Shown here: in pieces, positions 1 to 50,474 of the stretch
Numbering within the stretch: position 1 is the first letter of the stretch
Layout of the letters: each line of letters begins with the position of its first letter
Source of the DNA: Candidatus Undinarchaeota archaeon
GTDB taxonomy: Archaea > SpSt-1190 > JASMDC01
Direction of reading: 5' to 3'
Length of the DNA: 50,474 bases
Assembly (NCBI GenBank): GCA_964519305.1
Contig: CAZFHY010000021.1
Coordinates: forward strand, 1 to 50,474
Translations under genes and position numbers: made by a program
Notes under the pieces: model-generated
What the model was told of the DNA's origin: nothing
Seen by the model: only the letters and a program-made list of their open reading frames with translations
Database searches by the model: none

Positions 1-170
1 TGGCAGTGCCCAAGCCGCCCAGCCCTCCGAAGCCTGTGGCAGTACCCAAACCGCCCAGCCCTCCCAGGCCTGTGGCTGTGCCCAAGCCGCCCAGCCCTCC
101 GAAGCCTGTGGCAGTACCCAAGCCACCCAAACCTGTGGCAGTACCCAAACCACCCTCATCCCCCAAACCC
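1..170 (+). repeat. 36-bp (12-aa) coding tandem repeat, about 4.5 copies
   Basis: Units beginning tggc(a/t)gt(g/a)cccaa start at 1, 37, 73, 109 (shortened to 27 bp) and 136. Confidence 0.85.
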
Positions 171-590
171 GTCACGGCACCCGAACCGGCCTCACCTCTC
201 AGTGGGATCAAACCGCCGGAACCTATTCATCTTCCAAAGCCAAAGGAGGCGCCAAAACCACCTGGGCCTACGAAGGATGAGATCGTGCCACCGCGAGCAC
301 CCAGCCCACCAAAGCCGATACCTCCCGCCACACCGCCTGAACCCAAGGTCGAGGAGGCGCCGAAGCCCACGATCCCGGGAGGCGTAACCATCCCAGGTGC
401 GGCCACGCCGAAACCTGTGGATGAGGTGAAGCCTCCGGTATCCGCTCCGAAGGTCGAGAGCTCTGTAAAGGCCGCCCCGTCACCCGTCGACGAGGAGTCC
501 AAACGGTCGCTCAACGATGAGCTCGGACACCTCCAGAAAGAGGTCAGGGAGATCCTCGATATCCTCGAGCGCATGGAACGCCTCACGTAG
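1..590 (+). CDS. Pro/Lys-rich low-complexity protein with C-terminal coiled coil (5' end probably outside window)
   Basis: Frame is open from the window start. Tandem PKPPSPPKPVAV repeats; ends in the amphipathic helix SLNDELGHLQKEVREILDILERMERLT; TAG at 588-590. Confidence 0.75.
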   Translation, partial: AVPKPPSPPKPVAVPKPPSPPRPVAVPKPPSPPKPVAVPKPPKPVAVPKPPSSPKPVTAPEPASPLSGIKPPEPIHLPKPKEAPKPPGPTKDEIVPPRAPSPPKPIPPATPPEPKVEEAPKPTIPGGVTIPGAATPKPVDEVKPPVSAPKVESSVKAAPSPVDEESKRSLNDELGHLQKEVREILDILERMERLT

Positions 591-608
591 TGTCGGGGGG
601 CCTGAAGC

Positions 609-1118
609 ATGCCTGGAAAGGCCACTGCTGGGCCAGGGAAGAAGGAAGAAGGATCGACGCTGGAACAGGCATTTCGACTATTCACACATACGGTCGGGAC
701 CGTCATTGCGGATATCGATGTCTCAATGGAGACAAGCGGTCCGAACGAGGCACGAGGGACGTTGACAGGCAGTCATGCCGGATTTCGTTTCGAAGCGGCC
801 TTTTTCCTCGAAGTGGGTGAAGAAGGGATGACCTCGGCCACCTATCGCGTGCCACATGCCCGTATCCAGTCTGTTCGACGGCTCCCTTTCGAGGAGGAGC
901 AGTTCAGGGAAGAGGTGGTCACCACTTTCAAGGCGGACAACACCCATGCCTCTCTGGGCGATTTCGCGAGCGACCGATTGTTCGTCCAATGGGATGGTTC
1001 ATACCCTGTCCTGGAACCGGTCCTGATCCAGCGGCTCAGGGATGGTCTGGAAGCTCTCGGGGAAATCAGTACCCGTCACACACCGCGGTGGGGAGAGCAG
1101 CACCGCGTGAGGTTCTAG
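609..1118 (+). CDS. hypothetical protein (169 aa)
   Basis: ATG 18 bp after the upstream stop; fills the gap to the convergent gene; globular composition; no motif recognised. Confidence 0.65.
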   Translation: MPGKATAGPGKKEEGSTLEQAFRLFTHTVGTVIADIDVSMETSGPNEARGTLTGSHAGFRFEAAFFLEVGEEGMTSATYRVPHARIQSVRRLPFEEEQFREEVVTTFKADNTHASLGDFASDRLFVQWDGSYPVLEPVLIQRLRDGLEALGEISTRHTPRWGEQHRVRF

Positions 1119-1121
1119 TTG

Positions 1122-2612
1122 TCAGGTGTGGACGCCTGTTCCCTTGATCTGAGGGCGTTCCCGATCCACCCAATCACTGAACAGTTCCGAGAGCACCTGC
1201 ACATCACGGAGGATTCGCCCTGCGTCCAGTGTCTTGAACTGGCCATCCTCCAGGAGGACCTGTCCCCCGGAGACCACGTAACGCGCCTCCGAACCGTCAG
1301 CGGCCCAGATGATGTTCTCCATGACGTTGTCCCGACGTGTCGGTATTAGATTAGGACGCTCCAGAGATAGAACGACCAGATCGGCATCGCGTCCGGGTTC
1401 CAGACGGCCGGCGTTCAGTCCCAGCACCTTGGCGGGTTCGATGGTAATGAGCTCCAGGCACCGTTGGGCCGGTAGGAGGGATGCGTCCTTGTTGAATGCC
1501 TTCTGGAACTGGCTGGCGAGCTTGGCAGCGATGATGATGTTCTGATTGTCCGCTGAGCCGGATCCGTCTGTAGAAACAGCCACAGGTATACCCATGTCAA
1601 GCATCCGGATCAGGGGCGGCATCCCCGAGCCAAGGATGGTGTTTGCGAGAGGATTGTGCACGACCTTGGCGCTCCGATCCTTGAGGAGCTTGAGGTCGTT
1701 GTCGGTGCAGTTCACCTGATGAGCGAGGATAGTATCGGCGTCGAGCACACCGATGGAGTCCGCGTACTCGACAGGGGTCATCCCGTATGTGTCCCTGAAC
1801 CACTTGGTAGTACCGGGCTCTTCCGAGGAATGGATGTGCAGGAACGTCCCGTTTCGGCGGGCCCAGTCCTTGAGGGCCTTGAGGAGCTCGGGCCCGTTCG
1901 AGAAGAACTGGTCGGGTCCGGGGACGATCGTCGTGCGTGGTGAATCCTTGACGAGCTTGAGTGCCGAGTCCAGGCGCTCCACCGCCTCCTCGGGTGTGTC
2001 CAGTATGCGCTCATCGTAGTGACGGTCCTGGCTCCCGACAGCTATGATCATGCGCGTGCCTGCCGACCTGTTCGCCTCAACTATCTCGGCAACATGGTAC
2101 TTGTTGAAGTTGCAGTGGTGGACCATGCATGATGTTATCCCATAGCTGATGTCGTCGACACGGGCTTTAAGGTAGGTCACCAGATGTGGTGAGCGGCCGA
2201 AGCGTTCGGACAGGTCGTCCGCACGCTCATTGAGGAAGCCTGTGAACAGGTTCACAGCATTATCAAGCCATGTCGTCAATGGCACGTCCTTTGCGATCCC
2301 GATAAGGGGTGACTCATGATCGTGACCATGTGCCTTGATGAACCCGGGGAGGATGACGCCGTTGAGCTGGACAAGGTCCTCGGTGGCCAGCGGACCGTCC
2401 TCGGAACTCTTCCCTCCAAGCACTTTGAGCGAGTGACCTACGTTCCTCAGGATGCGCTCACCAATCTTGAAGGAGTATGCGCCCACCTCCTGTACGGTCC
2501 CACTGGCCGTGAGAACGTAACCGTCAGCGATGCGCGTTGCGGTCCCTTCCTCTCCGGCCATGGGGAGGAGGAATCGGGCACGAGCGAAGAGATGGTCGGG
2601 AGTCATGGTCAA
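1122..2612 (-). CDS. amidohydrolase family metalloenzyme (MtaD/Atz/Trz-like deaminase)
   Basis: ILPGFIKAHGH (HxH), LHIHSSEE, LAHQV, HNPLAN, STDGSGS, GRLEPGRDADLVVL. Confidence 0.9.
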   Translation of the reverse strand: MTMTPDHLFARARFLLPMAGEEGTATRIADGYVLTASGTVQEVGAYSFKIGERILRNVGHSLKVLGGKSSEDGPLATEDLVQLNGVILPGFIKAHGHDHESPLIGIAKDVPLTTWLDNAVNLFTGFLNERADDLSERFGRSPHLVTYLKARVDDISYGITSCMVHHCNFNKYHVAEIVEANRSAGTRMIIAVGSQDRHYDERILDTPEEAVERLDSALKLVKDSPRTTIVPGPDQFFSNGPELLKALKDWARRNGTFLHIHSSEEPGTTKWFRDTYGMTPVEYADSIGVLDADTILAHQVNCTDNDLKLLKDRSAKVVHNPLANTILGSGMPPLIRMLDMGIPVAVSTDGSGSADNQNIIIAAKLASQFQKAFNKDASLLPAQRCLELITIEPAKVLGLNAGRLEPGRDADLVVLSLERPNLIPTRRDNVMENIIWAADGSEARYVVSGGQVLLEDGQFKTLDAGRILRDVQVLSELFSDWVDRERPQIKGTGVHT

Positions 2613-2721
2613 TCCTTCTTCAGAGAGCGGAGGAAGGCTTATATCTTCTTGGGCGAGGTCGCCGTGACCCCGGGGAAAACTCTATAAAGCGCCTGACCCC
2701 GCAGGAACGATCGACGCAGCC

Positions 2722-3156
2722 ATGGTCTACGGTATTTCTGATGTGGGCGCGGCGTACAGCATCCTTGGGTTGGAGGAGGGCGCCACCCGGTACGAGGTGA
2801 CAAGCGTGTTCCGCAGTATGGCCAAGGACCACCACCCCGACCACCATCAGGGCAGCCGTGAGCACGAGGAGCTCTTCAAAGAGGCTCTAGCCGCCCGTAA
2901 CTACCTGCGTGATCATGCAACTTTCGATGCCGAGGACGATGGTAGCAAGGAGTTCTACCTGCGCACGCGTAGTTACTTGGGCGAAGGTGACGTCGAGGAT
3001 GCCCCCAGTCCTTACAGCGAGATGGAAGAGCTTCATGAGGCTTTCATGAAAGAGGAGGAGCTCATGCGACAGGGTGGGAAGGTTATCCGGGCCTACAGGA
3101 CCGTCATGAACGGCGATCGTTTTCGGCCGGGCCAGTTCGCGAACGGCGTCGCGTGA
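2722..3156 (+). CDS. DnaJ (J-domain) protein
   Basis: AYSILGL...FRSMAKDHHPD...LAARNYL; upstream BRE/TATA GAAAACTCTATAAAG at about 2676-2690. Confidence 0.8.
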   Translation: MVYGISDVGAAYSILGLEEGATRYEVTSVFRSMAKDHHPDHHQGSREHEELFKEALAARNYLRDHATFDAEDDGSKEFYLRTRSYLGEGDVEDAPSPYSEMEELHEAFMKEEELMRQGGKVIRAYRTVMNGDRFRPGQFANGVA

Positions 3157-3212
3157 GAGCTATCGCTCACGATTGGTTCGTGGACAGAACGCCCGTGTGA
3201 TTCACGGTTCGT

Positions 3213-4052
3213 CTAAGCTTCTTCGGCCTCGATCTTCTTGATGATCTTCTCGGCATGCTCCAGGTGCTCCCAGGTATGCTCGAACAGGTCAGCAAGAGCC
3301 TTGGCGAAGAATGGCGAGTGGATCCAGATGCCGGTGTCGTAGGTGGGATGGATGGATATGTCCGGCATTATCATGAACATCACCTCTTCATGGTCGATGA
3401 TGTTGAACCTCGCCTTGATGTGGTCCATATGACGTAGACCGGCGAACTCGAGCAGGTACTTTGAAGCTGCAAGCCCGGGTCGCGTAATTGGAGCGGCGAT
3501 CTTGACCTTTACACCACGCTCAGCGGCACCCTTGATGACGGGAAGATGATATTCAGCGAGACGGCTGAGGCCCTCTTCGGTCGTGACGATGTCGATGGAC
3601 TTGATCGCGTCGTTCATCATCAGCTCAAGATGGTCGTGGATGTTGTAACGTCCTTTGAGCGATGACGACATCTCAGTGGGATCGAGCATCCGGATGCCCT
3701 CATTGTAGAGTGTACCGAGCTTGCCCATGAGTTCTGATCCATCGAGCTTCTCGAGAGAGGTGGCACGCTCTTCATAGTCCTTGTTGACACGCTTGCGGAT
3801 CCGCTCAACGATCTCAGAAGGATCGATAGCGAGGTACTTGATGGGCTTTCCCAGCTTCATGACCACGAAGCCTTTCTTCTCTAAAGTTTCGAGGACATCG
3901 TATGCACGCGATCGCGGTACACCGCCAAGTTCTGAGATCTCTCCGGCCGTGCAGATCCCCCTTGAAAGGAGGGCCGCCCACACCCTGGCCTCGTACAAAT
4001 TAAGTCCGAACTTGTCACGCATCTCCTCGAGCACATCATCATCAATGACCAT
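3213..4052 (-). CDS. TrmB family transcriptional regulator
   Basis: FGLNLYEARVWAALLSRG...GVPRSRAYDVLETLEKKGFV winged helix, plus C-terminal effector domain (RGVKVKI, ARFNIIDHEEVMF). Confidence 0.92.
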   Translation of the reverse strand: MVIDDDVLEEMRDKFGLNLYEARVWAALLSRGICTAGEISELGGVPRSRAYDVLETLEKKGFVVMKLGKPIKYLAIDPSEIVERIRKRVNKDYEERATSLEKLDGSELMGKLGTLYNEGIRMLDPTEMSSSLKGRYNIHDHLELMMNDAIKSIDIVTTEEGLSRLAEYHLPVIKGAAERGVKVKIAAPITRPGLAASKYLLEFAGLRHMDHIKARFNIIDHEEVMFMIMPDISIHPTYDTGIWIHSPFFAKALADLFEHTWEHLEHAEKIIKKIEAEEA

Positions 4053-4432
4053 ATCGTCACCACCAAGTTGTAAAGGGATGTGCCCTTGCGACGGGGACTA
4101 TCCTTTAAATATACTATCTTTTGCTCGAAAGAAGGGACCCGGGGCCCGGTAGCCACTTCGACCGACTAGTGTCTTGAGGACGTTTTACACCCCATTCGTA
4201 CAGACCGAGTTCGCTCAAGTGGACGGTGCCATATCCCCCTGAGCACGTGAGAACCGGTATGAGACCTGCCGTGACCACAGTGAGAATCGTGTCCATTTCC
4301 CATCCTTGTGAGATGTGATATGGCTCTAGACCCTAATTAGTCATATTCTGTTCCTGTCCTTACCCGGGTTTGACAATGGTTTTCACAGGTCCTCCAAGAG
4401 GAGTTTTAAAGGTTCACCCATCCCCTGCCACT

Positions 4433-4975
4433 ATGACCGCGCCTGACGACGAGGTATGCCTCGATGATGCAGTTCGTATCGTTGCCGAGCTCATGGCTAT
4501 ATCGGCCCGCACCGCACCTAAGACCATGGGGACGGACATCATCGAGATCAAGATCATCAAGGGGAAGTGCAAGGACAAGCTGGCTGCAGAGATGCGTCGG
4601 CTCGACCGCGAGGGGCGACATAACTATGAGCGTGACTCGAAAGGTGTTGAGGCCTCTCCTGCAGTGCTGCTGATCGGTTTGAAGTCCCACTCGGGAGTCG
4701 GGCTCAACTGCGGTGCGTGTGGTTTCGATTCCTGTGCCGGTTTCGATGGTGCCTCGACATCAGCCGATTTCAAGGGGCCGAACTGTATGCTACGTCTTCT
4801 TGACCTGGGTATCGCTCTGGGCAGCGCTGCAAAGACCGCGAGCATGCATAATGTCGACAATCGCCTCATGATACGGATCGGTGTCGCCGCACGCTCTGTC
4901 GGGCTGACGAAGACGAACGTCTGCTGCGGTATACCTCTGACCGCCACAGGGAAGAGCCCCTTCTTTGACCGGTAA
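4433..4975 (+). CDS. DUF2148 ferredoxin-like domain protein
   Basis: AELMAISARTAPKT, LNCGACGFDSC, GPNC, DLGIALGSAAKTASMHNVDNRLM, LTATGKSPFFDR. Start moved to ATG 4433, just downstream of the TTTTAAA box. Confidence 0.88.
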   Translation: MTAPDDEVCLDDAVRIVAELMAISARTAPKTMGTDIIEIKIIKGKCKDKLAAEMRRLDREGRHNYERDSKGVEASPAVLLIGLKSHSGVGLNCGACGFDSCAGFDGASTSADFKGPNCMLRLLDLGIALGSAAKTASMHNVDNRLMIRIGVAARSVGLTKTNVCCGIPLTATGKSPFFDR

Positions 4976-5203
4976 GGTCCTCGGGGAGTGGGCGGGCCCA
5001 TTTATCGGCATCCGGCCCAGGCATCGTGTTAGTATGTGCGAATTAGTCGCAGTTCTGTGGTAACAGGGATTAATAGCGGGAATAATGCCGAAAGACGTAT
5101 CATTTTCGGAGAAAAATACGAAAACCCTCACTTTTATTACGAATAATGTAAGTATATAAAGGATTAATGCACTTTCGGGCAACCACATACGGAGGCAATT
5201 CCG

Positions 5204-6562
5204 ATGACAGCCATCACCCCCAAGAACGTCCACAAGGTATTACGCAAGCACATGCTCGTCGACGGTTTCAACATGGTACTCGATATTCGTAAGAGCCATG
5301 GGAGCTGGATACACGACTCGAAGAGCGGAGAGGACTTCCTTGACTTCTTCTCATTCTTCGCATCAGCGCCTATCGGGTGCAATCATCCCCGACTGGCCAA
5401 CGATGAGTTCATCCGCAAGATCGGGGAGGTCGCTGTGAACAAGGTCACCAACTCGGACCTCTACACGACGGAAATGGCGGAGTTCGTTGATGCCTTCACA
5501 CGTGTCGCCATGCCCAAGTACATGAAGTACGTCTTCTTCGTGTCCGGAGGGGCGCTGGGTGTGGAGAACGCTTTGAAGGTCGCTATGGACTGGAAGGTGC
5601 GCACGAACTGGAGCAGGGGTCATAAGGAGAACGTAGGACGTCAGGTCATGCACTTCGCTCAGGCCTTCCACGGTCGCTCCGGCTACACACTCTCGCTCAC
5701 GAACACAGCAGATCCGAACAAGACGAAGTACTTCACGAAGTTCGACTGGCCTCGCATCGTAAATCCAAAGGTCACGTTCCCGGTAGAGGGCAAGAACCTC
5801 GAGCGGATCGAGGAGCTGGAGGACCTGGCCTACTCACAGATCAAGAAGGCCATCAAGGAGAATCCTGACGATATCAGTTCACTTATCATCGAGCCCATCC
5901 AGGGTGAAGGTGGGGACAACCACTTCCGTCCTGAGTTCCATCAGGAGCTGCGCCGTATCTGCACCGACGAGGACATATTCTTCATCGTGGACGAGGTCCA
6001 GTCCGGTCTCGGTCTGACCGGTAAGATGTGGGCCCACCAGCACTACGATGTCGAGCCGGATGCAATCGCTTTCGGGAAGAAGACCCAGGTATGCGGTTGT
6101 ATGGTCGGGAAGCGGGTGGACGAGATCGAGGACAACGTGTTCAAGGTATCATCACGTATCAACTCCACATGGGGCGGCAACATAGTCGACATGGTCCGTG
6201 CCCAGCGGTACCTCGAGGTCATCGAGGAGGAAAAGCTCGTGGAGAACGCGGCCCGCCAAGGTGAGCGATTGCTCGCGGCCCTAAGGGAGCTCGCTGCTGA
6301 GCATCCCGAGGGTATCACGAATGTCCGTGGGCGTGGTCTCATGTGTGCTTTCGACCTCCGCACGACAGGTGTCCGCAACGCTCTTCTGAAGGAGACCTAC
6401 AATAAACGGATCATGCTGCTCCCTGCGGGAGAGCGTTCGATCAGGTTCAGGCCTCCGCTGAATATCACATCGGAGGAGATCGAAGAGGGGATGGTGCGCT
6501 TACGTGCTGCCATCAAGGACTTTGAGCTCAATAACAAGTACCCCTCGCATCTGGGGTTATAG
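5204..6562 (+). CDS. lat: L-lysine 6-aminotransferase (class III PLP)
   Basis: LDFFSFFASAPIG, AFHGRSGYTLSLTNT, EPIQGEGGDNHF, DEVQSG, FGKKTQVCG, SRINSTWGGN; TATA GTATATAAA near 5152-5160. Confidence 0.9.
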   Translation: MTAITPKNVHKVLRKHMLVDGFNMVLDIRKSHGSWIHDSKSGEDFLDFFSFFASAPIGCNHPRLANDEFIRKIGEVAVNKVTNSDLYTTEMAEFVDAFTRVAMPKYMKYVFFVSGGALGVENALKVAMDWKVRTNWSRGHKENVGRQVMHFAQAFHGRSGYTLSLTNTADPNKTKYFTKFDWPRIVNPKVTFPVEGKNLERIEELEDLAYSQIKKAIKENPDDISSLIIEPIQGEGGDNHFRPEFHQELRRICTDEDIFFIVDEVQSGLGLTGKMWAHQHYDVEPDAIAFGKKTQVCGCMVGKRVDEIEDNVFKVSSRINSTWGGNIVDMVRAQRYLEVIEEEKLVENAARQGERLLAALRELAAEHPEGITNVRGRGLMCAFDLRTTGVRNALLKETYNKRIMLLPAGERSIRFRPPLNITSEEIEEGMVRLRAAIKDFELNNKYPSHLGL

Positions 6563-6564
6563 TA

Positions 6565-8949
6565 CTAGAGCGTCCTCGCTGCTCGGGCGGCCCGTTCGCG
6601 GGCAGGTCCATCCAGCGGCCCAGCGTCATCTACCAGACCGTAGAGCGTGGTAAGTAGCATTGCGAGCTTCCTGCGTTCGGGTACGTACACCGTTCGGAAA
6701 GAGAAACGAAGATGTGGGTCTAGGCCAGCATCTTCCAGTTCTGTCTCCATCTCGTGTGCCCGTGCCTCCGCGATCTCATGGGCAGCACCCAACGGTCCCT
6801 CGGGCGGCCCCTCGATGAGAACGACACCGTCCGCACCCAAAGAGTATGCGGCCATCACATGACGCAGCCCGATGCGGGCGGTACTTGGGACCTCGACGAT
6901 GCGTATGCCCGCGGGGTAGTCCATCCTGCTGGCACCGATATTATCGAGAGCTACTGCAGCAGCGCTCGATTCGGCCAATACCAACAGACGTGTACCTTCG
7001 ACCGGTATGGCCAGCATACCTCGGATACGGGCTAGGAGGACCTCTTCGTCCAGTCCGCCGAGGTCAAGGGCCCGTGTCGGGCACGCAGGTACGCAGGCTC
7101 CACATCCGGCGCACATGGGCGCCTCGATGACCACTCTTCTGTCCTTCAGTGAGAGCGCGCGCCACGGACACACCTCGATGCACGCACCGCAACCGTCACA
7201 TGCTTCGGCCCGGGAGAGGAACGCGGTCCCTGCGATGGGCTCGGCCTCACCTTCCAGGAACGCTCGTGCTCTAGCGGCAGCGGCCTCGGCGGTCGCGACT
7301 GAGCTCTGGACGTCCATGGGCCCGATAGCGGCGCCGCATGCCATGACGCCCTCGCGCCCTGTGCGCACAGGGTCCAGCTTGGGGTGACGCTCGAGTACGA
7401 AACCGTGTTCATCGAGCGGGACACCAAGGGAGGTCGCGAGAGGTGTGGTGGATGGATGGGGTATCATGGGCGGGCAGAGCACAACGAGGTCCGCTTCCAC
7501 TTCCATAGGCAGGGTCTCGCTCGTGTCCTCTACACGCACCATCAGACGATCACCGGTATCGATGACCTGACCGGGTTTTCCCCGAACGAAGATAACTCCC
7601 TCTTCCTGGGCGGCGCGATAGAATTCCTCGTACCGTTTCCCGGGGGCTCGCACATCGATGTGGAGTATCCACACCTCGGTCCCAGGGAAGGCCGAGCGGA
7701 CGATCCTTGCCTCCTTGATAGCGTACATGCAGCACACTCCCGAGCAATAGGGCTTGCCCTTGTTCATGTCACGGGAACCGGCGCAGAGCACGTACACAAT
7801 GCGCTTGATGGCCCCTCTATCGGATGGACGGACGAGGCGACCTGATGTTGGGCCTTCGATGTCCAACATGCGCTCCACGGTGATGGGGCCCACCACGTTC
7901 GGGTGGTCGCCCACGAGCCATTCACCATAGTCACTTAGATCGTACAGGTCATAGCCGCTGGCGAGGACGACCGCACCGACCTCGAGCTCATGGACACTGT
8001 CGCCGAGGGTGAGATCAACGGCGCCGCCGGGGCATGCCTCAACGCACGCACCGCACTTACTGCACGCCTCGTTGTCGATGAGGTATGTAGTGGGGACCGC
8101 TTGGAGGAAGGGGAGGTAGGCCGCTTTGCGTGAACCGAGCCCTTCCTGACGTGGATCGGGCACATCTACAGGACATACCTCTGCACAGCGTCCGCAGCGA
8201 ACGCAGCGCTCAGGATCAACAAAGCGGGACCGTTCCCGGACACGAACGAGGTAAGAGCCCGGGCCTCCTTTCACGCTGATCACTTCAGCAGGGGCGAGCA
8301 CGCGGACGTTCTCCTCGTCACGTACCTCTGCCATGAGAGGTGTCAGGATGCATTGTGAACAGTCGAGGGTCGGGAACACCTTGGAGTAGAGCGAGAGGTG
8401 ACCGCCCAGTGAGGGTTCGCGCTCAACAAGGACCACATGGGTCCCTGCCCGGGCCAGTCTGAGGGCTGCAGTGATGCCCGCGATCCCGCCCCCAACGACG
8501 AGCACTTCCTGTGTCACCGGGATGGGCGAACGTGGGCGTGACCTCGCTTCTCGGACGCCTTCGACAGCAGCACGCACCGTGTCGCGGGCGGCCGCGGTGG
8601 CTCCCTCGGGATCATCTTTATGGGCCCAAGAGCCTTGTTCACGTATGTTGGCTATGGCCACTAGGGATGGATCGAGCCCCGCTTCACTGAACCGACGTCG
8701 GAACGTCCCTCCATGGAGCCGTGGTGAGCAGCAGGCCAGAACCACCCTGTCCACCTCACCTTCCTCGATGGCCTTTGCGATCTCGTCCTGGGCGTCGGGC
8801 GAGCACAGGTATTCCTTGCATCGCCCACTGGCGACGTCCGGCCATCCTGTGGACTCCTTTGCAATACCGACAGTGTCCACGACATCGCCGATATTCCCGC
8901 CGCAGCGACATGTCCACACACCGATGCGCTTGGGTGGGCTCTCACTCAC
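6565..8949 (-). CDS. hdrA: heterodisulfide reductase subunit A with fused C-terminal MvhD-like domain
   Basis: CRCGGNI, CCSPRLH, NIREQ, GGGIAG, KVFPTLDCSQC, ferredoxin CxxCxxCxxxCP motifs, CAGSRD...YCSGVCC, HPKLDP. GTG start at 8949 overlaps the hdrB stop. Confidence 0.92.
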   Translation of the reverse strand: MSESPPKRIGVWTCRCGGNIGDVVDTVGIAKESTGWPDVASGRCKEYLCSPDAQDEIAKAIEEGEVDRVVLACCSPRLHGGTFRRRFSEAGLDPSLVAIANIREQGSWAHKDDPEGATAAARDTVRAAVEGVREARSRPRSPIPVTQEVLVVGGGIAGITAALRLARAGTHVVLVEREPSLGGHLSLYSKVFPTLDCSQCILTPLMAEVRDEENVRVLAPAEVISVKGGPGSYLVRVRERSRFVDPERCVRCGRCAEVCPVDVPDPRQEGLGSRKAAYLPFLQAVPTTYLIDNEACSKCGACVEACPGGAVDLTLGDSVHELEVGAVVLASGYDLYDLSDYGEWLVGDHPNVVGPITVERMLDIEGPTSGRLVRPSDRGAIKRIVYVLCAGSRDMNKGKPYCSGVCCMYAIKEARIVRSAFPGTEVWILHIDVRAPGKRYEEFYRAAQEEGVIFVRGKPGQVIDTGDRLMVRVEDTSETLPMEVEADLVVLCPPMIPHPSTTPLATSLGVPLDEHGFVLERHPKLDPVRTGREGVMACGAAIGPMDVQSSVATAEAAAARARAFLEGEAEPIAGTAFLSRAEACDGCGACIEVCPWRALSLKDRRVVIEAPMCAGCGACVPACPTRALDLGGLDEEVLLARIRGMLAIPVEGTRLLVLAESSAAAVALDNIGASRMDYPAGIRIVEVPSTARIGLRHVMAAYSLGADGVVLIEGPPEGPLGAAHEIAEARAHEMETELEDAGLDPHLRFSFRTVYVPERRKLAMLLTTLYGLVDDAGPLDGPARERAARAARTL

Positions 8950-9814
8950 GTCTTGGCACCCCCACTGTGAGCGGTGGTCCCTCGAGCCCAAGACGGTCGC
9001 GGTCCAGTCCCACGGCGAGGCCGACGAGCTGGGCTACGTGGAGAACTGGGATTGATATATCGAGATCATGGGACTCTTGCAGTTCCTTCTGTCCTCTGAC
9101 CAGCTGGAGATGGCAGAACGAACAAGGATTGACGATGAAATCAGCCCCGGCATCATATGCGGAACGCAGTTTGGAAGCGGAGATGCGTAATGCTGTGCTC
9201 GGCCGCCCTGCACGCACACCGCCGCCCGAACCGCAGCAGGTATGGGCCTCGGACCATGGAACGGGTTCAGCGCCACAGGACCTGACGATATCGGTGAGGA
9301 TGGTGGGGCGCTCGCTCGAGCCATGGCCTCTGGTCCGTCGCGGTCTCAGGAAGTGGCACCCGTGATGTACAGCTACCTTGAGCCCTTCGAGGCCGGAGGA
9401 ATCCTTTTTGATGCGATCCAGACCGACCGCGTCATGCAGCGTCTCCACAAGATGGTAAACGTGTCCTGTTCCGCGGACCTCCCTCCCTACCTCTTCGAGC
9501 TTCTCGTTGACCTCGCGTCGAACATCCTCGTCGACGAGGAGGGTGGATGCCTCCTGCAGGGTGCCGTAACAACCGTTGCAGACCGTGGTGATATCTGCTT
9601 TCAGTTCCTCTGCAAGGGTGATGTTCCGGGCAGCTAGCGTGAGCCATGTGGTGAGGTCGAAAGAGCCGATCACGCCCGGAGCGGGGCAGCATGAGGCGCC
9701 CTTCATCTCCACCCATGGCACATCGAAATGATCGAGCACGAGCCGTGTGGATGAGACTATGCCTGGCATACGAAGGGGTGCGATGCAACCGAGGAAGAGG
9801 GCAAGAGGTCTCAA
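8942..9814 (-). CDS. hdrB: heterodisulfide reductase subunit B
   Basis: FLGCIAP, SCCPAPG, CNGCYGTL, HHGCHFLRP, CCGSGGG, CSFCHLQ (two CCG domains). Confidence 0.92.
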   Translation of the reverse strand: MRPLALFLGCIAPLRMPGIVSSTRLVLDHFDVPWVEMKGASCCPAPGVIGSFDLTTWLTLAARNITLAEELKADITTVCNGCYGTLQEASTLLVDEDVRREVNEKLEEVGREVRGTGHVYHLVETLHDAVGLDRIKKDSSGLEGLKVAVHHGCHFLRPRRTRGHGSSERPTILTDIVRSCGAEPVPWSEAHTCCGSGGGVRAGRPSTALRISASKLRSAYDAGADFIVNPCSFCHLQLVRGQKELQESHDLDISIPVLHVAQLVGLAVGLDRDRLGLEGPPLTVGVPRRE

Positions 9815-10395
9815 TTGTCGCCCTCCTTGGACTCGAACGCATCATGGATAATATGTGAGAACCCAACGCGACTAAGGAGCATTCGTACCTCTTCGAGAGC
9901 AGCGGGATCGTCGAGGACGGTGGGGGGCACCTCGGGCAGACCGAGCGACACGCGCTTCTCCCGAGCGTCATCATCGAGTTCTATGGTGTGACCTGTGCGT
10001 ACGACGGTGCGCGCTATCAGGAGGTGCTCATCATCGATGAGTCCCTTGGAAAAAGCATGGTTGCGTAATGCCCGTACGACCTCGCATGTGGGGACCTCGC
10101 GGGGACATCGTTCCTGGCATGCGTAACAGGTCGTGCACTCCCACAATGCGGGGTCATGGGTGGGGTCGCCTACGCCGAGCTGGATGGCACGGACGATGCG
10201 GCGGATGTTCAGTGGCGTCCAACGCCCTGAAGGGCACGATGCCACGCACAGACCGCACTGGACACAGGTTGCAAGCCGCTTGATGTCCTCGGGATGGAGC
10301 ACGAGCCGACCGCGCTCGGCTACAGCTTTCTCCAGACCGTTCCGGCTCTTCCCAATGGGGAAGCGGATGGCCCGGGAGCGTTCGTCCACATCCAC
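9811..10395 (-). CDS. hdrC: heterodisulfide reductase subunit C
   Basis: CVQCGLCVASCPSG and LWECTTCYACQERCPR; TTGA overlap with hdrB. Start uncertain (GTG 10395 or 10389, downstream of TTTTTATTAT). Confidence 0.9.
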   Translation of the reverse strand: MDVDERSRAIRFPIGKSRNGLEKAVAERGRLVLHPEDIKRLATCVQCGLCVASCPSGRWTPLNIRRIVRAIQLGVGDPTHDPALWECTTCYACQERCPREVPTCEVVRALRNHAFSKGLIDDEHLLIARTVVRTGHTIELDDDAREKRVSLGLPEVPPTVLDDPAALEEVRMLLSRVGFSHIIHDAFESKEGDN

Positions 10396-10730
10396 GGAGG
10401 ATGCCCCAATAATAAAAAGATGTGTATGGGGTGATGGACTTTTATGTCCTGGGGGGTGTGACCGCACCGATTGTGCTTCGCTTATCTCGTACGCCCTGAG
10501 GCAGACCTATTCACTTCTTAGGGGGGGTGTGCGTTCTCGGCTCGTGACTCCGACCGCGTCCCTTGGAGTGTGGCTCTTGCTTGCGGGCGTACAACCACTG
10601 GATGTACGCGCTCAACCTGAATTCGTAAGCCACCATTGTTTATAATCATTTGTCGGCTGAAAAACATAGGTTTGTACCTGCATAGCACGATTGTGGTGTA
10701 TGTGTCCGAATACACATCCCGCTCTTCGGG

Positions 10731-11660
10731 CTAGAGGATGTTCGTAAGGCGTTCTCTGAGCACCTTTTCTCCGATGTCCTTGTATGCGGCCACGAGCTCG
10801 TCGAGGTCACTGTCGCCTTTGAATGCCTGTTCGAGTCCCTTCTCACCTTCTGTGGCGAGGATACCGGCCACGACCCGTGTACCAGTGGCGTACTTCTTGG
10901 TGAGCTCAAGGGAGCGTGTGACGTAGTTCTTGGCGAAAAGGCCGAACTCCTCCTGGCCTTCTTTCACCATGTCCGCACAGTACTCCAGTGTGGTGTACAC
11001 GGCGAGCCCCTCATCGAGGACATCGTTCTTCTCTCCGTAGACGTCATAGGTCTGGTCGTTGTGGACGTGAGCGAGCTCATGCACAAGGCAGGCCCGGTAT
11101 AGGGTGTCCCTGGAGAAGCGGTCAAAGTTGAAGGTCGCTTCCGGATTAGGTTCCACGCCCTTGAACGGAGTGTCCTTCTCCTTGATACGCACCCTGTTGT
11201 CCACAGGATCGTAAGAGGCCATCACATCGAAGTTGACCATCTCCCGAGGATTGCCGATCTGGATCCCCACGGTTGTGTCCTTTGGTATCTCACGCCCTTT
11301 GGATCCGTGGTACGCAACCGCATCCTTGTACGCCTCCTCGAGCTGGGGGCGGAGCGGCTGTGTGTAACGTGCCCGTTCGACAACTGACTCACCATCGAGC
11401 TGTCCAAGCATATTCAGCGCACCGAGGTCGAGGACATCGTGCAGCGTGGCCTCGGCCTTGGTCTGGTCCCAACCGTACTCGTCCCTGATGCGCCGGGTAA
11501 GTTCGGTACGGTCGACGTGCTTGTGCTCCTTTATGGCCCTGTCATAGACATGGCTGTACTCGATGATGTCGTGAACGAGCTCCCGGTCGGTCTCCAGCAT
11601 ACTGTAGACGGCGCAGTGGTCGCGGTCCAAGTAGGCATCAAGACCGTCCCCGGGCATCAA
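10731..11660 (-). CDS. orphan putative zinc metallopeptidase (gluzincin-like)
   Basis: LVHELAHVH (HExxH) followed by VLDEGLAVY; own promoter ATATATAAG on the minus strand at about 11681-11689. Confidence 0.7.
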   Translation of the reverse strand: MMPGDGLDAYLDRDHCAVYSMLETDRELVHDIIEYSHVYDRAIKEHKHVDRTELTRRIRDEYGWDQTKAEATLHDVLDLGALNMLGQLDGESVVERARYTQPLRPQLEEAYKDAVAYHGSKGREIPKDTTVGIQIGNPREMVNFDVMASYDPVDNRVRIKEKDTPFKGVEPNPEATFNFDRFSRDTLYRACLVHELAHVHNDQTYDVYGEKNDVLDEGLAVYTTLEYCADMVKEGQEEFGLFAKNYVTRSLELTKKYATGTRVVAGILATEGEKGLEQAFKGDSDLDELVAAYKDIGEKVLRERLTNIL

Positions 11661-11795
11661 CTATGTTATTGTTTCGCACGCTTATATATGTTACTATTAA
11701 GGAGTAGTGAATTCCCCTGCATCTTCCTGGCACGCTTTCACCGACACCCTTTTAAACGGGAGATGGTTGCAGCCGCGCGTACGAGGCGAGTCGAC

Positions 11796-12911
11796 ATGGC
11801 GCCAAAGCTCTACGAACGACATGAACCCTGCAAGCTCAAGCTATTCACACCGGGACCGGTCATTGTACCGGATTACCTTCTCAAGGAGCTGGCACTTCCG
11901 AATGATACACATCGGAACACTTGGTACTCCGAACTACAGGAGTCCGTAGAGGTCCAGGCCAAACGATTGATGTACACGAAGAACGACATACTCACCTACA
12001 TTTCGAGCGGTACAGGGGCAATGGAATCTTGCCTGTCGAACCTTCTTGACGGAGACGAGCCAGGCCTTATACTCTCTTGCGGGGCCTTCGGGAACCGATG
12101 GCACCAGATAGGACAAGCACTTGGTAAGAACGTCGATAAGTACAAGATACCCGATGGGACTGCGTTCCGAGCCGAAAAGGTAAAGGAATGGCTGGAAAAG
12201 AAGGACTATCGGGTAGTGTGCATAGAGGCAAACGAAACATCTGCCGGTGTGATGAACAAAATGGAAGAGATCGCACCCGTTGTAAAGGACGCAGGTGCAC
12301 TGTTATGCGTGGACGCGGTCTCTGCACTTGCCGGGTTGAAGATCGAAGTGGACAAGCTCAAGATCGATGTCTGTCTCGGTTCGACCCAGAAGGCGCTTTC
12401 GCTCCCGGCAGGGCTCGCCATTGCCTCGGTCTCGGACGAGGCGTTCGAGAAGGCAGAAAGCACGAAGAACCGCGGGTACTACTTCGACATGATAGAGCTC
12501 AGAAAGAAGATGCAGTCCAAGCATCAGACACCGTCGACGGGGCCTATCCACACACTGCGAGCGCTGGACATATCCCTACACCACATCCTCGAGGTAGAGG
12601 GGCTCGAGAACTGTTTTGCACGCCATCGCAGTATGGCCGACATGGTGAAGGACTGGGCGAACGATAGGGGGATGGAGATGGTGCCCGAACCGGGATACGA
12701 GTCACCTACGGTATCGGCGATCAGACGTCCCGAAGACATGGTGACCCTGGAGTTCGTCAAGAAGATGATAAAGCGAGGGTACAGGATAGTCAACGGCTAC
12801 GGGGACCTCAAGGACAAATCGTTCCGCATCGGGCACATGGGCGCGCTCATGCCGGATGATATCCAAGAGCTTCTCAAGGTCATGGACGACGTGCTCGGCA
12901 AGTCGACGTGA
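11796..12911 (+). CDS. class V PLP aminotransferase (alanine-glyoxylate/serine-pyruvate family)
   Basis: LFTPGPV, SSGTGAMES, GAFGNRW, NETSAGV, VDAVSA, GSTQKALSLPAG, FRIGHMG. Start trimmed to ATG 11796. Confidence 0.92.
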   Translation: MAPKLYERHEPCKLKLFTPGPVIVPDYLLKELALPNDTHRNTWYSELQESVEVQAKRLMYTKNDILTYISSGTGAMESCLSNLLDGDEPGLILSCGAFGNRWHQIGQALGKNVDKYKIPDGTAFRAEKVKEWLEKKDYRVVCIEANETSAGVMNKMEEIAPVVKDAGALLCVDAVSALAGLKIEVDKLKIDVCLGSTQKALSLPAGLAIASVSDEAFEKAESTKNRGYYFDMIELRKKMQSKHQTPSTGPIHTLRALDISLHHILEVEGLENCFARHRSMADMVKDWANDRGMEMVPEPGYESPTVSAIRRPEDMVTLEFVKKMIKRGYRIVNGYGDLKDKSFRIGHMGALMPDDIQELLKVMDDVLGKST

Positions 12912-12987
12912 GGGGACGCTTTCCCTAGAACCCGACCCAAAGCAGACGCTTAAAAGGCGGACTGCCTGCATGGACGTGGGATCGACG

Positions 12988-13914
12988 ATGGAAAAAGGGA
13001 TCCAGCTGGCGCCAGGAACGCCTCCTGCCATGAATGAGATCGATATTTCGTTCTATAGCGACGGTGTCAAGCTCAACGGGACCCTTTACCTGCCAAGGGA
13101 TCATGATCGTACTGAGCGCCTACCTGCTGTTATTGTCAATTCGGGATACACCGGTCTCAACGCTATCTACCCGAGGCTCTTCGCCCAAGCGCTCACCCAG
13201 GCCGGCTATGCAGTACTAGGTTTCGACTACCGGGGTTGCGGAGAGAGCGATGGTGTACGTGGACGGTTCATCCTAGAGGAGCAGGTACGTGATATCCAGC
13301 ATGCGCTCGCTTTCCTCAAGGAGCAGGACACGGTCGATCCTGACCGTATCGGGATCCTCGGCTGGGGGATGGCCGGAGGGCTGGTTGTGGATGTCGCGTC
13401 CAAGGAACCAGACGTGAAGGCCGTTGCTGCTCTCAACGGATTCTTCGATGGAAAGGCGTTCTACAAGTACGCCTTCCCTGGGAACGCTTTCGTTGAGCTC
13501 GAACGACGCATAGAGAAGGAGCGGGCCCATCGCGTGCTCACCGGTGAGCTGACATTCACGAACCCTTTCGAGGGCTACCCGCTCGATCCTGACACGGCGG
13601 ACGTGGTGAACGACCGGTTGCGCCCGGTGAAGAACTACGAGATAACTGTCTCCTTTGAGATTGCGGGCTCCATTATCGGATTCAACGCTCTGGAGCGAGT
13701 GGGACGACTCGATTGCCCGCTCTTCGTAGCACATGGGAAGGGCAATCGGCTCCATCCTATCGAGCAGTCACAGAGGCTATTCGAAACGGCCACCGTACCA
13801 AAGCAATTCCATATCATCGATGGGAAGCACAACGACTTCATGACCTATGATCATCCGGTCTTCAAGGAACTGTCGTGCGAGCTCATCGCGTGGTGCGATG
13901 AAGTCCTGAAGTAG
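12988..13914 (+). CDS. alpha/beta fold hydrolase-like protein (nucleophile Ser replaced by Gly)
   Basis: LNGTLYLP, GYAVLGFDYRGCGESDG, VDPDRIGILGWGMAGG, PLFVAHG, GKHND. Start uncertain (12970, 12988 or 13030). Confidence 0.85.
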   Translation: MEKGIQLAPGTPPAMNEIDISFYSDGVKLNGTLYLPRDHDRTERLPAVIVNSGYTGLNAIYPRLFAQALTQAGYAVLGFDYRGCGESDGVRGRFILEEQVRDIQHALAFLKEQDTVDPDRIGILGWGMAGGLVVDVASKEPDVKAVAALNGFFDGKAFYKYAFPGNAFVELERRIEKERAHRVLTGELTFTNPFEGYPLDPDTADVVNDRLRPVKNYEITVSFEIAGSIIGFNALERVGRLDCPLFVAHGKGNRLHPIEQSQRLFETATVPKQFHIIDGKHNDFMTYDHPVFKELSCELIAWCDEVLK

Positions 13915-13947
13915 CATGTACACGCTCAATAATGAGTGACGAGGGCG

Positions 13948-15135
13948 TCAGTGCCCGTGCCTCTCATGATCATGCTCGTGTTCGCATGAGCTCTTCTCGT
14001 GGTGGTGGTGGTGACCCTTTGCGTCATCCTCGTCATGAGTGCAGGTGGGATTGACATCGGTCGAACAGCACACATCGTTACATGGGGGTCCCTTCGTGTA
14101 CTGTAGGTACACTCCCCGTGCCAGAAGGATAATCAGTACGATCGCCGCACCTACCTCGACGCTGTGGGGGAACAGCTCTCCTGCAGTACCGATCGTGGTA
14201 CGGGGATCTAGACCGGCCGATAAATAGTAGCCGTCGACAAGCATCCCTGCCCCGAGCGAACAGATCGCTATCGATGTCAGATAGATAATCACCGAGCGCG
14301 TACCGAACCGCGAACGTACTACAGAGAGGGTGGCCATGTTCGTTGTCGGGCCTGCGAGAAGGAACACAAGGCCTGCTCCGGGGCTCATCCCCTTCGCGAT
14401 GAGGCTGGCCACGACGGGAGTGGACGATGTGGCGCAGATGTAGAGCGGGATGCCCACAAGGAGCATGATGACGAGTGAGTGGAATCCCCCTCCTACGTAA
14501 GTGCCTAGGACGTCCTCGGGCACGAGGTAGGCGATGACACCGGCGAGGATGATGCCCATGGTCAGAGATGGAGCAAGGTCACCGAGAAGCTCTCCGAACC
14601 CGTACTCGAAGGCCGAGCGCGCTTTCTCTGAACTAGTATGGTCGTGAGGATGGCATAAGAGGCAATCACCGCAGTGGATGCAGGTCTCGTCCGAGCTCAC
14701 CTCATGGACTTCCTCAGGATCGACCGCGTTCGACACCAGGCCCGTGATGGTTGCCGTGATAAAGGCTACCACCGGACGTGCGATCGTCAGCACCGGATCG
14801 AGGAGGGTCCAGGAGAGGGCGATGGAGTCCACGCCCGTCTCGGGGACGGAGATGAGGAAGGCCAGGGACGCGCTCTTCGACGCCCCCTTGTTACGCAGCT
14901 CGGCGACTGCCGGGATGACGCCGCACGAGCACAGGGGGAGCGGCACGCCGAACAGGGACGCCTTCAGTACCGAGGCCAGGCTCGACTCCCCAAGATGTAG
15001 CAGGACCTTGTCGCGGGGTATGAGCACGTAGATGATGCCTGCAGCAAGGAACCCGAAGAGGAGGAACACACCTGCCTCAACGCATACGTCCCACGAGGCG
15101 ATGATTATGCCTGTGAGGACGGCGATAGGGTCCAT
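13948..15135 (-). CDS. SO_0444/ArsP-type permease (putative Cu/Zn efflux) with His-rich tail
   Basis: GVPLPLCSCGVIP, PETGVDS, GIPLYICATSSTP, FLLAGPTTN; Cys/His-rich loop and C-terminal HHHHHEK...HEHDHERHGH. Confidence 0.88.
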   Translation of the reverse strand: MDPIAVLTGIIIASWDVCVEAGVFLLFGFLAAGIIYVLIPRDKVLLHLGESSLASVLKASLFGVPLPLCSCGVIPAVAELRNKGASKSASLAFLISVPETGVDSIALSWTLLDPVLTIARPVVAFITATITGLVSNAVDPEEVHEVSSDETCIHCGDCLLCHPHDHTSSEKARSAFEYGFGELLGDLAPSLTMGIILAGVIAYLVPEDVLGTYVGGGFHSLVIMLLVGIPLYICATSSTPVVASLIAKGMSPGAGLVFLLAGPTTNMATLSVVRSRFGTRSVIIYLTSIAICSLGAGMLVDGYYLSAGLDPRTTIGTAGELFPHSVEVGAAIVLIILLARGVYLQYTKGPPCNDVCCSTDVNPTCTHDEDDAKGHHHHHEKSSCEHEHDHERHGH

Positions 15136-15160
15136 GGGTTCTTTCCCTTCTGCTGACGCT

Positions 15161-16360
15161 CTATTTCAGCTTTGCGATTGCGGACTTCATGCGCTGTACG
15201 CCCTCTGCCATGTCCTCCTGGGACGTGGTGTAGGCAAGACGCAAATGGCCTGTATCCCCGAAGACCGTGGATGGGATGAGTCCTATCTGTGCCTCGTCGA
15301 TGAAGTAGTTGGATACGTCCGTGGAGTTCTCGAGGATAGTGTTACCAGCGGTCCTACCGAACAGCTCGGAGCAGTTGATGTAGACATAGAACGCTCCCAT
15401 GGGGGGGGCGAAGGATATCCCATCTACCTCTCCCAGGAGCTTGACCGCAACATCACGCCGGGCAGCGAACTCATCGGCGATGACCTGTAACGGCTCCTGG
15501 GGACCGGTGAGAGCGGCCAGTGCCGCCCACTGGGCAACGGAGTTCGCGCAGGTGGATAGTTGTCCGTTGATCTTGGTGAGGGCCTTGATTAGCTCGATCG
15601 GACCGCCGCCGAATCCTACACGCCATCCCGTCATGCAGTAGGACTTCGAGACGCCCGCGACCGTGAGCGTCAGATCGTTTATCTCCTCCCCCAGTGATGC
15701 TATGGGCACGTGCTCGGCACCGCTGAACACCAGCGATTCGTAGAGCGAGTCGGCGATGACGACGATATCGTTCTCGACGCACACGTCAGCGATCCGCTTG
15801 AGCTCCGCCCGCGGGTACACGGCGCCTGTGGGGTTGTTGGGGGTGTTGAGGATGATCGCCCGTGTGCGTTCGGTGACTTGATCGGCAATGACATCCGCGC
15901 GAGGCACATAGCCCTCGTCCTGACGGGTGGGTACGGGGACCGGTTCACCACTCGCGAACCGTATCTGGTCGATGAAGGAGATCCAGTATGGGCAGGGGAC
16001 GAGCACTTCGTCGCCGGGATCGCACAGGGACAGAAGTGCCATACCGATCACCTGCTTCGCACCGGGGGCCACCATGACCTGGTCCGGCCCGTAGTCGAGA
16101 CCGTTGTCCCGCTTGTACTTCATGCTCACGGCTTCGCGCAGCTCCAGCATGCCACCGGCCGAGGTGTAACGGGTCTTGTTCTCCACCATCGCCTTGCGCG
16201 CTGCTTGTTTGATATGCTCGGGTGTGGGGAGGTCGGGCTCACCGACGCCGAAACTGATAGTGGAGGGGTCTTTCTTCCTCATAGCCATCATGCGGTCATT
16301 GAAGGCCAGGGTGGCCGATGGCTGCATTGCCTTGGTCCGGGTTGAGATCTGGATCGACAT
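15161..16360 (-). CDS. class I/II PLP aminotransferase (aspartate aminotransferase-like)
   Basis: GEPDLPTP, YTSAGG, GAKQ, NTPNNPTGAVY, GVSKSYCMTGWRVG, GAFY. Confidence 0.93.
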   Translation of the reverse strand: MSIQISTRTKAMQPSATLAFNDRMMAMRKKDPSTISFGVGEPDLPTPEHIKQAARKAMVENKTRYTSAGGMLELREAVSMKYKRDNGLDYGPDQVMVAPGAKQVIGMALLSLCDPGDEVLVPCPYWISFIDQIRFASGEPVPVPTRQDEGYVPRADVIADQVTERTRAIILNTPNNPTGAVYPRAELKRIADVCVENDIVVIADSLYESLVFSGAEHVPIASLGEEINDLTLTVAGVSKSYCMTGWRVGFGGGPIELIKALTKINGQLSTCANSVAQWAALAALTGPQEPLQVIADEFAARRDVAVKLLGEVDGISFAPPMGAFYVYINCSELFGRTAGNTILENSTDVSNYFIDEAQIGLIPSTVFGDTGHLRLAYTTSQEDMAEGVQRMKSAIAKLK

Positions 16361-16472
16361 CGTGTTATCCCTTCCGACTCCGGTCCGGGGATACTTAAAA
16401 AGATTGGCCCCGAGGCGACGTGCCCTTGGGGCAGAGATTTAAGGGAACGATATGTAATCCGACGCGAGCAAC

Positions 16473-17072
16473 ATGGTAGACGACGGGACGAAGAAGGTCA
16501 ACAAGGAAGAGCTTGTCCTGATCCCTCTTTTCACACCAGGGCTCCGCTTATCGGCACGTTCACGTATACTCTCATTGTCGACGGTCGTCCCGTTCGCACT
16601 CCTACAATACCGTTTCCATGATACCTGGCTGGGTGAAGGCTGGCTCGTAGCGTTCGCGGTCTTCTCATGGTTGGCCACTCGCTTGTTCTACGCACAGACC
16701 GAGCATCCCCAGCCGGAACCGATAAGGTTCCATGGGGATTCGCTCGTTGTTCCGGGCGTTGTGTTCGACGAGGACGTACCTCTCAGTCTGGATGTGCGTG
16801 AGATCGAGCAGGCCGTGTTCACGCTCGCGTCTCAACGCGGGCAACGCGACCGCGCATACATGGCGCTCGAGCTCAAGGACGCTTATGGTCGAACGCATCG
16901 CATAGGTGGATTGGCAACGGACCTAAGGCGGATCGAGGACCTTCTTCGGGAGCGAGGGGTGGAGATCGAGTTCGAAGTGGACCGATGGGTGCGATGGTGG
17001 GTGATGACGAGCGTCGTCCTGGCCATCGTAGCATCAGTTGCTATCGCACTGTTCCTCAGCGGTTCGTTCTAA
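16473..17072 (+). CDS. hypothetical membrane protein
   Basis: Two N-terminal hydrophobic segments, a soluble middle domain and a C-terminal TM helix; fills the gap between neighbours. Confidence 0.65.
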   Translation: MVDDGTKKVNKEELVLIPLFTPGLRLSARSRILSLSTVVPFALLQYRFHDTWLGEGWLVAFAVFSWLATRLFYAQTEHPQPEPIRFHGDSLVVPGVVFDEDVPLSLDVREIEQAVFTLASQRGQRDRAYMALELKDAYGRTHRIGGLATDLRRIEDLLRERGVEIEFEVDRWVRWWVMTSVVLAIVASVAIALFLSGSF

Positions 17073-17084
17073 ACGGGCATAGCA

Positions 17085-18848
17085 TCATCCACGACTCGCT
17101 CGCTCGTCCTCACGTTCCAGAAGGTACTGCCTGATCCGGCGCGACATGCCCTTCCCCACAACACTGGCGACCTCTGCCTCGTCTGCGGCCAGCACACCCG
17201 TAGGTGAGCCGAACGTCCGGAGAAGTGCTTGTTTACGCTTCTTACCGATACCCGGTATCCCGTCGAGCACGCTGTCGGCGAGGCTCCTAGATCTCTTCAT
17301 ACGGTGGTAGCCCACGGCGAAACGATGGGCCTCGTCCCGTAAAGAAGTACAGAACCGGAACGCGGGCGTCCCCGTCTTCAATGTAACAGGGTTCCGCCGC
17401 GGACGATGGATGCGCTCCCCCTCCTTGGCCAGCGAGGCGAGGTCGATCGTTCGGGAGAGCCCAAGGCGATCCAGGACACGCCGGGCCGCGCCCAGCTGGG
17501 TCGGGCCACCATCGATGAGCAGGAGGTCGGGTGGCTCCTCCCCAGCGAGCGATCCTGTGAACCGACGCAGCACGACCTCGGCCACCATGGCGGGATCGTC
17601 CGTACCACTGGCCTCGCGGATAGCGAACCGTCTGTATAGGTCCTTCGCAGGGCGACCCTCGCGGAACACCACCCATGAGCCCACCGGAGCAGCTCCGTGA
17701 TGAGTCGATATATCGATACATGCAGCGGTACGCGGAAGGCGTCTGAGACCAAGTACGTCCTTTACGTCCTTCATGACCGCGGTCTCCTCGGATCCTGCAC
17801 CGCGGACGGCCAGGCTGCGAGCCGCGATCCTGGCGAGCTCGGTGAGCTCCAGTTCCTCATCGGCGGCGGTCACGACCTCTGCCCCCTCGCGCTTCCTATC
17901 AAGGTAGTCCTGGAGAAGGTCGGGGTTCGGGAGGGCCCGGGAAAGCACCACTTTGTCAGGTACTGGAGTGCGAGCGTAATGCTGGCAAAGGAGTGAGACT
18001 AGCCCCTCTGTATCGAGACCCTCCGTCTCTAACCGATGACGGTCCATTACCATTCCCCGACGTAGTTCGATTATCAACACGCGACATACTCCCATGGAGA
18101 CCTCGAACGCTACGATGTCCACGTCCAGGACCGTCCTGGCAGCGACCTTCCGGTATTGTGCCAAGTGCTCTAGCGCCTGCAACCTATCCCGACACTCGGC
18201 GGCCCGCTCGTACTGCAATTCCTTGGCACATGTCTTCATCTCACGCTCCAACTGACGGGCGAGGCCATCGACATCACCTTTCAGGAGGCGACGGGCCTTG
18301 CTCACACGATGGAGGTACTCCCGTCGAGATACGCGCCCTTCGCATGGGGCACAGCACATGCCGAGGCGGAGGTACAGGCAGGCCTTGTTAGGCATACGTT
18401 TACAGGAACGCAGTCCGAACAGCCTTCGGGACATTCGAAGGACCTGATTGCGACCAGCACCGGACGGGTAGGGGCCGTAGTGTTCGCCCGCTCCCTTCTC
18501 CACCTTCCATGCCCGAACAACGCGCGGCCACTCCTCTCGCGTAATGCGGATGTAAGCGTAGCGCTGTGCCATGGCCAGGTCGGCGTTGTACCTCGGTCGG
18601 CGCTTGCGGACGAGTTCGGCCTCTAACACCAACGCCTCAAGTTCGGACGTGGTGATGGTCACCTCCACGTCCCGGATATCTGCCACGAGCTGACGTGTAC
18701 GCTCGGGGAGCGTGCTCTTCTGGAAGTATGAGCTCACACGCTTGCGCAGGTCCTTGGCCTTTCCGATGTATATGACGTCGCCCGAAGCGTTCTTGAATAG
18801 GTAGACTCCTGGTCGGTGAGGAAGGTCGTCGACCGCTGGTGGTCTCAC
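17085..18848 (-). CDS. uvrC: excinuclease ABC subunit C
   Basis: GIY-YIG (PGVYLF...[16 protein letters not shown]), Cys cluster, UVR domain, [20 protein letters not shown], HhH GIGKKR. Confidence 0.95.
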
Positions 18849-21667
18849 CTGAGCATCCCTCGAAGGAACCTGCCGGTGTAGCTATTCCTGCTGCGGGCCA
18901 CCTGCTCCGGTGTGCCCTCAGCTATAACGGTCCCACCGGCTTCACCGCCCTCAGGCCCTAGGTCGATGATGCGGTCCGCGCACTTGATGACGTCCAGATT
19001 ATGCTCGATGACCACGACCGAGTTCCCCTTCTCAACGAGTCGGTCGAGCACTTTCAGGAGCTTCTTCACATCGTCGAAGTGGAGGCCTGTCGTGGGCTCG
19101 TCGAGGATGTAAAGAGTACGGCCAGTCCCACGCTTTGATAGTTCGGAGGAGAGCTTCACGCGCTGCGCCTCACCACCCGAGAGCGTTGTCGCTGACTGTC
19201 CGAGCTTGATGTACCCGAGCCCCACGTCCATAATGGTCTGGAGCCTGCGCCGGATCTTCGGGACGTTCTCGAAGAACCGCAATGCCTCCTCCACGGTCAT
19301 GTCCAACACATCAGCGATGCTCTTCTCCTTGTAGGTGACCTGCAACGTCTCGCGGTTGTAACGTGTTCCCTTGCACTCCTCGCAAGGGATGTAGATGTCC
19401 GGTAGGAAGTTCATCTCGATGCGGATGAGCCCTGCTCCTTCACATGTATGACACTGGCCCGCCTTGACGTTGAAGGAGAACCGCCCGGGTTTGTACCCGC
19501 GTACCTTGGCCTCTGAAGTGGTGGCGAAGAGATCTCGGATGGGGGTGAACAGTCCGGTATAGGTAGCGGGATTGGAGCGGGGCGTCCGCCCGATGGGGCT
19601 CTGGTCGATGGCGATGACCTTGTCGAGCTGGTCCAGCCCATCAATGCGGTCGTGCCTACCGGGGCGTGCCGATGCCCGGTAGAAGCGCTGCATGAGCGCG
19701 CGCTTGAGCGTGAAGTTGACGAGCGTGGACTTCCCCGAGCCCGACACACCAGTCACAAGGCAGAGCACACCCAGGGGGATGGGCACATCGATGTGCTTGA
19801 GGTTGTTCTCCCTTGCCCCGACCACGGTTAGCATGCCTGACGGCTCGCGTCGCTGCTTCGGTGTCGAGATGGCCTTCTTACCGGAAAGGTACTTGCCCGT
19901 GATGGACCGCTTGCAGGCCTCGATATCCTCGACGGTCCCCTGGGCCACCACCCGGCCACCGTGGATGCCGGCACCGGGACCGATGTCCAGGATGTGGTCG
20001 GCGGAGCGCATGGTCTCCTCGTCATGTTCAACGACGATGAGTGTGTTCCCCAGGTCCCGTAGCTTGAGCAGCGTATCGATGAGCCGTCGGTTGTCGCGCT
20101 GGTGGAGCCCGATGCTCGGCTCGTCGAGGATGTACATGACCCCCACGAGGTTGGCGCCTATCTGGGTGGCCAGTCTGATGCGCTGGGTCTCACCCGCAGA
20201 GAGTGTGGACGCCGCCCGGGAGAGCGAGAGGTAGTCGAGGCCCACGTTCATGAGGAATTCCAGGCGCTTGTCGATCTCCTTGAGCACCAGCTTCCCGATG
20301 AGGCGCTCGGTGGGGGTGAGCTTCAATCCCTTGAGGAAGGCCTGGCACTGGGCGATGGACATGCCCGTGACCTGGTCGATGCTCCGCTCCCCCACGGTGA
20401 CCGCCAGCACCTCGGGCTTCAGCCGCCGCCCCCCGCACGTGTTGCATGGGAGCTGGGTCATGAAGCGCTCGATATCCTGGCGCCGTCGCTCGGACTTGGT
20501 ATCCCGGTAGAGGCGGAGGAGGCTGGGGATGATCCCCTCATATCTGCCCATGAATTTGTACTCTGCGTCCCCCTTCCTGCTGGTCATCTCGAACTGGATA
20601 CGCTCGTCGGCGGCGGTGCCGTAGAGGATGATGCGCTTGTGGGGCTCGGAGAGCTCATTGAAAGGGATGTCCATCGGTATGTTGTGGTGGCGGGCCACGC
20701 CGCGGAGGTACTGTATCCGCCAGTACTGGGTGGTCCATGGTTTGATCGCCCCCTTTTCCAGGGTGAGGGTAGGGTCGGGGACCACCAGGGCAGGATCTAA
20801 GTCGGTGCGCATACCCAGACCATGACACTCGGGGCAAGCGCCGTAAGGATTGTTGAAACTGAACATCCGTGGCTGGAGCTCATCGAGGCTCACGTCACAC
20901 TTGGGGCAAGCCATTCGGATCGAGAGGATGTGCTCCTCTCCGTCGAACTCGACGACAACGGCGTCCTTCACAAGGGAGAGCGCTGTTTCCACTGCTTCCT
21001 GGAGCCGTACGCGCACCGCATTCTGCGCGGCCGTATTCTTCGGTACTGAGACCCTATCAACGATCACAGCGATGTGGTGGATGACATAACGCTCTAGGGC
21101 GGGCACCTCTTCGAGGGGATACGTCTCGCCGTCCACCCTAACACGAGCGAATCCGCGCTGTCGCAGGTCCTCGAACAGCTGCTCGTAGGTACCCTTGCGT
21201 CCACGAACGACCGGTGCCATGATAAGCACTTTTCCGGGGTGCTGCAGGAGTCTGTCGACGATCATCTCGGGTGTCTGTGGGTGGATCGGCTCCCCGCAGG
21301 AGGGGCAATGGGGGATGCCGATGCGGGCGAACAACAGACGCAGATGGTCGTAGATCTCGGTGATGGTGCCCACGGTACTACGCGGATTACGAGAGACCGT
21401 CTTCTGCTCGATGGAGATGGCAGGGGAGAGGCCGTCGATTGAGTCCACGTCCGGTTTGCTCATCAGCCCGAGAAACTGGCGGGCATAGGCTGAGAGCGAT
21501 TCGACGTACCGACGCTGACCCTCGGCGTAGAGGGTGTCGAAGGCCAGGGTCGACTTGCCTGATCCTGAGAGCCCCGTGACGACGATGAGCTTGTTGCGTG
21601 GCAGTGTGACATCGATGTTCCTGAGGTTGTGCTCCCGAGCACCTCGGATGACGATATGCTCCTCCAC
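18845..21667 (-). CDS. uvrA: excinuclease ABC subunit A
   Basis: [26 protein letters not shown], zinc fingers, second ABC domain GVSGSGKS and LSGGEAQR. Likely GTG start at 21667. Confidence 0.97.
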
Positions 21668-21732
21668 GGACCACGCTCGGCGGGTTAGGTTCAAAAAGCT
21701 TGTGGGGGGGCGGCGGGCCGGTATCCCAGGGC

Positions 21733-22518
21733 TCAGGCGAGCGCGAGGCCGATGAGCCCCGAATAGATTACTGCGTTGGCCGTCGCATGCATAATGACGG
21801 GCGGGACGATGGAGTCAGCGTCGTCAATTGCCATGGTGGCCACGAGACCATAAGCGAAGATACCGAGTATGGCCGGGAGGGAGAGCTGACGCTTCAGATG
21901 AACAATAGCAAATACACCCGATACCGCATAGGCCGCTATAATGGGGAACTCACGTCGGACCTTTGTGTACATCAGACCGCGGAATAGTAGCTCCTCCGTC
22001 AGAGGTGCGAGCACGATGGCCTGGAGCAGGCCCCAGAGCGGGGCGCTCCGGTGGTCGTCCATGATACCCTCGCCAGCACTTAGTAAATACGAGCCGAAAA
22101 GGAGGCCTCCGACGACCGCAAGTAAGATCGATGAGCCCGAGCGCGGCCACTTGATACGCAGCGCGCCAATATCGTCCCATGCTCTGCACGCAGCGAGGAT
22201 TAGACCGAGCTGGACAGCGTAGATAACCACGTACCTCGCACCATAGAGCCCGGAAAGCACGAGGGTGACCAGTGCGACGCCCGTCAGACCCTCCATGATG
22301 AAGAGGAGGGAGAACGACTCGTAGGTCTCGCTCACCGAAGGATTACGGTGGGCGAAGAAGTAGAGCATGGCGGCAGTGATGAGGTAAAGGTGGGTGATTG
22401 CGGAAAGGGCCAGTGCAGTGTGCACGCGCATGGAAAGGAGGTAGACCAGGATCGTGAATACCAATACCAGTACCAGCGCTTCGAGATCGCGCCAGGTCCA
22501 GGGACGCCCTTCCTCCAT
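21733..22518 (-). CDS. CPBP (CAAX/Abi) intramembrane metalloprotease
   Basis: [21 protein letters not shown]; multi-pass hydrophobic. Confidence 0.88.
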
Positions 22519-22606
22519 CTACGGGTACGGCACCGTGAACCTTTAAATTAGCTCACAACCCTGAACGGCCGTACCTATATAAACGATCTGTGCCTACTTA
22601 TCGCTC

Positions 22607-24706
22607 GTGAGAGGAGCACGATTCTTGGTCGTCCTGTGCACCATCGTCATCATGCTGGGATCGGCGAGGTACGGTGAGAACGACCTGCCTGTCGGCCCTC
22701 TCTCTGGTATGCTACCTTGCTCGTCGGAGGCCTGTGCCCGATGGGACTGCTCGGAAATCATGCTCCCTCCGATAGGGAGCGGAAAGGAGACGTGCGATGT
22801 GTGGAATTGCACTGATGTCAGGGGTGGCCAGTGCTCGCAGTGGAACTGCAACGCCACCGATCCTGTGATGGCCGACCAGAGCTGCGACGAGAACACATGC
22901 ATCGCATGGGACCGGGGGTTGTGCATATCCTGGGACTGTGGTTCGATCGACATCCCGGCGGGTAACGATCGTGAGACATGCACAAGGTATGCGTGCACGG
23001 ACACCGCAAAGGAGGTGTGCGGCGCATGGGACTGCACGGAGAACGAAATCCCCCCGCTAGTGAGCGGACGGGAGGGGTGTAATTCGTTCGTATGCCGTGC
23101 ATCGGCCAAGGGCGTGTGCACGGATTGGGAGTGCATGGACGTCCACATGAGCTTCGAGAGCTGCGCGACCTGGGAGTGCGCGGCCTGGGGTGATGGTCTG
23201 TGCGAGATATGGAACTGCACATCGCAGGACTTCCCCGGGAAGAGCGGGTACGACACATGCTCGGGATGGACCTGCGCGACATGGGAGGCCGTCCAGAGCG
23301 GTAGCGACTGCGGGCCATGCACCTCAAACGACCAATGCAGGACCGGATGCTGCATCGACGGGGCCTGCTACGAGGTCGCCGAGGACCCCGACTCCGATGA
23401 GACGAGCTGCACCTGTCAGGGACTCCACTATGAGGGAGGCCAGTGCTGTGGGGACGATCCCGCGGAAGCGTGGTGCGGGACCACGGGGTACTGCGCGGAC
23501 GGGGTCTGGGCCTCGGAAGCTGACGAGCATTCCTGCACGACATGCCAGGGTGGTACGTGGACCGAGGAGCGATGCTGCGGGCCGGACGATGGCTGGTGCG
23601 GGGCCGCTGGCCGGTGCGAGGCGGGCTCATGGACCGAGGACGCCTGCGGCGAATGTCAGGCATGCAGCGGTGGAGCATGTACGTTCGACTGCAGTGGTTG
23701 TACGGAGGCCAATGCGACCCAGAAAGCGTGCGAGTGCCTCAAGGGGAGCTGGCATGACGAGCGATGCTGCTGGGCCGAAGGCAATGACAGTTGGAACGGC
23801 ACAGAAGGCGGGTGCGTAAACGGTACGTGGAAGACCGAGGCCGAGCTGTCGCCGACGCCCGAGCCCACACCCGAGCCGACACCCGAACCGACGCCCGAAC
23901 CGACTCCGGAGCCTACAACTGAGCCCACTCCCGAACCCAGTTCGACAGGATTAGTGATCCCTGGGCTTGGCGTCCCTCTCGATGATAAGATGGTACTCGC
24001 AGGGGCAGCGGGGCTTATCCTGCTCGTGGGTTTTCTCGTGATCTTCATGCGGCGTAGGGGCCCACCGCCCGAGGATACGTTCTTCCCTGAAGATGCGTTC
24101 GTCGACACAAAGAACGCATTCCGCGAAGAGGCCCCACCTATCGCCATCACGCCGCCCTCGCTCACACCAAAACCATCTCCCAAGGACCTCCGGAGCGCCG
24201 TGGAGGCTTCCAAGAGCAGCGCAGATGACCAGATATTCGCCGTTCCATCAGGTGGCGTTGCGGCCCCTCCGGCAGGAGCTCCAACGGTTCAGCAGGCGGA
24301 AGCGCCCTCCTATCAGGCGCCTGCTCCTGCCCAAGCACCACAACCAACAACTCCGGTCGCACCTCCCGTAACAGCTCCAGAACCCGCTCAGGCACCAGTG
24401 CCGCCCGCGCAAGCTCCTGCTCCCCAGGCACCTCCCGCGTACCAGCCACCTCAGAGCGCATACCAGTACCCCCAACAGCAACAACCGCAACAACAGCAAT
24501 GGGCTCAGGCACCAGGCTGGGGGCAGGCGGATCAGTACTATCGTCAGCAGCAGTTCTCCTACACCCGCAGGACCGCACAGGACTTCATCCCGTCCGGCCC
24601 CGCACCGACAGACGTCGTGGCCACGACCGTCCCCTGCCCGCACTGCGGCCAACAGATGCATGCAAGTCTGGCAGTATGCCCTCACTGTAACAATCCGAGG
24701 ATGTAG
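22607..24706 (+). CDS. Cys/Trp-repeat single-pass surface protein with Pro/Gln-rich tail and C-terminal zinc ribbon
   Basis: Signal-like N-terminus; six CxxW[DNE]C repeats; CC-rich domain; TPEP linker; TM helix followed by RRR; CPHCG...CPHC. Confidence 0.85.
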   Translation: MRGARFLVVLCTIVIMLGSARYGENDLPVGPLSGMLPCSSEACARWDCSEIMLPPIGSGKETCDVWNCTDVRGGQCSQWNCNATDPVMADQSCDENTCIAWDRGLCISWDCGSIDIPAGNDRETCTRYACTDTAKEVCGAWDCTENEIPPLVSGREGCNSFVCRASAKGVCTDWECMDVHMSFESCATWECAAWGDGLCEIWNCTSQDFPGKSGYDTCSGWTCATWEAVQSGSDCGPCTSNDQCRTGCCIDGACYEVAEDPDSDETSCTCQGLHYEGGQCCGDDPAEAWCGTTGYCADGVWASEADEHSCTTCQGGTWTEERCCGPDDGWCGAAGRCEAGSWTEDACGECQACSGGACTFDCSGCTEANATQKACECLKGSWHDERCCWAEGNDSWNGTEGGCVNGTWKTEAELSPTPEPTPEPTPEPTPEPTPEPTTEPTPEPSSTGLVIPGLGVPLDDKMVLAGAAGLILLVGFLVIFMRRRGPPPEDTFFPEDAFVDTKNAFREEAPPIAITPPSLTPKPSPKDLRSAVEASKSSADDQIFAVPSGGVAAPPAGAPTVQQAEAPSYQAPAPAQAPQPTTPVAPPVTAPEPAQAPVPPAQAPAPQAPPAYQPPQSAYQYPQQQQPQQQQWAQAPGWGQADQYYRQQQFSYTRRTAQDFIPSGPAPTDVVATTVPCPHCGQQMHASLAVCPHCNNPRM
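23851..23940 (+). repeat. 12-bp coding repeat (PTPE)n stalk linker
   Basis: SPTPEPTPEPTPEPTPEPTPEPTTEPTPEP. Confidence 0.8.
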
Positions 24707-24710
24707 CAGC

Positions 24711-26675
24711 TCAGGTACGTGGCCGCACCGGAAGCTCACCACGCAGTTCCCTGAGACGGTCCCGCAACTCGATTGCCTGTTCGAAGTCGAGTTCTTCGGC
24801 GGCCTTGCGCATCTTGGCCTCCAACTCCGCCTCGCGCTCGTGATCAGCTCTTCCAAGATCGGAAGGTCGGGTGCGACGCCGACGCTTCCGTCGCTCGTCA
24901 CCCTCCCCTAGCCCCTCTGCTACGGCCTTGACCACCGTTGAGGGGGTGATGCCATGCTCATGGTTGAACTCTGTCTGAAGGTCACGGCGACGCTCGGTCT
25001 CTCGAATGGCCTTGTCCATGGCCTCCGTGACCCTATCTGCGTACATGATGACACGGCTCTCGGCATTACGGGACGCGCGACCTATTGTCTGGATGAGCGC
25101 CGTATCCGTACGCAGGTAGCCCGCCTTGTCCGCGTCGAGGATCGCTACTAACCCGACCTCGGGGAGGTCAAGTCCTTCGCGTAGTAGATTGATACCTACG
25201 AGAACGTCGAACGTACCGAGCCTGAGATCGCGGATAATCTCAGTGCGTTCGAGCGTGTCCACTTCGGCGTGGATGTAACGCACACGGTGTCCGGCATCTG
25301 AGAGGAAGGATGTGAGGTCCTCGGCCATGCGTTTGGTGAGCGTGGTGACGAGTGTTCGGTGGCCTGCAGCAGTTGTGCGCCGGATATCCTCCATGAGGTC
25401 ATCGACCTGACCTTCGACCGGACGGACAACGACGAGGGGATCCACCAGTCCCGTAGGCCGGATGATCTGTTCTACGACCTGTCCGCTACCACTCAGTTCG
25501 AAGGCCGCAGGGGTGGCCGAAACGAAGAGCACCTTGCTCGTCCTCTCCATGAACTCCTCAAAGGAGAGCGGCCGGTTGTCGTAGGCCGACGGAAGACGGA
25601 ACCCGTGGTCGATTAGGTTCTTCTTCCGTGATTGATCGCCCCGCACCATTCCTCGCAACTGAGGAAGGGTCACGTGCGACTCGTCCACTATCGTTAGGAA
25701 CCCTTCGGGGAAGTAGTCGACCATGGTGTATGGCGGCTCACCTGATGAGCGACCGTCGAAATGTCTAGAGTAGTTCTCGATACCGGTGCAATAGCCCATC
25801 TCTTCAAGCATCTCTAGGTCGTACTTCGTTCTTGTCTTGAGGCGATGCGTTTCCAGAGGTCCTAGCTGGGGGAGATGTGCGTCGAGCTCCGTGCGGATGC
25901 TCGCGATAGCACGTGCGAGCGAGCTATCGTCTATAGCAAAGGGTTTGGCCGGGAAGATGGTGATGGCGTCGAGGTCACCGCACCGGGCTCCGGTCACAGG
26001 GTGCAGCCGGCTGATACGCTCCACGTCATCTCCGAAGAGCTCTACACGGATCACCTCATCGGCATAGGGTGGGAACACGTCGATGACATCGCCACGGGCC
26101 CGGAATGTCCCGGGACCCAGGTCCATGTCATTGCGCTCGTACTGAACATGGACGAGGGAGGCCAAGAGCTTACTACGTGGTAGCTGCTCACTCTTCCTTA
26201 CGACAACGCTCTGCCTTCGGAACTCATCGGGTGAGCCGAAGCCGAAGATGCACGATACGGTCGCCACGATGACCACGTTGGACCCGGACATAAGGTGAGT
26301 TGCAGCCTGTAGCCGGAGCCGCTCGATCTGTGGATTCACATCGGACTCCTTCTCGATATAGGTATCCGTCTTGGGCAGATAGCTCTCGGGTCGATAGTAA
26401 TCGTAGTACGAGACGAAATAACCGACCCGGTCATTGGGGAAGAACGTGCGGAACTCGCCATACAGCTGCGCGGCGAGCGTCTTATTGTGGGAGATGACCA
26501 ATGTCGGTACGTTCAAACGTTTGATGACATTGGCCATGGTGAATGTCTTTCCCGATCCTGTAACGCCGAGTAGCGTCTGGTGCTTGTAGTGAGAGAAACC
26601 TTCCACCAGCTTGTCGATCGCTTTAGGTTGGTCCCCGGCGGGTGGGAAGGATGAGGTCAGATCGAAGGATGCCAT
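24711..26675 (-). CDS. uvrB: excinuclease ABC subunit B
   Basis: GDQPKAI, GVTGSGKT, HNKTLAAQLY, FVSYYDYYRPE, DESHVT, GINLLREGLDLPEV, C-terminal UVR domain. Confidence 0.97.
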   Translation of the reverse strand: MASFDLTSSFPPAGDQPKAIDKLVEGFSHYKHQTLLGVTGSGKTFTMANVIKRLNVPTLVISHNKTLAAQLYGEFRTFFPNDRVGYFVSYYDYYRPESYLPKTDTYIEKESDVNPQIERLRLQAATHLMSGSNVVIVATVSCIFGFGSPDEFRRQSVVVRKSEQLPRSKLLASLVHVQYERNDMDLGPGTFRARGDVIDVFPPYADEVIRVELFGDDVERISRLHPVTGARCGDLDAITIFPAKPFAIDDSSLARAIASIRTELDAHLPQLGPLETHRLKTRTKYDLEMLEEMGYCTGIENYSRHFDGRSSGEPPYTMVDYFPEGFLTIVDESHVTLPQLRGMVRGDQSRKKNLIDHGFRLPSAYDNRPLSFEEFMERTSKVLFVSATPAAFELSGSGQVVEQIIRPTGLVDPLVVVRPVEGQVDDLMEDIRRTTAAGHRTLVTTLTKRMAEDLTSFLSDAGHRVRYIHAEVDTLERTEIIRDLRLGTFDVLVGINLLREGLDLPEVGLVAILDADKAGYLRTDTALIQTIGRASRNAESRVIMYADRVTEAMDKAIRETERRRDLQTEFNHEHGITPSTVVKAVAEGLGEGDERRKRRRRTRPSDLGRADHEREAELEAKMRKAAEELDFEQAIELRDRLRELRGELPVRPRT

Positions 26676-26777
26676 TGTATCTACTCGTCAGGTTCTGGAT
26701 CGGACAGTGCAATCCTCCGTGTCAGTTATTTAAACCGTACGAGGTGCACACGGAAATCCTATCTATCGCACGGACCG

Positions 26778-26797
26778 ACGATACATTTATGTATCGT
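26778..26797. promoter_or_regulatory. palindrome ACGATACAT-TT-ATGTATCGT overlapping the TATA-like box of the wHTH regulator gene
   Basis: Perfect 9-bp arms with a 2-nt spacer, about 20 bp upstream of ATG 26817. Confidence 0.55.
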
Positions 26798-26816
26798 TCC
26801 TGACAAGACCGGTTCA

Positions 26817-27806
26817 ATGCGATTGCGGATGGCCGTGCTCCTGTTCGCGCTACTCTTGCTCATGGGGTCCGCCGACGTCTATGTACGGAGCCTTTCCGTA
26901 GAATATGATCTTTCAGATGACGGTGTTGCATCCGAGATACTCACTTACACCCTCACGAATATCGACGATGTGCCGTTGCCTGACGTCTTTACACGCATAC
27001 CTGCCAAGGCCTTCGACGTTTCAGTGGAAGGTGGTGGTGGTGCTGTCGGGCTCACAATGAACAGGACCTCTGATAAGGTGCTTGTTGTGTCCTTTAATCC
27101 GGCCCTTCCGCCGAATGCCACGATTTCCTTTTCTGCATCGTTCAAGGTGATGGGTCTCATTGAGAGCTACAACTCATCTTCCCTTTTCTCAGGCCGCCTA
27201 TCACTTCCCCGGGACCTTAATGAGCTCAATGTCCGTCTGCGCTTACCTGAAGGGCACTTTCTCCTGGTCCGGACGGATGAACTCGATGAGTCGGAGCCGG
27301 TCATGGTCCCTCAGGCGCTCGTTTCCACTGACGGCCGACATCTCATCCTCGAGTGGTCGAGGAGCAACCTCATCGAACGGAGCTTTGATATTTTTGTAAA
27401 ATTCCAGGCACCGCAGCGAATCGAGACTGTGGTTGAGCGGCCTGTGCCCACTGTCATGGTCGTCGAGCGTGAAACACCCACTCTCGACATGGGGCAAGGG
27501 ATCTTGTTCCTCGCTGTCGGTTTGGTCCTGGGACTCCTTCTCGCAGTTTTCGCATGGGGATGGTTGCCATTAATGGCTTCCGGGGGGGAGGATGTGTCGG
27601 TATACCCCAAGGCCGAACTGAAGTGGGATGAGCGTGAGGTCGTCGACGCATTGCTGGACGCAGATGGGGAACTCAATCAGAACATACTGGTCCTCAAGGT
27701 GTCATTCTCAAAAGCTAAGCTGAGCAAGCTGCTGAACCATATGGAGGCACGGGGCATCCTGGTAAAAGAAAGCATGGGTCGTGTGAACAAGATCAAGCTC
27801 ACATAG
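26817..27806 (+). CDS. membrane-anchored winged-helix regulator (COG2512-like)
   Basis: Signal peptide, beta-rich extracellular domain, one TM helix (GILFLAVGLVLGLLLAVFAWGW), C-terminal DEREVVDAL...NQNIL...FSKAKLSKLLNHMEARGILVKESMGRVNKIKL. Confidence 0.82.
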   Translation: MRLRMAVLLFALLLLMGSADVYVRSLSVEYDLSDDGVASEILTYTLTNIDDVPLPDVFTRIPAKAFDVSVEGGGGAVGLTMNRTSDKVLVVSFNPALPPNATISFSASFKVMGLIESYNSSSLFSGRLSLPRDLNELNVRLRLPEGHFLLVRTDELDESEPVMVPQALVSTDGRHLILEWSRSNLIERSFDIFVKFQAPQRIETVVERPVPTVMVVERETPTLDMGQGILFLAVGLVLGLLLAVFAWGWLPLMASGGEDVSVYPKAELKWDEREVVDALLDADGELNQNILVLKVSFSKAKLSKLLNHMEARGILVKESMGRVNKIKLT

Positions 27807-28168
27807 TAGGTGTTCGAAAGTTACGTTTTCGTGGTACTGGGTGCTCGTGAGTCCGTTATTCAACGTTGAAATAATTCAAAGAACGGATTTCCTAACGTTA
27901 ATGGCCGTCTGCAGGGAAATACTCATCTAAAAACGTGTGGGGGATTAGATACTGAGTTAATAACGACTCTAGTGCTATAAACGGGGCGATAACTGTCTAT
28001 ACTTGTGGTATATTATAGGATATAATTCAAAAAACACAGGGAAACGTTCTTTCCTAACAACGACCGTAATTATTCTGCCTGCGATAATCGCAATCCTGAA
28101 CGTTTCAATCGTTCACACAAAACGTTTTAAATCGTTCACACCTTATTTCGGGGACGGACAGTGGTACT
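27807..28168. promoter_or_regulatory. AT-rich control region with clustered AACGTT sites and BRE/TATA of the surface-protein cluster
   Basis: AACGTT at 27862, 27894, 28043, 28099 and 28121; TTCAACGTTGAA palindrome 27859-27870; TGAACG-N7-CGTTCA 28097-28115; AATCGTTCACAC direct repeats at 28107 and 28130; TTTTAAA at 28125. Confidence 0.65.
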
Positions 28169-31100
28169 ATGATGAAGGCAAAGGCACTTTTGTTATCCCT
28201 GGTCTTGTTGCTGTCTCTTGGACTAGCAGAGGACCTGGGTGGAGAATCAGCCAATGGGGCGCTTCCGGGCGTCATCATTGCGACGGACGCGAACTACCCC
28301 GATGCAATCGTATCGGGTGCAGCAGCAGAGTACATGGGTTTGAGCGTACTCCTTACAGAAATGGAAGCCCTTTCTGATGATATTAAGGCCTTCCTTGACG
28401 AGGAGAAGCCCGACGAGGTCATCCTCATTGGTGGTGAGGCCGTAATCTCGGCAGCCATCGAGGAAGGACTTACGGCGAGCGGCTTCGATGTCACCCGTCT
28501 GTGGGGTGCGACCCGGTACGGTACGTCCGCCGAGATCGCTAAGTACTTTTTCAGCGAGGGCGTCGAGGAGGCCGTTCTGGTCAGCGACGTTCTTGGTAAC
28601 AACGAGGGGAACGAGGACGAGCTCCTGGCAGTGGCCAAGTCACTGGCCGCCAAGGACGCCCTGCCTGTTCTGCTCACGGGCAACGATGTGCTCGCCGCCG
28701 AGGTTGCTTCGGCCCTAACCGATCTGGGTGTGGGCAAGGTCTACCTTATCGGTAAGACATTCGATGCTAATGTCACTGAGGAGCTCAAGACACTTAATAT
28801 AGAGGTCGAGCTTATCTCGGGAGAGGACACCGAGGAAGTAACCAAGAAGGTCGAGGAGAAGGTCGTCGACGAGCTTATCAAAGAGGGCGTCACCCGCCTG
28901 CTCGTGGTCGCACCCGGTGTCGACTTCAAGAACGTCATCGCGATGCCGGCCATGCCTGAGAAGGCTGCGGCCAAGATCATCAAGGACGAGAGCGAGATCC
29001 CGGACCTTGTGGCCTTCATCAACGAGAAGGGCATCAAGGAGGTCAAGGTCGTCGGTAAGCCCGAGCTTGTGAGCAAGATCGCGGCCCAGCTCCTCCTTAC
29101 AGAGGGTGTTCGAGTGGACGCCATGTCCGCCAAGGACATTGGCCGCAAGCTCGTTGAGAGCGCTAAGGCCATGAAGAATGAGTGGGCCGAGAAGCGCGAA
29201 AAGTTCAAGGAGAAGGCCGCTGAGCGCCTTGCCAAGAACAAGGACAAGCTCGATGCCAAGCTCGTAGAGGCAATTGAGGAGGCCGAAGCCTTCCTTCTTG
29301 ACCTTGAGGCCCAGCTCGAGGAGCTCGAGGCCACGGCCGAGACCGAGGACGAGATCGCCGCCGTAGAGGCAGCGCTCAAGAAGTACGAGGCCGCCGAAGC
29401 CATCATCGCCAAGGCTAAGGAAGCCCAGGCAGCTGGTAAGCTCGACCTCGCGCTCAAGACCCTGCGCAAGGCCCACAACGAGGCCAAGAACGTGCGCTGG
29501 GGCGCAATCAAGAAGTTCTACGCTGGTGACGAGGACACCGCCCGGCAGAAGATCGACGAGCTCTTGGACGAGGAGAGGGCCGGTATGGGCCGGTTCGCAA
29601 ACGGCATCATGAAAGAGTTCGAACACTTCAAGGGCTTCATGGACGAAGCGCAGTCCGCCGGCTTCATCGCCGACGAGTGCGCAGCGCTAATCGCCGATGC
29701 TGAGGGCATGGCAGACGACGTGCTAAGCGAGTTCGACGGGGTCGACTACCGCCGCGCCCGCATCATCGCCTCCCGGACGAAGCAGAAGCTAGCGAAGTGC
29801 ATGACCGCCACTCGCGTGAACGCCAAGAAGGACGCTGCCAAGGGCAAGCTCTTTGACGCTGCATTCGAGGCTAAGAATCTCGCAGAGGGCTTCGAGGACC
29901 GGATGGGTATGTGCGAGGACCGATGCGACGAGGAGTTCGACAACTGTATGGACTTCATCGGTGGGTGCGAGGACCGCTGCTCCGAGAAGGCCGCAGAGTG
30001 CGAAGCCGGTGCCGAGGACATCCTTGCCCGCTGTGCCGAGGTCGGAGACCAGGACCTGAGCGCTGTCGTCGACGAGTGTCTCTCAAGCTGTGACTTCATC
30101 CTCGAAGATACTGAGGACGCCGAGGCATCCGACGTCGAGTATGGCCTGTGCCTCGACGAGTGTGGTGCCATCCAGGAGGAGGCCGAATCATCCATCGAGA
30201 ACTGCGAGGCAGAGGCCGAGATGTTCTCGGAAGAGTGCGAAGCAAAGATCGATGACTGCAACGACTTCTGTCAGCAGTCCAGCGAATCCAAGTGCCAGGA
30301 GGGTGTGGAACAGTGCGTCCCCAAGTGTCTGGGCAAGCGGTTCTTCCGCCCTGGTCTCACCGATAACATCTGCGCTGCCAAGTGCAAGTTCGCCCGCGAC
30401 AGGAAGGGCTGCCTCGAAAAGTGCGAGGACGAGTCCCTTGAGGAGGGTCAGCTGCACGAGAACAAGCGCAAGTGCGAGGGCGAGGCCCACAAGGTTGCCA
30501 ACAAGTGCTTCGACGGTTGTGAGCGCAAGTGCGCGAACGCCAAGGACGTGTGCATCACACGCGAGCGCTGCAAGGTGACGCGCGAGGGTGATGAGATCAA
30601 GCGCGATTGCGTGAAGGTCGAGGAGTGCAAGCCTGAGCTCTGCTTCGCAAGGTGCGAGGAGGGCTGCGAGAAGGCGGCCAAGGCCTACACCTACAAGTGC
30701 GCTGCCAAGCGCCCGAAGACCATTGTCAAGCTTGGCGGTTGTGCTGACGAGTGTTCCAAGTTCAAGGGTAAGCCCTTCCAGCACATGCAGTGCATGGAGA
30801 AGTGCCGAATCAAGGCCGTGGCCAAGCATATGGTCCCGCCCCAGCACATGAAGAAGTGTCAGGAGAAGTGCAAGGGCGAGAAGAACAAGGCCAAGTGTAT
30901 GACCAAGTGCATCGCACCGCCTGGTATCGGTAAGCGCGCCGAGCGCCCCGGAAAGCCTGGTGACAGGTTCGACATGAAGAGGGCAAAAGCCGAGTGTGCC
31001 ATGGACTGTGCTGACAAGCTCAACATAGACCTCGGTACGGCTGCCAGGAAGTTCTCCGGTCAGGCCGGTAAGTACGGTGGGGAGCAGCCTCCCAAGGAGA

Positions 31101-32605
31101 TGCCTCCAAAGGAAGAACCTCCCAAGGAGCAGCCCGCCACCGGTCTGCCCCAGATCCCTCCCGAATGTCTGAGACCTATGCACCCTGCGTTCAAGACGCC
31201 CAAGTGCGTGGAGATCAGGCAGAAGGCCAAGGCGCTAGCTGCCAACCGCCCCGGTATGGGCGGTCCTGAGGACGAGCCGACTCTCTACGGTGCAGTCAAG
31301 GAGGCTCGCCAGGGTGCGAATGAGTTCGGTCAGGGCATGGACCTCGCCAAGGCCGCCGTCAAGATGGCCGGTGAGATGCGTGCTGGTGCTGCCAAGATGA
31401 ACATCTGCATCCAGAAGTGCGTTGAGCGGAAGCGCGACGCGTGGATGAAGGATCACAAGCCCGCCGAACCGGTCGAGCTAATCGAGGCTGAGCTCGAGAA
31501 GTGTCAGGCCGACGACGACTGTGGAAACCTCGAGTGCCCCATGGCCATCGGTATGGACACGCCCATGTGCCTTGATGGCGAGTGCGTGTGCAGCGGCTAC
31601 GGTGACGAGGACTTCCCTGAGGAAGAACTCATCTCCGAGGAGGACTGCGACAACCTCTGCGGGGACATCGACGATCCCGAGGAGCAGTACATCTGCATCT
31701 CTGCATGCAAGGGCGAGGACATCGACTTCGTCGAACTACCTGACGATGTCGAGGACATCTTCGACGACGCTGAGGATCTAATCGACGAGGAGCTCGAACA
31801 GGAGTTCGCCGATGAGGCTCAAGACCTTCTGGACGAGGCCGGGGACTACTTCGACGAGTCCGGTGAGGTCTTTGACGAGTTCGGTGAACTGGGATGTGTT
31901 GTAGATGAGGACTGTCTCGAGGGCGAGCTGTGCTTCGACGGCATCTGCGAGTACGTTGGTGGGGAGGACCTTGGTGACGAGTACGTCGACGAGGGGGAAG
32001 ATCCCGAGTGCCAGGTCGACGATGACTGCGGCGAGGACTTCTACTGCGAAGTGGAGTTCTGCATCCCTCTGACTGACGAGGGCATCGGCGACGAGGACCT
32101 CAGCGACTACGGTTACGACGACTACGAGACACCGGACATGACTGACGACGATTCAGGTGTTATCGATGTACCCGACGAGGACTTCGACGATGGTGCGGAC
32201 GTAGATACGGACAACGCAGATGTGATCATCGACGACGAGGGTGTTGACGTAGACACCAGCGGTGCTGATGTGAGCACTGGCGACGATGGTGTTGACGTAG
32301 ACACCGACTACGCTGATGTGAGCACCGGCGACGATGGTGTTGACGTAGACACCGACGACGTGGACGTGACCACCAGCGACGATGGTGTTGACGTAGACAC
32401 CGACGACTACGACACCGGCGACTACGACACCGGCGACTACGACACCGGCGACTACGACACCGGCGACTACGACACTGGCGACTATGATACCGGTGGTAGC
32501 GACTACGACACTGGCGACTATGACACCGGTGGTAGCGACTACGACACTGGCGACTATGATACCGGTGGTAGTGACTACGACACCGGTGGAATGGGCGACT
32601 TCTAA
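28169..32605 (+). CDS. giant secreted protein: cell-wall-binding-repeat-2-like N-terminus, coiled coil, Cys-rich regions, Asp-rich repeat tail
   Basis: Signal peptide; NYPDAIVS...VLLT, VILIGGEAVIS and RLWGATRYGTS (CWB2 signatures); many CxxxC; C-terminal GVDVDT and DYDTG repeats; strong codon bias. Confidence 0.88.
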   Translation: MMKAKALLLSLVLLLSLGLAEDLGGESANGALPGVIIATDANYPDAIVSGAAAEYMGLSVLLTEMEALSDDIKAFLDEEKPDEVILIGGEAVISAAIEEGLTASGFDVTRLWGATRYGTSAEIAKYFFSEGVEEAVLVSDVLGNNEGNEDELLAVAKSLAAKDALPVLLTGNDVLAAEVASALTDLGVGKVYLIGKTFDANVTEELKTLNIEVELISGEDTEEVTKKVEEKVVDELIKEGVTRLLVVAPGVDFKNVIAMPAMPEKAAAKIIKDESEIPDLVAFINEKGIKEVKVVGKPELVSKIAAQLLLTEGVRVDAMSAKDIGRKLVESAKAMKNEWAEKREKFKEKAAERLAKNKDKLDAKLVEAIEEAEAFLLDLEAQLEELEATAETEDEIAAVEAALKKYEAAEAIIAKAKEAQAAGKLDLALKTLRKAHNEAKNVRWGAIKKFYAGDEDTARQKIDELLDEERAGMGRFANGIMKEFEHFKGFMDEAQSAGFIADECAALIADAEGMADDVLSEFDGVDYRRARIIASRTKQKLAKCMTATRVNAKKDAAKGKLFDAAFEAKNLAEGFEDRMGMCEDRCDEEFDNCMDFIGGCEDRCSEKAAECEAGAEDILARCAEVGDQDLSAVVDECLSSCDFILEDTEDAEASDVEYGLCLDECGAIQEEAESSIENCEAEAEMFSEECEAKIDDCNDFCQQSSESKCQEGVEQCVPKCLGKRFFRPGLTDNICAAKCKFARDRKGCLEKCEDESLEEGQLHENKRKCEGEAHKVANKCFDGCERKCANAKDVCITRERCKVTREGDEIKRDCVKVEECKPELCFARCEEGCEKAAKAYTYKCAAKRPKTIVKLGGCADECSKFKGKPFQHMQCMEKCRIKAVAKHMVPPQHMKKCQEKCKGEKNKAKCMTKCIAPPGIGKRAERPGKPGDRFDMKRAKAECAMDCADKLNIDLGTAARKFSGQAGKYGGEQPPKEMPPKEEPPKEQPATGLPQIPPECLRPMHPAFKTPKCVEIRQKAKALAANRPGMGGPEDEPTLYGAVKEARQGANEFGQGMDLAKAAVKMAGEMRAGAAKMNICIQKCVERKRDAWMKDHKPAEPVELIEAELEKCQADDDCGNLECPMAIGMDTPMCLDGECVCSGYGDEDFPEEELISEEDCDNLCGDIDDPEEQYICISACKGEDIDFVELPDDVEDIFDDAEDLIDEELEQEFADEAQDLLDEAGDYFDESGEVFDEFGELGCVVDEDCLEGELCFDGICEYVGGEDLGDEYVDEGEDPECQVDDDCGEDFYCEVEFCIPLTDEGIGDEDLSDYGYDDYETPDMTDDDSGVIDVPDEDFDDGADVDTDNADVIIDDEGVDVDTSGADVSTGDDGVDVDTDYADVSTGDDGVDVDTDDVDVTTSDDGVDVDTDDYDTGDYDTGDYDTGDYDTGDYDTGDYDTGGSDYDTGDYDTGGSDYDTGDYDTGGSDYDTGGMGDF
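32240..32401 (+). repeat. 48-bp-period coding repeat with invariant GGTGTTGACGTAGACACC, 4 copies
   Basis: Identical 18-mers at 32240, 32288, 32336 and 32384, encoding GVDVDT. Confidence 0.9.
32405..32590 (+). repeat. 15-bp/36-bp coding tandem repeat (DYDTG)n and (DYDTGGS DYDTG)n
   Basis: GACTACGACACCGGC tandem units followed by GGTAGC-containing variants. Confidence 0.9.
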
Positions 32606-32630
32606 AGACGTCGACCAGTTGAATAAGTTA

Positions 32631-32669
32631 GACGTCGCGGGCTTCGGCCCGCGGCGTCGCCTTTTTATT
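32631..32669 (+). terminator. hairpin with C(UUCG)G tetraloop plus U-tract
   Basis: GACGTCGCGGGC-TTCG-GCCCGCGGCGTC (12-bp stem, one G-U pair), then GCCTTTTTATT. Confidence 0.75.
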
Positions 32670-32691
32670 CTTATATTATTCTCATCGTAGC

Positions 32692-32970
32692 ATGAAGAAT
32701 GAGAGATTTCTTGCCCTGCTGATCATCGGCCTTGTATTGGCCGCTGGTTGCACGGGCGGTGAGGATGTTGAAGTGGACACGGGCGACGTCAAGGTCGACG
32801 TCAGCGGTGATGATGTCAATGTGGACACTGGTGATGTCAAGGTCGACGTCAGCGGCGATGATGTCAATGTGGACACTGGTGACGTCAGTGTGGAGACCGA
32901 TGGAGACGGTGCGAAGGTGGACACAGGCGATTACGAAGTGGACACGGAAGACCTGGACCTCCCCGTATAA
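32692..32970 (+). CDS. small acidic lipoprotein made of 16-aa VDTGD repeats
   Basis: MKNERFLALLIIGLVLAAG-C lipobox; VDTGDVKVDVSGDDVN with 48-bp periodicity. Confidence 0.85.
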   Translation: MKNERFLALLIIGLVLAAGCTGGEDVEVDTGDVKVDVSGDDVNVDTGDVKVDVSGDDVNVDTGDVSVETDGDGAKVDTGDYEVDTEDLDLPV

Positions 32971-32987
32971 CTTGACTGGACGTGAAT

Positions 32988-33030
32988 CGTGGCGCCGCCG
33001 CATCTCCGCAGCGTCACCTTTTTATTTATT
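32988..33030 (+). terminator. imperfect hairpin plus U-tract
   Basis: GTGGCGCCGCCG...CGCAGCGTCAC followed by CTTTTTATTTATT. Confidence 0.5.
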
Positions 33031-33048
33031 ACCAGATAAGTCGGTCCT

Positions 33049-35148
33049 ATGAAAATGAACAAGCTACTTGCAGTGCTAATGCTCGCACTGCTCCTCGGAG
33101 CTGTACCTGTCGGATTGGCCCAAGAGGGTGCGGACGCAGCAGTCGAGACCGTGACCGATGACTCGTCCGCGGATACCGCGGGTGACACTTTAAGCGATGC
33201 TGTCGTGGACGGCGAGCTCGACCGAGCTGCTGTAAAGGAGGCGATCACGAAAGCGTACGTCGCCAAGAAGCTCACTCGCATCCATGTACGCAGGGTACTG
33301 GCGCGCATGTACGCCCGTCGTGTGCTCACGCGAGCGGACCTCAGGTGGTTGCTGGTCAACTCCTACAAGGAAGGCAAGCTCACCCGCGACGATGTGCGCG
33401 AGCTAGTTTTCAACATGTACAAGGAGAAGCACCTGCGCCGCGCTGACGTGCGTTGGCTCATCATCAATGCCTACAAGAACGACGAGCTCACCCGCGATGA
33501 CGTTCGCGAGATGCTCGGTGCAGCGCACAAGGCCGGAGTGCTCACGAAGGAGGACCTCAAGGAGCTCGTGGTCGCGGCCTACAAGGCCGGCGAGCTCAAG
33601 CGATCGGACCTACTTGAACTGACGGGCGCCATGTACAAGAACGGCCATCTTACACGTGCGGACCTCAAATGGCTCATCATCAATGGCTACAAGGCCGGTG
33701 AACTGCGACGAAGCGACCTTCGCTTCATACTCGCAAAAGGACACAAGCTCGGCCACCTCAAGCGGGAGGACCTGCGTTGGATCCTGGTACAGGCACACAA
33801 GGCCAAGGAGTTGGAGAGCGAGGACGTCGCCGGGCTCCTGAGAGAGGCCGTGGCACAGGGTGAGCTAACCGCCGACGACGCGAGCGGTATACTTACCGAA
33901 GCCTATGACGCCGGCGAGCTCACTCAAGAGGAGGTCGCTGTCGAGGAGGTCAACGATGTGAAGGTCACCGCAATCGAGGAGGAGGACGAGGTCTTCACAA
34001 ATGACGCATCTGTCGTCATTTTCCTGGCAGTCAAGGCCAAGCTCCTCGAGATGGACCTCCGCGCCCAAGCGCTCATCTCCTTCGCCAAGGAGAAGGGCAA
34101 GGACGTGACCACGCTCATCGACAAGCGTGCTGCTTTCATCGACGCCGTCCAGGAGCTTGAGGACGCTGCTCAGGATGGCGACAAGGAGGCAATAAAACTG
34201 AAGGGTGCGGCCGTTGGGAAGGCCGTCATCGAGTTCCAGAAGGAAGGTTTGAAGGTACTCCCGCTCCTGCAGCGAAAGGGTATCATCCCCTACACCAAAG
34301 CACGTCTCGAAGAGAACAAGGGTAGGCTGGACGAGCTCAAGAAGATGGTGGCGCTCCGCGTGGCCGCCCGTCGCCTTGCTGCATTCGACCGCCACGTCAG
34401 GCTCGCCGAACGGCTCGTGGCACGTGCGAAAGCAGAGGGGCTCGACACGTCCGCCGTGGATCCCAAGCTCGCTGAGGTCAAGGAGGCCCGGGCAGCGCTC
34501 ACTGAGGCGTTCAACAGCGGTGACAAGGCCGCTATCACCAAGGCGGCCCAAGACGTCAAGAAGAAGGGTGCTGAGCTAAAGCGCGTGTTCGAACGCGAGG
34601 CACGTAAGGCCATGGCAACCAAGTTCCTAGCACAGGCCGACATTGCCTCGGCCAAGGTGCACGGTTTCCTCGATGCTGCTGATGCTCGTGACCTGGACAC
34701 TGTCAAGGAGCGGGCCCGGCTAACCAAGATCGACGCTGATATCGAAGCAGCCCGTACCAACCTCGAGGCCGGTAAGTACGGCAAGGCGCTCGGGAACCTG
34801 CGCGCAGCGAACCGCAAGCTCCACGCGCTAAAGGCCGCCATGAAGCGCCGCACATTATTCGGCAAGGGCGGAGCTATCCGCGCCTTCGTGAAGAAGGTGG
34901 ACCGCCCGCTCGTAAGGCTCCATCGTGCCGCACTGGCCCTGGAGAAACGCGGCGTTGACATTTCCGCCGAGAAGGAGCAGGCCAAGCAGGTTAGGGAACT
35001 GCTGAAGAGTGCGGAAGAGAAGGCCAAGGCCGAGGACTTTGACGGCGCCCTCGACGATGCTGCAAAGGCCCGGGAGACGTTCAACGCCCTGAGGATCTCG
35101 CTGGTAGCCAAGGTCAAGGCGGCCAAGGCCGCAGAAGGGGGTGCCTGA
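33049..35148 (+). CDS. secreted protein with 13 x 18-aa helical repeats and basic coiled-coil C-terminal half
   Basis: Signal peptide ending GLA-Q; repeats such as GKLTRDDVRELVFNMYKE; Ala/Lys-rich helical C-terminus. Confidence 0.88.
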   Translation: MKMNKLLAVLMLALLLGAVPVGLAQEGADAAVETVTDDSSADTAGDTLSDAVVDGELDRAAVKEAITKAYVAKKLTRIHVRRVLARMYARRVLTRADLRWLLVNSYKEGKLTRDDVRELVFNMYKEKHLRRADVRWLIINAYKNDELTRDDVREMLGAAHKAGVLTKEDLKELVVAAYKAGELKRSDLLELTGAMYKNGHLTRADLKWLIINGYKAGELRRSDLRFILAKGHKLGHLKREDLRWILVQAHKAKELESEDVAGLLREAVAQGELTADDASGILTEAYDAGELTQEEVAVEEVNDVKVTAIEEEDEVFTNDASVVIFLAVKAKLLEMDLRAQALISFAKEKGKDVTTLIDKRAAFIDAVQELEDAAQDGDKEAIKLKGAAVGKAVIEFQKEGLKVLPLLQRKGIIPYTKARLEENKGRLDELKKMVALRVAARRLAAFDRHVRLAERLVARAKAEGLDTSAVDPKLAEVKEARAALTEAFNSGDKAAITKAAQDVKKKGAELKRVFEREARKAMATKFLAQADIASAKVHGFLDAADARDLDTVKERARLTKIDADIEAARTNLEAGKYGKALGNLRAANRKLHALKAAMKRRTLFGKGGAIRAFVKKVDRPLVRLHRAALALEKRGVDISAEKEQAKQVRELLKSAEEKAKAEDFDGALDDAAKARETFNALRISLVAKVKAAKAAEGGA
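33211..33912 (+). repeat. 13 tandem 54-bp (18-aa) degenerate coding repeats
   Basis: Gap-free 18-residue register from GELDRAAVKEAITKAYVA to GELTADDASGILTEAYDA. Confidence 0.85.
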
Positions 35149-35149
35149 G

Positions 35150-35524
35150 ATGGAACGGAGCACCGTGTACACCCTATTGGCATTGGGCCTGATCGTGTGC
35201 TTGGCGATGACCGCCGGGTGTGTTGGTCGCGGGAAGAGAGGGGGCGCCAAGCAGCCGCCAGCGGCCACCAAGGCACCGCCCGCTCCTGCAACGTCCGATG
35301 CACCTGCGGCAACGACGGCTCCGGCCGCTACCGAGACGCCCGCAGACATGCCCACGGAACCGGTCACTGAGGACGATCTGGACCTCACCGGTATCGATGA
35401 GCTTGACGTGGTAAGCGGTGACGACACGGACCTAGAGATCCCCGAGATCCCTGAGGATGACCTTGAGATCCCCGATATGGACTTCGGGGCCGAGGACAGC
35501 ATCGACGTAGGCAACCTCGAATAG
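35150..35524 (+). CDS. lipoprotein with Ala/Pro/Thr linker and acidic tail
   Basis: ATG 1 nt after the upstream stop; LIVCLAMTAG-C lipobox; DDTDLEIPEIPEDDLEIPDMDF. Confidence 0.8.
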   Translation: MERSTVYTLLALGLIVCLAMTAGCVGRGKRGGAKQPPAATKAPPAPATSDAPAATTAPAATETPADMPTEPVTEDDLDLTGIDELDVVSGDDTDLEIPEIPEDDLEIPDMDFGAEDSIDVGNLE

Positions 35525-35547
35525 AGCGACTAAGAGCTAGTAGGACA

Positions 35548-35591
35548 TCCGCCCGGACCACCCGGCCCGGGCGGACTTGTTCTTTCTTTCC
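35548..35591 (+). terminator. hairpin plus pyrimidine tract
   Basis: TCCGCCCGG (35548-35556) pairs with CCGGGCGGA (35567-35575), then CTTGTTCTTTCTTTC. Confidence 0.65.
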
Positions 35592-35659
35592 CCCCACCTT
35601 TCGCGAAGCCGCCCCGCTCCGGGATTATACATATAAATGAAGTCCGCTTCTGTCCATGC

Positions 35660-38251
35660 ATGAGCAGGTGGAGCGCGGTCCCAGCACGTATGACCGTGAT
35701 GGTATTCTACCTTGTCCTGATCCTCACGCTCGGTCAGAATCTAGGCGACCGGGCCTTCCCGACCTATCTGATCTCACAAGTGGACCGCTGCGCTCCAATG
35801 AACTGCGCCCGCTGGGACTGCACCGAGAACCGGATGTATCTTGAGGAGTTCTTTGGCAGGGACCAGGAGACCTGTGACACCTGGGAGTGCGTCACATGGA
35901 ACGAAGAGCTCTGTGACAAGTGGAACTGCACGAGCCTGGACCTTCCCAAGGCCCGCTATCACGAGACCTGCGATGTCTACTCTTGCACATCCTGGAAAGG
36001 GGGCTCGTGCGAGAAATGGGATTGTACCAAGGTCGATATGCCTGCCGGGAACGACAAGGAGACCTGCGATATCTTTGAATGTACCCTGTGGAACGAGGAC
36101 CAGTGCAGGTCCTGGGACTGCACCGACGGGGACATCCCCTCCAGCGACGACCTATCCTCGTGCGACACCATGAACTGCACATCGTGGTTCGACGACGTGT
36201 GCCGAATCTGGGACTGCACGGCAGGGGATATTCCGGCCTCCAATGACCGGGAGGTCTGCTACCGCTACCAGTGCGTTGCATGGCGAGGGCGGGCGTGCGC
36301 AGCTTGGGATTGTGTGGAGGACCCGTTCTTCGTGGGGATGACCCGTTCCGAGACGTGCTTCTCATGGGACTGCGCGAACTGGAACATCACCACCCTTCCC
36401 GAGGAGTGCGCGTGCAACAAGAACACCGATTGTGATTCGGGTTGCTGTGCTTGGAACGTCTGTGCTTCCGCAAGTGCTGATGGCGATGGTGACGAGCAGA
36501 CCTGCCTTTGCCGGAACGGCGCCTGGTACGAAGGGAAGTGCTGCGGCGATGACTTCCTCGAGTCCTGGTGCGGCCTGTCCGGACACTGCCAGGAAGGTAA
36601 TTGGATCGACAACGCAGAGTCCTTCTGCAAGACCTGTCGGGACGGGATCTGGCTCGATAGTGCCTGTTGTACCGCTGGAGAATCGTTCTGCTACGCTAGC
36701 GGCCGGTGCGAGGATGGTGCTGTGAAGCCTGTCTGTGAAGGATGCGCAAAATGTGCGGGTGGACGCTGCGAGGTCGTGTGCGACGGGACGACCTGTCCGC
36801 TGGGGAACGAGACCTGGTGCGAGCAATGCGCTAACGATGACGGTGACGCTGATGAGTTCGCTTGCACATGCATGAAGGGCGAGTGGCATGAGGGTCGCTG
36901 CTGTGGCGATGACTCTATCGACGAGTGGAGCGGTGAGAAAGGACGGTGCACGCGTGGACAGTGGCGGGAAGGCAAGCCTCGTGTCAACACCACAAAAGTG
37001 AAGGCCCTTGAGTCCGCCGAGTCGTGCGGGGCCCTCACGGGCCAGGAACTGAACGAGTGCCTCCTCAAGGTGGCGGACGAGCTCTCGCTCTGGGATCCCA
37101 TCGACGGCGCCACCGCCTGCGAGATGATCCTCGACGATGATGAGTTGCGATACTCGTGCTTCGAGATGGTGCTCGGGCGCACCGAAGGTGTTGACCGGAT
37201 ATCCGTTATGATCAGGCACCGTCCTATCCAAGTGCTCATCTGGCCGTTCCTGGTCCTTATCGTCGTCGCGCTCTGGGTGACGACTGTCTACAGTAAGAAA
37301 GGGAAGAAGAAGTTCGTCGTTTACGAGGGGACGACGCCAAAGGACCTCTCGGACACGCAGTTCGAGACCGAAGGACTGGCGGAAGCACTGGAGCACCTCT
37401 ACAATAACCTGAACATCCCTGACGTTCTAGAGTACGGTCAGAGCCGTCACATCGAACAGTACATAGTCACCGACTTCCTGAACAATGAAGAATCGGTAAT
37501 GGCGTTGAAGAAGGGGATGACTAAGGAGGAGTTCGACGAGGTGGTCACATCGCGCGTCTATCTCATGATGGGTAATGTCCACTTCTTGCTCGGGGACTAT
37601 CAGGCCGCCAGGAAGCGCTATGAGCGTGGTATAGTCATGGACAGGTCCGATGTGGCCCTCTGGAACAACATCGGGCTCGCTTTCCACCACATCGGTGACG
37701 AGGACAAGGCCGAGAAGGCGTTAAAGAAAGCGAAGGGGATATCACCTGAGAACAAGACGGTACTGCTCAACCTCGGGAAGCTCTACGGGACCAGGGCCTA
37801 CATACAGCGGGCGGGCGGTTCGTGGCCTGCACATACGGCCAAGATGCCCGAAGGTATGCGTGATTACAGGAGCATGTCCTGGGACTATGGTCGCTATTCC
37901 AAATCAGCGAACTGGGGCAGCCCACCCAAGTGGCGCGAGGAGTTCCTTGAGAAGGAGCAGACCTCGCTATACGACCGTCAGATCGAGCTCTACTCGAAGG
38001 TGTTGGAGAAGGAGCCCAATAACGTAGAGGCCATCGTGAACCTCGGTGTCGCCTTTCGTCACAAGGGCATGATCGACCAGGCCGTCTTTCACCTTGAAAG
38101 GGTCGTCGCGCTCCAGCCGAAGAACACGGTAGCGCTCTACGAACTCGCCCGGATCAGCGAGGAGCAGGGCGACACGCGAAGAATGGTCGAGTACTACCGC
38201 CGATGCCGGGATAACATCCATCTGGAACGCCCTCCGGAACAGGACAAGTAG
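35660..38251 (+). CDS. Cys/Trp-repeat single-pass protein with cytoplasmic TPR domain
   Basis: Six CxxW[DN]C repeats; CCGDD domain; TM helix followed by KKGKKK; TPRs (YLMMGNVHFLLGDYQAARKRYERG, LWNNIGLAF, AIVNLGVAF). Start may be 35690. Confidence 0.87.
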   Translation: MSRWSAVPARMTVMVFYLVLILTLGQNLGDRAFPTYLISQVDRCAPMNCARWDCTENRMYLEEFFGRDQETCDTWECVTWNEELCDKWNCTSLDLPKARYHETCDVYSCTSWKGGSCEKWDCTKVDMPAGNDKETCDIFECTLWNEDQCRSWDCTDGDIPSSDDLSSCDTMNCTSWFDDVCRIWDCTAGDIPASNDREVCYRYQCVAWRGRACAAWDCVEDPFFVGMTRSETCFSWDCANWNITTLPEECACNKNTDCDSGCCAWNVCASASADGDGDEQTCLCRNGAWYEGKCCGDDFLESWCGLSGHCQEGNWIDNAESFCKTCRDGIWLDSACCTAGESFCYASGRCEDGAVKPVCEGCAKCAGGRCEVVCDGTTCPLGNETWCEQCANDDGDADEFACTCMKGEWHEGRCCGDDSIDEWSGEKGRCTRGQWREGKPRVNTTKVKALESAESCGALTGQELNECLLKVADELSLWDPIDGATACEMILDDDELRYSCFEMVLGRTEGVDRISVMIRHRPIQVLIWPFLVLIVVALWVTTVYSKKGKKKFVVYEGTTPKDLSDTQFETEGLAEALEHLYNNLNIPDVLEYGQSRHIEQYIVTDFLNNEESVMALKKGMTKEEFDEVVTSRVYLMMGNVHFLLGDYQAARKRYERGIVMDRSDVALWNNIGLAFHHIGDEDKAEKALKKAKGISPENKTVLLNLGKLYGTRAYIQRAGGSWPAHTAKMPEGMRDYRSMSWDYGRYSKSANWGSPPKWREEFLEKEQTSLYDRQIELYSKVLEKEPNNVEAIVNLGVAFRHKGMIDQAVFHLERVVALQPKNTVALYELARISEEQGDTRRMVEYYRRCRDNIHLERPPEQDK

Positions 38252-38304
38252 GGCTGAATGTCCCTCAGTTCCATATTTAAAGGATAATCGCCTCGGCGTT
38301 CATC

Positions 38305-38622
38305 ATGGGTGAAACCATCAACTGGGGGGACCCTGTAAGGAAGGAGCGGTCGTACGATGACCGTCGTGGCGGTGGGGGCCGCCGTTTCGACCGCGGTTCG
38401 CGGGACCGGGACAGAGGCCCATCCATGCCCATGCCTATTAACTTCCTCGCGAACATGCTGGACACCCAGGTGACCCTTATCCACTGGAAAGGCAACGACC
38501 TCAGTGAGACCAAGGGACGGCTCAAGGCACTTGATGGCAGTGGAAACACTGTCCTTGAGGTCGAAGGCAAGATCATCTGGTACCGCGGCGCTACTGTTCA
38601 GCGCATCAAGTTCGACGAGTAG
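38305..38622 (+). CDS. Sm/Lsm-fold RNA-binding protein with RG/RD-rich N-terminal extension
   Basis: PINFLANMLDTQV helix, KGRLKALDGSGNTVL (Sm1-like), IIWYRGATV (Sm2-like); TATA ATTTAAAG at about 38275. Confidence 0.7.
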   Translation: MGETINWGDPVRKERSYDDRRGGGGRRFDRGSRDRDRGPSMPMPINFLANMLDTQVTLIHWKGNDLSETKGRLKALDGSGNTVLEVEGKIIWYRGATVQRIKFDE

Positions 38623-38757
38623 ACCCTCCGGCAGGCCCCCAGGCAGGGAACGGTGACGTGTCAGGGTGAGATATATTGACCGTTGGATCCTTCGATTTTC
38701 CGGGCCCGGGGAAAAACGTATTAACCTATACCACCTCCTCAAGGGCGGCGAGATGAG

Positions 38758-40059
38758 TTGGGATTCGAGCTTTCCTTCATCGTACCGCTCGCTATAGTCA
38801 TTGCGACCTACGGCTTCATCGCATTCGACCTTATGCATAGGACCGTAGCTGCACTTCTGGGTGCGCTCCTCCTCGTCAACCTGGGTTACTTGCCACCCGA
38901 TGTCGCGCTCGCCAAGGTGAACATGGATACGATCCTCCTTCTATTGGGGATGATGCTCATCCTGTCGGTCGTCGAGAAGGTAGGCTTCTTCGAACTGCTG
39001 ACACTACGTGTCCTCTCTCTTTCAGGAAGGAGCCTCTGGCGGCTGTTGGTAGTGCTAGTGGTGACGACCGCGGTCCTCTCAGCATTCCTTGATAACGTGA
39101 CCACGGTCATGCTCCTCTGCCCCGTGGTGCTGGAGATCACCATGCTCATGGACATCAATCCCATGCCGTTCCTCCTCGCCATGGCCTTTGCCTCGAACAT
39201 CGGCGGGACGGCGACACTTATCGGCGATCCTCCGAACATCATGATAGGTACGGCCACCGACTTCTCCTTCATGGAGTTCATGGTGAACTTGGGACCGATC
39301 GTTGCGATCAATGTCATAGTTCTACTAGGATACATCAGGTACATGTTCCGCGACCAGATACCCAATGAGGAAATCGGCCCCGAGTGCATCCGGGAATGCA
39401 GACGTCGCTTCAGGCGAAGGGACACGTCCAAGCTCAATAGATGCTTGATCATCTTCTTCATCACGCTCCTGGCATTCATGTTCCACGAAGAGCTCCAACT
39501 CAAGTCCTATCTGGTGGCCTTGAGCGGAGGCACAGCGCTCCTCCTCCTTACAAAGATCAGGCCCGAACAAGCCATGCGTGACATAGAATGGAGCACACTG
39601 GTGTTCTTCGCGGGACTGTTCGTCGTCGTCGGAGTGCTGGAGGAGATAGGGATATCTGACTCGCTCGCGGGAGGGTTCCTGCAATTGGCCGAAATGGCAC
39701 GTAGTGAGCTCCAGTTGGGGCTTTCGATGGAATCGGTCCTCATCCCGTTCATCATCGGGATCGGAGGGGCGCTCTCCGGCCTTCTCGGTGCTATCCCGAA
39801 CACAGCGGTCATGATACCTGTCGTACAATCACTGCACACTGGTATTGGGAACGACGGTCTCTGGTGGGCTCTCTCGCTGGGTGCATGCTTCGGGGGCAAT
39901 GCGACCCTCATCGGTACATCAGCGAACATAGTCGTGGCGGGCCTTTCCGAGCGAGAGGGGTATCCCGTCTCGTTCAGGGCGTTCATGAAGTACGGCATAC
40001 CGCTCACGCTCATCACGCTCATCACATCCATGCTCTACGTCAACCTGCTCTTCACATGA
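38758..40059 (+). CDS. ArsB/NhaD (SLC13-like) ion transporter
   Basis: HRTVAALLGA, SAFLDNVTT, ASNIGGTATLIGDPPNIMI, LGACFGGNATLIGTSAN. Confidence 0.92.
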   Translation: MGFELSFIVPLAIVIATYGFIAFDLMHRTVAALLGALLLVNLGYLPPDVALAKVNMDTILLLLGMMLILSVVEKVGFFELLTLRVLSLSGRSLWRLLVVLVVTTAVLSAFLDNVTTVMLLCPVVLEITMLMDINPMPFLLAMAFASNIGGTATLIGDPPNIMIGTATDFSFMEFMVNLGPIVAINVIVLLGYIRYMFRDQIPNEEIGPECIRECRRRFRRRDTSKLNRCLIIFFITLLAFMFHEELQLKSYLVALSGGTALLLLTKIRPEQAMRDIEWSTLVFFAGLFVVVGVLEEIGISDSLAGGFLQLAEMARSELQLGLSMESVLIPFIIGIGGALSGLLGAIPNTAVMIPVVQSLHTGIGNDGLWWALSLGACFGGNATLIGTSANIVVAGLSEREGYPVSFRAFMKYGIPLTLITLITSMLYVNLLFT

Positions 40060-40109
40060 GGGATCATCATCATGCTCACAGATAACGAAGGACCTGAGGG
40101 AGAAACGCC

Positions 40110-40586
40110 ATGCCGCACAACGTGACACGGATACTCTGCATTATCACCGGGGACATGGTCTCGCGCCGGGCTGAGGACTGGGCCGTGTTTATTGCCAAGC
40201 ATATGGGGGCCAAGATCGAGTTCTTCCACGTTGTGGATGACGAGTTCCTGGACGGGCTGCCCACGCCCATCGACATGCACCGGGAAGTGGACGATGAGCT
40301 GGACCATCTCACACGCACCACGACCAGCAAGCTCAAGAAGAAGCTGCGGGGCACCGGCGTCGCCTACGAGATCATCGTACGACACGGATCGTCGGAAGCC
40401 GAGATAGTCAAGGAGTGCAAGGAACGGAAACCCGACCTGGTCATCATGCCGTACGAATCGCGTGGTATACTGGGCTTCCTCCTCACCAAGGGGATCGGAC
40501 ACGGACGTGTTATCGATGACGCCTGTTGCCCTGTTCTCGTTGTGAAGGGCGAACCCGACGCTTGCTCTTGGGAAGCCGATGATTGA
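40110..40586 (+). CDS. universal stress protein
   Basis: IEFFHVVD, RHGSSEAEIV, DLVIM, VIDDACCPVLVVK. Confidence 0.85.
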   Translation: MPHNVTRILCIITGDMVSRRAEDWAVFIAKHMGAKIEFFHVVDDEFLDGLPTPIDMHREVDDELDHLTRTTTSKLKKKLRGTGVAYEIIVRHGSSEAEIVKECKERKPDLVIMPYESRGILGFLLTKGIGHGRVIDDACCPVLVVKGEPDACSWEADD

Positions 40587-40726
40587 GTGCGTATCGGGCC
40601 CGGCCGTCAATCGGTCGCCGACGACCGTCATAAGTAGCGCCCCGTACGGCTAAATGGACCCGTTTTCTGTAAGAGAAAACCTTATATAGCGGCGGTCCTG
40701 CTCGAATCCGCCAAGGGGATATAGTC

Positions 40727-42205
40727 ATGGATATCGAAGGTAATATTGTAGGTTACTGTTTACCCACGATTGAAGGGCCTGAGATGTACATCCCGCTGAA
40801 CGCGGACAATGTCATCAGAGAGGTCCAGGGGTACTCTGAGGGCGGCACCATCGACCTGGACCTTGAGGTGTACTCCTACAAGGAAATGAGCGATGGAGAG
40901 CTCGCCGACTGTAAAGAGTACGCGGCCAAGGGATTCGGGAACGAGGCGCTCAAGGCCGATGTAGTAGGCCACATGGGCAAGCTCCCTGCGATCAAATCGT
41001 TCATTGGCGGGGCCCTTTTTGGCGGGCTCGCTATTCTGACGAAGTCACCGCTCATGGGCTACTGGGGCGCTCGCGACCTTTACGGCGGGTACAAGTACCT
41101 CAAGAACGACCTAAAGGGCTGCGATGAGCGCAAGCAGATCGCTGAGGACATCACACTGGGTCTTGAAGCGATCAACGGCGAGGACGCCGCGCTCAATGGG
41201 AAGGTCACGCAGCTAGGTGAGTACTTCCAGGACCTTCATGGCACCGAGAAGGAGATCTACCAGGCCATGGAAGAGGAGGCCGGACGACTCGAGTTCACCG
41301 AGGCCAAGGAGTTCTATCACGAGAAGTTCAAGGAGGCCAACCGGGAGAAGAAGGGCTTCTTCGAGGCCATCAAGAACGCTGGAAATGGCTTCATGAAGTT
41401 CGTGACCGGTAACTACGACCTGGGCATCGAGAAGAAGACATCTACCTTCGAAATCCACCAAGCACCTGACAGCATAGCCCCTGAAGAGCGGGAAGAGCTC
41501 GTACGCGAAGTCCCCATCTATCTCCTGCCCACGAAGGAGGGCTACTCGGTCTATGTTGACGAGTCCCCGGACATGTACTTCCTCCTCAACGACCGCGAGG
41601 ATGCGAATGTGAAGCTGTCCGTGCGCAGCCCCGTGGAGCTGAGCGACGAGCAGATGTCAGCCATCACCACCCATTTCGTGGACTACGCAAAGGACACCAT
41701 CCTGATGGGCAACAAGCTCCAGCACTACACCGAGGAAGCTCAGTATACCAAGGGCTGGAAGATCAGCAGGGTCTTCTCGGACGGTCTGGGCGCCTTCTTC
41801 CTCTATCGAGGTATCAGCGGCGTGTTCAGCGGTGGGCTGGCGGCCCTGGAACCCTTCCAGGCAGCCATCGGCGGTAACATGATCGCCTCCACCGAGCTCA
41901 TCGAGAAGCAGAAGAACAAGCGCATGGCCGAGCACACGAAAGAGCTCATCGCCGGTGTCGATACCCTCCACGAGCGCATCGTGGGCGCCGAACAGGTGCG
42001 CCACGCCGGGCTCGAGCACATGGAGGAGCTGATGCTGAAGTACGACACGAAGGAGGAGGCCTATATCAACGCGTTCAACGACGCTCGTGAGGTCGGCCTC
42101 GCCCCGTTCACCGCGCTGTATCATCGCATGGCGCTCGCCCAACAATGGGAGGTCAGCGACCAGGATAGAGGTATCATGACCATCGAAAGGGGGGATGAAG
42201 AATGA
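40727..42205 (+). CDS. hypothetical protein with two-fold internal duplication and Gly-rich hydrophobic segments
   Basis: YCLPTIEG...YSYKEMSDGEL versus YLLPTKEG...RSPVELSDEQM; promoter GAAAACCTTATATAG at about 40675-40689. Confidence 0.8.
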   Translation: MDIEGNIVGYCLPTIEGPEMYIPLNADNVIREVQGYSEGGTIDLDLEVYSYKEMSDGELADCKEYAAKGFGNEALKADVVGHMGKLPAIKSFIGGALFGGLAILTKSPLMGYWGARDLYGGYKYLKNDLKGCDERKQIAEDITLGLEAINGEDAALNGKVTQLGEYFQDLHGTEKEIYQAMEEEAGRLEFTEAKEFYHEKFKEANREKKGFFEAIKNAGNGFMKFVTGNYDLGIEKKTSTFEIHQAPDSIAPEEREELVREVPIYLLPTKEGYSVYVDESPDMYFLLNDREDANVKLSVRSPVELSDEQMSAITTHFVDYAKDTILMGNKLQHYTEEAQYTKGWKISRVFSDGLGAFFLYRGISGVFSGGLAALEPFQAAIGGNMIASTELIEKQKNKRMAEHTKELIAGVDTLHERIVGAEQVRHAGLEHMEELMLKYDTKEEAYINAFNDAREVGLAPFTALYHRMALAQQWEVSDQDRGIMTIERGDEE

Positions 42206-43611
42206 GCGACCGCGACCTCTTCGCCATCCAGTCCGATGCCAAGGACCTCCATGCCAACAAGACCTATGAGGATTACGAGGAGCGGCTCAATGAGGTCCTC
42301 GAGTCCAACCCGGGTCTCAAGCACGAGATCATCGGTCAGTCGGACGAGCGGGACATGCACGTGGTCTACGCGGGCAATCCCGACGCTGAGAAGCGCATCT
42401 TCATCACTGCAGGCCACCACGGTGGCGAGGTCGCGGGACCTCTGGCGACCTTGGAGATCCTCCGGGAGATCGCCGATCCGCAGACCCCCATGATGGAGCG
42501 CCTGTTGGAGGACGCTTACATCGCAGTGGTCCCGTGCATTGACGCCGAGGGCTACGATCACCAGGGCCGGAAGTTCGTTGACCTGGACGGTAACGGCGAA
42601 CTTTGGCCGCTCGACAAGGGCCGCTGGTGGAGCGACATCAACGGGACCCATGGTCGCCGCAACGAGGAGTCCAAGTCCGAAGAGGTCTTGGCCACTCAGG
42701 CGGTGCTCGAGGACTTCAAGCCCACCATCGTGTTCGACCTCCACGAGACCGTGTCGAGCCTGGGCAGCGGTCCTACATCGCCGCTCATGGCCACACAGGG
42801 TGTCATGGTCATCCAGGACGTTCCCGAGGGCAAGGTGGGTGTCGGTAAGAACATCACCCGCAACTCGGTCGACCGTGGGTTCGACATCTACCACGACGGG
42901 ATAATCGAGAAGGTAGTCATGCCACTTATCCCGCAGCCCGAGCAGGTCGTGAAGAAGGAGGAGGCCATCTATGAGGTTGGCGCTCTCATCGACGGGCTCG
43001 GCATTTCGGTGTTCACCATGTGGGCCAAGGAGCACGGGGCCGAGGGGTACACATTCGAGACCTTCGAGAACCCGCTCTCCTACCGCGTGGACGGACAGGT
43101 GGCCGGCGTCGAGGGCGGCATCATGGCCCACATGGGCTACAGTGCCACTGAGCGACTAGGCTCCGTCAAGGGCAAGGTGGAGGACGTGGACGCGCTGGCC
43201 GGCAAGTTCTTCGACCAGTACGAGGTCCGGACCCACCACGTGGGCAAGTACACCTACCAGACCATCCGTGGAGAGGGTGGCGAGATCGATGTGTACGGCG
43301 CGTGGTTCGGCAAGTCCTACGTGGACGTGCGGTTAGCCCCCGCCTTCGAGGGGCAGCGTGACCGCATGGAGGCCGGTCTCAAGGAACTCCAGACCGGGGG
43401 TTACAAGGACGTCGCCGGTGAGAAGATCGACAAGATCATCGACGGCAAGGTCCTCGGTAAGAAGGGAGCCTTCCTCGATACCGTCGAGAGCATGGCCGCT
43501 GCTCCGGTGCGAGCGGTCAGGAGCGGTATGAGGGCCGTTCACGAGTGGCTCACCGACAACAGCGGCCTCTACGAGGATGTCGACGGGCCGTTCAACGGGT
43601 ACGGTGCCTGA
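42202..43611 (+). CDS. M14 family zinc peptidase/deacylase domain protein
   Basis: IIGQSDERDM, ITAGHHGGE (HxxE), VFDLHE, YTFET; ATGA overlap with the upstream gene. Confidence 0.8.
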   Translation: MSDRDLFAIQSDAKDLHANKTYEDYEERLNEVLESNPGLKHEIIGQSDERDMHVVYAGNPDAEKRIFITAGHHGGEVAGPLATLEILREIADPQTPMMERLLEDAYIAVVPCIDAEGYDHQGRKFVDLDGNGELWPLDKGRWWSDINGTHGRRNEESKSEEVLATQAVLEDFKPTIVFDLHETVSSLGSGPTSPLMATQGVMVIQDVPEGKVGVGKNITRNSVDRGFDIYHDGIIEKVVMPLIPQPEQVVKKEEAIYEVGALIDGLGISVFTMWAKEHGAEGYTFETFENPLSYRVDGQVAGVEGGIMAHMGYSATERLGSVKGKVEDVDALAGKFFDQYEVRTHHVGKYTYQTIRGEGGEIDVYGAWFGKSYVDVRLAPAFEGQRDRMEAGLKELQTGGYKDVAGEKIDKIIDGKVLGKKGAFLDTVESMAAAPVRAVRSGMRAVHEWLTDNSGLYEDVDGPFNGYGA

Positions 43612-43622
43612 ACCGTTAGTAT

Positions 43623-43660
43623 GAAGGGGCCTTTAACCGGGCCCCTTCCATTATCTTTTT
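43623..43660 (+). terminator. hairpin plus U-tract
   Basis: GAAGGGGCC (43623-43631) pairs with GGCCCCTTC (43640-43648), then CATTATCTTTTT. Confidence 0.65.
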
Positions 43661-43685
43661 GTGTGTTCACGTGCTAGTCTATCCT

Positions 43686-44528
43686 ATGGGCGGGGACAGG
43701 TCAGTGGTTGTGGTCCTTTCTGTTATGCTCGTGCTTCTTTCTCTCCCATATCTGCTGGAAGAACCATCGCGGATCGTGCTCATGCCGGGGGACACGCCCA
43801 TTGTGCTGACACCAGCGCCACCGTCTACCTCACCGTCATCGACGCTTGAACAGCTTCCTGTTCCTTCACCTACCGGAGACCCTCAGGAAACGGCCTACAC
43901 CAAGGAACGCGACCTGCTCGTGACCGAGACCGTTGAACGACGGGGGGTGAGCGATCCGGCGACATTGGCCGCCATGCGCTCGGTGCTACGCCATCGCTTC
44001 ATTCCCGGGGATGTTCGCGATTATGCCTACGAGGACCGCCCGGTACCCATCGGGCATGGTCAGACCATCTCCCAGCCCTATATAGTCGCCCTCATGACCG
44101 AGGAGATGCGATTGAAGGGGGACGAGAAGGTGCTGGAGATAGGTACAGGCTCAGGCTACCAGGCCGCAGTCCTCGCGACCATCGTGCCGGAGGTCTATAC
44201 CGTCGAGATCATCGAAGCGCTCGCAATAAGGGCACATTCTACGCTCAAGAATGAGGGATTTGAAAACGTCCATGTGCTCAATGCGGACGGGTATGACGGC
44301 TGGGAAGAAAACGCCCCCTACGATGCTATCATTATTACCTGCGCAGTTGACCATGTTCCGCCGTCGCTTGTGGATCAGCTCGCCGATGGGGGAAGGATCG
44401 TTCTCCCGCTCGGGGACCCGCGGCTCTACCAGACACTCACAGTTGTCGAGAAGAAAGATGGTAAGGTGACCAGTCGGCACGTTCTCGACGTCCGGTTCGT
44501 GCCGATGACGGGCAGAGCCAGGGATTGA
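43686..44528 (+). CDS. pcm: protein-L-isoaspartate O-methyltransferase with N-terminal hydrophobic segment
   Basis: RHRFIP, AYEDRPVPIGHGQTISQPYIVA, VLEIGTGSGYQAA, APYDAII, VRFVPMTG. Confidence 0.95.
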   Translation: MGGDRSVVVVLSVMLVLLSLPYLLEEPSRIVLMPGDTPIVLTPAPPSTSPSSTLEQLPVPSPTGDPQETAYTKERDLLVTETVERRGVSDPATLAAMRSVLRHRFIPGDVRDYAYEDRPVPIGHGQTISQPYIVALMTEEMRLKGDEKVLEIGTGSGYQAAVLATIVPEVYTVEIIEALAIRAHSTLKNEGFENVHVLNADGYDGWEENAPYDAIIITCAVDHVPPSLVDQLADGGRIVLPLGDPRLYQTLTVVEKKDGKVTSRHVLDVRFVPMTGRARD

Positions 44529-44751
44529 TCCCCCCAAGATAAGTTTTATATACACTACCCCCTAGTGACAACTTTGTTCCGTACCCCCCCATGCTTCCCC
44601 GGCATGGGATATCCCCTTTCCCCGCCTTCCCGGGCGGGGCTGTTTCTTATGCCCCTAGAAAGGGGGGAGTCAACGTTAACCTCGTTCCAGCAAGAACATT
44701 GACGCCGAAAGGGAATGCTTAAGTATGGGATTAATGAGCACGATTTGCCGG

Positions 44752-45522
44752 ATGGAACGGTACGTCGTCGTGAACTGCACTGACCGGGACGAGCTCATGG
44801 ACATCCTCTACGACGAGCGATTCCCTACCGATGCTGTTGTGCTCACACCTGAGCTCGTGATGCAGTACGAGGACGGTGTGTTCGAGCGCTCACCCGAAGT
44901 AGCACGACCCTATTTCGAGAAGAACGCTCCGGTCCCGAAAGAGGTCTATGACATCTCGCGGGAGAAGAACCTTACGCTCTTCCTTGGGACAGCGCGCCAG
45001 GACGGTGATGAGCTCTACAATTCGCTTGTCTGCATCAAGGATGGTGAAGAGGTCAGGCACCACGACAAGTTCAAGCTCTACACTGGTTCCAACGAGAACA
45101 AGGTGTTCGAAGCGCCTGAGGGATGGGAAGGGAACATGGAGCTCGACGGTGTGCGCTATTCGACCCCGATCTGTATCGAGACCAATCACATCATGCGCAA
45201 GGGGCGTGAGAAGTCGCTCTACAGCGAGGTGGACGATTTCAATCCTGATATCATGCTCATCCCGGCCTACTGGCCTAACTCGCCGGACCTATTCGAGGGG
45301 AACCTGCGCACAATCATGCGCAGGACAGGTACCAAGATGGTGCTATTCTCGAACGGTGGGAACAGATCCGGTGGTATGTATCTCACGGAGAACGGGGGAT
45401 CATCCGTCGTGATGGAGAACGGTACCTGCCGTCTGGATGAGACGGGCTGGATCGAGATCGAGGCGGACCTGGATAAGGCGCGGTTTGTGAACACGAACCA
45501 TCTGCTCGATAGGAACGACTAG
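44752..45522 (+). CDS. carbon-nitrogen hydrolase (nitrilase) family protein
   Basis: Glu-Lys-Cys triad motifs VVLTPEL, HHDKFKL and PICIE, plus LYNS and IPAYWP. Start uncertain (44725-44752). Confidence 0.8.
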   Translation: MERYVVVNCTDRDELMDILYDERFPTDAVVLTPELVMQYEDGVFERSPEVARPYFEKNAPVPKEVYDISREKNLTLFLGTARQDGDELYNSLVCIKDGEEVRHHDKFKLYTGSNENKVFEAPEGWEGNMELDGVRYSTPICIETNHIMRKGREKSLYSEVDDFNPDIMLIPAYWPNSPDLFEGNLRTIMRRTGTKMVLFSNGGNRSGGMYLTENGGSSVVMENGTCRLDETGWIEIEADLDKARFVNTNHLLDRND

Positions 45523-45554
45523 TCCTTTGTATCAATAGCGTAATCTCTGTTATC

Positions 45555-46292
45555 CTATTGAGCGAAGTAACCAACAGGCAGCGACTGCGGAGCCTCGGCG
45601 GTCTTCCTTGAGCTCGCATCGCTCTCTATAATGTCCTTGACGAGACCTGTGAGCTTCGTGAAATCAGGCTTCTCCCAGTAGGTTGCTTGGCGTCCGTACT
45701 CCTCCTTTTCACCAACGCAAACAGATGCGCCTCCGTGCTCGTTCACGAGGTGGAACGCGGGAAGGTCGGAGAATCCGTCACCGAAGTAGATGAAGTTGTC
45801 GAGAGGTATGCCTTCCTTGACACTGATGTCTTTGAGCGCCCCGGGTTTCGCCTCTGGGGGCAGGACCGAAGCAACGTCCACGGGCTTGTCGCCCTTGTAA
45901 GTGAACTCGGCTCCGTATACTCCATCGAAGTACTTGCCGAGTTCGGAGGCCTCTACCATTTCTTTATGACCGGTAGAAGCGATGTAGATCTTGAGGTCGA
46001 TGTCCTTCTCCTTGGCATAGGCCTTGAGGTCGCTGAAGAAGTCGTTGACACCCTCGAAGTAGGGCACCTTCTGGGCGGCATCTTCAAGGTCCTTGCGGGT
46101 CATTCCCTGGTACTCGGGCTCCTCCAGGAACACGCGGAGGAACGACTCCCCGTGAGCGTATTTCTTATCGTACTCCTTGACCTGCTTCCAGTACTGGGCG
46201 GGCTCATTGCCCATATGCTCGAGGAGGGGCTCCTGCATATAGACTGGAGAAAGTGTCTGGTCCCAGTCCAATACCAAGGCGTACGATTCCAT
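45555..46292 (-). CDS. HAD family hydrolase
   Basis: VLDWDQTLSP (DxD), YIASTG, K, YFGDGFSDLP. Start at ATG 46292. Confidence 0.88.
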   Translation of the reverse strand: MESYALVLDWDQTLSPVYMQEPLLEHMGNEPAQYWKQVKEYDKKYAHGESFLRVFLEEPEYQGMTRKDLEDAAQKVPYFEGVNDFFSDLKAYAKEKDIDLKIYIASTGHKEMVEASELGKYFDGVYGAEFTYKGDKPVDVASVLPPEAKPGALKDISVKEGIPLDNFIYFGDGFSDLPAFHLVNEHGGASVCVGEKEEYGRQATYWEKPDFTKLTGLVKDIIESDASSRKTAEAPQSLPVGYFAQ

Positions 46293-46303
46293 GGGTGAGC
46301 CCT

Positions 46304-46323
46304 TTACTACTATATAGTAGTAA
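46304..46323. promoter_or_regulatory. perfect 20-bp palindrome TTACTACTATATAGTAGTAA between divergent HAD and rhomboid genes
   Basis: Self-complementary; lies between the HAD TATA box (TTTATATA on the minus strand) and its start codon. Confidence 0.65.
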
Positions 46324-46400
46324 CTAGTATATAAAGGTTGTTGTTGCCTTTTAAACAAAGCGACAAAACGTTTATCAAGGAACCATGCACCTCCGGGGAT

Positions 46401-47045
46401 GTGAAAGGCGCCTTCCTCGGCCTGGGAGCGGTACTGATCGTCATGTTCATCGCGCAGACGGTCCACCCGCCCCTGACCGACATTCTTGCGTTCAAGGGCG
46501 AACTGGTCTCACAGCGGCCATGGACGCTCCTGACGTCGATGTTCATCCACTCATCGGGAGAGCACCTTCTCCACAACCTCTTTCCGCTCATCCTCTTCGG
46601 TTTCATCCTTGAGAGGATAGCAGGGACCCGTCGTTTCATTGCGATTTTGCTGATCGCTGAACTTGCCTCGAGCATAGCGGTCATGCAGGTGTATCCGCAT
46701 GTAAGGGTACTTGGTGCCTCAGGAGCTGCAAGGGGTGTCGTAGGCGCAATCGCTGCCATGAAGCCGACGCTGATCGTATATTGGGGAGCACCTCTACCTG
46801 TCATCGTGCTTGGCGGGATTTGGCTTGCACTGGACACTGCCGGCGTGTACGGTCACGCCGAGAACATAGCGTATGAAGGGCATCTCGGGGGACTTCTGGC
46901 AGGGTTCTTTCTTGGACTTGTATGGAGACGGTCTGTGATGCCTTTCGGACGTGAGGATGAAGAATCCTCACCGGAGGTCGACGAAGAGACCGCCGAGAAA
47001 TGGGAGGATAAATACATCCTAAATGAGCACAAACGGAAGATTTGA
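46401..47045 (+). CDS. rhomboid intramembrane serine protease
   Basis: PWTLLTSMFIH, HLLHN, GASGA, HLGGLLAG. GTG start at 46401 preferred. Confidence 0.92.
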   Translation: MKGAFLGLGAVLIVMFIAQTVHPPLTDILAFKGELVSQRPWTLLTSMFIHSSGEHLLHNLFPLILFGFILERIAGTRRFIAILLIAELASSIAVMQVYPHVRVLGASGAARGVVGAIAAMKPTLIVYWGAPLPVIVLGGIWLALDTAGVYGHAENIAYEGHLGGLLAGFFLGLVWRRSVMPFGREDEESSPEVDEETAEKWEDKYILNEHKRKI

Positions 47046-47051
47046 ATACGC

Positions 47052-47855
47052 TCATTGACCGAGGGAGGCAAGCTGCTCACGGGCATAGGTCTCGAATCCC
47101 TCTGTGTCATCCTTATCGATGCCCGGGTTCTTGAGGGATGAAATGAAGGCGAACCGCTTGTCGGCATTGTTACCTGGTCGGGAAATGTGTGATTCAAGTT
47201 CATCAATGGGAGCATCAAGGTCCATGTCAACGTCAAGGGCCATTCGGTAAGCAACGGCCACATTTCGTTCCCCGAACTCTTTTTCGATCTTCCGACACTG
47301 TTTGGAACCGATCCAGTACTCCCGGTTCTCACCAAAGAGAGCTCCTAGCCATTCCTCGTACCGCTCGAAGAGCTCACCTACTTTACCGAGGAATCCGCGA
47401 CTCGCTACATACTTGTGATCCATCCATGTAGCGAAACCCTCGCCGGAGGTGTTGCACGAGTGGAATATCGTGTTATAGCGGTCATCGTCGTCCCACGCCT
47501 CCTTCATGGCATGTCCGACACCTGTGTTCTGGAACATGTAACCATGTCCCTGGACCTCGTGGACAGCCCAACGGACGGTGGCGGATCGCCCACTTCCGCA
47601 TAGGAGGGCCTCGTCCTTGTATGCAATACCCACATGGTTACCTCGGTCAATGAAGTACCCCATACGGCGGAGCTCGCCATCGCTGATACCGTGGTCCTCT
47701 TTCTGTGCCTGGAGGAACTCATCCTTGGGGAGCACACGGAGATTGTACTCGCCTTCGAGCCCGCCGGTTAGAGTGGCGCAGTAATCGTACGCCTCACAGA
47801 TGCGCTCCTTCAAAGGTGCATCGTCACACTCCAACTGATGCTCGGCGTCGTACAT
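47052..47855 (-). CDS. orphan putative zinc metallopeptidase (HExxGH)
   Basis: AVHEVQGHG followed by SGEGFATW and YWIG; promoter GAAAGTATATAA on the minus strand at about 47895-47906. Confidence 0.65.
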   Translation of the reverse strand: MYDAEHQLECDDAPLKERICEAYDYCATLTGGLEGEYNLRVLPKDEFLQAQKEDHGISDGELRRMGYFIDRGNHVGIAYKDEALLCGSGRSATVRWAVHEVQGHGYMFQNTGVGHAMKEAWDDDDRYNTIFHSCNTSGEGFATWMDHKYVASRGFLGKVGELFERYEEWLGALFGENREYWIGSKQCRKIEKEFGERNVAVAYRMALDVDMDLDAPIDELESHISRPGNNADKRFAFISSLKNPGIDKDDTEGFETYAREQLASLGQ

Positions 47856-47920
47856 ACCTAAACCTCGTTGAGAAGGGCGGGCACGGTAGCCGCATTATAT
47901 ACTTTCCTGAGGGGGAGTGT

Positions 47921-48274
47921 TTACTTCTTATCGTCCTCTTCGTCGACGGTCTCGCTATCATACTCGATGTCCATGGCCGCGACGGTCTCCTCGATAATCC
48001 TGTAGGACGCCCGACTGATCATGTAGCACGAAATGATCATGACCAGAAGTCCAGCGAAAACGAGGACTGCGAGCATGTTGGTCTCGCCGACAGGTGCTGT
48101 CAGGGTGGCATTGAGGGTGCCGACCGCGTTCGCCAAGGTCGGGACCTCCTGGACCTTGGGGGGGACGTTACCGGCGGCCACCATCCCAAAAAAGGAAATG
48201 AGGGCGATGACGAGCGCGATGAAGGCCAGCGGGGTCAAGATACCCTGTGCGTGGTCCTCAAGCGTCAACGTCAT
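47921..48274 (-). CDS. small membrane protein (2 TM)
   Basis: Two hydrophobic helices and an acidic tail; GGAGG-like RBS; co-oriented with the two upstream membrane genes. Confidence 0.7.
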   Translation of the reverse strand: MTLTLEDHAQGILTPLAFIALVIALISFFGMVAAGNVPPKVQEVPTLANAVGTLNATLTAPVGETNMLAVLVFAGLLVMIISCYMISRASYRIIEETVAAMDIEYDSETVDEEDDKK

Positions 48275-48292
48275 CGCCCTCCTGTGTATTCT

Positions 48293-48856
48293 TTACTTCT
48301 TCGCGGACTTTTCGGCCTCAGCGAGGATCTGGTCCGCAGCCTGCTTGCCAAGTGCGGTGAACTGCCGGTTCAGAGCGTTCACTGACTTGAACAGAAGCAG
48401 GATGACCATGATGACGATAAGCACCATGGCGAAGCCGGCAAGCATACCATGCACCCCGTTGAGCACGTCCATGAAGAAGTAGGACAGCGCCGTCAGGGCG
48501 ATAGCGTACAGGATCCCGCGCATAGCGGACGAGTAGTCCTTGACCTCGCTCTCGTCCATCACGCCTCCGCCGATGTTCACGGCGATGAGCTTGCCGAAGG
48601 ACTCGGCGATGTCTCGGATCTCTCCGAAGCACTTGTACACGAAGTATATCATGGACAGTAGAACCACCGCGTTGATGATTGGGACCACCTGGATCCCTGC
48701 GATGGTCAGTCCGAGCCTGGCTGAGATAGCCGTGAAGACCTTGTTCCCGAAGATGTAGATCAAAAAGGCGGTCAGTAGGTTGACCACCAGTTTCGGGACG
48801 CTGTCGAAGATCTCCCGCATGGCCTCAGCATATGTCTTAGCTGTCAGGTCTGCCAT
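48293..48856 (-). CDS. 4-TM membrane protein, paralogue of 48904-49443
   Basis: AMREIFDSVPKLVVNL...GEIRDIAE...EVKDY. Confidence 0.8.
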   Translation of the reverse strand: MADLTAKTYAEAMREIFDSVPKLVVNLLTAFLIYIFGNKVFTAISARLGLTIAGIQVVPIINAVVLLSMIYFVYKCFGEIRDIAESFGKLIAVNIGGGVMDESEVKDYSSAMRGILYAIALTALSYFFMDVLNGVHGMLAGFAMVLIVIMVILLLFKSVNALNRQFTALGKQAADQILAEAEKSAKK

Positions 48857-48903
48857 TTCTCAAAGCACCTCCACATCAGTATAAGATGTGATCATGTATC
48901 CGT

Positions 48904-49443
48904 TCACTTGCTATCGAGGCGTCGGGCCTTCTCCTCAGCCCACGCGCCTATCTCGCGCTCCAGAGCGGAACCCGTCCGCAGGAGCAGCATGATGCAGTAG
49001 ATGACGGCGAAGATGTAGACCACGCCGGCAACGACCACGTTGATCCCCCTGAGCATACCCAGGAAGAAGTATAGGGCGACAACAATCGCGCCCACGGAGA
49101 TGAGGCCCCGGATGGCCGTCCTGTAATCCTCGACCTCCTCGTCTGTGACGTCCTCACCCACTTGGACCGCAAGGAACTTCGCCAGCGCCTCTGCGATGTC
49201 GCGAAGCTCGCCCAGAGACCTGTATACCAGAAGGGTCATAGCGCACAGCACTACGACACTGGTGACCTGCGAGACGGCAAGACCGCCGATGGTAAGCCCG
49301 AGGGAATCGGCCAGAGGGATGAACGCGTTCATCCCGAACAGATAGATCAGGTAAGCGGTACCGAGGTTTACCACGAGTTTAGGGATGGAGTCCCAGAACT
49401 CGCGCATGGCCTCACGGAACATAGTGGCCTTTTTGGACGGCAT
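48904..49443 (-). CDS. 4-TM membrane protein, paralogue of 48293-48856
   Basis: AMREFWDSIPKLVVNL...GELRDIAE...EVEDY. Confidence 0.8.
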   Translation of the reverse strand: MPSKKATMFREAMREFWDSIPKLVVNLGTAYLIYLFGMNAFIPLADSLGLTIGGLAVSQVTSVVVLCAMTLLVYRSLGELRDIAEALAKFLAVQVGEDVTDEEVEDYRTAIRGLISVGAIVVALYFFLGMLRGINVVVAGVVYIFAVIYCIMLLLRTGSALEREIGAWAEEKARRLDSK

Positions 49444-49538
49444 TGAATAACCCCCTTGCGGGCTACTCCGGGCTCAGCTTTTTAGTTCTATGGTTGGGCG
49501 GGCGGGGAGACCGTCGGCCCCCCGCCTCAGTAGTGTCT

Positions 49539-50474
49539 TCAGATATCCCGGTTCAGCCACTTGTGAACTGCTTCGAGAAGCCGAAGGTCCTGCTCAGAGC
49601 CCCGCTCGAACATGATGCCGTCGCCGATGAACACCACCCGACAGTTCGAAGCATCGTACCGGGCCATGACCGAGCAGGAACCGATGTACTCGCCCTGCTC
49701 CCAGCTGCCGTCCCAGTCCGCGTCAGAGAAGCTCTCTTTTGCAGAGAAGAGCAGCACCTGTCGGTGCCAGTCGCCGAGCTTGAGCGAGCAGCTCTTGTCC
49801 ACCTGGAAGAACTGTAACTGACTCGTGATGGGGTGCGGCATGGCGTACATGTACGGTGTGTAGCTGGTCGCTCCTGTCTGGTCTACGGTCGATATTATGT
49901 CGTTATTGAACTCGACGCTGAACTTCTTAGCTAGCGGATTGAGATTAGTGTTGTCGAAACCGCCATCGCCTACCAGAAGCAAACCCATCCCTCCCTGGAC
50001 CTTCTTGACGATGGCCTCGACCTCCTCAGGGGTGAGAGGTGTAGTCGGCTTGACGAGCATGAGCGTCTTCCCCGCGAACGACGCGAGATCGGTCACGACG
50101 GGAAAATTCAGACCTTCGATTCTCATGCTCTTGGCGTGGAACGCGACCGGGTCCGAGATGATTGCCGGTTTTGGGGGCGCCATCGGTGCTGGGACCGCTG
50201 CTGGTGGTGCGATGGGGGGTGGGGGCGCCGGTGCGGCCACTGGCTTCGGCGCTGTTGGCGCCACAGGTGGTGCGGACCCTAGAGGTGGTGCCGGTGCCGT
50301 GAACGGGGCGGCCGGTTTCGTGAAGTCCACCGCTGGTGCGGGGGGCTTCGGCGCAGCGGCCGGTGCGGGTGGTGGCGAGGGGAAACCGGCCGGTACCGAC
50401 GGTTCCTCCTTCTTGATGGGTGGCGGAGGTGGGAATGCTGGCGGTTTTACCTCGTCCTTCTTCTCCTCCTTGAT
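49539..50474 (-). CDS. Pro-rich protein with C-terminal GATase-like (DUF4350/GIFT-type) domain, 5' partial
   Basis: Frame is open to the window end (IKEEKKDEVKPPAFPPPP...); PLTPEEVEAIVKKVQGGMGLLLVGD, NLNPLAKKFSVEF, HPITS, RVVFIGDGIMF. Confidence 0.75.
   Translation of the reverse strand: MKEEKKDEVKPPAFPPPPPIKKEEPSVPAGFPSPPPAPAAAPKPPAPAVDFTKPAAPFTAPAPPLGSAPPVAPTAPKPVAAPAPPPPIAPPAAVPAPMAPPKPAIISDPVAFHAKSMRIEGLNFPVVTDLASFAGKTLMLVKPTTPLTPEEVEAIVKKVQGGMGLLLVGDGGFDNTNLNPLAKKFSVEFNNDIISTVDQTGATSYTPYMYAMPHPITSQLQFFQVDKSCSLKLGDWHRQVLLFSAKESFSDADWDGSWEQGEYIGSCSVMARYDASNCRVVFIGDGIMFERGSEQDLRLLEAVHKWLNRDI

Follow-up and report, generated by a model that had tools for sequence, protein, structure and literature searches.

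The locus described here raises the question whether five neighbouring genes of a DPANN archaeon, one of the tiny, symbiont-type archaea, constitute a single cell-surface system under its own sensor or a set of envelope genes that are expressed separately. The genes (g1 to g5; Table 1) lie in a stretch of 50,474 nucleotides, referred to as the window; the closest public genome is a metagenome-assembled genome labelled Ca. Undinarchaeales. All five, adjacent and co-oriented, are present as ORFs (329, 1478, 92, 699 and 124 aa, the last four lengths as given in an earlier note), although position 26778, where that note let the set begin, falls in a putative promoter region with a palindrome and not at a gene start. 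In our analysis we computed domain architectures, family sizes, the conservation of repeats and promoters, and how often genes of the g1 family recur next to CWB2 genes. Taken as a whole, our best explanation, to which we give about even credence, is that the region represents an island of cell-envelope genes, specific to this lineage and composed of several separately promoted units and not of one operon: it would comprise surface-protein genes and, probably, a local membrane-tethered regulator of g2, a wider system being unproven. A surface-gene cluster beside a membrane-anchored DNA-binding protein is a useful lead rather than a single integrated "system".

Table 1. Features of the island and their positions in the window
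Feature	Position	Strand	Description
g0	22607..24706	+	699-aa type-I membrane protein; Cys-rich ectodomain (59 Cys), TM 460-478, Pro/Gln-rich tail
g1 palindrome	26779..26796	.	Perfect, 18 nt, AT-rich centre; 21 nt upstream of g1 ATG
g1	26817..27806	+	329-aa membrane-anchored wHTH protein; signal peptide, beta-sandwich ectodomain, TM helix, cytoplasmic DUF7343/Lrs14-like winged helix
Distal AT-rich spacer	27807..28098	.	AACGTT at 27862, 27894, 28043; mostly unconserved
g2 core promoter	28099..28146	+	Conserved; two 16-nt direct repeats, two AACGTT, TATA-like stretch
g2	28169..32605	+	1478-aa secreted surface protein; signal peptide, CWB2 repeats, helical region, Cys-rich body, PPKE linker, polyacidic tail
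g2-g3 hairpin	32631..32668	+	12-bp GC-rich hairpin (32631-32658), then T5 run; terminator scan
g3	32692..32970	+	92-aa lipobox-like (A-A-G-C) acidic protein; 16-aa repeats resembling g2 tail repeats
g4	33049..35148	+	699-aa secreted basic all-helical protein; 14 x 18-aa single-helix repeats (38-287), long-helix C-terminal domain
g5	35150..35524	+	124-aa lipobox-like (T-A-G-C) protein; Pro/Ala/Thr linker, acidic tail
g6	35660..38251	+	863-aa type-I membrane protein; Cys-rich ectodomain, TM 520-538, cytoplasmic TPR repeats

The first gene encodes hydrophobic segments at the N-terminus and at 222-240 (TM scan), and its C-terminal winged helix-turn-helix (wHTH) matches DUF7343 at E 1.3e-12, with 47.8 bits against a cutoff of 27.6. 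In the AF2 model, residues 22-197 form a 13-strand beta-sandwich, residues 226-254 a TM helix and residues 270-328 the wHTH, which bears out the architecture formerly read from the ORF. The g1 family is pan-archaeal, uncharacterised and large, with 4994 cluster representatives at E<=1e-3, 1060 at <=1e-10 and 80 at <=1e-30; its members mostly measure 290-340 aa and are conserved along their full length, and several archaeal phyla have look-alike clusters. Searched against PDB sequences, a profile of 65 members retrieved the Lrs14-like regulator 6cmv (2.2e-5) and HosA (0.0036), and the NCBIfam models Lrs14, Sta1 and ArsR/SmtB matched 57, 52 and 45 of these 65 members, respectively. Judged by sequence, the DNA-binding domain is closest to the Lrs14/MarR regulators and resembles those of genuine archaeal regulators; unlike the small, soluble Lrs14 proteins, g1 carries an ectodomain and a TM helix, and its score falls far short of the family cutoff.

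When compared with known structures, the g1 model fits best to ribophorin I/Ost1 chains from the OST complexes of eukaryotes (8b6l_O at 1.3e-8, followed by 8pn9_E, 6s7o_E, 6c26_1 and 6ezn_A), with TM-scores, normalised to the query, of 0.42-0.44 and with the same order of signal peptide, luminal or extracellular beta-sandwich, TM and cytosolic domain. An alternative reading is that g1 acts chiefly not as a transcription factor but as an Ost1/ribophorin-I-like subunit for envelope biogenesis or anchoring, which would receive or anchor the CWB2 protein encoded by g2, or aid its secretion or modification. In that case, the winged helix on the cytoplasmic side of g1 would attach to protein or nucleic acid at the membrane. 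The lack of a membrane anchor of its own in g2 fits such a role, as do the g1-like genes that recur beside CWB2 genes (see below) and the membrane proteins in the neighbourhoods of three of these (L005, L022 and, by eye, L004), L005 also having a processive-type GT2. However, M1-aminopeptidase N-domains match the model nearly as well (TM-score about 0.37), so that the fold is better called a generic sandwich, and in g1 there is a single sandwich where Ost1 has two, and a wHTH in place of the four-helix bundle (PMC11417166). There is no sequence signal either: none of 9 g1-family members matches the Ribophorin_I Pfam model even at E<=10, and no OST chain occurs among the 24 PDB sequence matches of the 65-member profile at E<=10. 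The N-glycosylation sequons are few (1 in the 1478 aa of g2, none in g4), an argument against a role in glycosylation where these neighbours are concerned, and from a published search OST1 is reported for eukaryotes, TACK and Asgard archaea only (PMC11417166). We consider an Ost1-like function of g1 unlikely.

Read as a membrane-tethered one-component transcription factor, g1 would sense an envelope or extracellular cue with its extracytoplasmic beta-sandwich and bind DNA with its cytoplasmic Lrs14/MarR-like winged helix, most likely at the adjacent g2 promoter, and autoregulation may occur via the palindrome ahead of its own gene. This palindrome, which may serve g1 as TATA box and operator, has no second copy in the window, was matched in 0 of 100 shuffles, and is fully kept at the locus L001 of the closest genome, where the surrounding region shows 92% identity. 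The contig of L001 stops within g2, and the comparison ends there, short of g3 and g5. The AT-rich region with repeated motifs that had been noticed after g1 is confirmed as a spacer of 362 bp (27807-28168) with 40% GC against about 58% around it. It holds five of the eight AACGTT copies of the window, for a local expectation of 0.12-0.41, and at least five copies were reached by 0 and 1 of 20000 shuffles. Compared with L001, the spacer is 63% identical at 27807-27900 and 50% at 27901-28029, and only the AACGTT at 28043 is kept among the three distal copies, those at 27862 and 27894 not being conserved. The sole well-conserved part of the spacer is the g2 core promoter (46 of 48 positions identical, 96%), where the direct repeats (28103-28118 and 28126-28141) are spaced 23 nt and the TATA-like stretch overlaps the second of them; it is through these two repeats, flanking and overlapping the TATA-like box, that g1 would act.

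The product of g2 has, like that of g4, an N-terminal hydrophobic segment only, in agreement with the view that neither large protein is TM-anchored beyond its signal peptide. Its CWB2 repeats (Pfam 4e-16) cover about 30-200; a third repeat, extending to about 330, is probable, although this segment finds no Pfam support when tested alone and two repeats are supported. Against PDB sequences the N-terminal region matches Cwp6 (5j72, 1.4e-12) and SlpA HMW chains (about 4e-7). The same module occurs in 20 other archaeal loci, where a helical region comes next as well. The Cys-rich body contains 68 Cys, and the tail (1101-1478), with 16-aa and 5-aa repeats, has a net charge of -146. As in Cwp6 and SlpA HMW of Clostridioides difficile, the CWB2 module sits on a secreted protein without membrane anchor; unlike in these, the host is an archaeon without peptidoglycan wall, the sequence-supported repeats are only two, N-terminal and followed by a helical region, and the helical stalk, Cys-rich body and polyacidic tail have no counterpart. 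The Cwp and SlpA proteins of C. difficile bind an anionic glycopolymer. By analogy, g2 may be a stalked protein whose CWB2 repeats, at the N-terminus, hold it on the cell surface while its Cys-rich body and very acidic tail project outward.

Of 21 archaeal CWB2 loci, 4 have a full-length g1-family gene, as against 0 of 12 bacterial ones. These comprise L001, which has the ortholog, and the distant DPANN loci L004, L005 and L022, where the g1-like gene shares the strand of the CWB2 gene and comes two genes after it, downstream and not upstream. As these last three share one whole arrangement, they count as one lineage, and the independent occurrences are therefore only two; in a family of more than 1000 clusters chance adjacency is not negligible, but the recurrence supports a link between g1 and g2. 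Besides L001 and the g2 paralog locus L002, 15 of 19 archaeal CWB2 loci, several of them with short flanks, have no g1-family gene, and L014 has a weak, wHTH-only match (E 0.0014). That most CWB2 loci do without a g1-like gene would suit a coincidental neighbourhood, in which unrelated, fast-evolving surface genes share a variable region and g1 regulates itself or distant genes with no specific tie to g2-g5. Along the same line, the 20 matches of g2 include only 4 close relatives and one paralog of 38% identity, the g2 tail and PPKE linker vary among the close relatives, the g4 family has a different phyletic spread, and an unrelated repair gene, uvrB, lies inside the island between g0 and g1. 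The promoter-proximal repeats, conserved while the spacer diverged, and the renewed g1-family/CWB2 adjacency in a second, distant lineage speak against mere coincidence, which we regard as unlikely.

It remains to ask whether control by g1 extends beyond g2. The earlier note saw a one-component sensor that acts through a single operator array on two pairs of a large secreted protein and a small acidic lipoprotein; in its full form, g1 would control the whole set via the spacer, each lipoprotein would dock the preceding large protein, and the four genes would be a conserved scaffold. The close and co-oriented arrangement of the genes accords with this, and g4 and g5 form a translationally coupled pair of a basic, secreted helical-repeat protein (pI 9.36) and an acidic, probably lipid-anchored peptide: the g5 ATG lies 1 nt past the g4 stop, preceded by a G-rich Shine-Dalgarno-like stretch (a GTG at 35141 would give 127 aa). 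Both small proteins are indeed acidic (pI 4.05 each), but both depart at position -3 from the strict lipobox. For g3 the likeness to the g2 tail goes beyond composition (Smith-Waterman score 138 against 78 +/- 9.6 in shuffles, none of 1000 reaching 138), with 48-nt period repeats in both. As a small and probably lipid-anchored protein, g3 would display on the surface the acidic repeat that it shares with the g2 tail, which could permit homotypic association, but it copies that repeat and is not an obviously complementary partner.

Several observations weigh against the single array. The 12-mer core of the repeat has no exact second location in the window outside the g2 promoter, no AACGTT precedes g3, g4 or g6, and g3 and g4 each have a T-run of their own in front, with a hairpin in the case of g3, and a separate AT-rich box. 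The hairpins and U-tracts formerly placed between units hold for the site after g2, the sole intergenic plus-strand site of the terminator scan (9 sites in total against 8.7 in shuffles, no excess); those after g3 and g5 were noted solely by eye. Nor is the pairing conserved. In L002 no lipoprotein follows the g2 paralog, the downstream gene being glutamine-amidotransferase-like and in the opposite orientation. A small acidic lipobox protein is likewise missing behind the CWB2 gene in 18 other archaeal loci seen in full and in the part seen of L012. The g4 family (47 homologs, Methanoperedens proteins included) extends to archaea outside this lineage and spans pI 5.2 to 9.5, so that charge pairing is not a family trait; the g4 model itself (AF2 pLDDT 80.7) has no meaningful match among PDB folds (best TM-score 0.20). 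We judge the fully integrated system unlikely; what stands of the proposal is the membrane-bound wHTH protein, the conserved repeats at g2 and the g1/CWB2 adjacency.

Among surface structures, the two-gene S-layer module SlaA/SlaB of the Sulfolobales has a large outer protein encoded beside its membrane-anchoring partner. The present locus likewise has a large surface protein gene adjoining that of a candidate anchoring partner; unlike in SlaA/SlaB, the stalk-like helical region sits in the large protein g2 itself, and no homology is known. For the proposed regulator, ArnR and ArnR1 of Sulfolobus acidocaldarius are membrane-bound one-component regulators of archaellum and pilus genes that act via a pair of short, repeated boxes lying upstream of the core promoter of the target (PMC6396743). 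They are a precedent for membrane-bound archaeal regulators of surface-structure genes, and g1, whose control of g2 is proposed here, would resemble them as an archaeal membrane-anchored HTH protein tied to such genes. In ArnR, the HTH is N-terminal, the HAMP and sensor domains are cytoplasmic and two TM helices are C-terminal, whereas g1 begins with a cleavable-type signal peptide, followed by an extracytoplasmic beta-sandwich, a single TM helix and, at the C-terminus, the wHTH.

The neighbourhood also includes a sixth co-oriented surface gene, g6, and its paralog g0, with 35% identity over 432 aa (BLASTP, E 2e-77); the g0 ortholog in L001 is 79% identical.

The five co-oriented genes g1 to g5 are present as the earlier note had described them, and the neighbourhood is wider than that note had drawn it, because a sixth co-oriented gene (g6) lies downstream and its paralog g0 lies upstream beyond uvrB. 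The earlier note had interpreted the genes as one surface system, in which a sensor (g1) and an operator array would serve two pairs, each of a large secreted protein and an acidic lipoprotein. The observation itself is confirmed, but the interpretation was borne out in part only. The best-supported reading is that g1 would be a membrane-tethered regulator acting on the adjacent promoter of g2, the larger secreted protein, and working much like ArnR/ArnR1. These Sulfolobus regulators sit in the membrane and recognise two boxes that precede the promoter of a surface structure (PMC6396743). ArnR is described there with an N-terminal HTH, a HAMP/sensor part, and two C-terminal TM helices, whereas g1, according to its model, would have the reverse order and an extracytoplasmic sensor.

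Genes of the surface neighbourhood, and distant loci that share one gene arrangement
Feature	Coordinates	Strand	Description
g0	22607-24706	+	upstream of cluster, beyond uvrB; g6 paralog
g1	26817-27806	+	329 aa
g2	28169-32605	+	1478 aa
g3	32692-32970	+	92 aa
g4	33049-35148	+	699 aa
g5	35150-35524	+	124 aa
g6	35660-38251	+	Cys-rich ectodomain, TM segment, TPR repeats; sixth co-oriented gene
L004	253-3455		shared-arrangement locus
L005	9327-16264		shared-arrangement locus
L022	8855-15376		shared-arrangement locus

Pfam, a hydropathy scan and an AlphaFold2 model agree on the make-up proposed for g1: a signal segment, an ectodomain, a TM helix, and a wHTH. Its sole Pfam match is a C-terminal DUF7343 winged helix (residues 271-328; E 1.3e-12; 47.8 bits against a cutoff of 27.6), a domain carried by all nine of the close and distant relatives. 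Hydrophobic segments occupy residues 1-19 and 222-240, and in the model (nine relatives in the alignment; mean pLDDT 72.7) a signal-type helix leads into a beta-sandwich of 13 strands (22-197), with the TM helix (226-254) and then the winged helix (270-328) after it. A profile of 65 family members matched the Lrs14-like regulator 6cmv (2.2e-5) and HosA (0.0036) among the PDB sequences, and NCBIfam matches within the same 65 members were to Lrs14 (57/65), Sta1 (52/65) and ArsR/SmtB (45/65). Judged by its sequence, the winged helix is of the DNA-binding kind.

The g1 profile search, which covered 1.84 billion cluster representatives, returned 4994 family representatives at E<=1e-3, 1060 at <=1e-10, and 80 at <=1e-30. 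The best 150 matches are mostly 290-340 aa long and align from about 12 to 335 of the profile, i.e., end to end. g1 conforms to the architecture of this family (N-terminal hydrophobic segment, ectodomain, TM segment, and wHTH in ca. 300 aa), and Atlas look-alikes that agree with it in size and Pfam content occur in Thor-, Heimdall-, Aenigmat- and Parvarchaeota, Nitrososphaerota, and Methanobacteriota. g1 is thus in no way exceptional within its very large family; literature searches on DUF7343 and COG2512 found no experimental characterisation of it.

Genome contigs were scanned with an alignment of g2 relatives as the seed, which gave 33 loci, 21 archaeal and 12 bacterial. In the closest of them (L001, from a Ca. 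Undinarchaeales MAG) the order g0-uvrB-g1-g2 is kept, with protein identities of 79%, 92%, 82% and 87%, respectively, over a comparison that spans g0 to part of g2, the contig ending inside g2. The spacer between g1 and g2 (362 bp, 40% GC) holds five of the eight AACGTT copies in the window (local expectation 0.12-0.41; 0 and 1 of 20000 shuffles reach five), together with a 16-nt direct repeat, whose copies at 28103 and 28126 are offset by 23 nt. Its distal part is 50-63% identical to L001, where the AACGTT copies at 27862 and 27894 are lost, and 46 of 48 positions are identical in 28099-28146. Both repeats fall within these conserved positions, as do two AACGTT copies and an AT-rich box that lies ca. 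40 nt 5' of the g2 start. Since the box fits the usual spacing of archaeal TATA boxes from the start, 28099-28146 would be the putative g2 core promoter, overlapped by one repeat and with the other just upstream of it. The 12-mer core of the repeat has no further zero-mismatch copy in the window. The proposed operator array is thus partly real, as a short, conserved, repeat-bearing putative promoter of g2; neither an array of 360 bp nor its sharing with g3 to g6 stands. A perfect 18-nt palindrome, unique in the window and fully conserved in L001, is located 21 nt before the g1 start codon.

Hairpins with U-tracts had also been proposed between the units. Such a hairpin, of 12 bp and with a T5 run, does lie 3' of g2 and a weaker one 3' of g5, and T-runs and AT-rich boxes are found 5' of g3 and g4, but the terminator-like sites counted by a scan of the window (9, against 8.7 in shuffles) are at chance level. 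Going by such signals, we infer four or five transcription units: g1; g2; g3; g4-g5; and g6. Co-translation of g4 and g5 is indicated, because the g5 start, preceded by a G-rich stretch, is 1 nt past the stop of g4.

A gene of the g1 family stands by the gene for a CWB2 protein, the type to which g2 belongs, in four of the 21 archaeal loci (L001, L004, L005 and L022), several loci having flanks too short to judge, and in none of the 12 bacterial CWB2 loci. In L004, L005 and L022, three distant DPANN loci, it is full-length (the family profile gives E 1e-94 to 1e-95), is co-oriented with the CWB2 gene, and stands two genes 3' of it. The order there is a dCTP-deaminase-like gene on the opposite strand (L004 begins too near the CWB2 gene to show it), the CWB2 gene, one that encodes an acidic, ca. 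145-aa protein without Pfam match, and the g1-like gene. As the arrangement is common to all three, these loci represent one lineage; two independent occurrences of the g1-CWB2 linkage in so large a family are suggestive and no proof. The g1-like gene of L005 and L022 is followed, on the opposite strand, by two genes for small membrane proteins and one for a large multi-TM protein, the latter being, in L005, a match to GT2 of the processive, chitin-synthase-like kind. This GT2 could make the polymer bound by CWB2, which we give as a lead only. Complex prediction for the g1 ectodomain (20-205; 9-row alignment) with the g2 CWB2 part (28-340; 19-row alignment) scored 0.00 and 0.01 against a mark of 0.32, without controls, and counts neither way.

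Two further observations concern the CWB2 loci. Seven nanohaloarchaeal-type loci (L003, L005, L009, L017, L019, L020 and L022) carry a divergent gene of about 170 aa upstream of the CWB2 gene, the product of which resembles at its N-terminus the L005 protein that matches the dCTP-deaminase Pfam model; this pair is a stable synteny unrelated to the arrangement in the window. In L020, a tandem of two co-oriented signal-peptide genes occupies 10001-13510; the second of them has a CWB2-type N-terminus, and the scan match spans both.

The N-terminus of g2 is a CWB2 region (Pfam 4e-16; 59.8 bits against a cutoff of 24.9; two stretches) and also matches solved structures, namely C. difficile Cwp6 (1.4e-12) and SlpA HMW chains. 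The CWB2 proteins of C. difficile carry three tandem copies. Searched alone, g2 segments 28-125 and 126-235 match at 1e-11 and 0.0069, respectively, and segment 236-340 has no Pfam match, its length and its alignment with DPANN homologs being compatible with a third copy. Beyond CWB2, g2 comprises a helical region, a Cys-rich body (68 Cys), the PPKE linker, and a tail (1101-1478) with a net charge of -146 that is built of 16-aa and 5-aa repeats; Pfam searches of body and tail segments at E<=1 gave nothing above cutoff. Among 20 g2 relatives found at E<=1e-3, four are close and full-length (78-100% identity), one is a paralog (38%), one covers 24% of g2, and 14 share the CWB2 part only. The module of signal peptide, CWB2 and helical region is likewise found at the front of shorter proteins from Nanohaloarchaeota, Woesearchaeota, Aenigmatarchaeota, and other DPANN loci. 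Found at the N-terminus in 21 archaeal loci, CWB2 with its helical stalk suggests that DPANN cells, which lack a wall, share a means of retaining proteins at their surface. No archaeal CWB2 protein was described among the literature matches listed, and a search for DPANN with the cell wall binding repeat found nothing; the available portions of two S-layer preprints, the supplements of which may list such proteins, carry no mention of CWB2 in DPANN.

The PPKE linker (31081-31134) and the C-terminal tail (32185-32589) vary strongly among g2 relatives that are 78-87% identical (alignment A1): the relative P0002 has more PPKE copies, and P0003 and P0004 carry Cys-rich repeats instead of the tail of Asp/Tyr/Thr/Gly repeats. 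Variation of both parts among such close relatives suggests that the exposed end of g2 may undergo fast, repeat-driven evolution.

DPANN archaea depend on cell-to-cell contact with their hosts, and to our knowledge almost nothing is known of their surface proteins and the regulation of these. If g1 controls g2, this would give a first function to a membrane-anchored winged-helix family of more than 1000 clusters across Archaea, and a second architectural type, after ArnR, of archaeal membrane-bound one-component regulators.

A different relationship of g1 is raised by its fold. The top Foldseek matches of the g1 model in the PDB are ribophorin I/Ost1 chains of the eukaryotic oligosaccharyltransferase (OST): 8b6l_O (1.3e-8), next 8pn9_E, 6s7o_E and 6s7t_E, and lower 6c26_1, 7oci_A and 6ezn_A. 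They cover the ectodomain and TM helix at E 1.3e-8 to 2.3e-6 with query-normalised TM-scores of 0.41-0.44, and the N-terminal domains of M1 aminopeptidases score nearly as high (TM-score ca. 0.37). The parts of g1 come in the same order as in Ost1; however, Ost1 has two luminal beta-sandwich domains where g1 has one (22-197), and where g1 has the winged helix (270-328), the OST1 of human and of Lokiarchaea is reported to have a bundle of helices in the cytosol (PMC11417166). None of nine g1-family members matched the Ribophorin_I Pfam model at E<=10, and solved OST chains were absent from the 24 PDB sequence matches of the 65-member profile at E<=10. With no sequence match, one sandwich rather than two, and a wHTH in place of the bundle, we rejected membership of g1 in Ost1/ribophorin I; the resemblance, seen in the model, may serve as a fold-level lead short of membership. 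OST1 is reported in eukaryotes, TACK and Asgard archaea only (PMC11417166), and no literature was found that links ribophorin I in archaea with a winged helix. Were the Ost1-like fold of the g1 ectodomain homologous, it would bear on the origin of the OST accessory subunits.

These strands can be joined in a reading that we consider a long shot. The g1 family would be pan-archaeal signal-transducing membrane proteins, in which a true relative of the Ost1/ribophorin-I luminal domain is fused to a DNA-binding winged helix. In DPANN it would be dedicated to a CWB2-anchored coat, either reporting the state of the coat to the coat-gene promoter, or holding the gene at the membrane for co-located transcription, translation and secretion of the giant protein. 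If true, this would amount to a new envelope-to-gene circuit and to an evolutionary tie with a eukaryotic OST accessory subunit outside TACK/Asgard.

Neither large secreted protein is TM-anchored beyond its signal, as had been stated, g2 and g4 having an N-terminal hydrophobic segment only in the hydropathy scan; the same holds for g3 and g5. A conserved system of two pairs of large protein and lipoprotein under one sensor is not supported by the gene contexts covered: next to the 38% identical g2 paralog in the same MAG as L001 (locus L002) comes a gene of glutamine-amidotransferase-like type on the other strand and no lipoprotein gene, and in the window the promoter repeats lie at g2 only. 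The small acidic g3 (pI 4.05) has a repeat with a 48-nt period, and its mature part aligns with the g2 tail (Smith-Waterman score 138 against 78 +/- 9.6 in shuffles; 0/1000 reach the score); the likeness shows only in this shuffle-controlled alignment, BLASTP with composition adjustment giving a best E of 0.18, which is not significant. By its repeats and this alignment, g3 reproduces the tail repeat of g2 on a small scale, preceded by a lipobox-like signal, and it is not evidently a complementary partner of g2. Comparisons of g5 with the g2 tail (54/1000 shuffles reach the score) and of g3 with g5 (416/1000) were not significant. The archaeal lipobox is given in PMC12462473 as [L/V/I]-3 [A/S/T/V/I]-2 [G/A/S]-1 C+1 after a hydrophobic signal segment; g3 (A-A-G-C) and g5 (T-A-G-C) possess the hydrophobic segment and fit at positions -2, -1 and +1 but not at -3. 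According to the same source, lipoproteins are prevalent in DPANN, and AliA, which with AliB forms the lipidation machinery, is present there (PMC12462473).

The basic g4 (pI 9.36) is modelled as 14 single-helix repeats of 18 aa followed by long helices (pLDDT 80.7). It reaches 28.3 bits with SHOCT-like (DUF1707) against a cutoff of 27.6, no single stretch passing by itself. Foldseek gave no fold relative in the PDB, solely generic helical-repeat matches with TM-scores of at most 0.20, the best E-value (3.3e-4) being to a designed protein at TM-score 0.13; phmmer gave nothing below E 0.28 among PDB sequences, and the Atlas search no match at 0.9 or above. Its family consists of signal-peptide proteins of about 655 aa with a pI from 5.2 to 9.5: of 47 matches two are close and the others 29-37% identical, and the named members are mostly from Candidatus Methanoperedens.

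The paralogs g0 and g6, which bracket the cluster, are 35% identical over 432 aa of their ectodomains (E 2e-77). The shared ectodomain of about 430 aa is made of many short Cys-/Trp-containing repeats (59 and 61 Cys) and has no Pfam match, that of g6 having been searched at E<=1 with none above cutoff. The cytoplasmic tails are unlike, Pro/Gln-rich with a C-terminal Cys-pair motif in g0 and of TPR repeats in g6. N-x-S/T sequons number seven in g0 and six in g6, one in the 1478 aa of g2, and none in g4, as if N-glycosylation sites were avoided in both large secreted proteins. Between uvrA and g0, and immediately next to the latter on its upstream side, a gene (21733-22518, minus strand) encodes a seven-TM intramembrane protease of the Rce1/CPBP type (Pfam 3.2e-17), which could process a neighbouring membrane protein. 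In 17085-26675 uvrC adjoins uvrA, and the protease gene and g0 separate uvrB from both, an order kept in L001; surface-protein genes are therefore interleaved with repair genes.

The window as a whole is archaeal DNA of about 58% GC, with genes for HdrABC with a fused MvhD-like domain, UvrA, UvrB, UvrC, and several aminotransferases; tRNA and Rfam scans of the whole window gave no match. Two adjacent genes on the minus strand (48293-48856 and 48904-49443) encode small multi-TM proteins with similar N-termini and without Pfam match, and appear to be a tandem duplication. The HdrA with its fused MvhD/FlpD-like domain adjoins HdrB- and HdrC-like genes (6565-10467, minus strand), an energy-metabolism module that is notable in a genome with a closest relative labelled DPANN.
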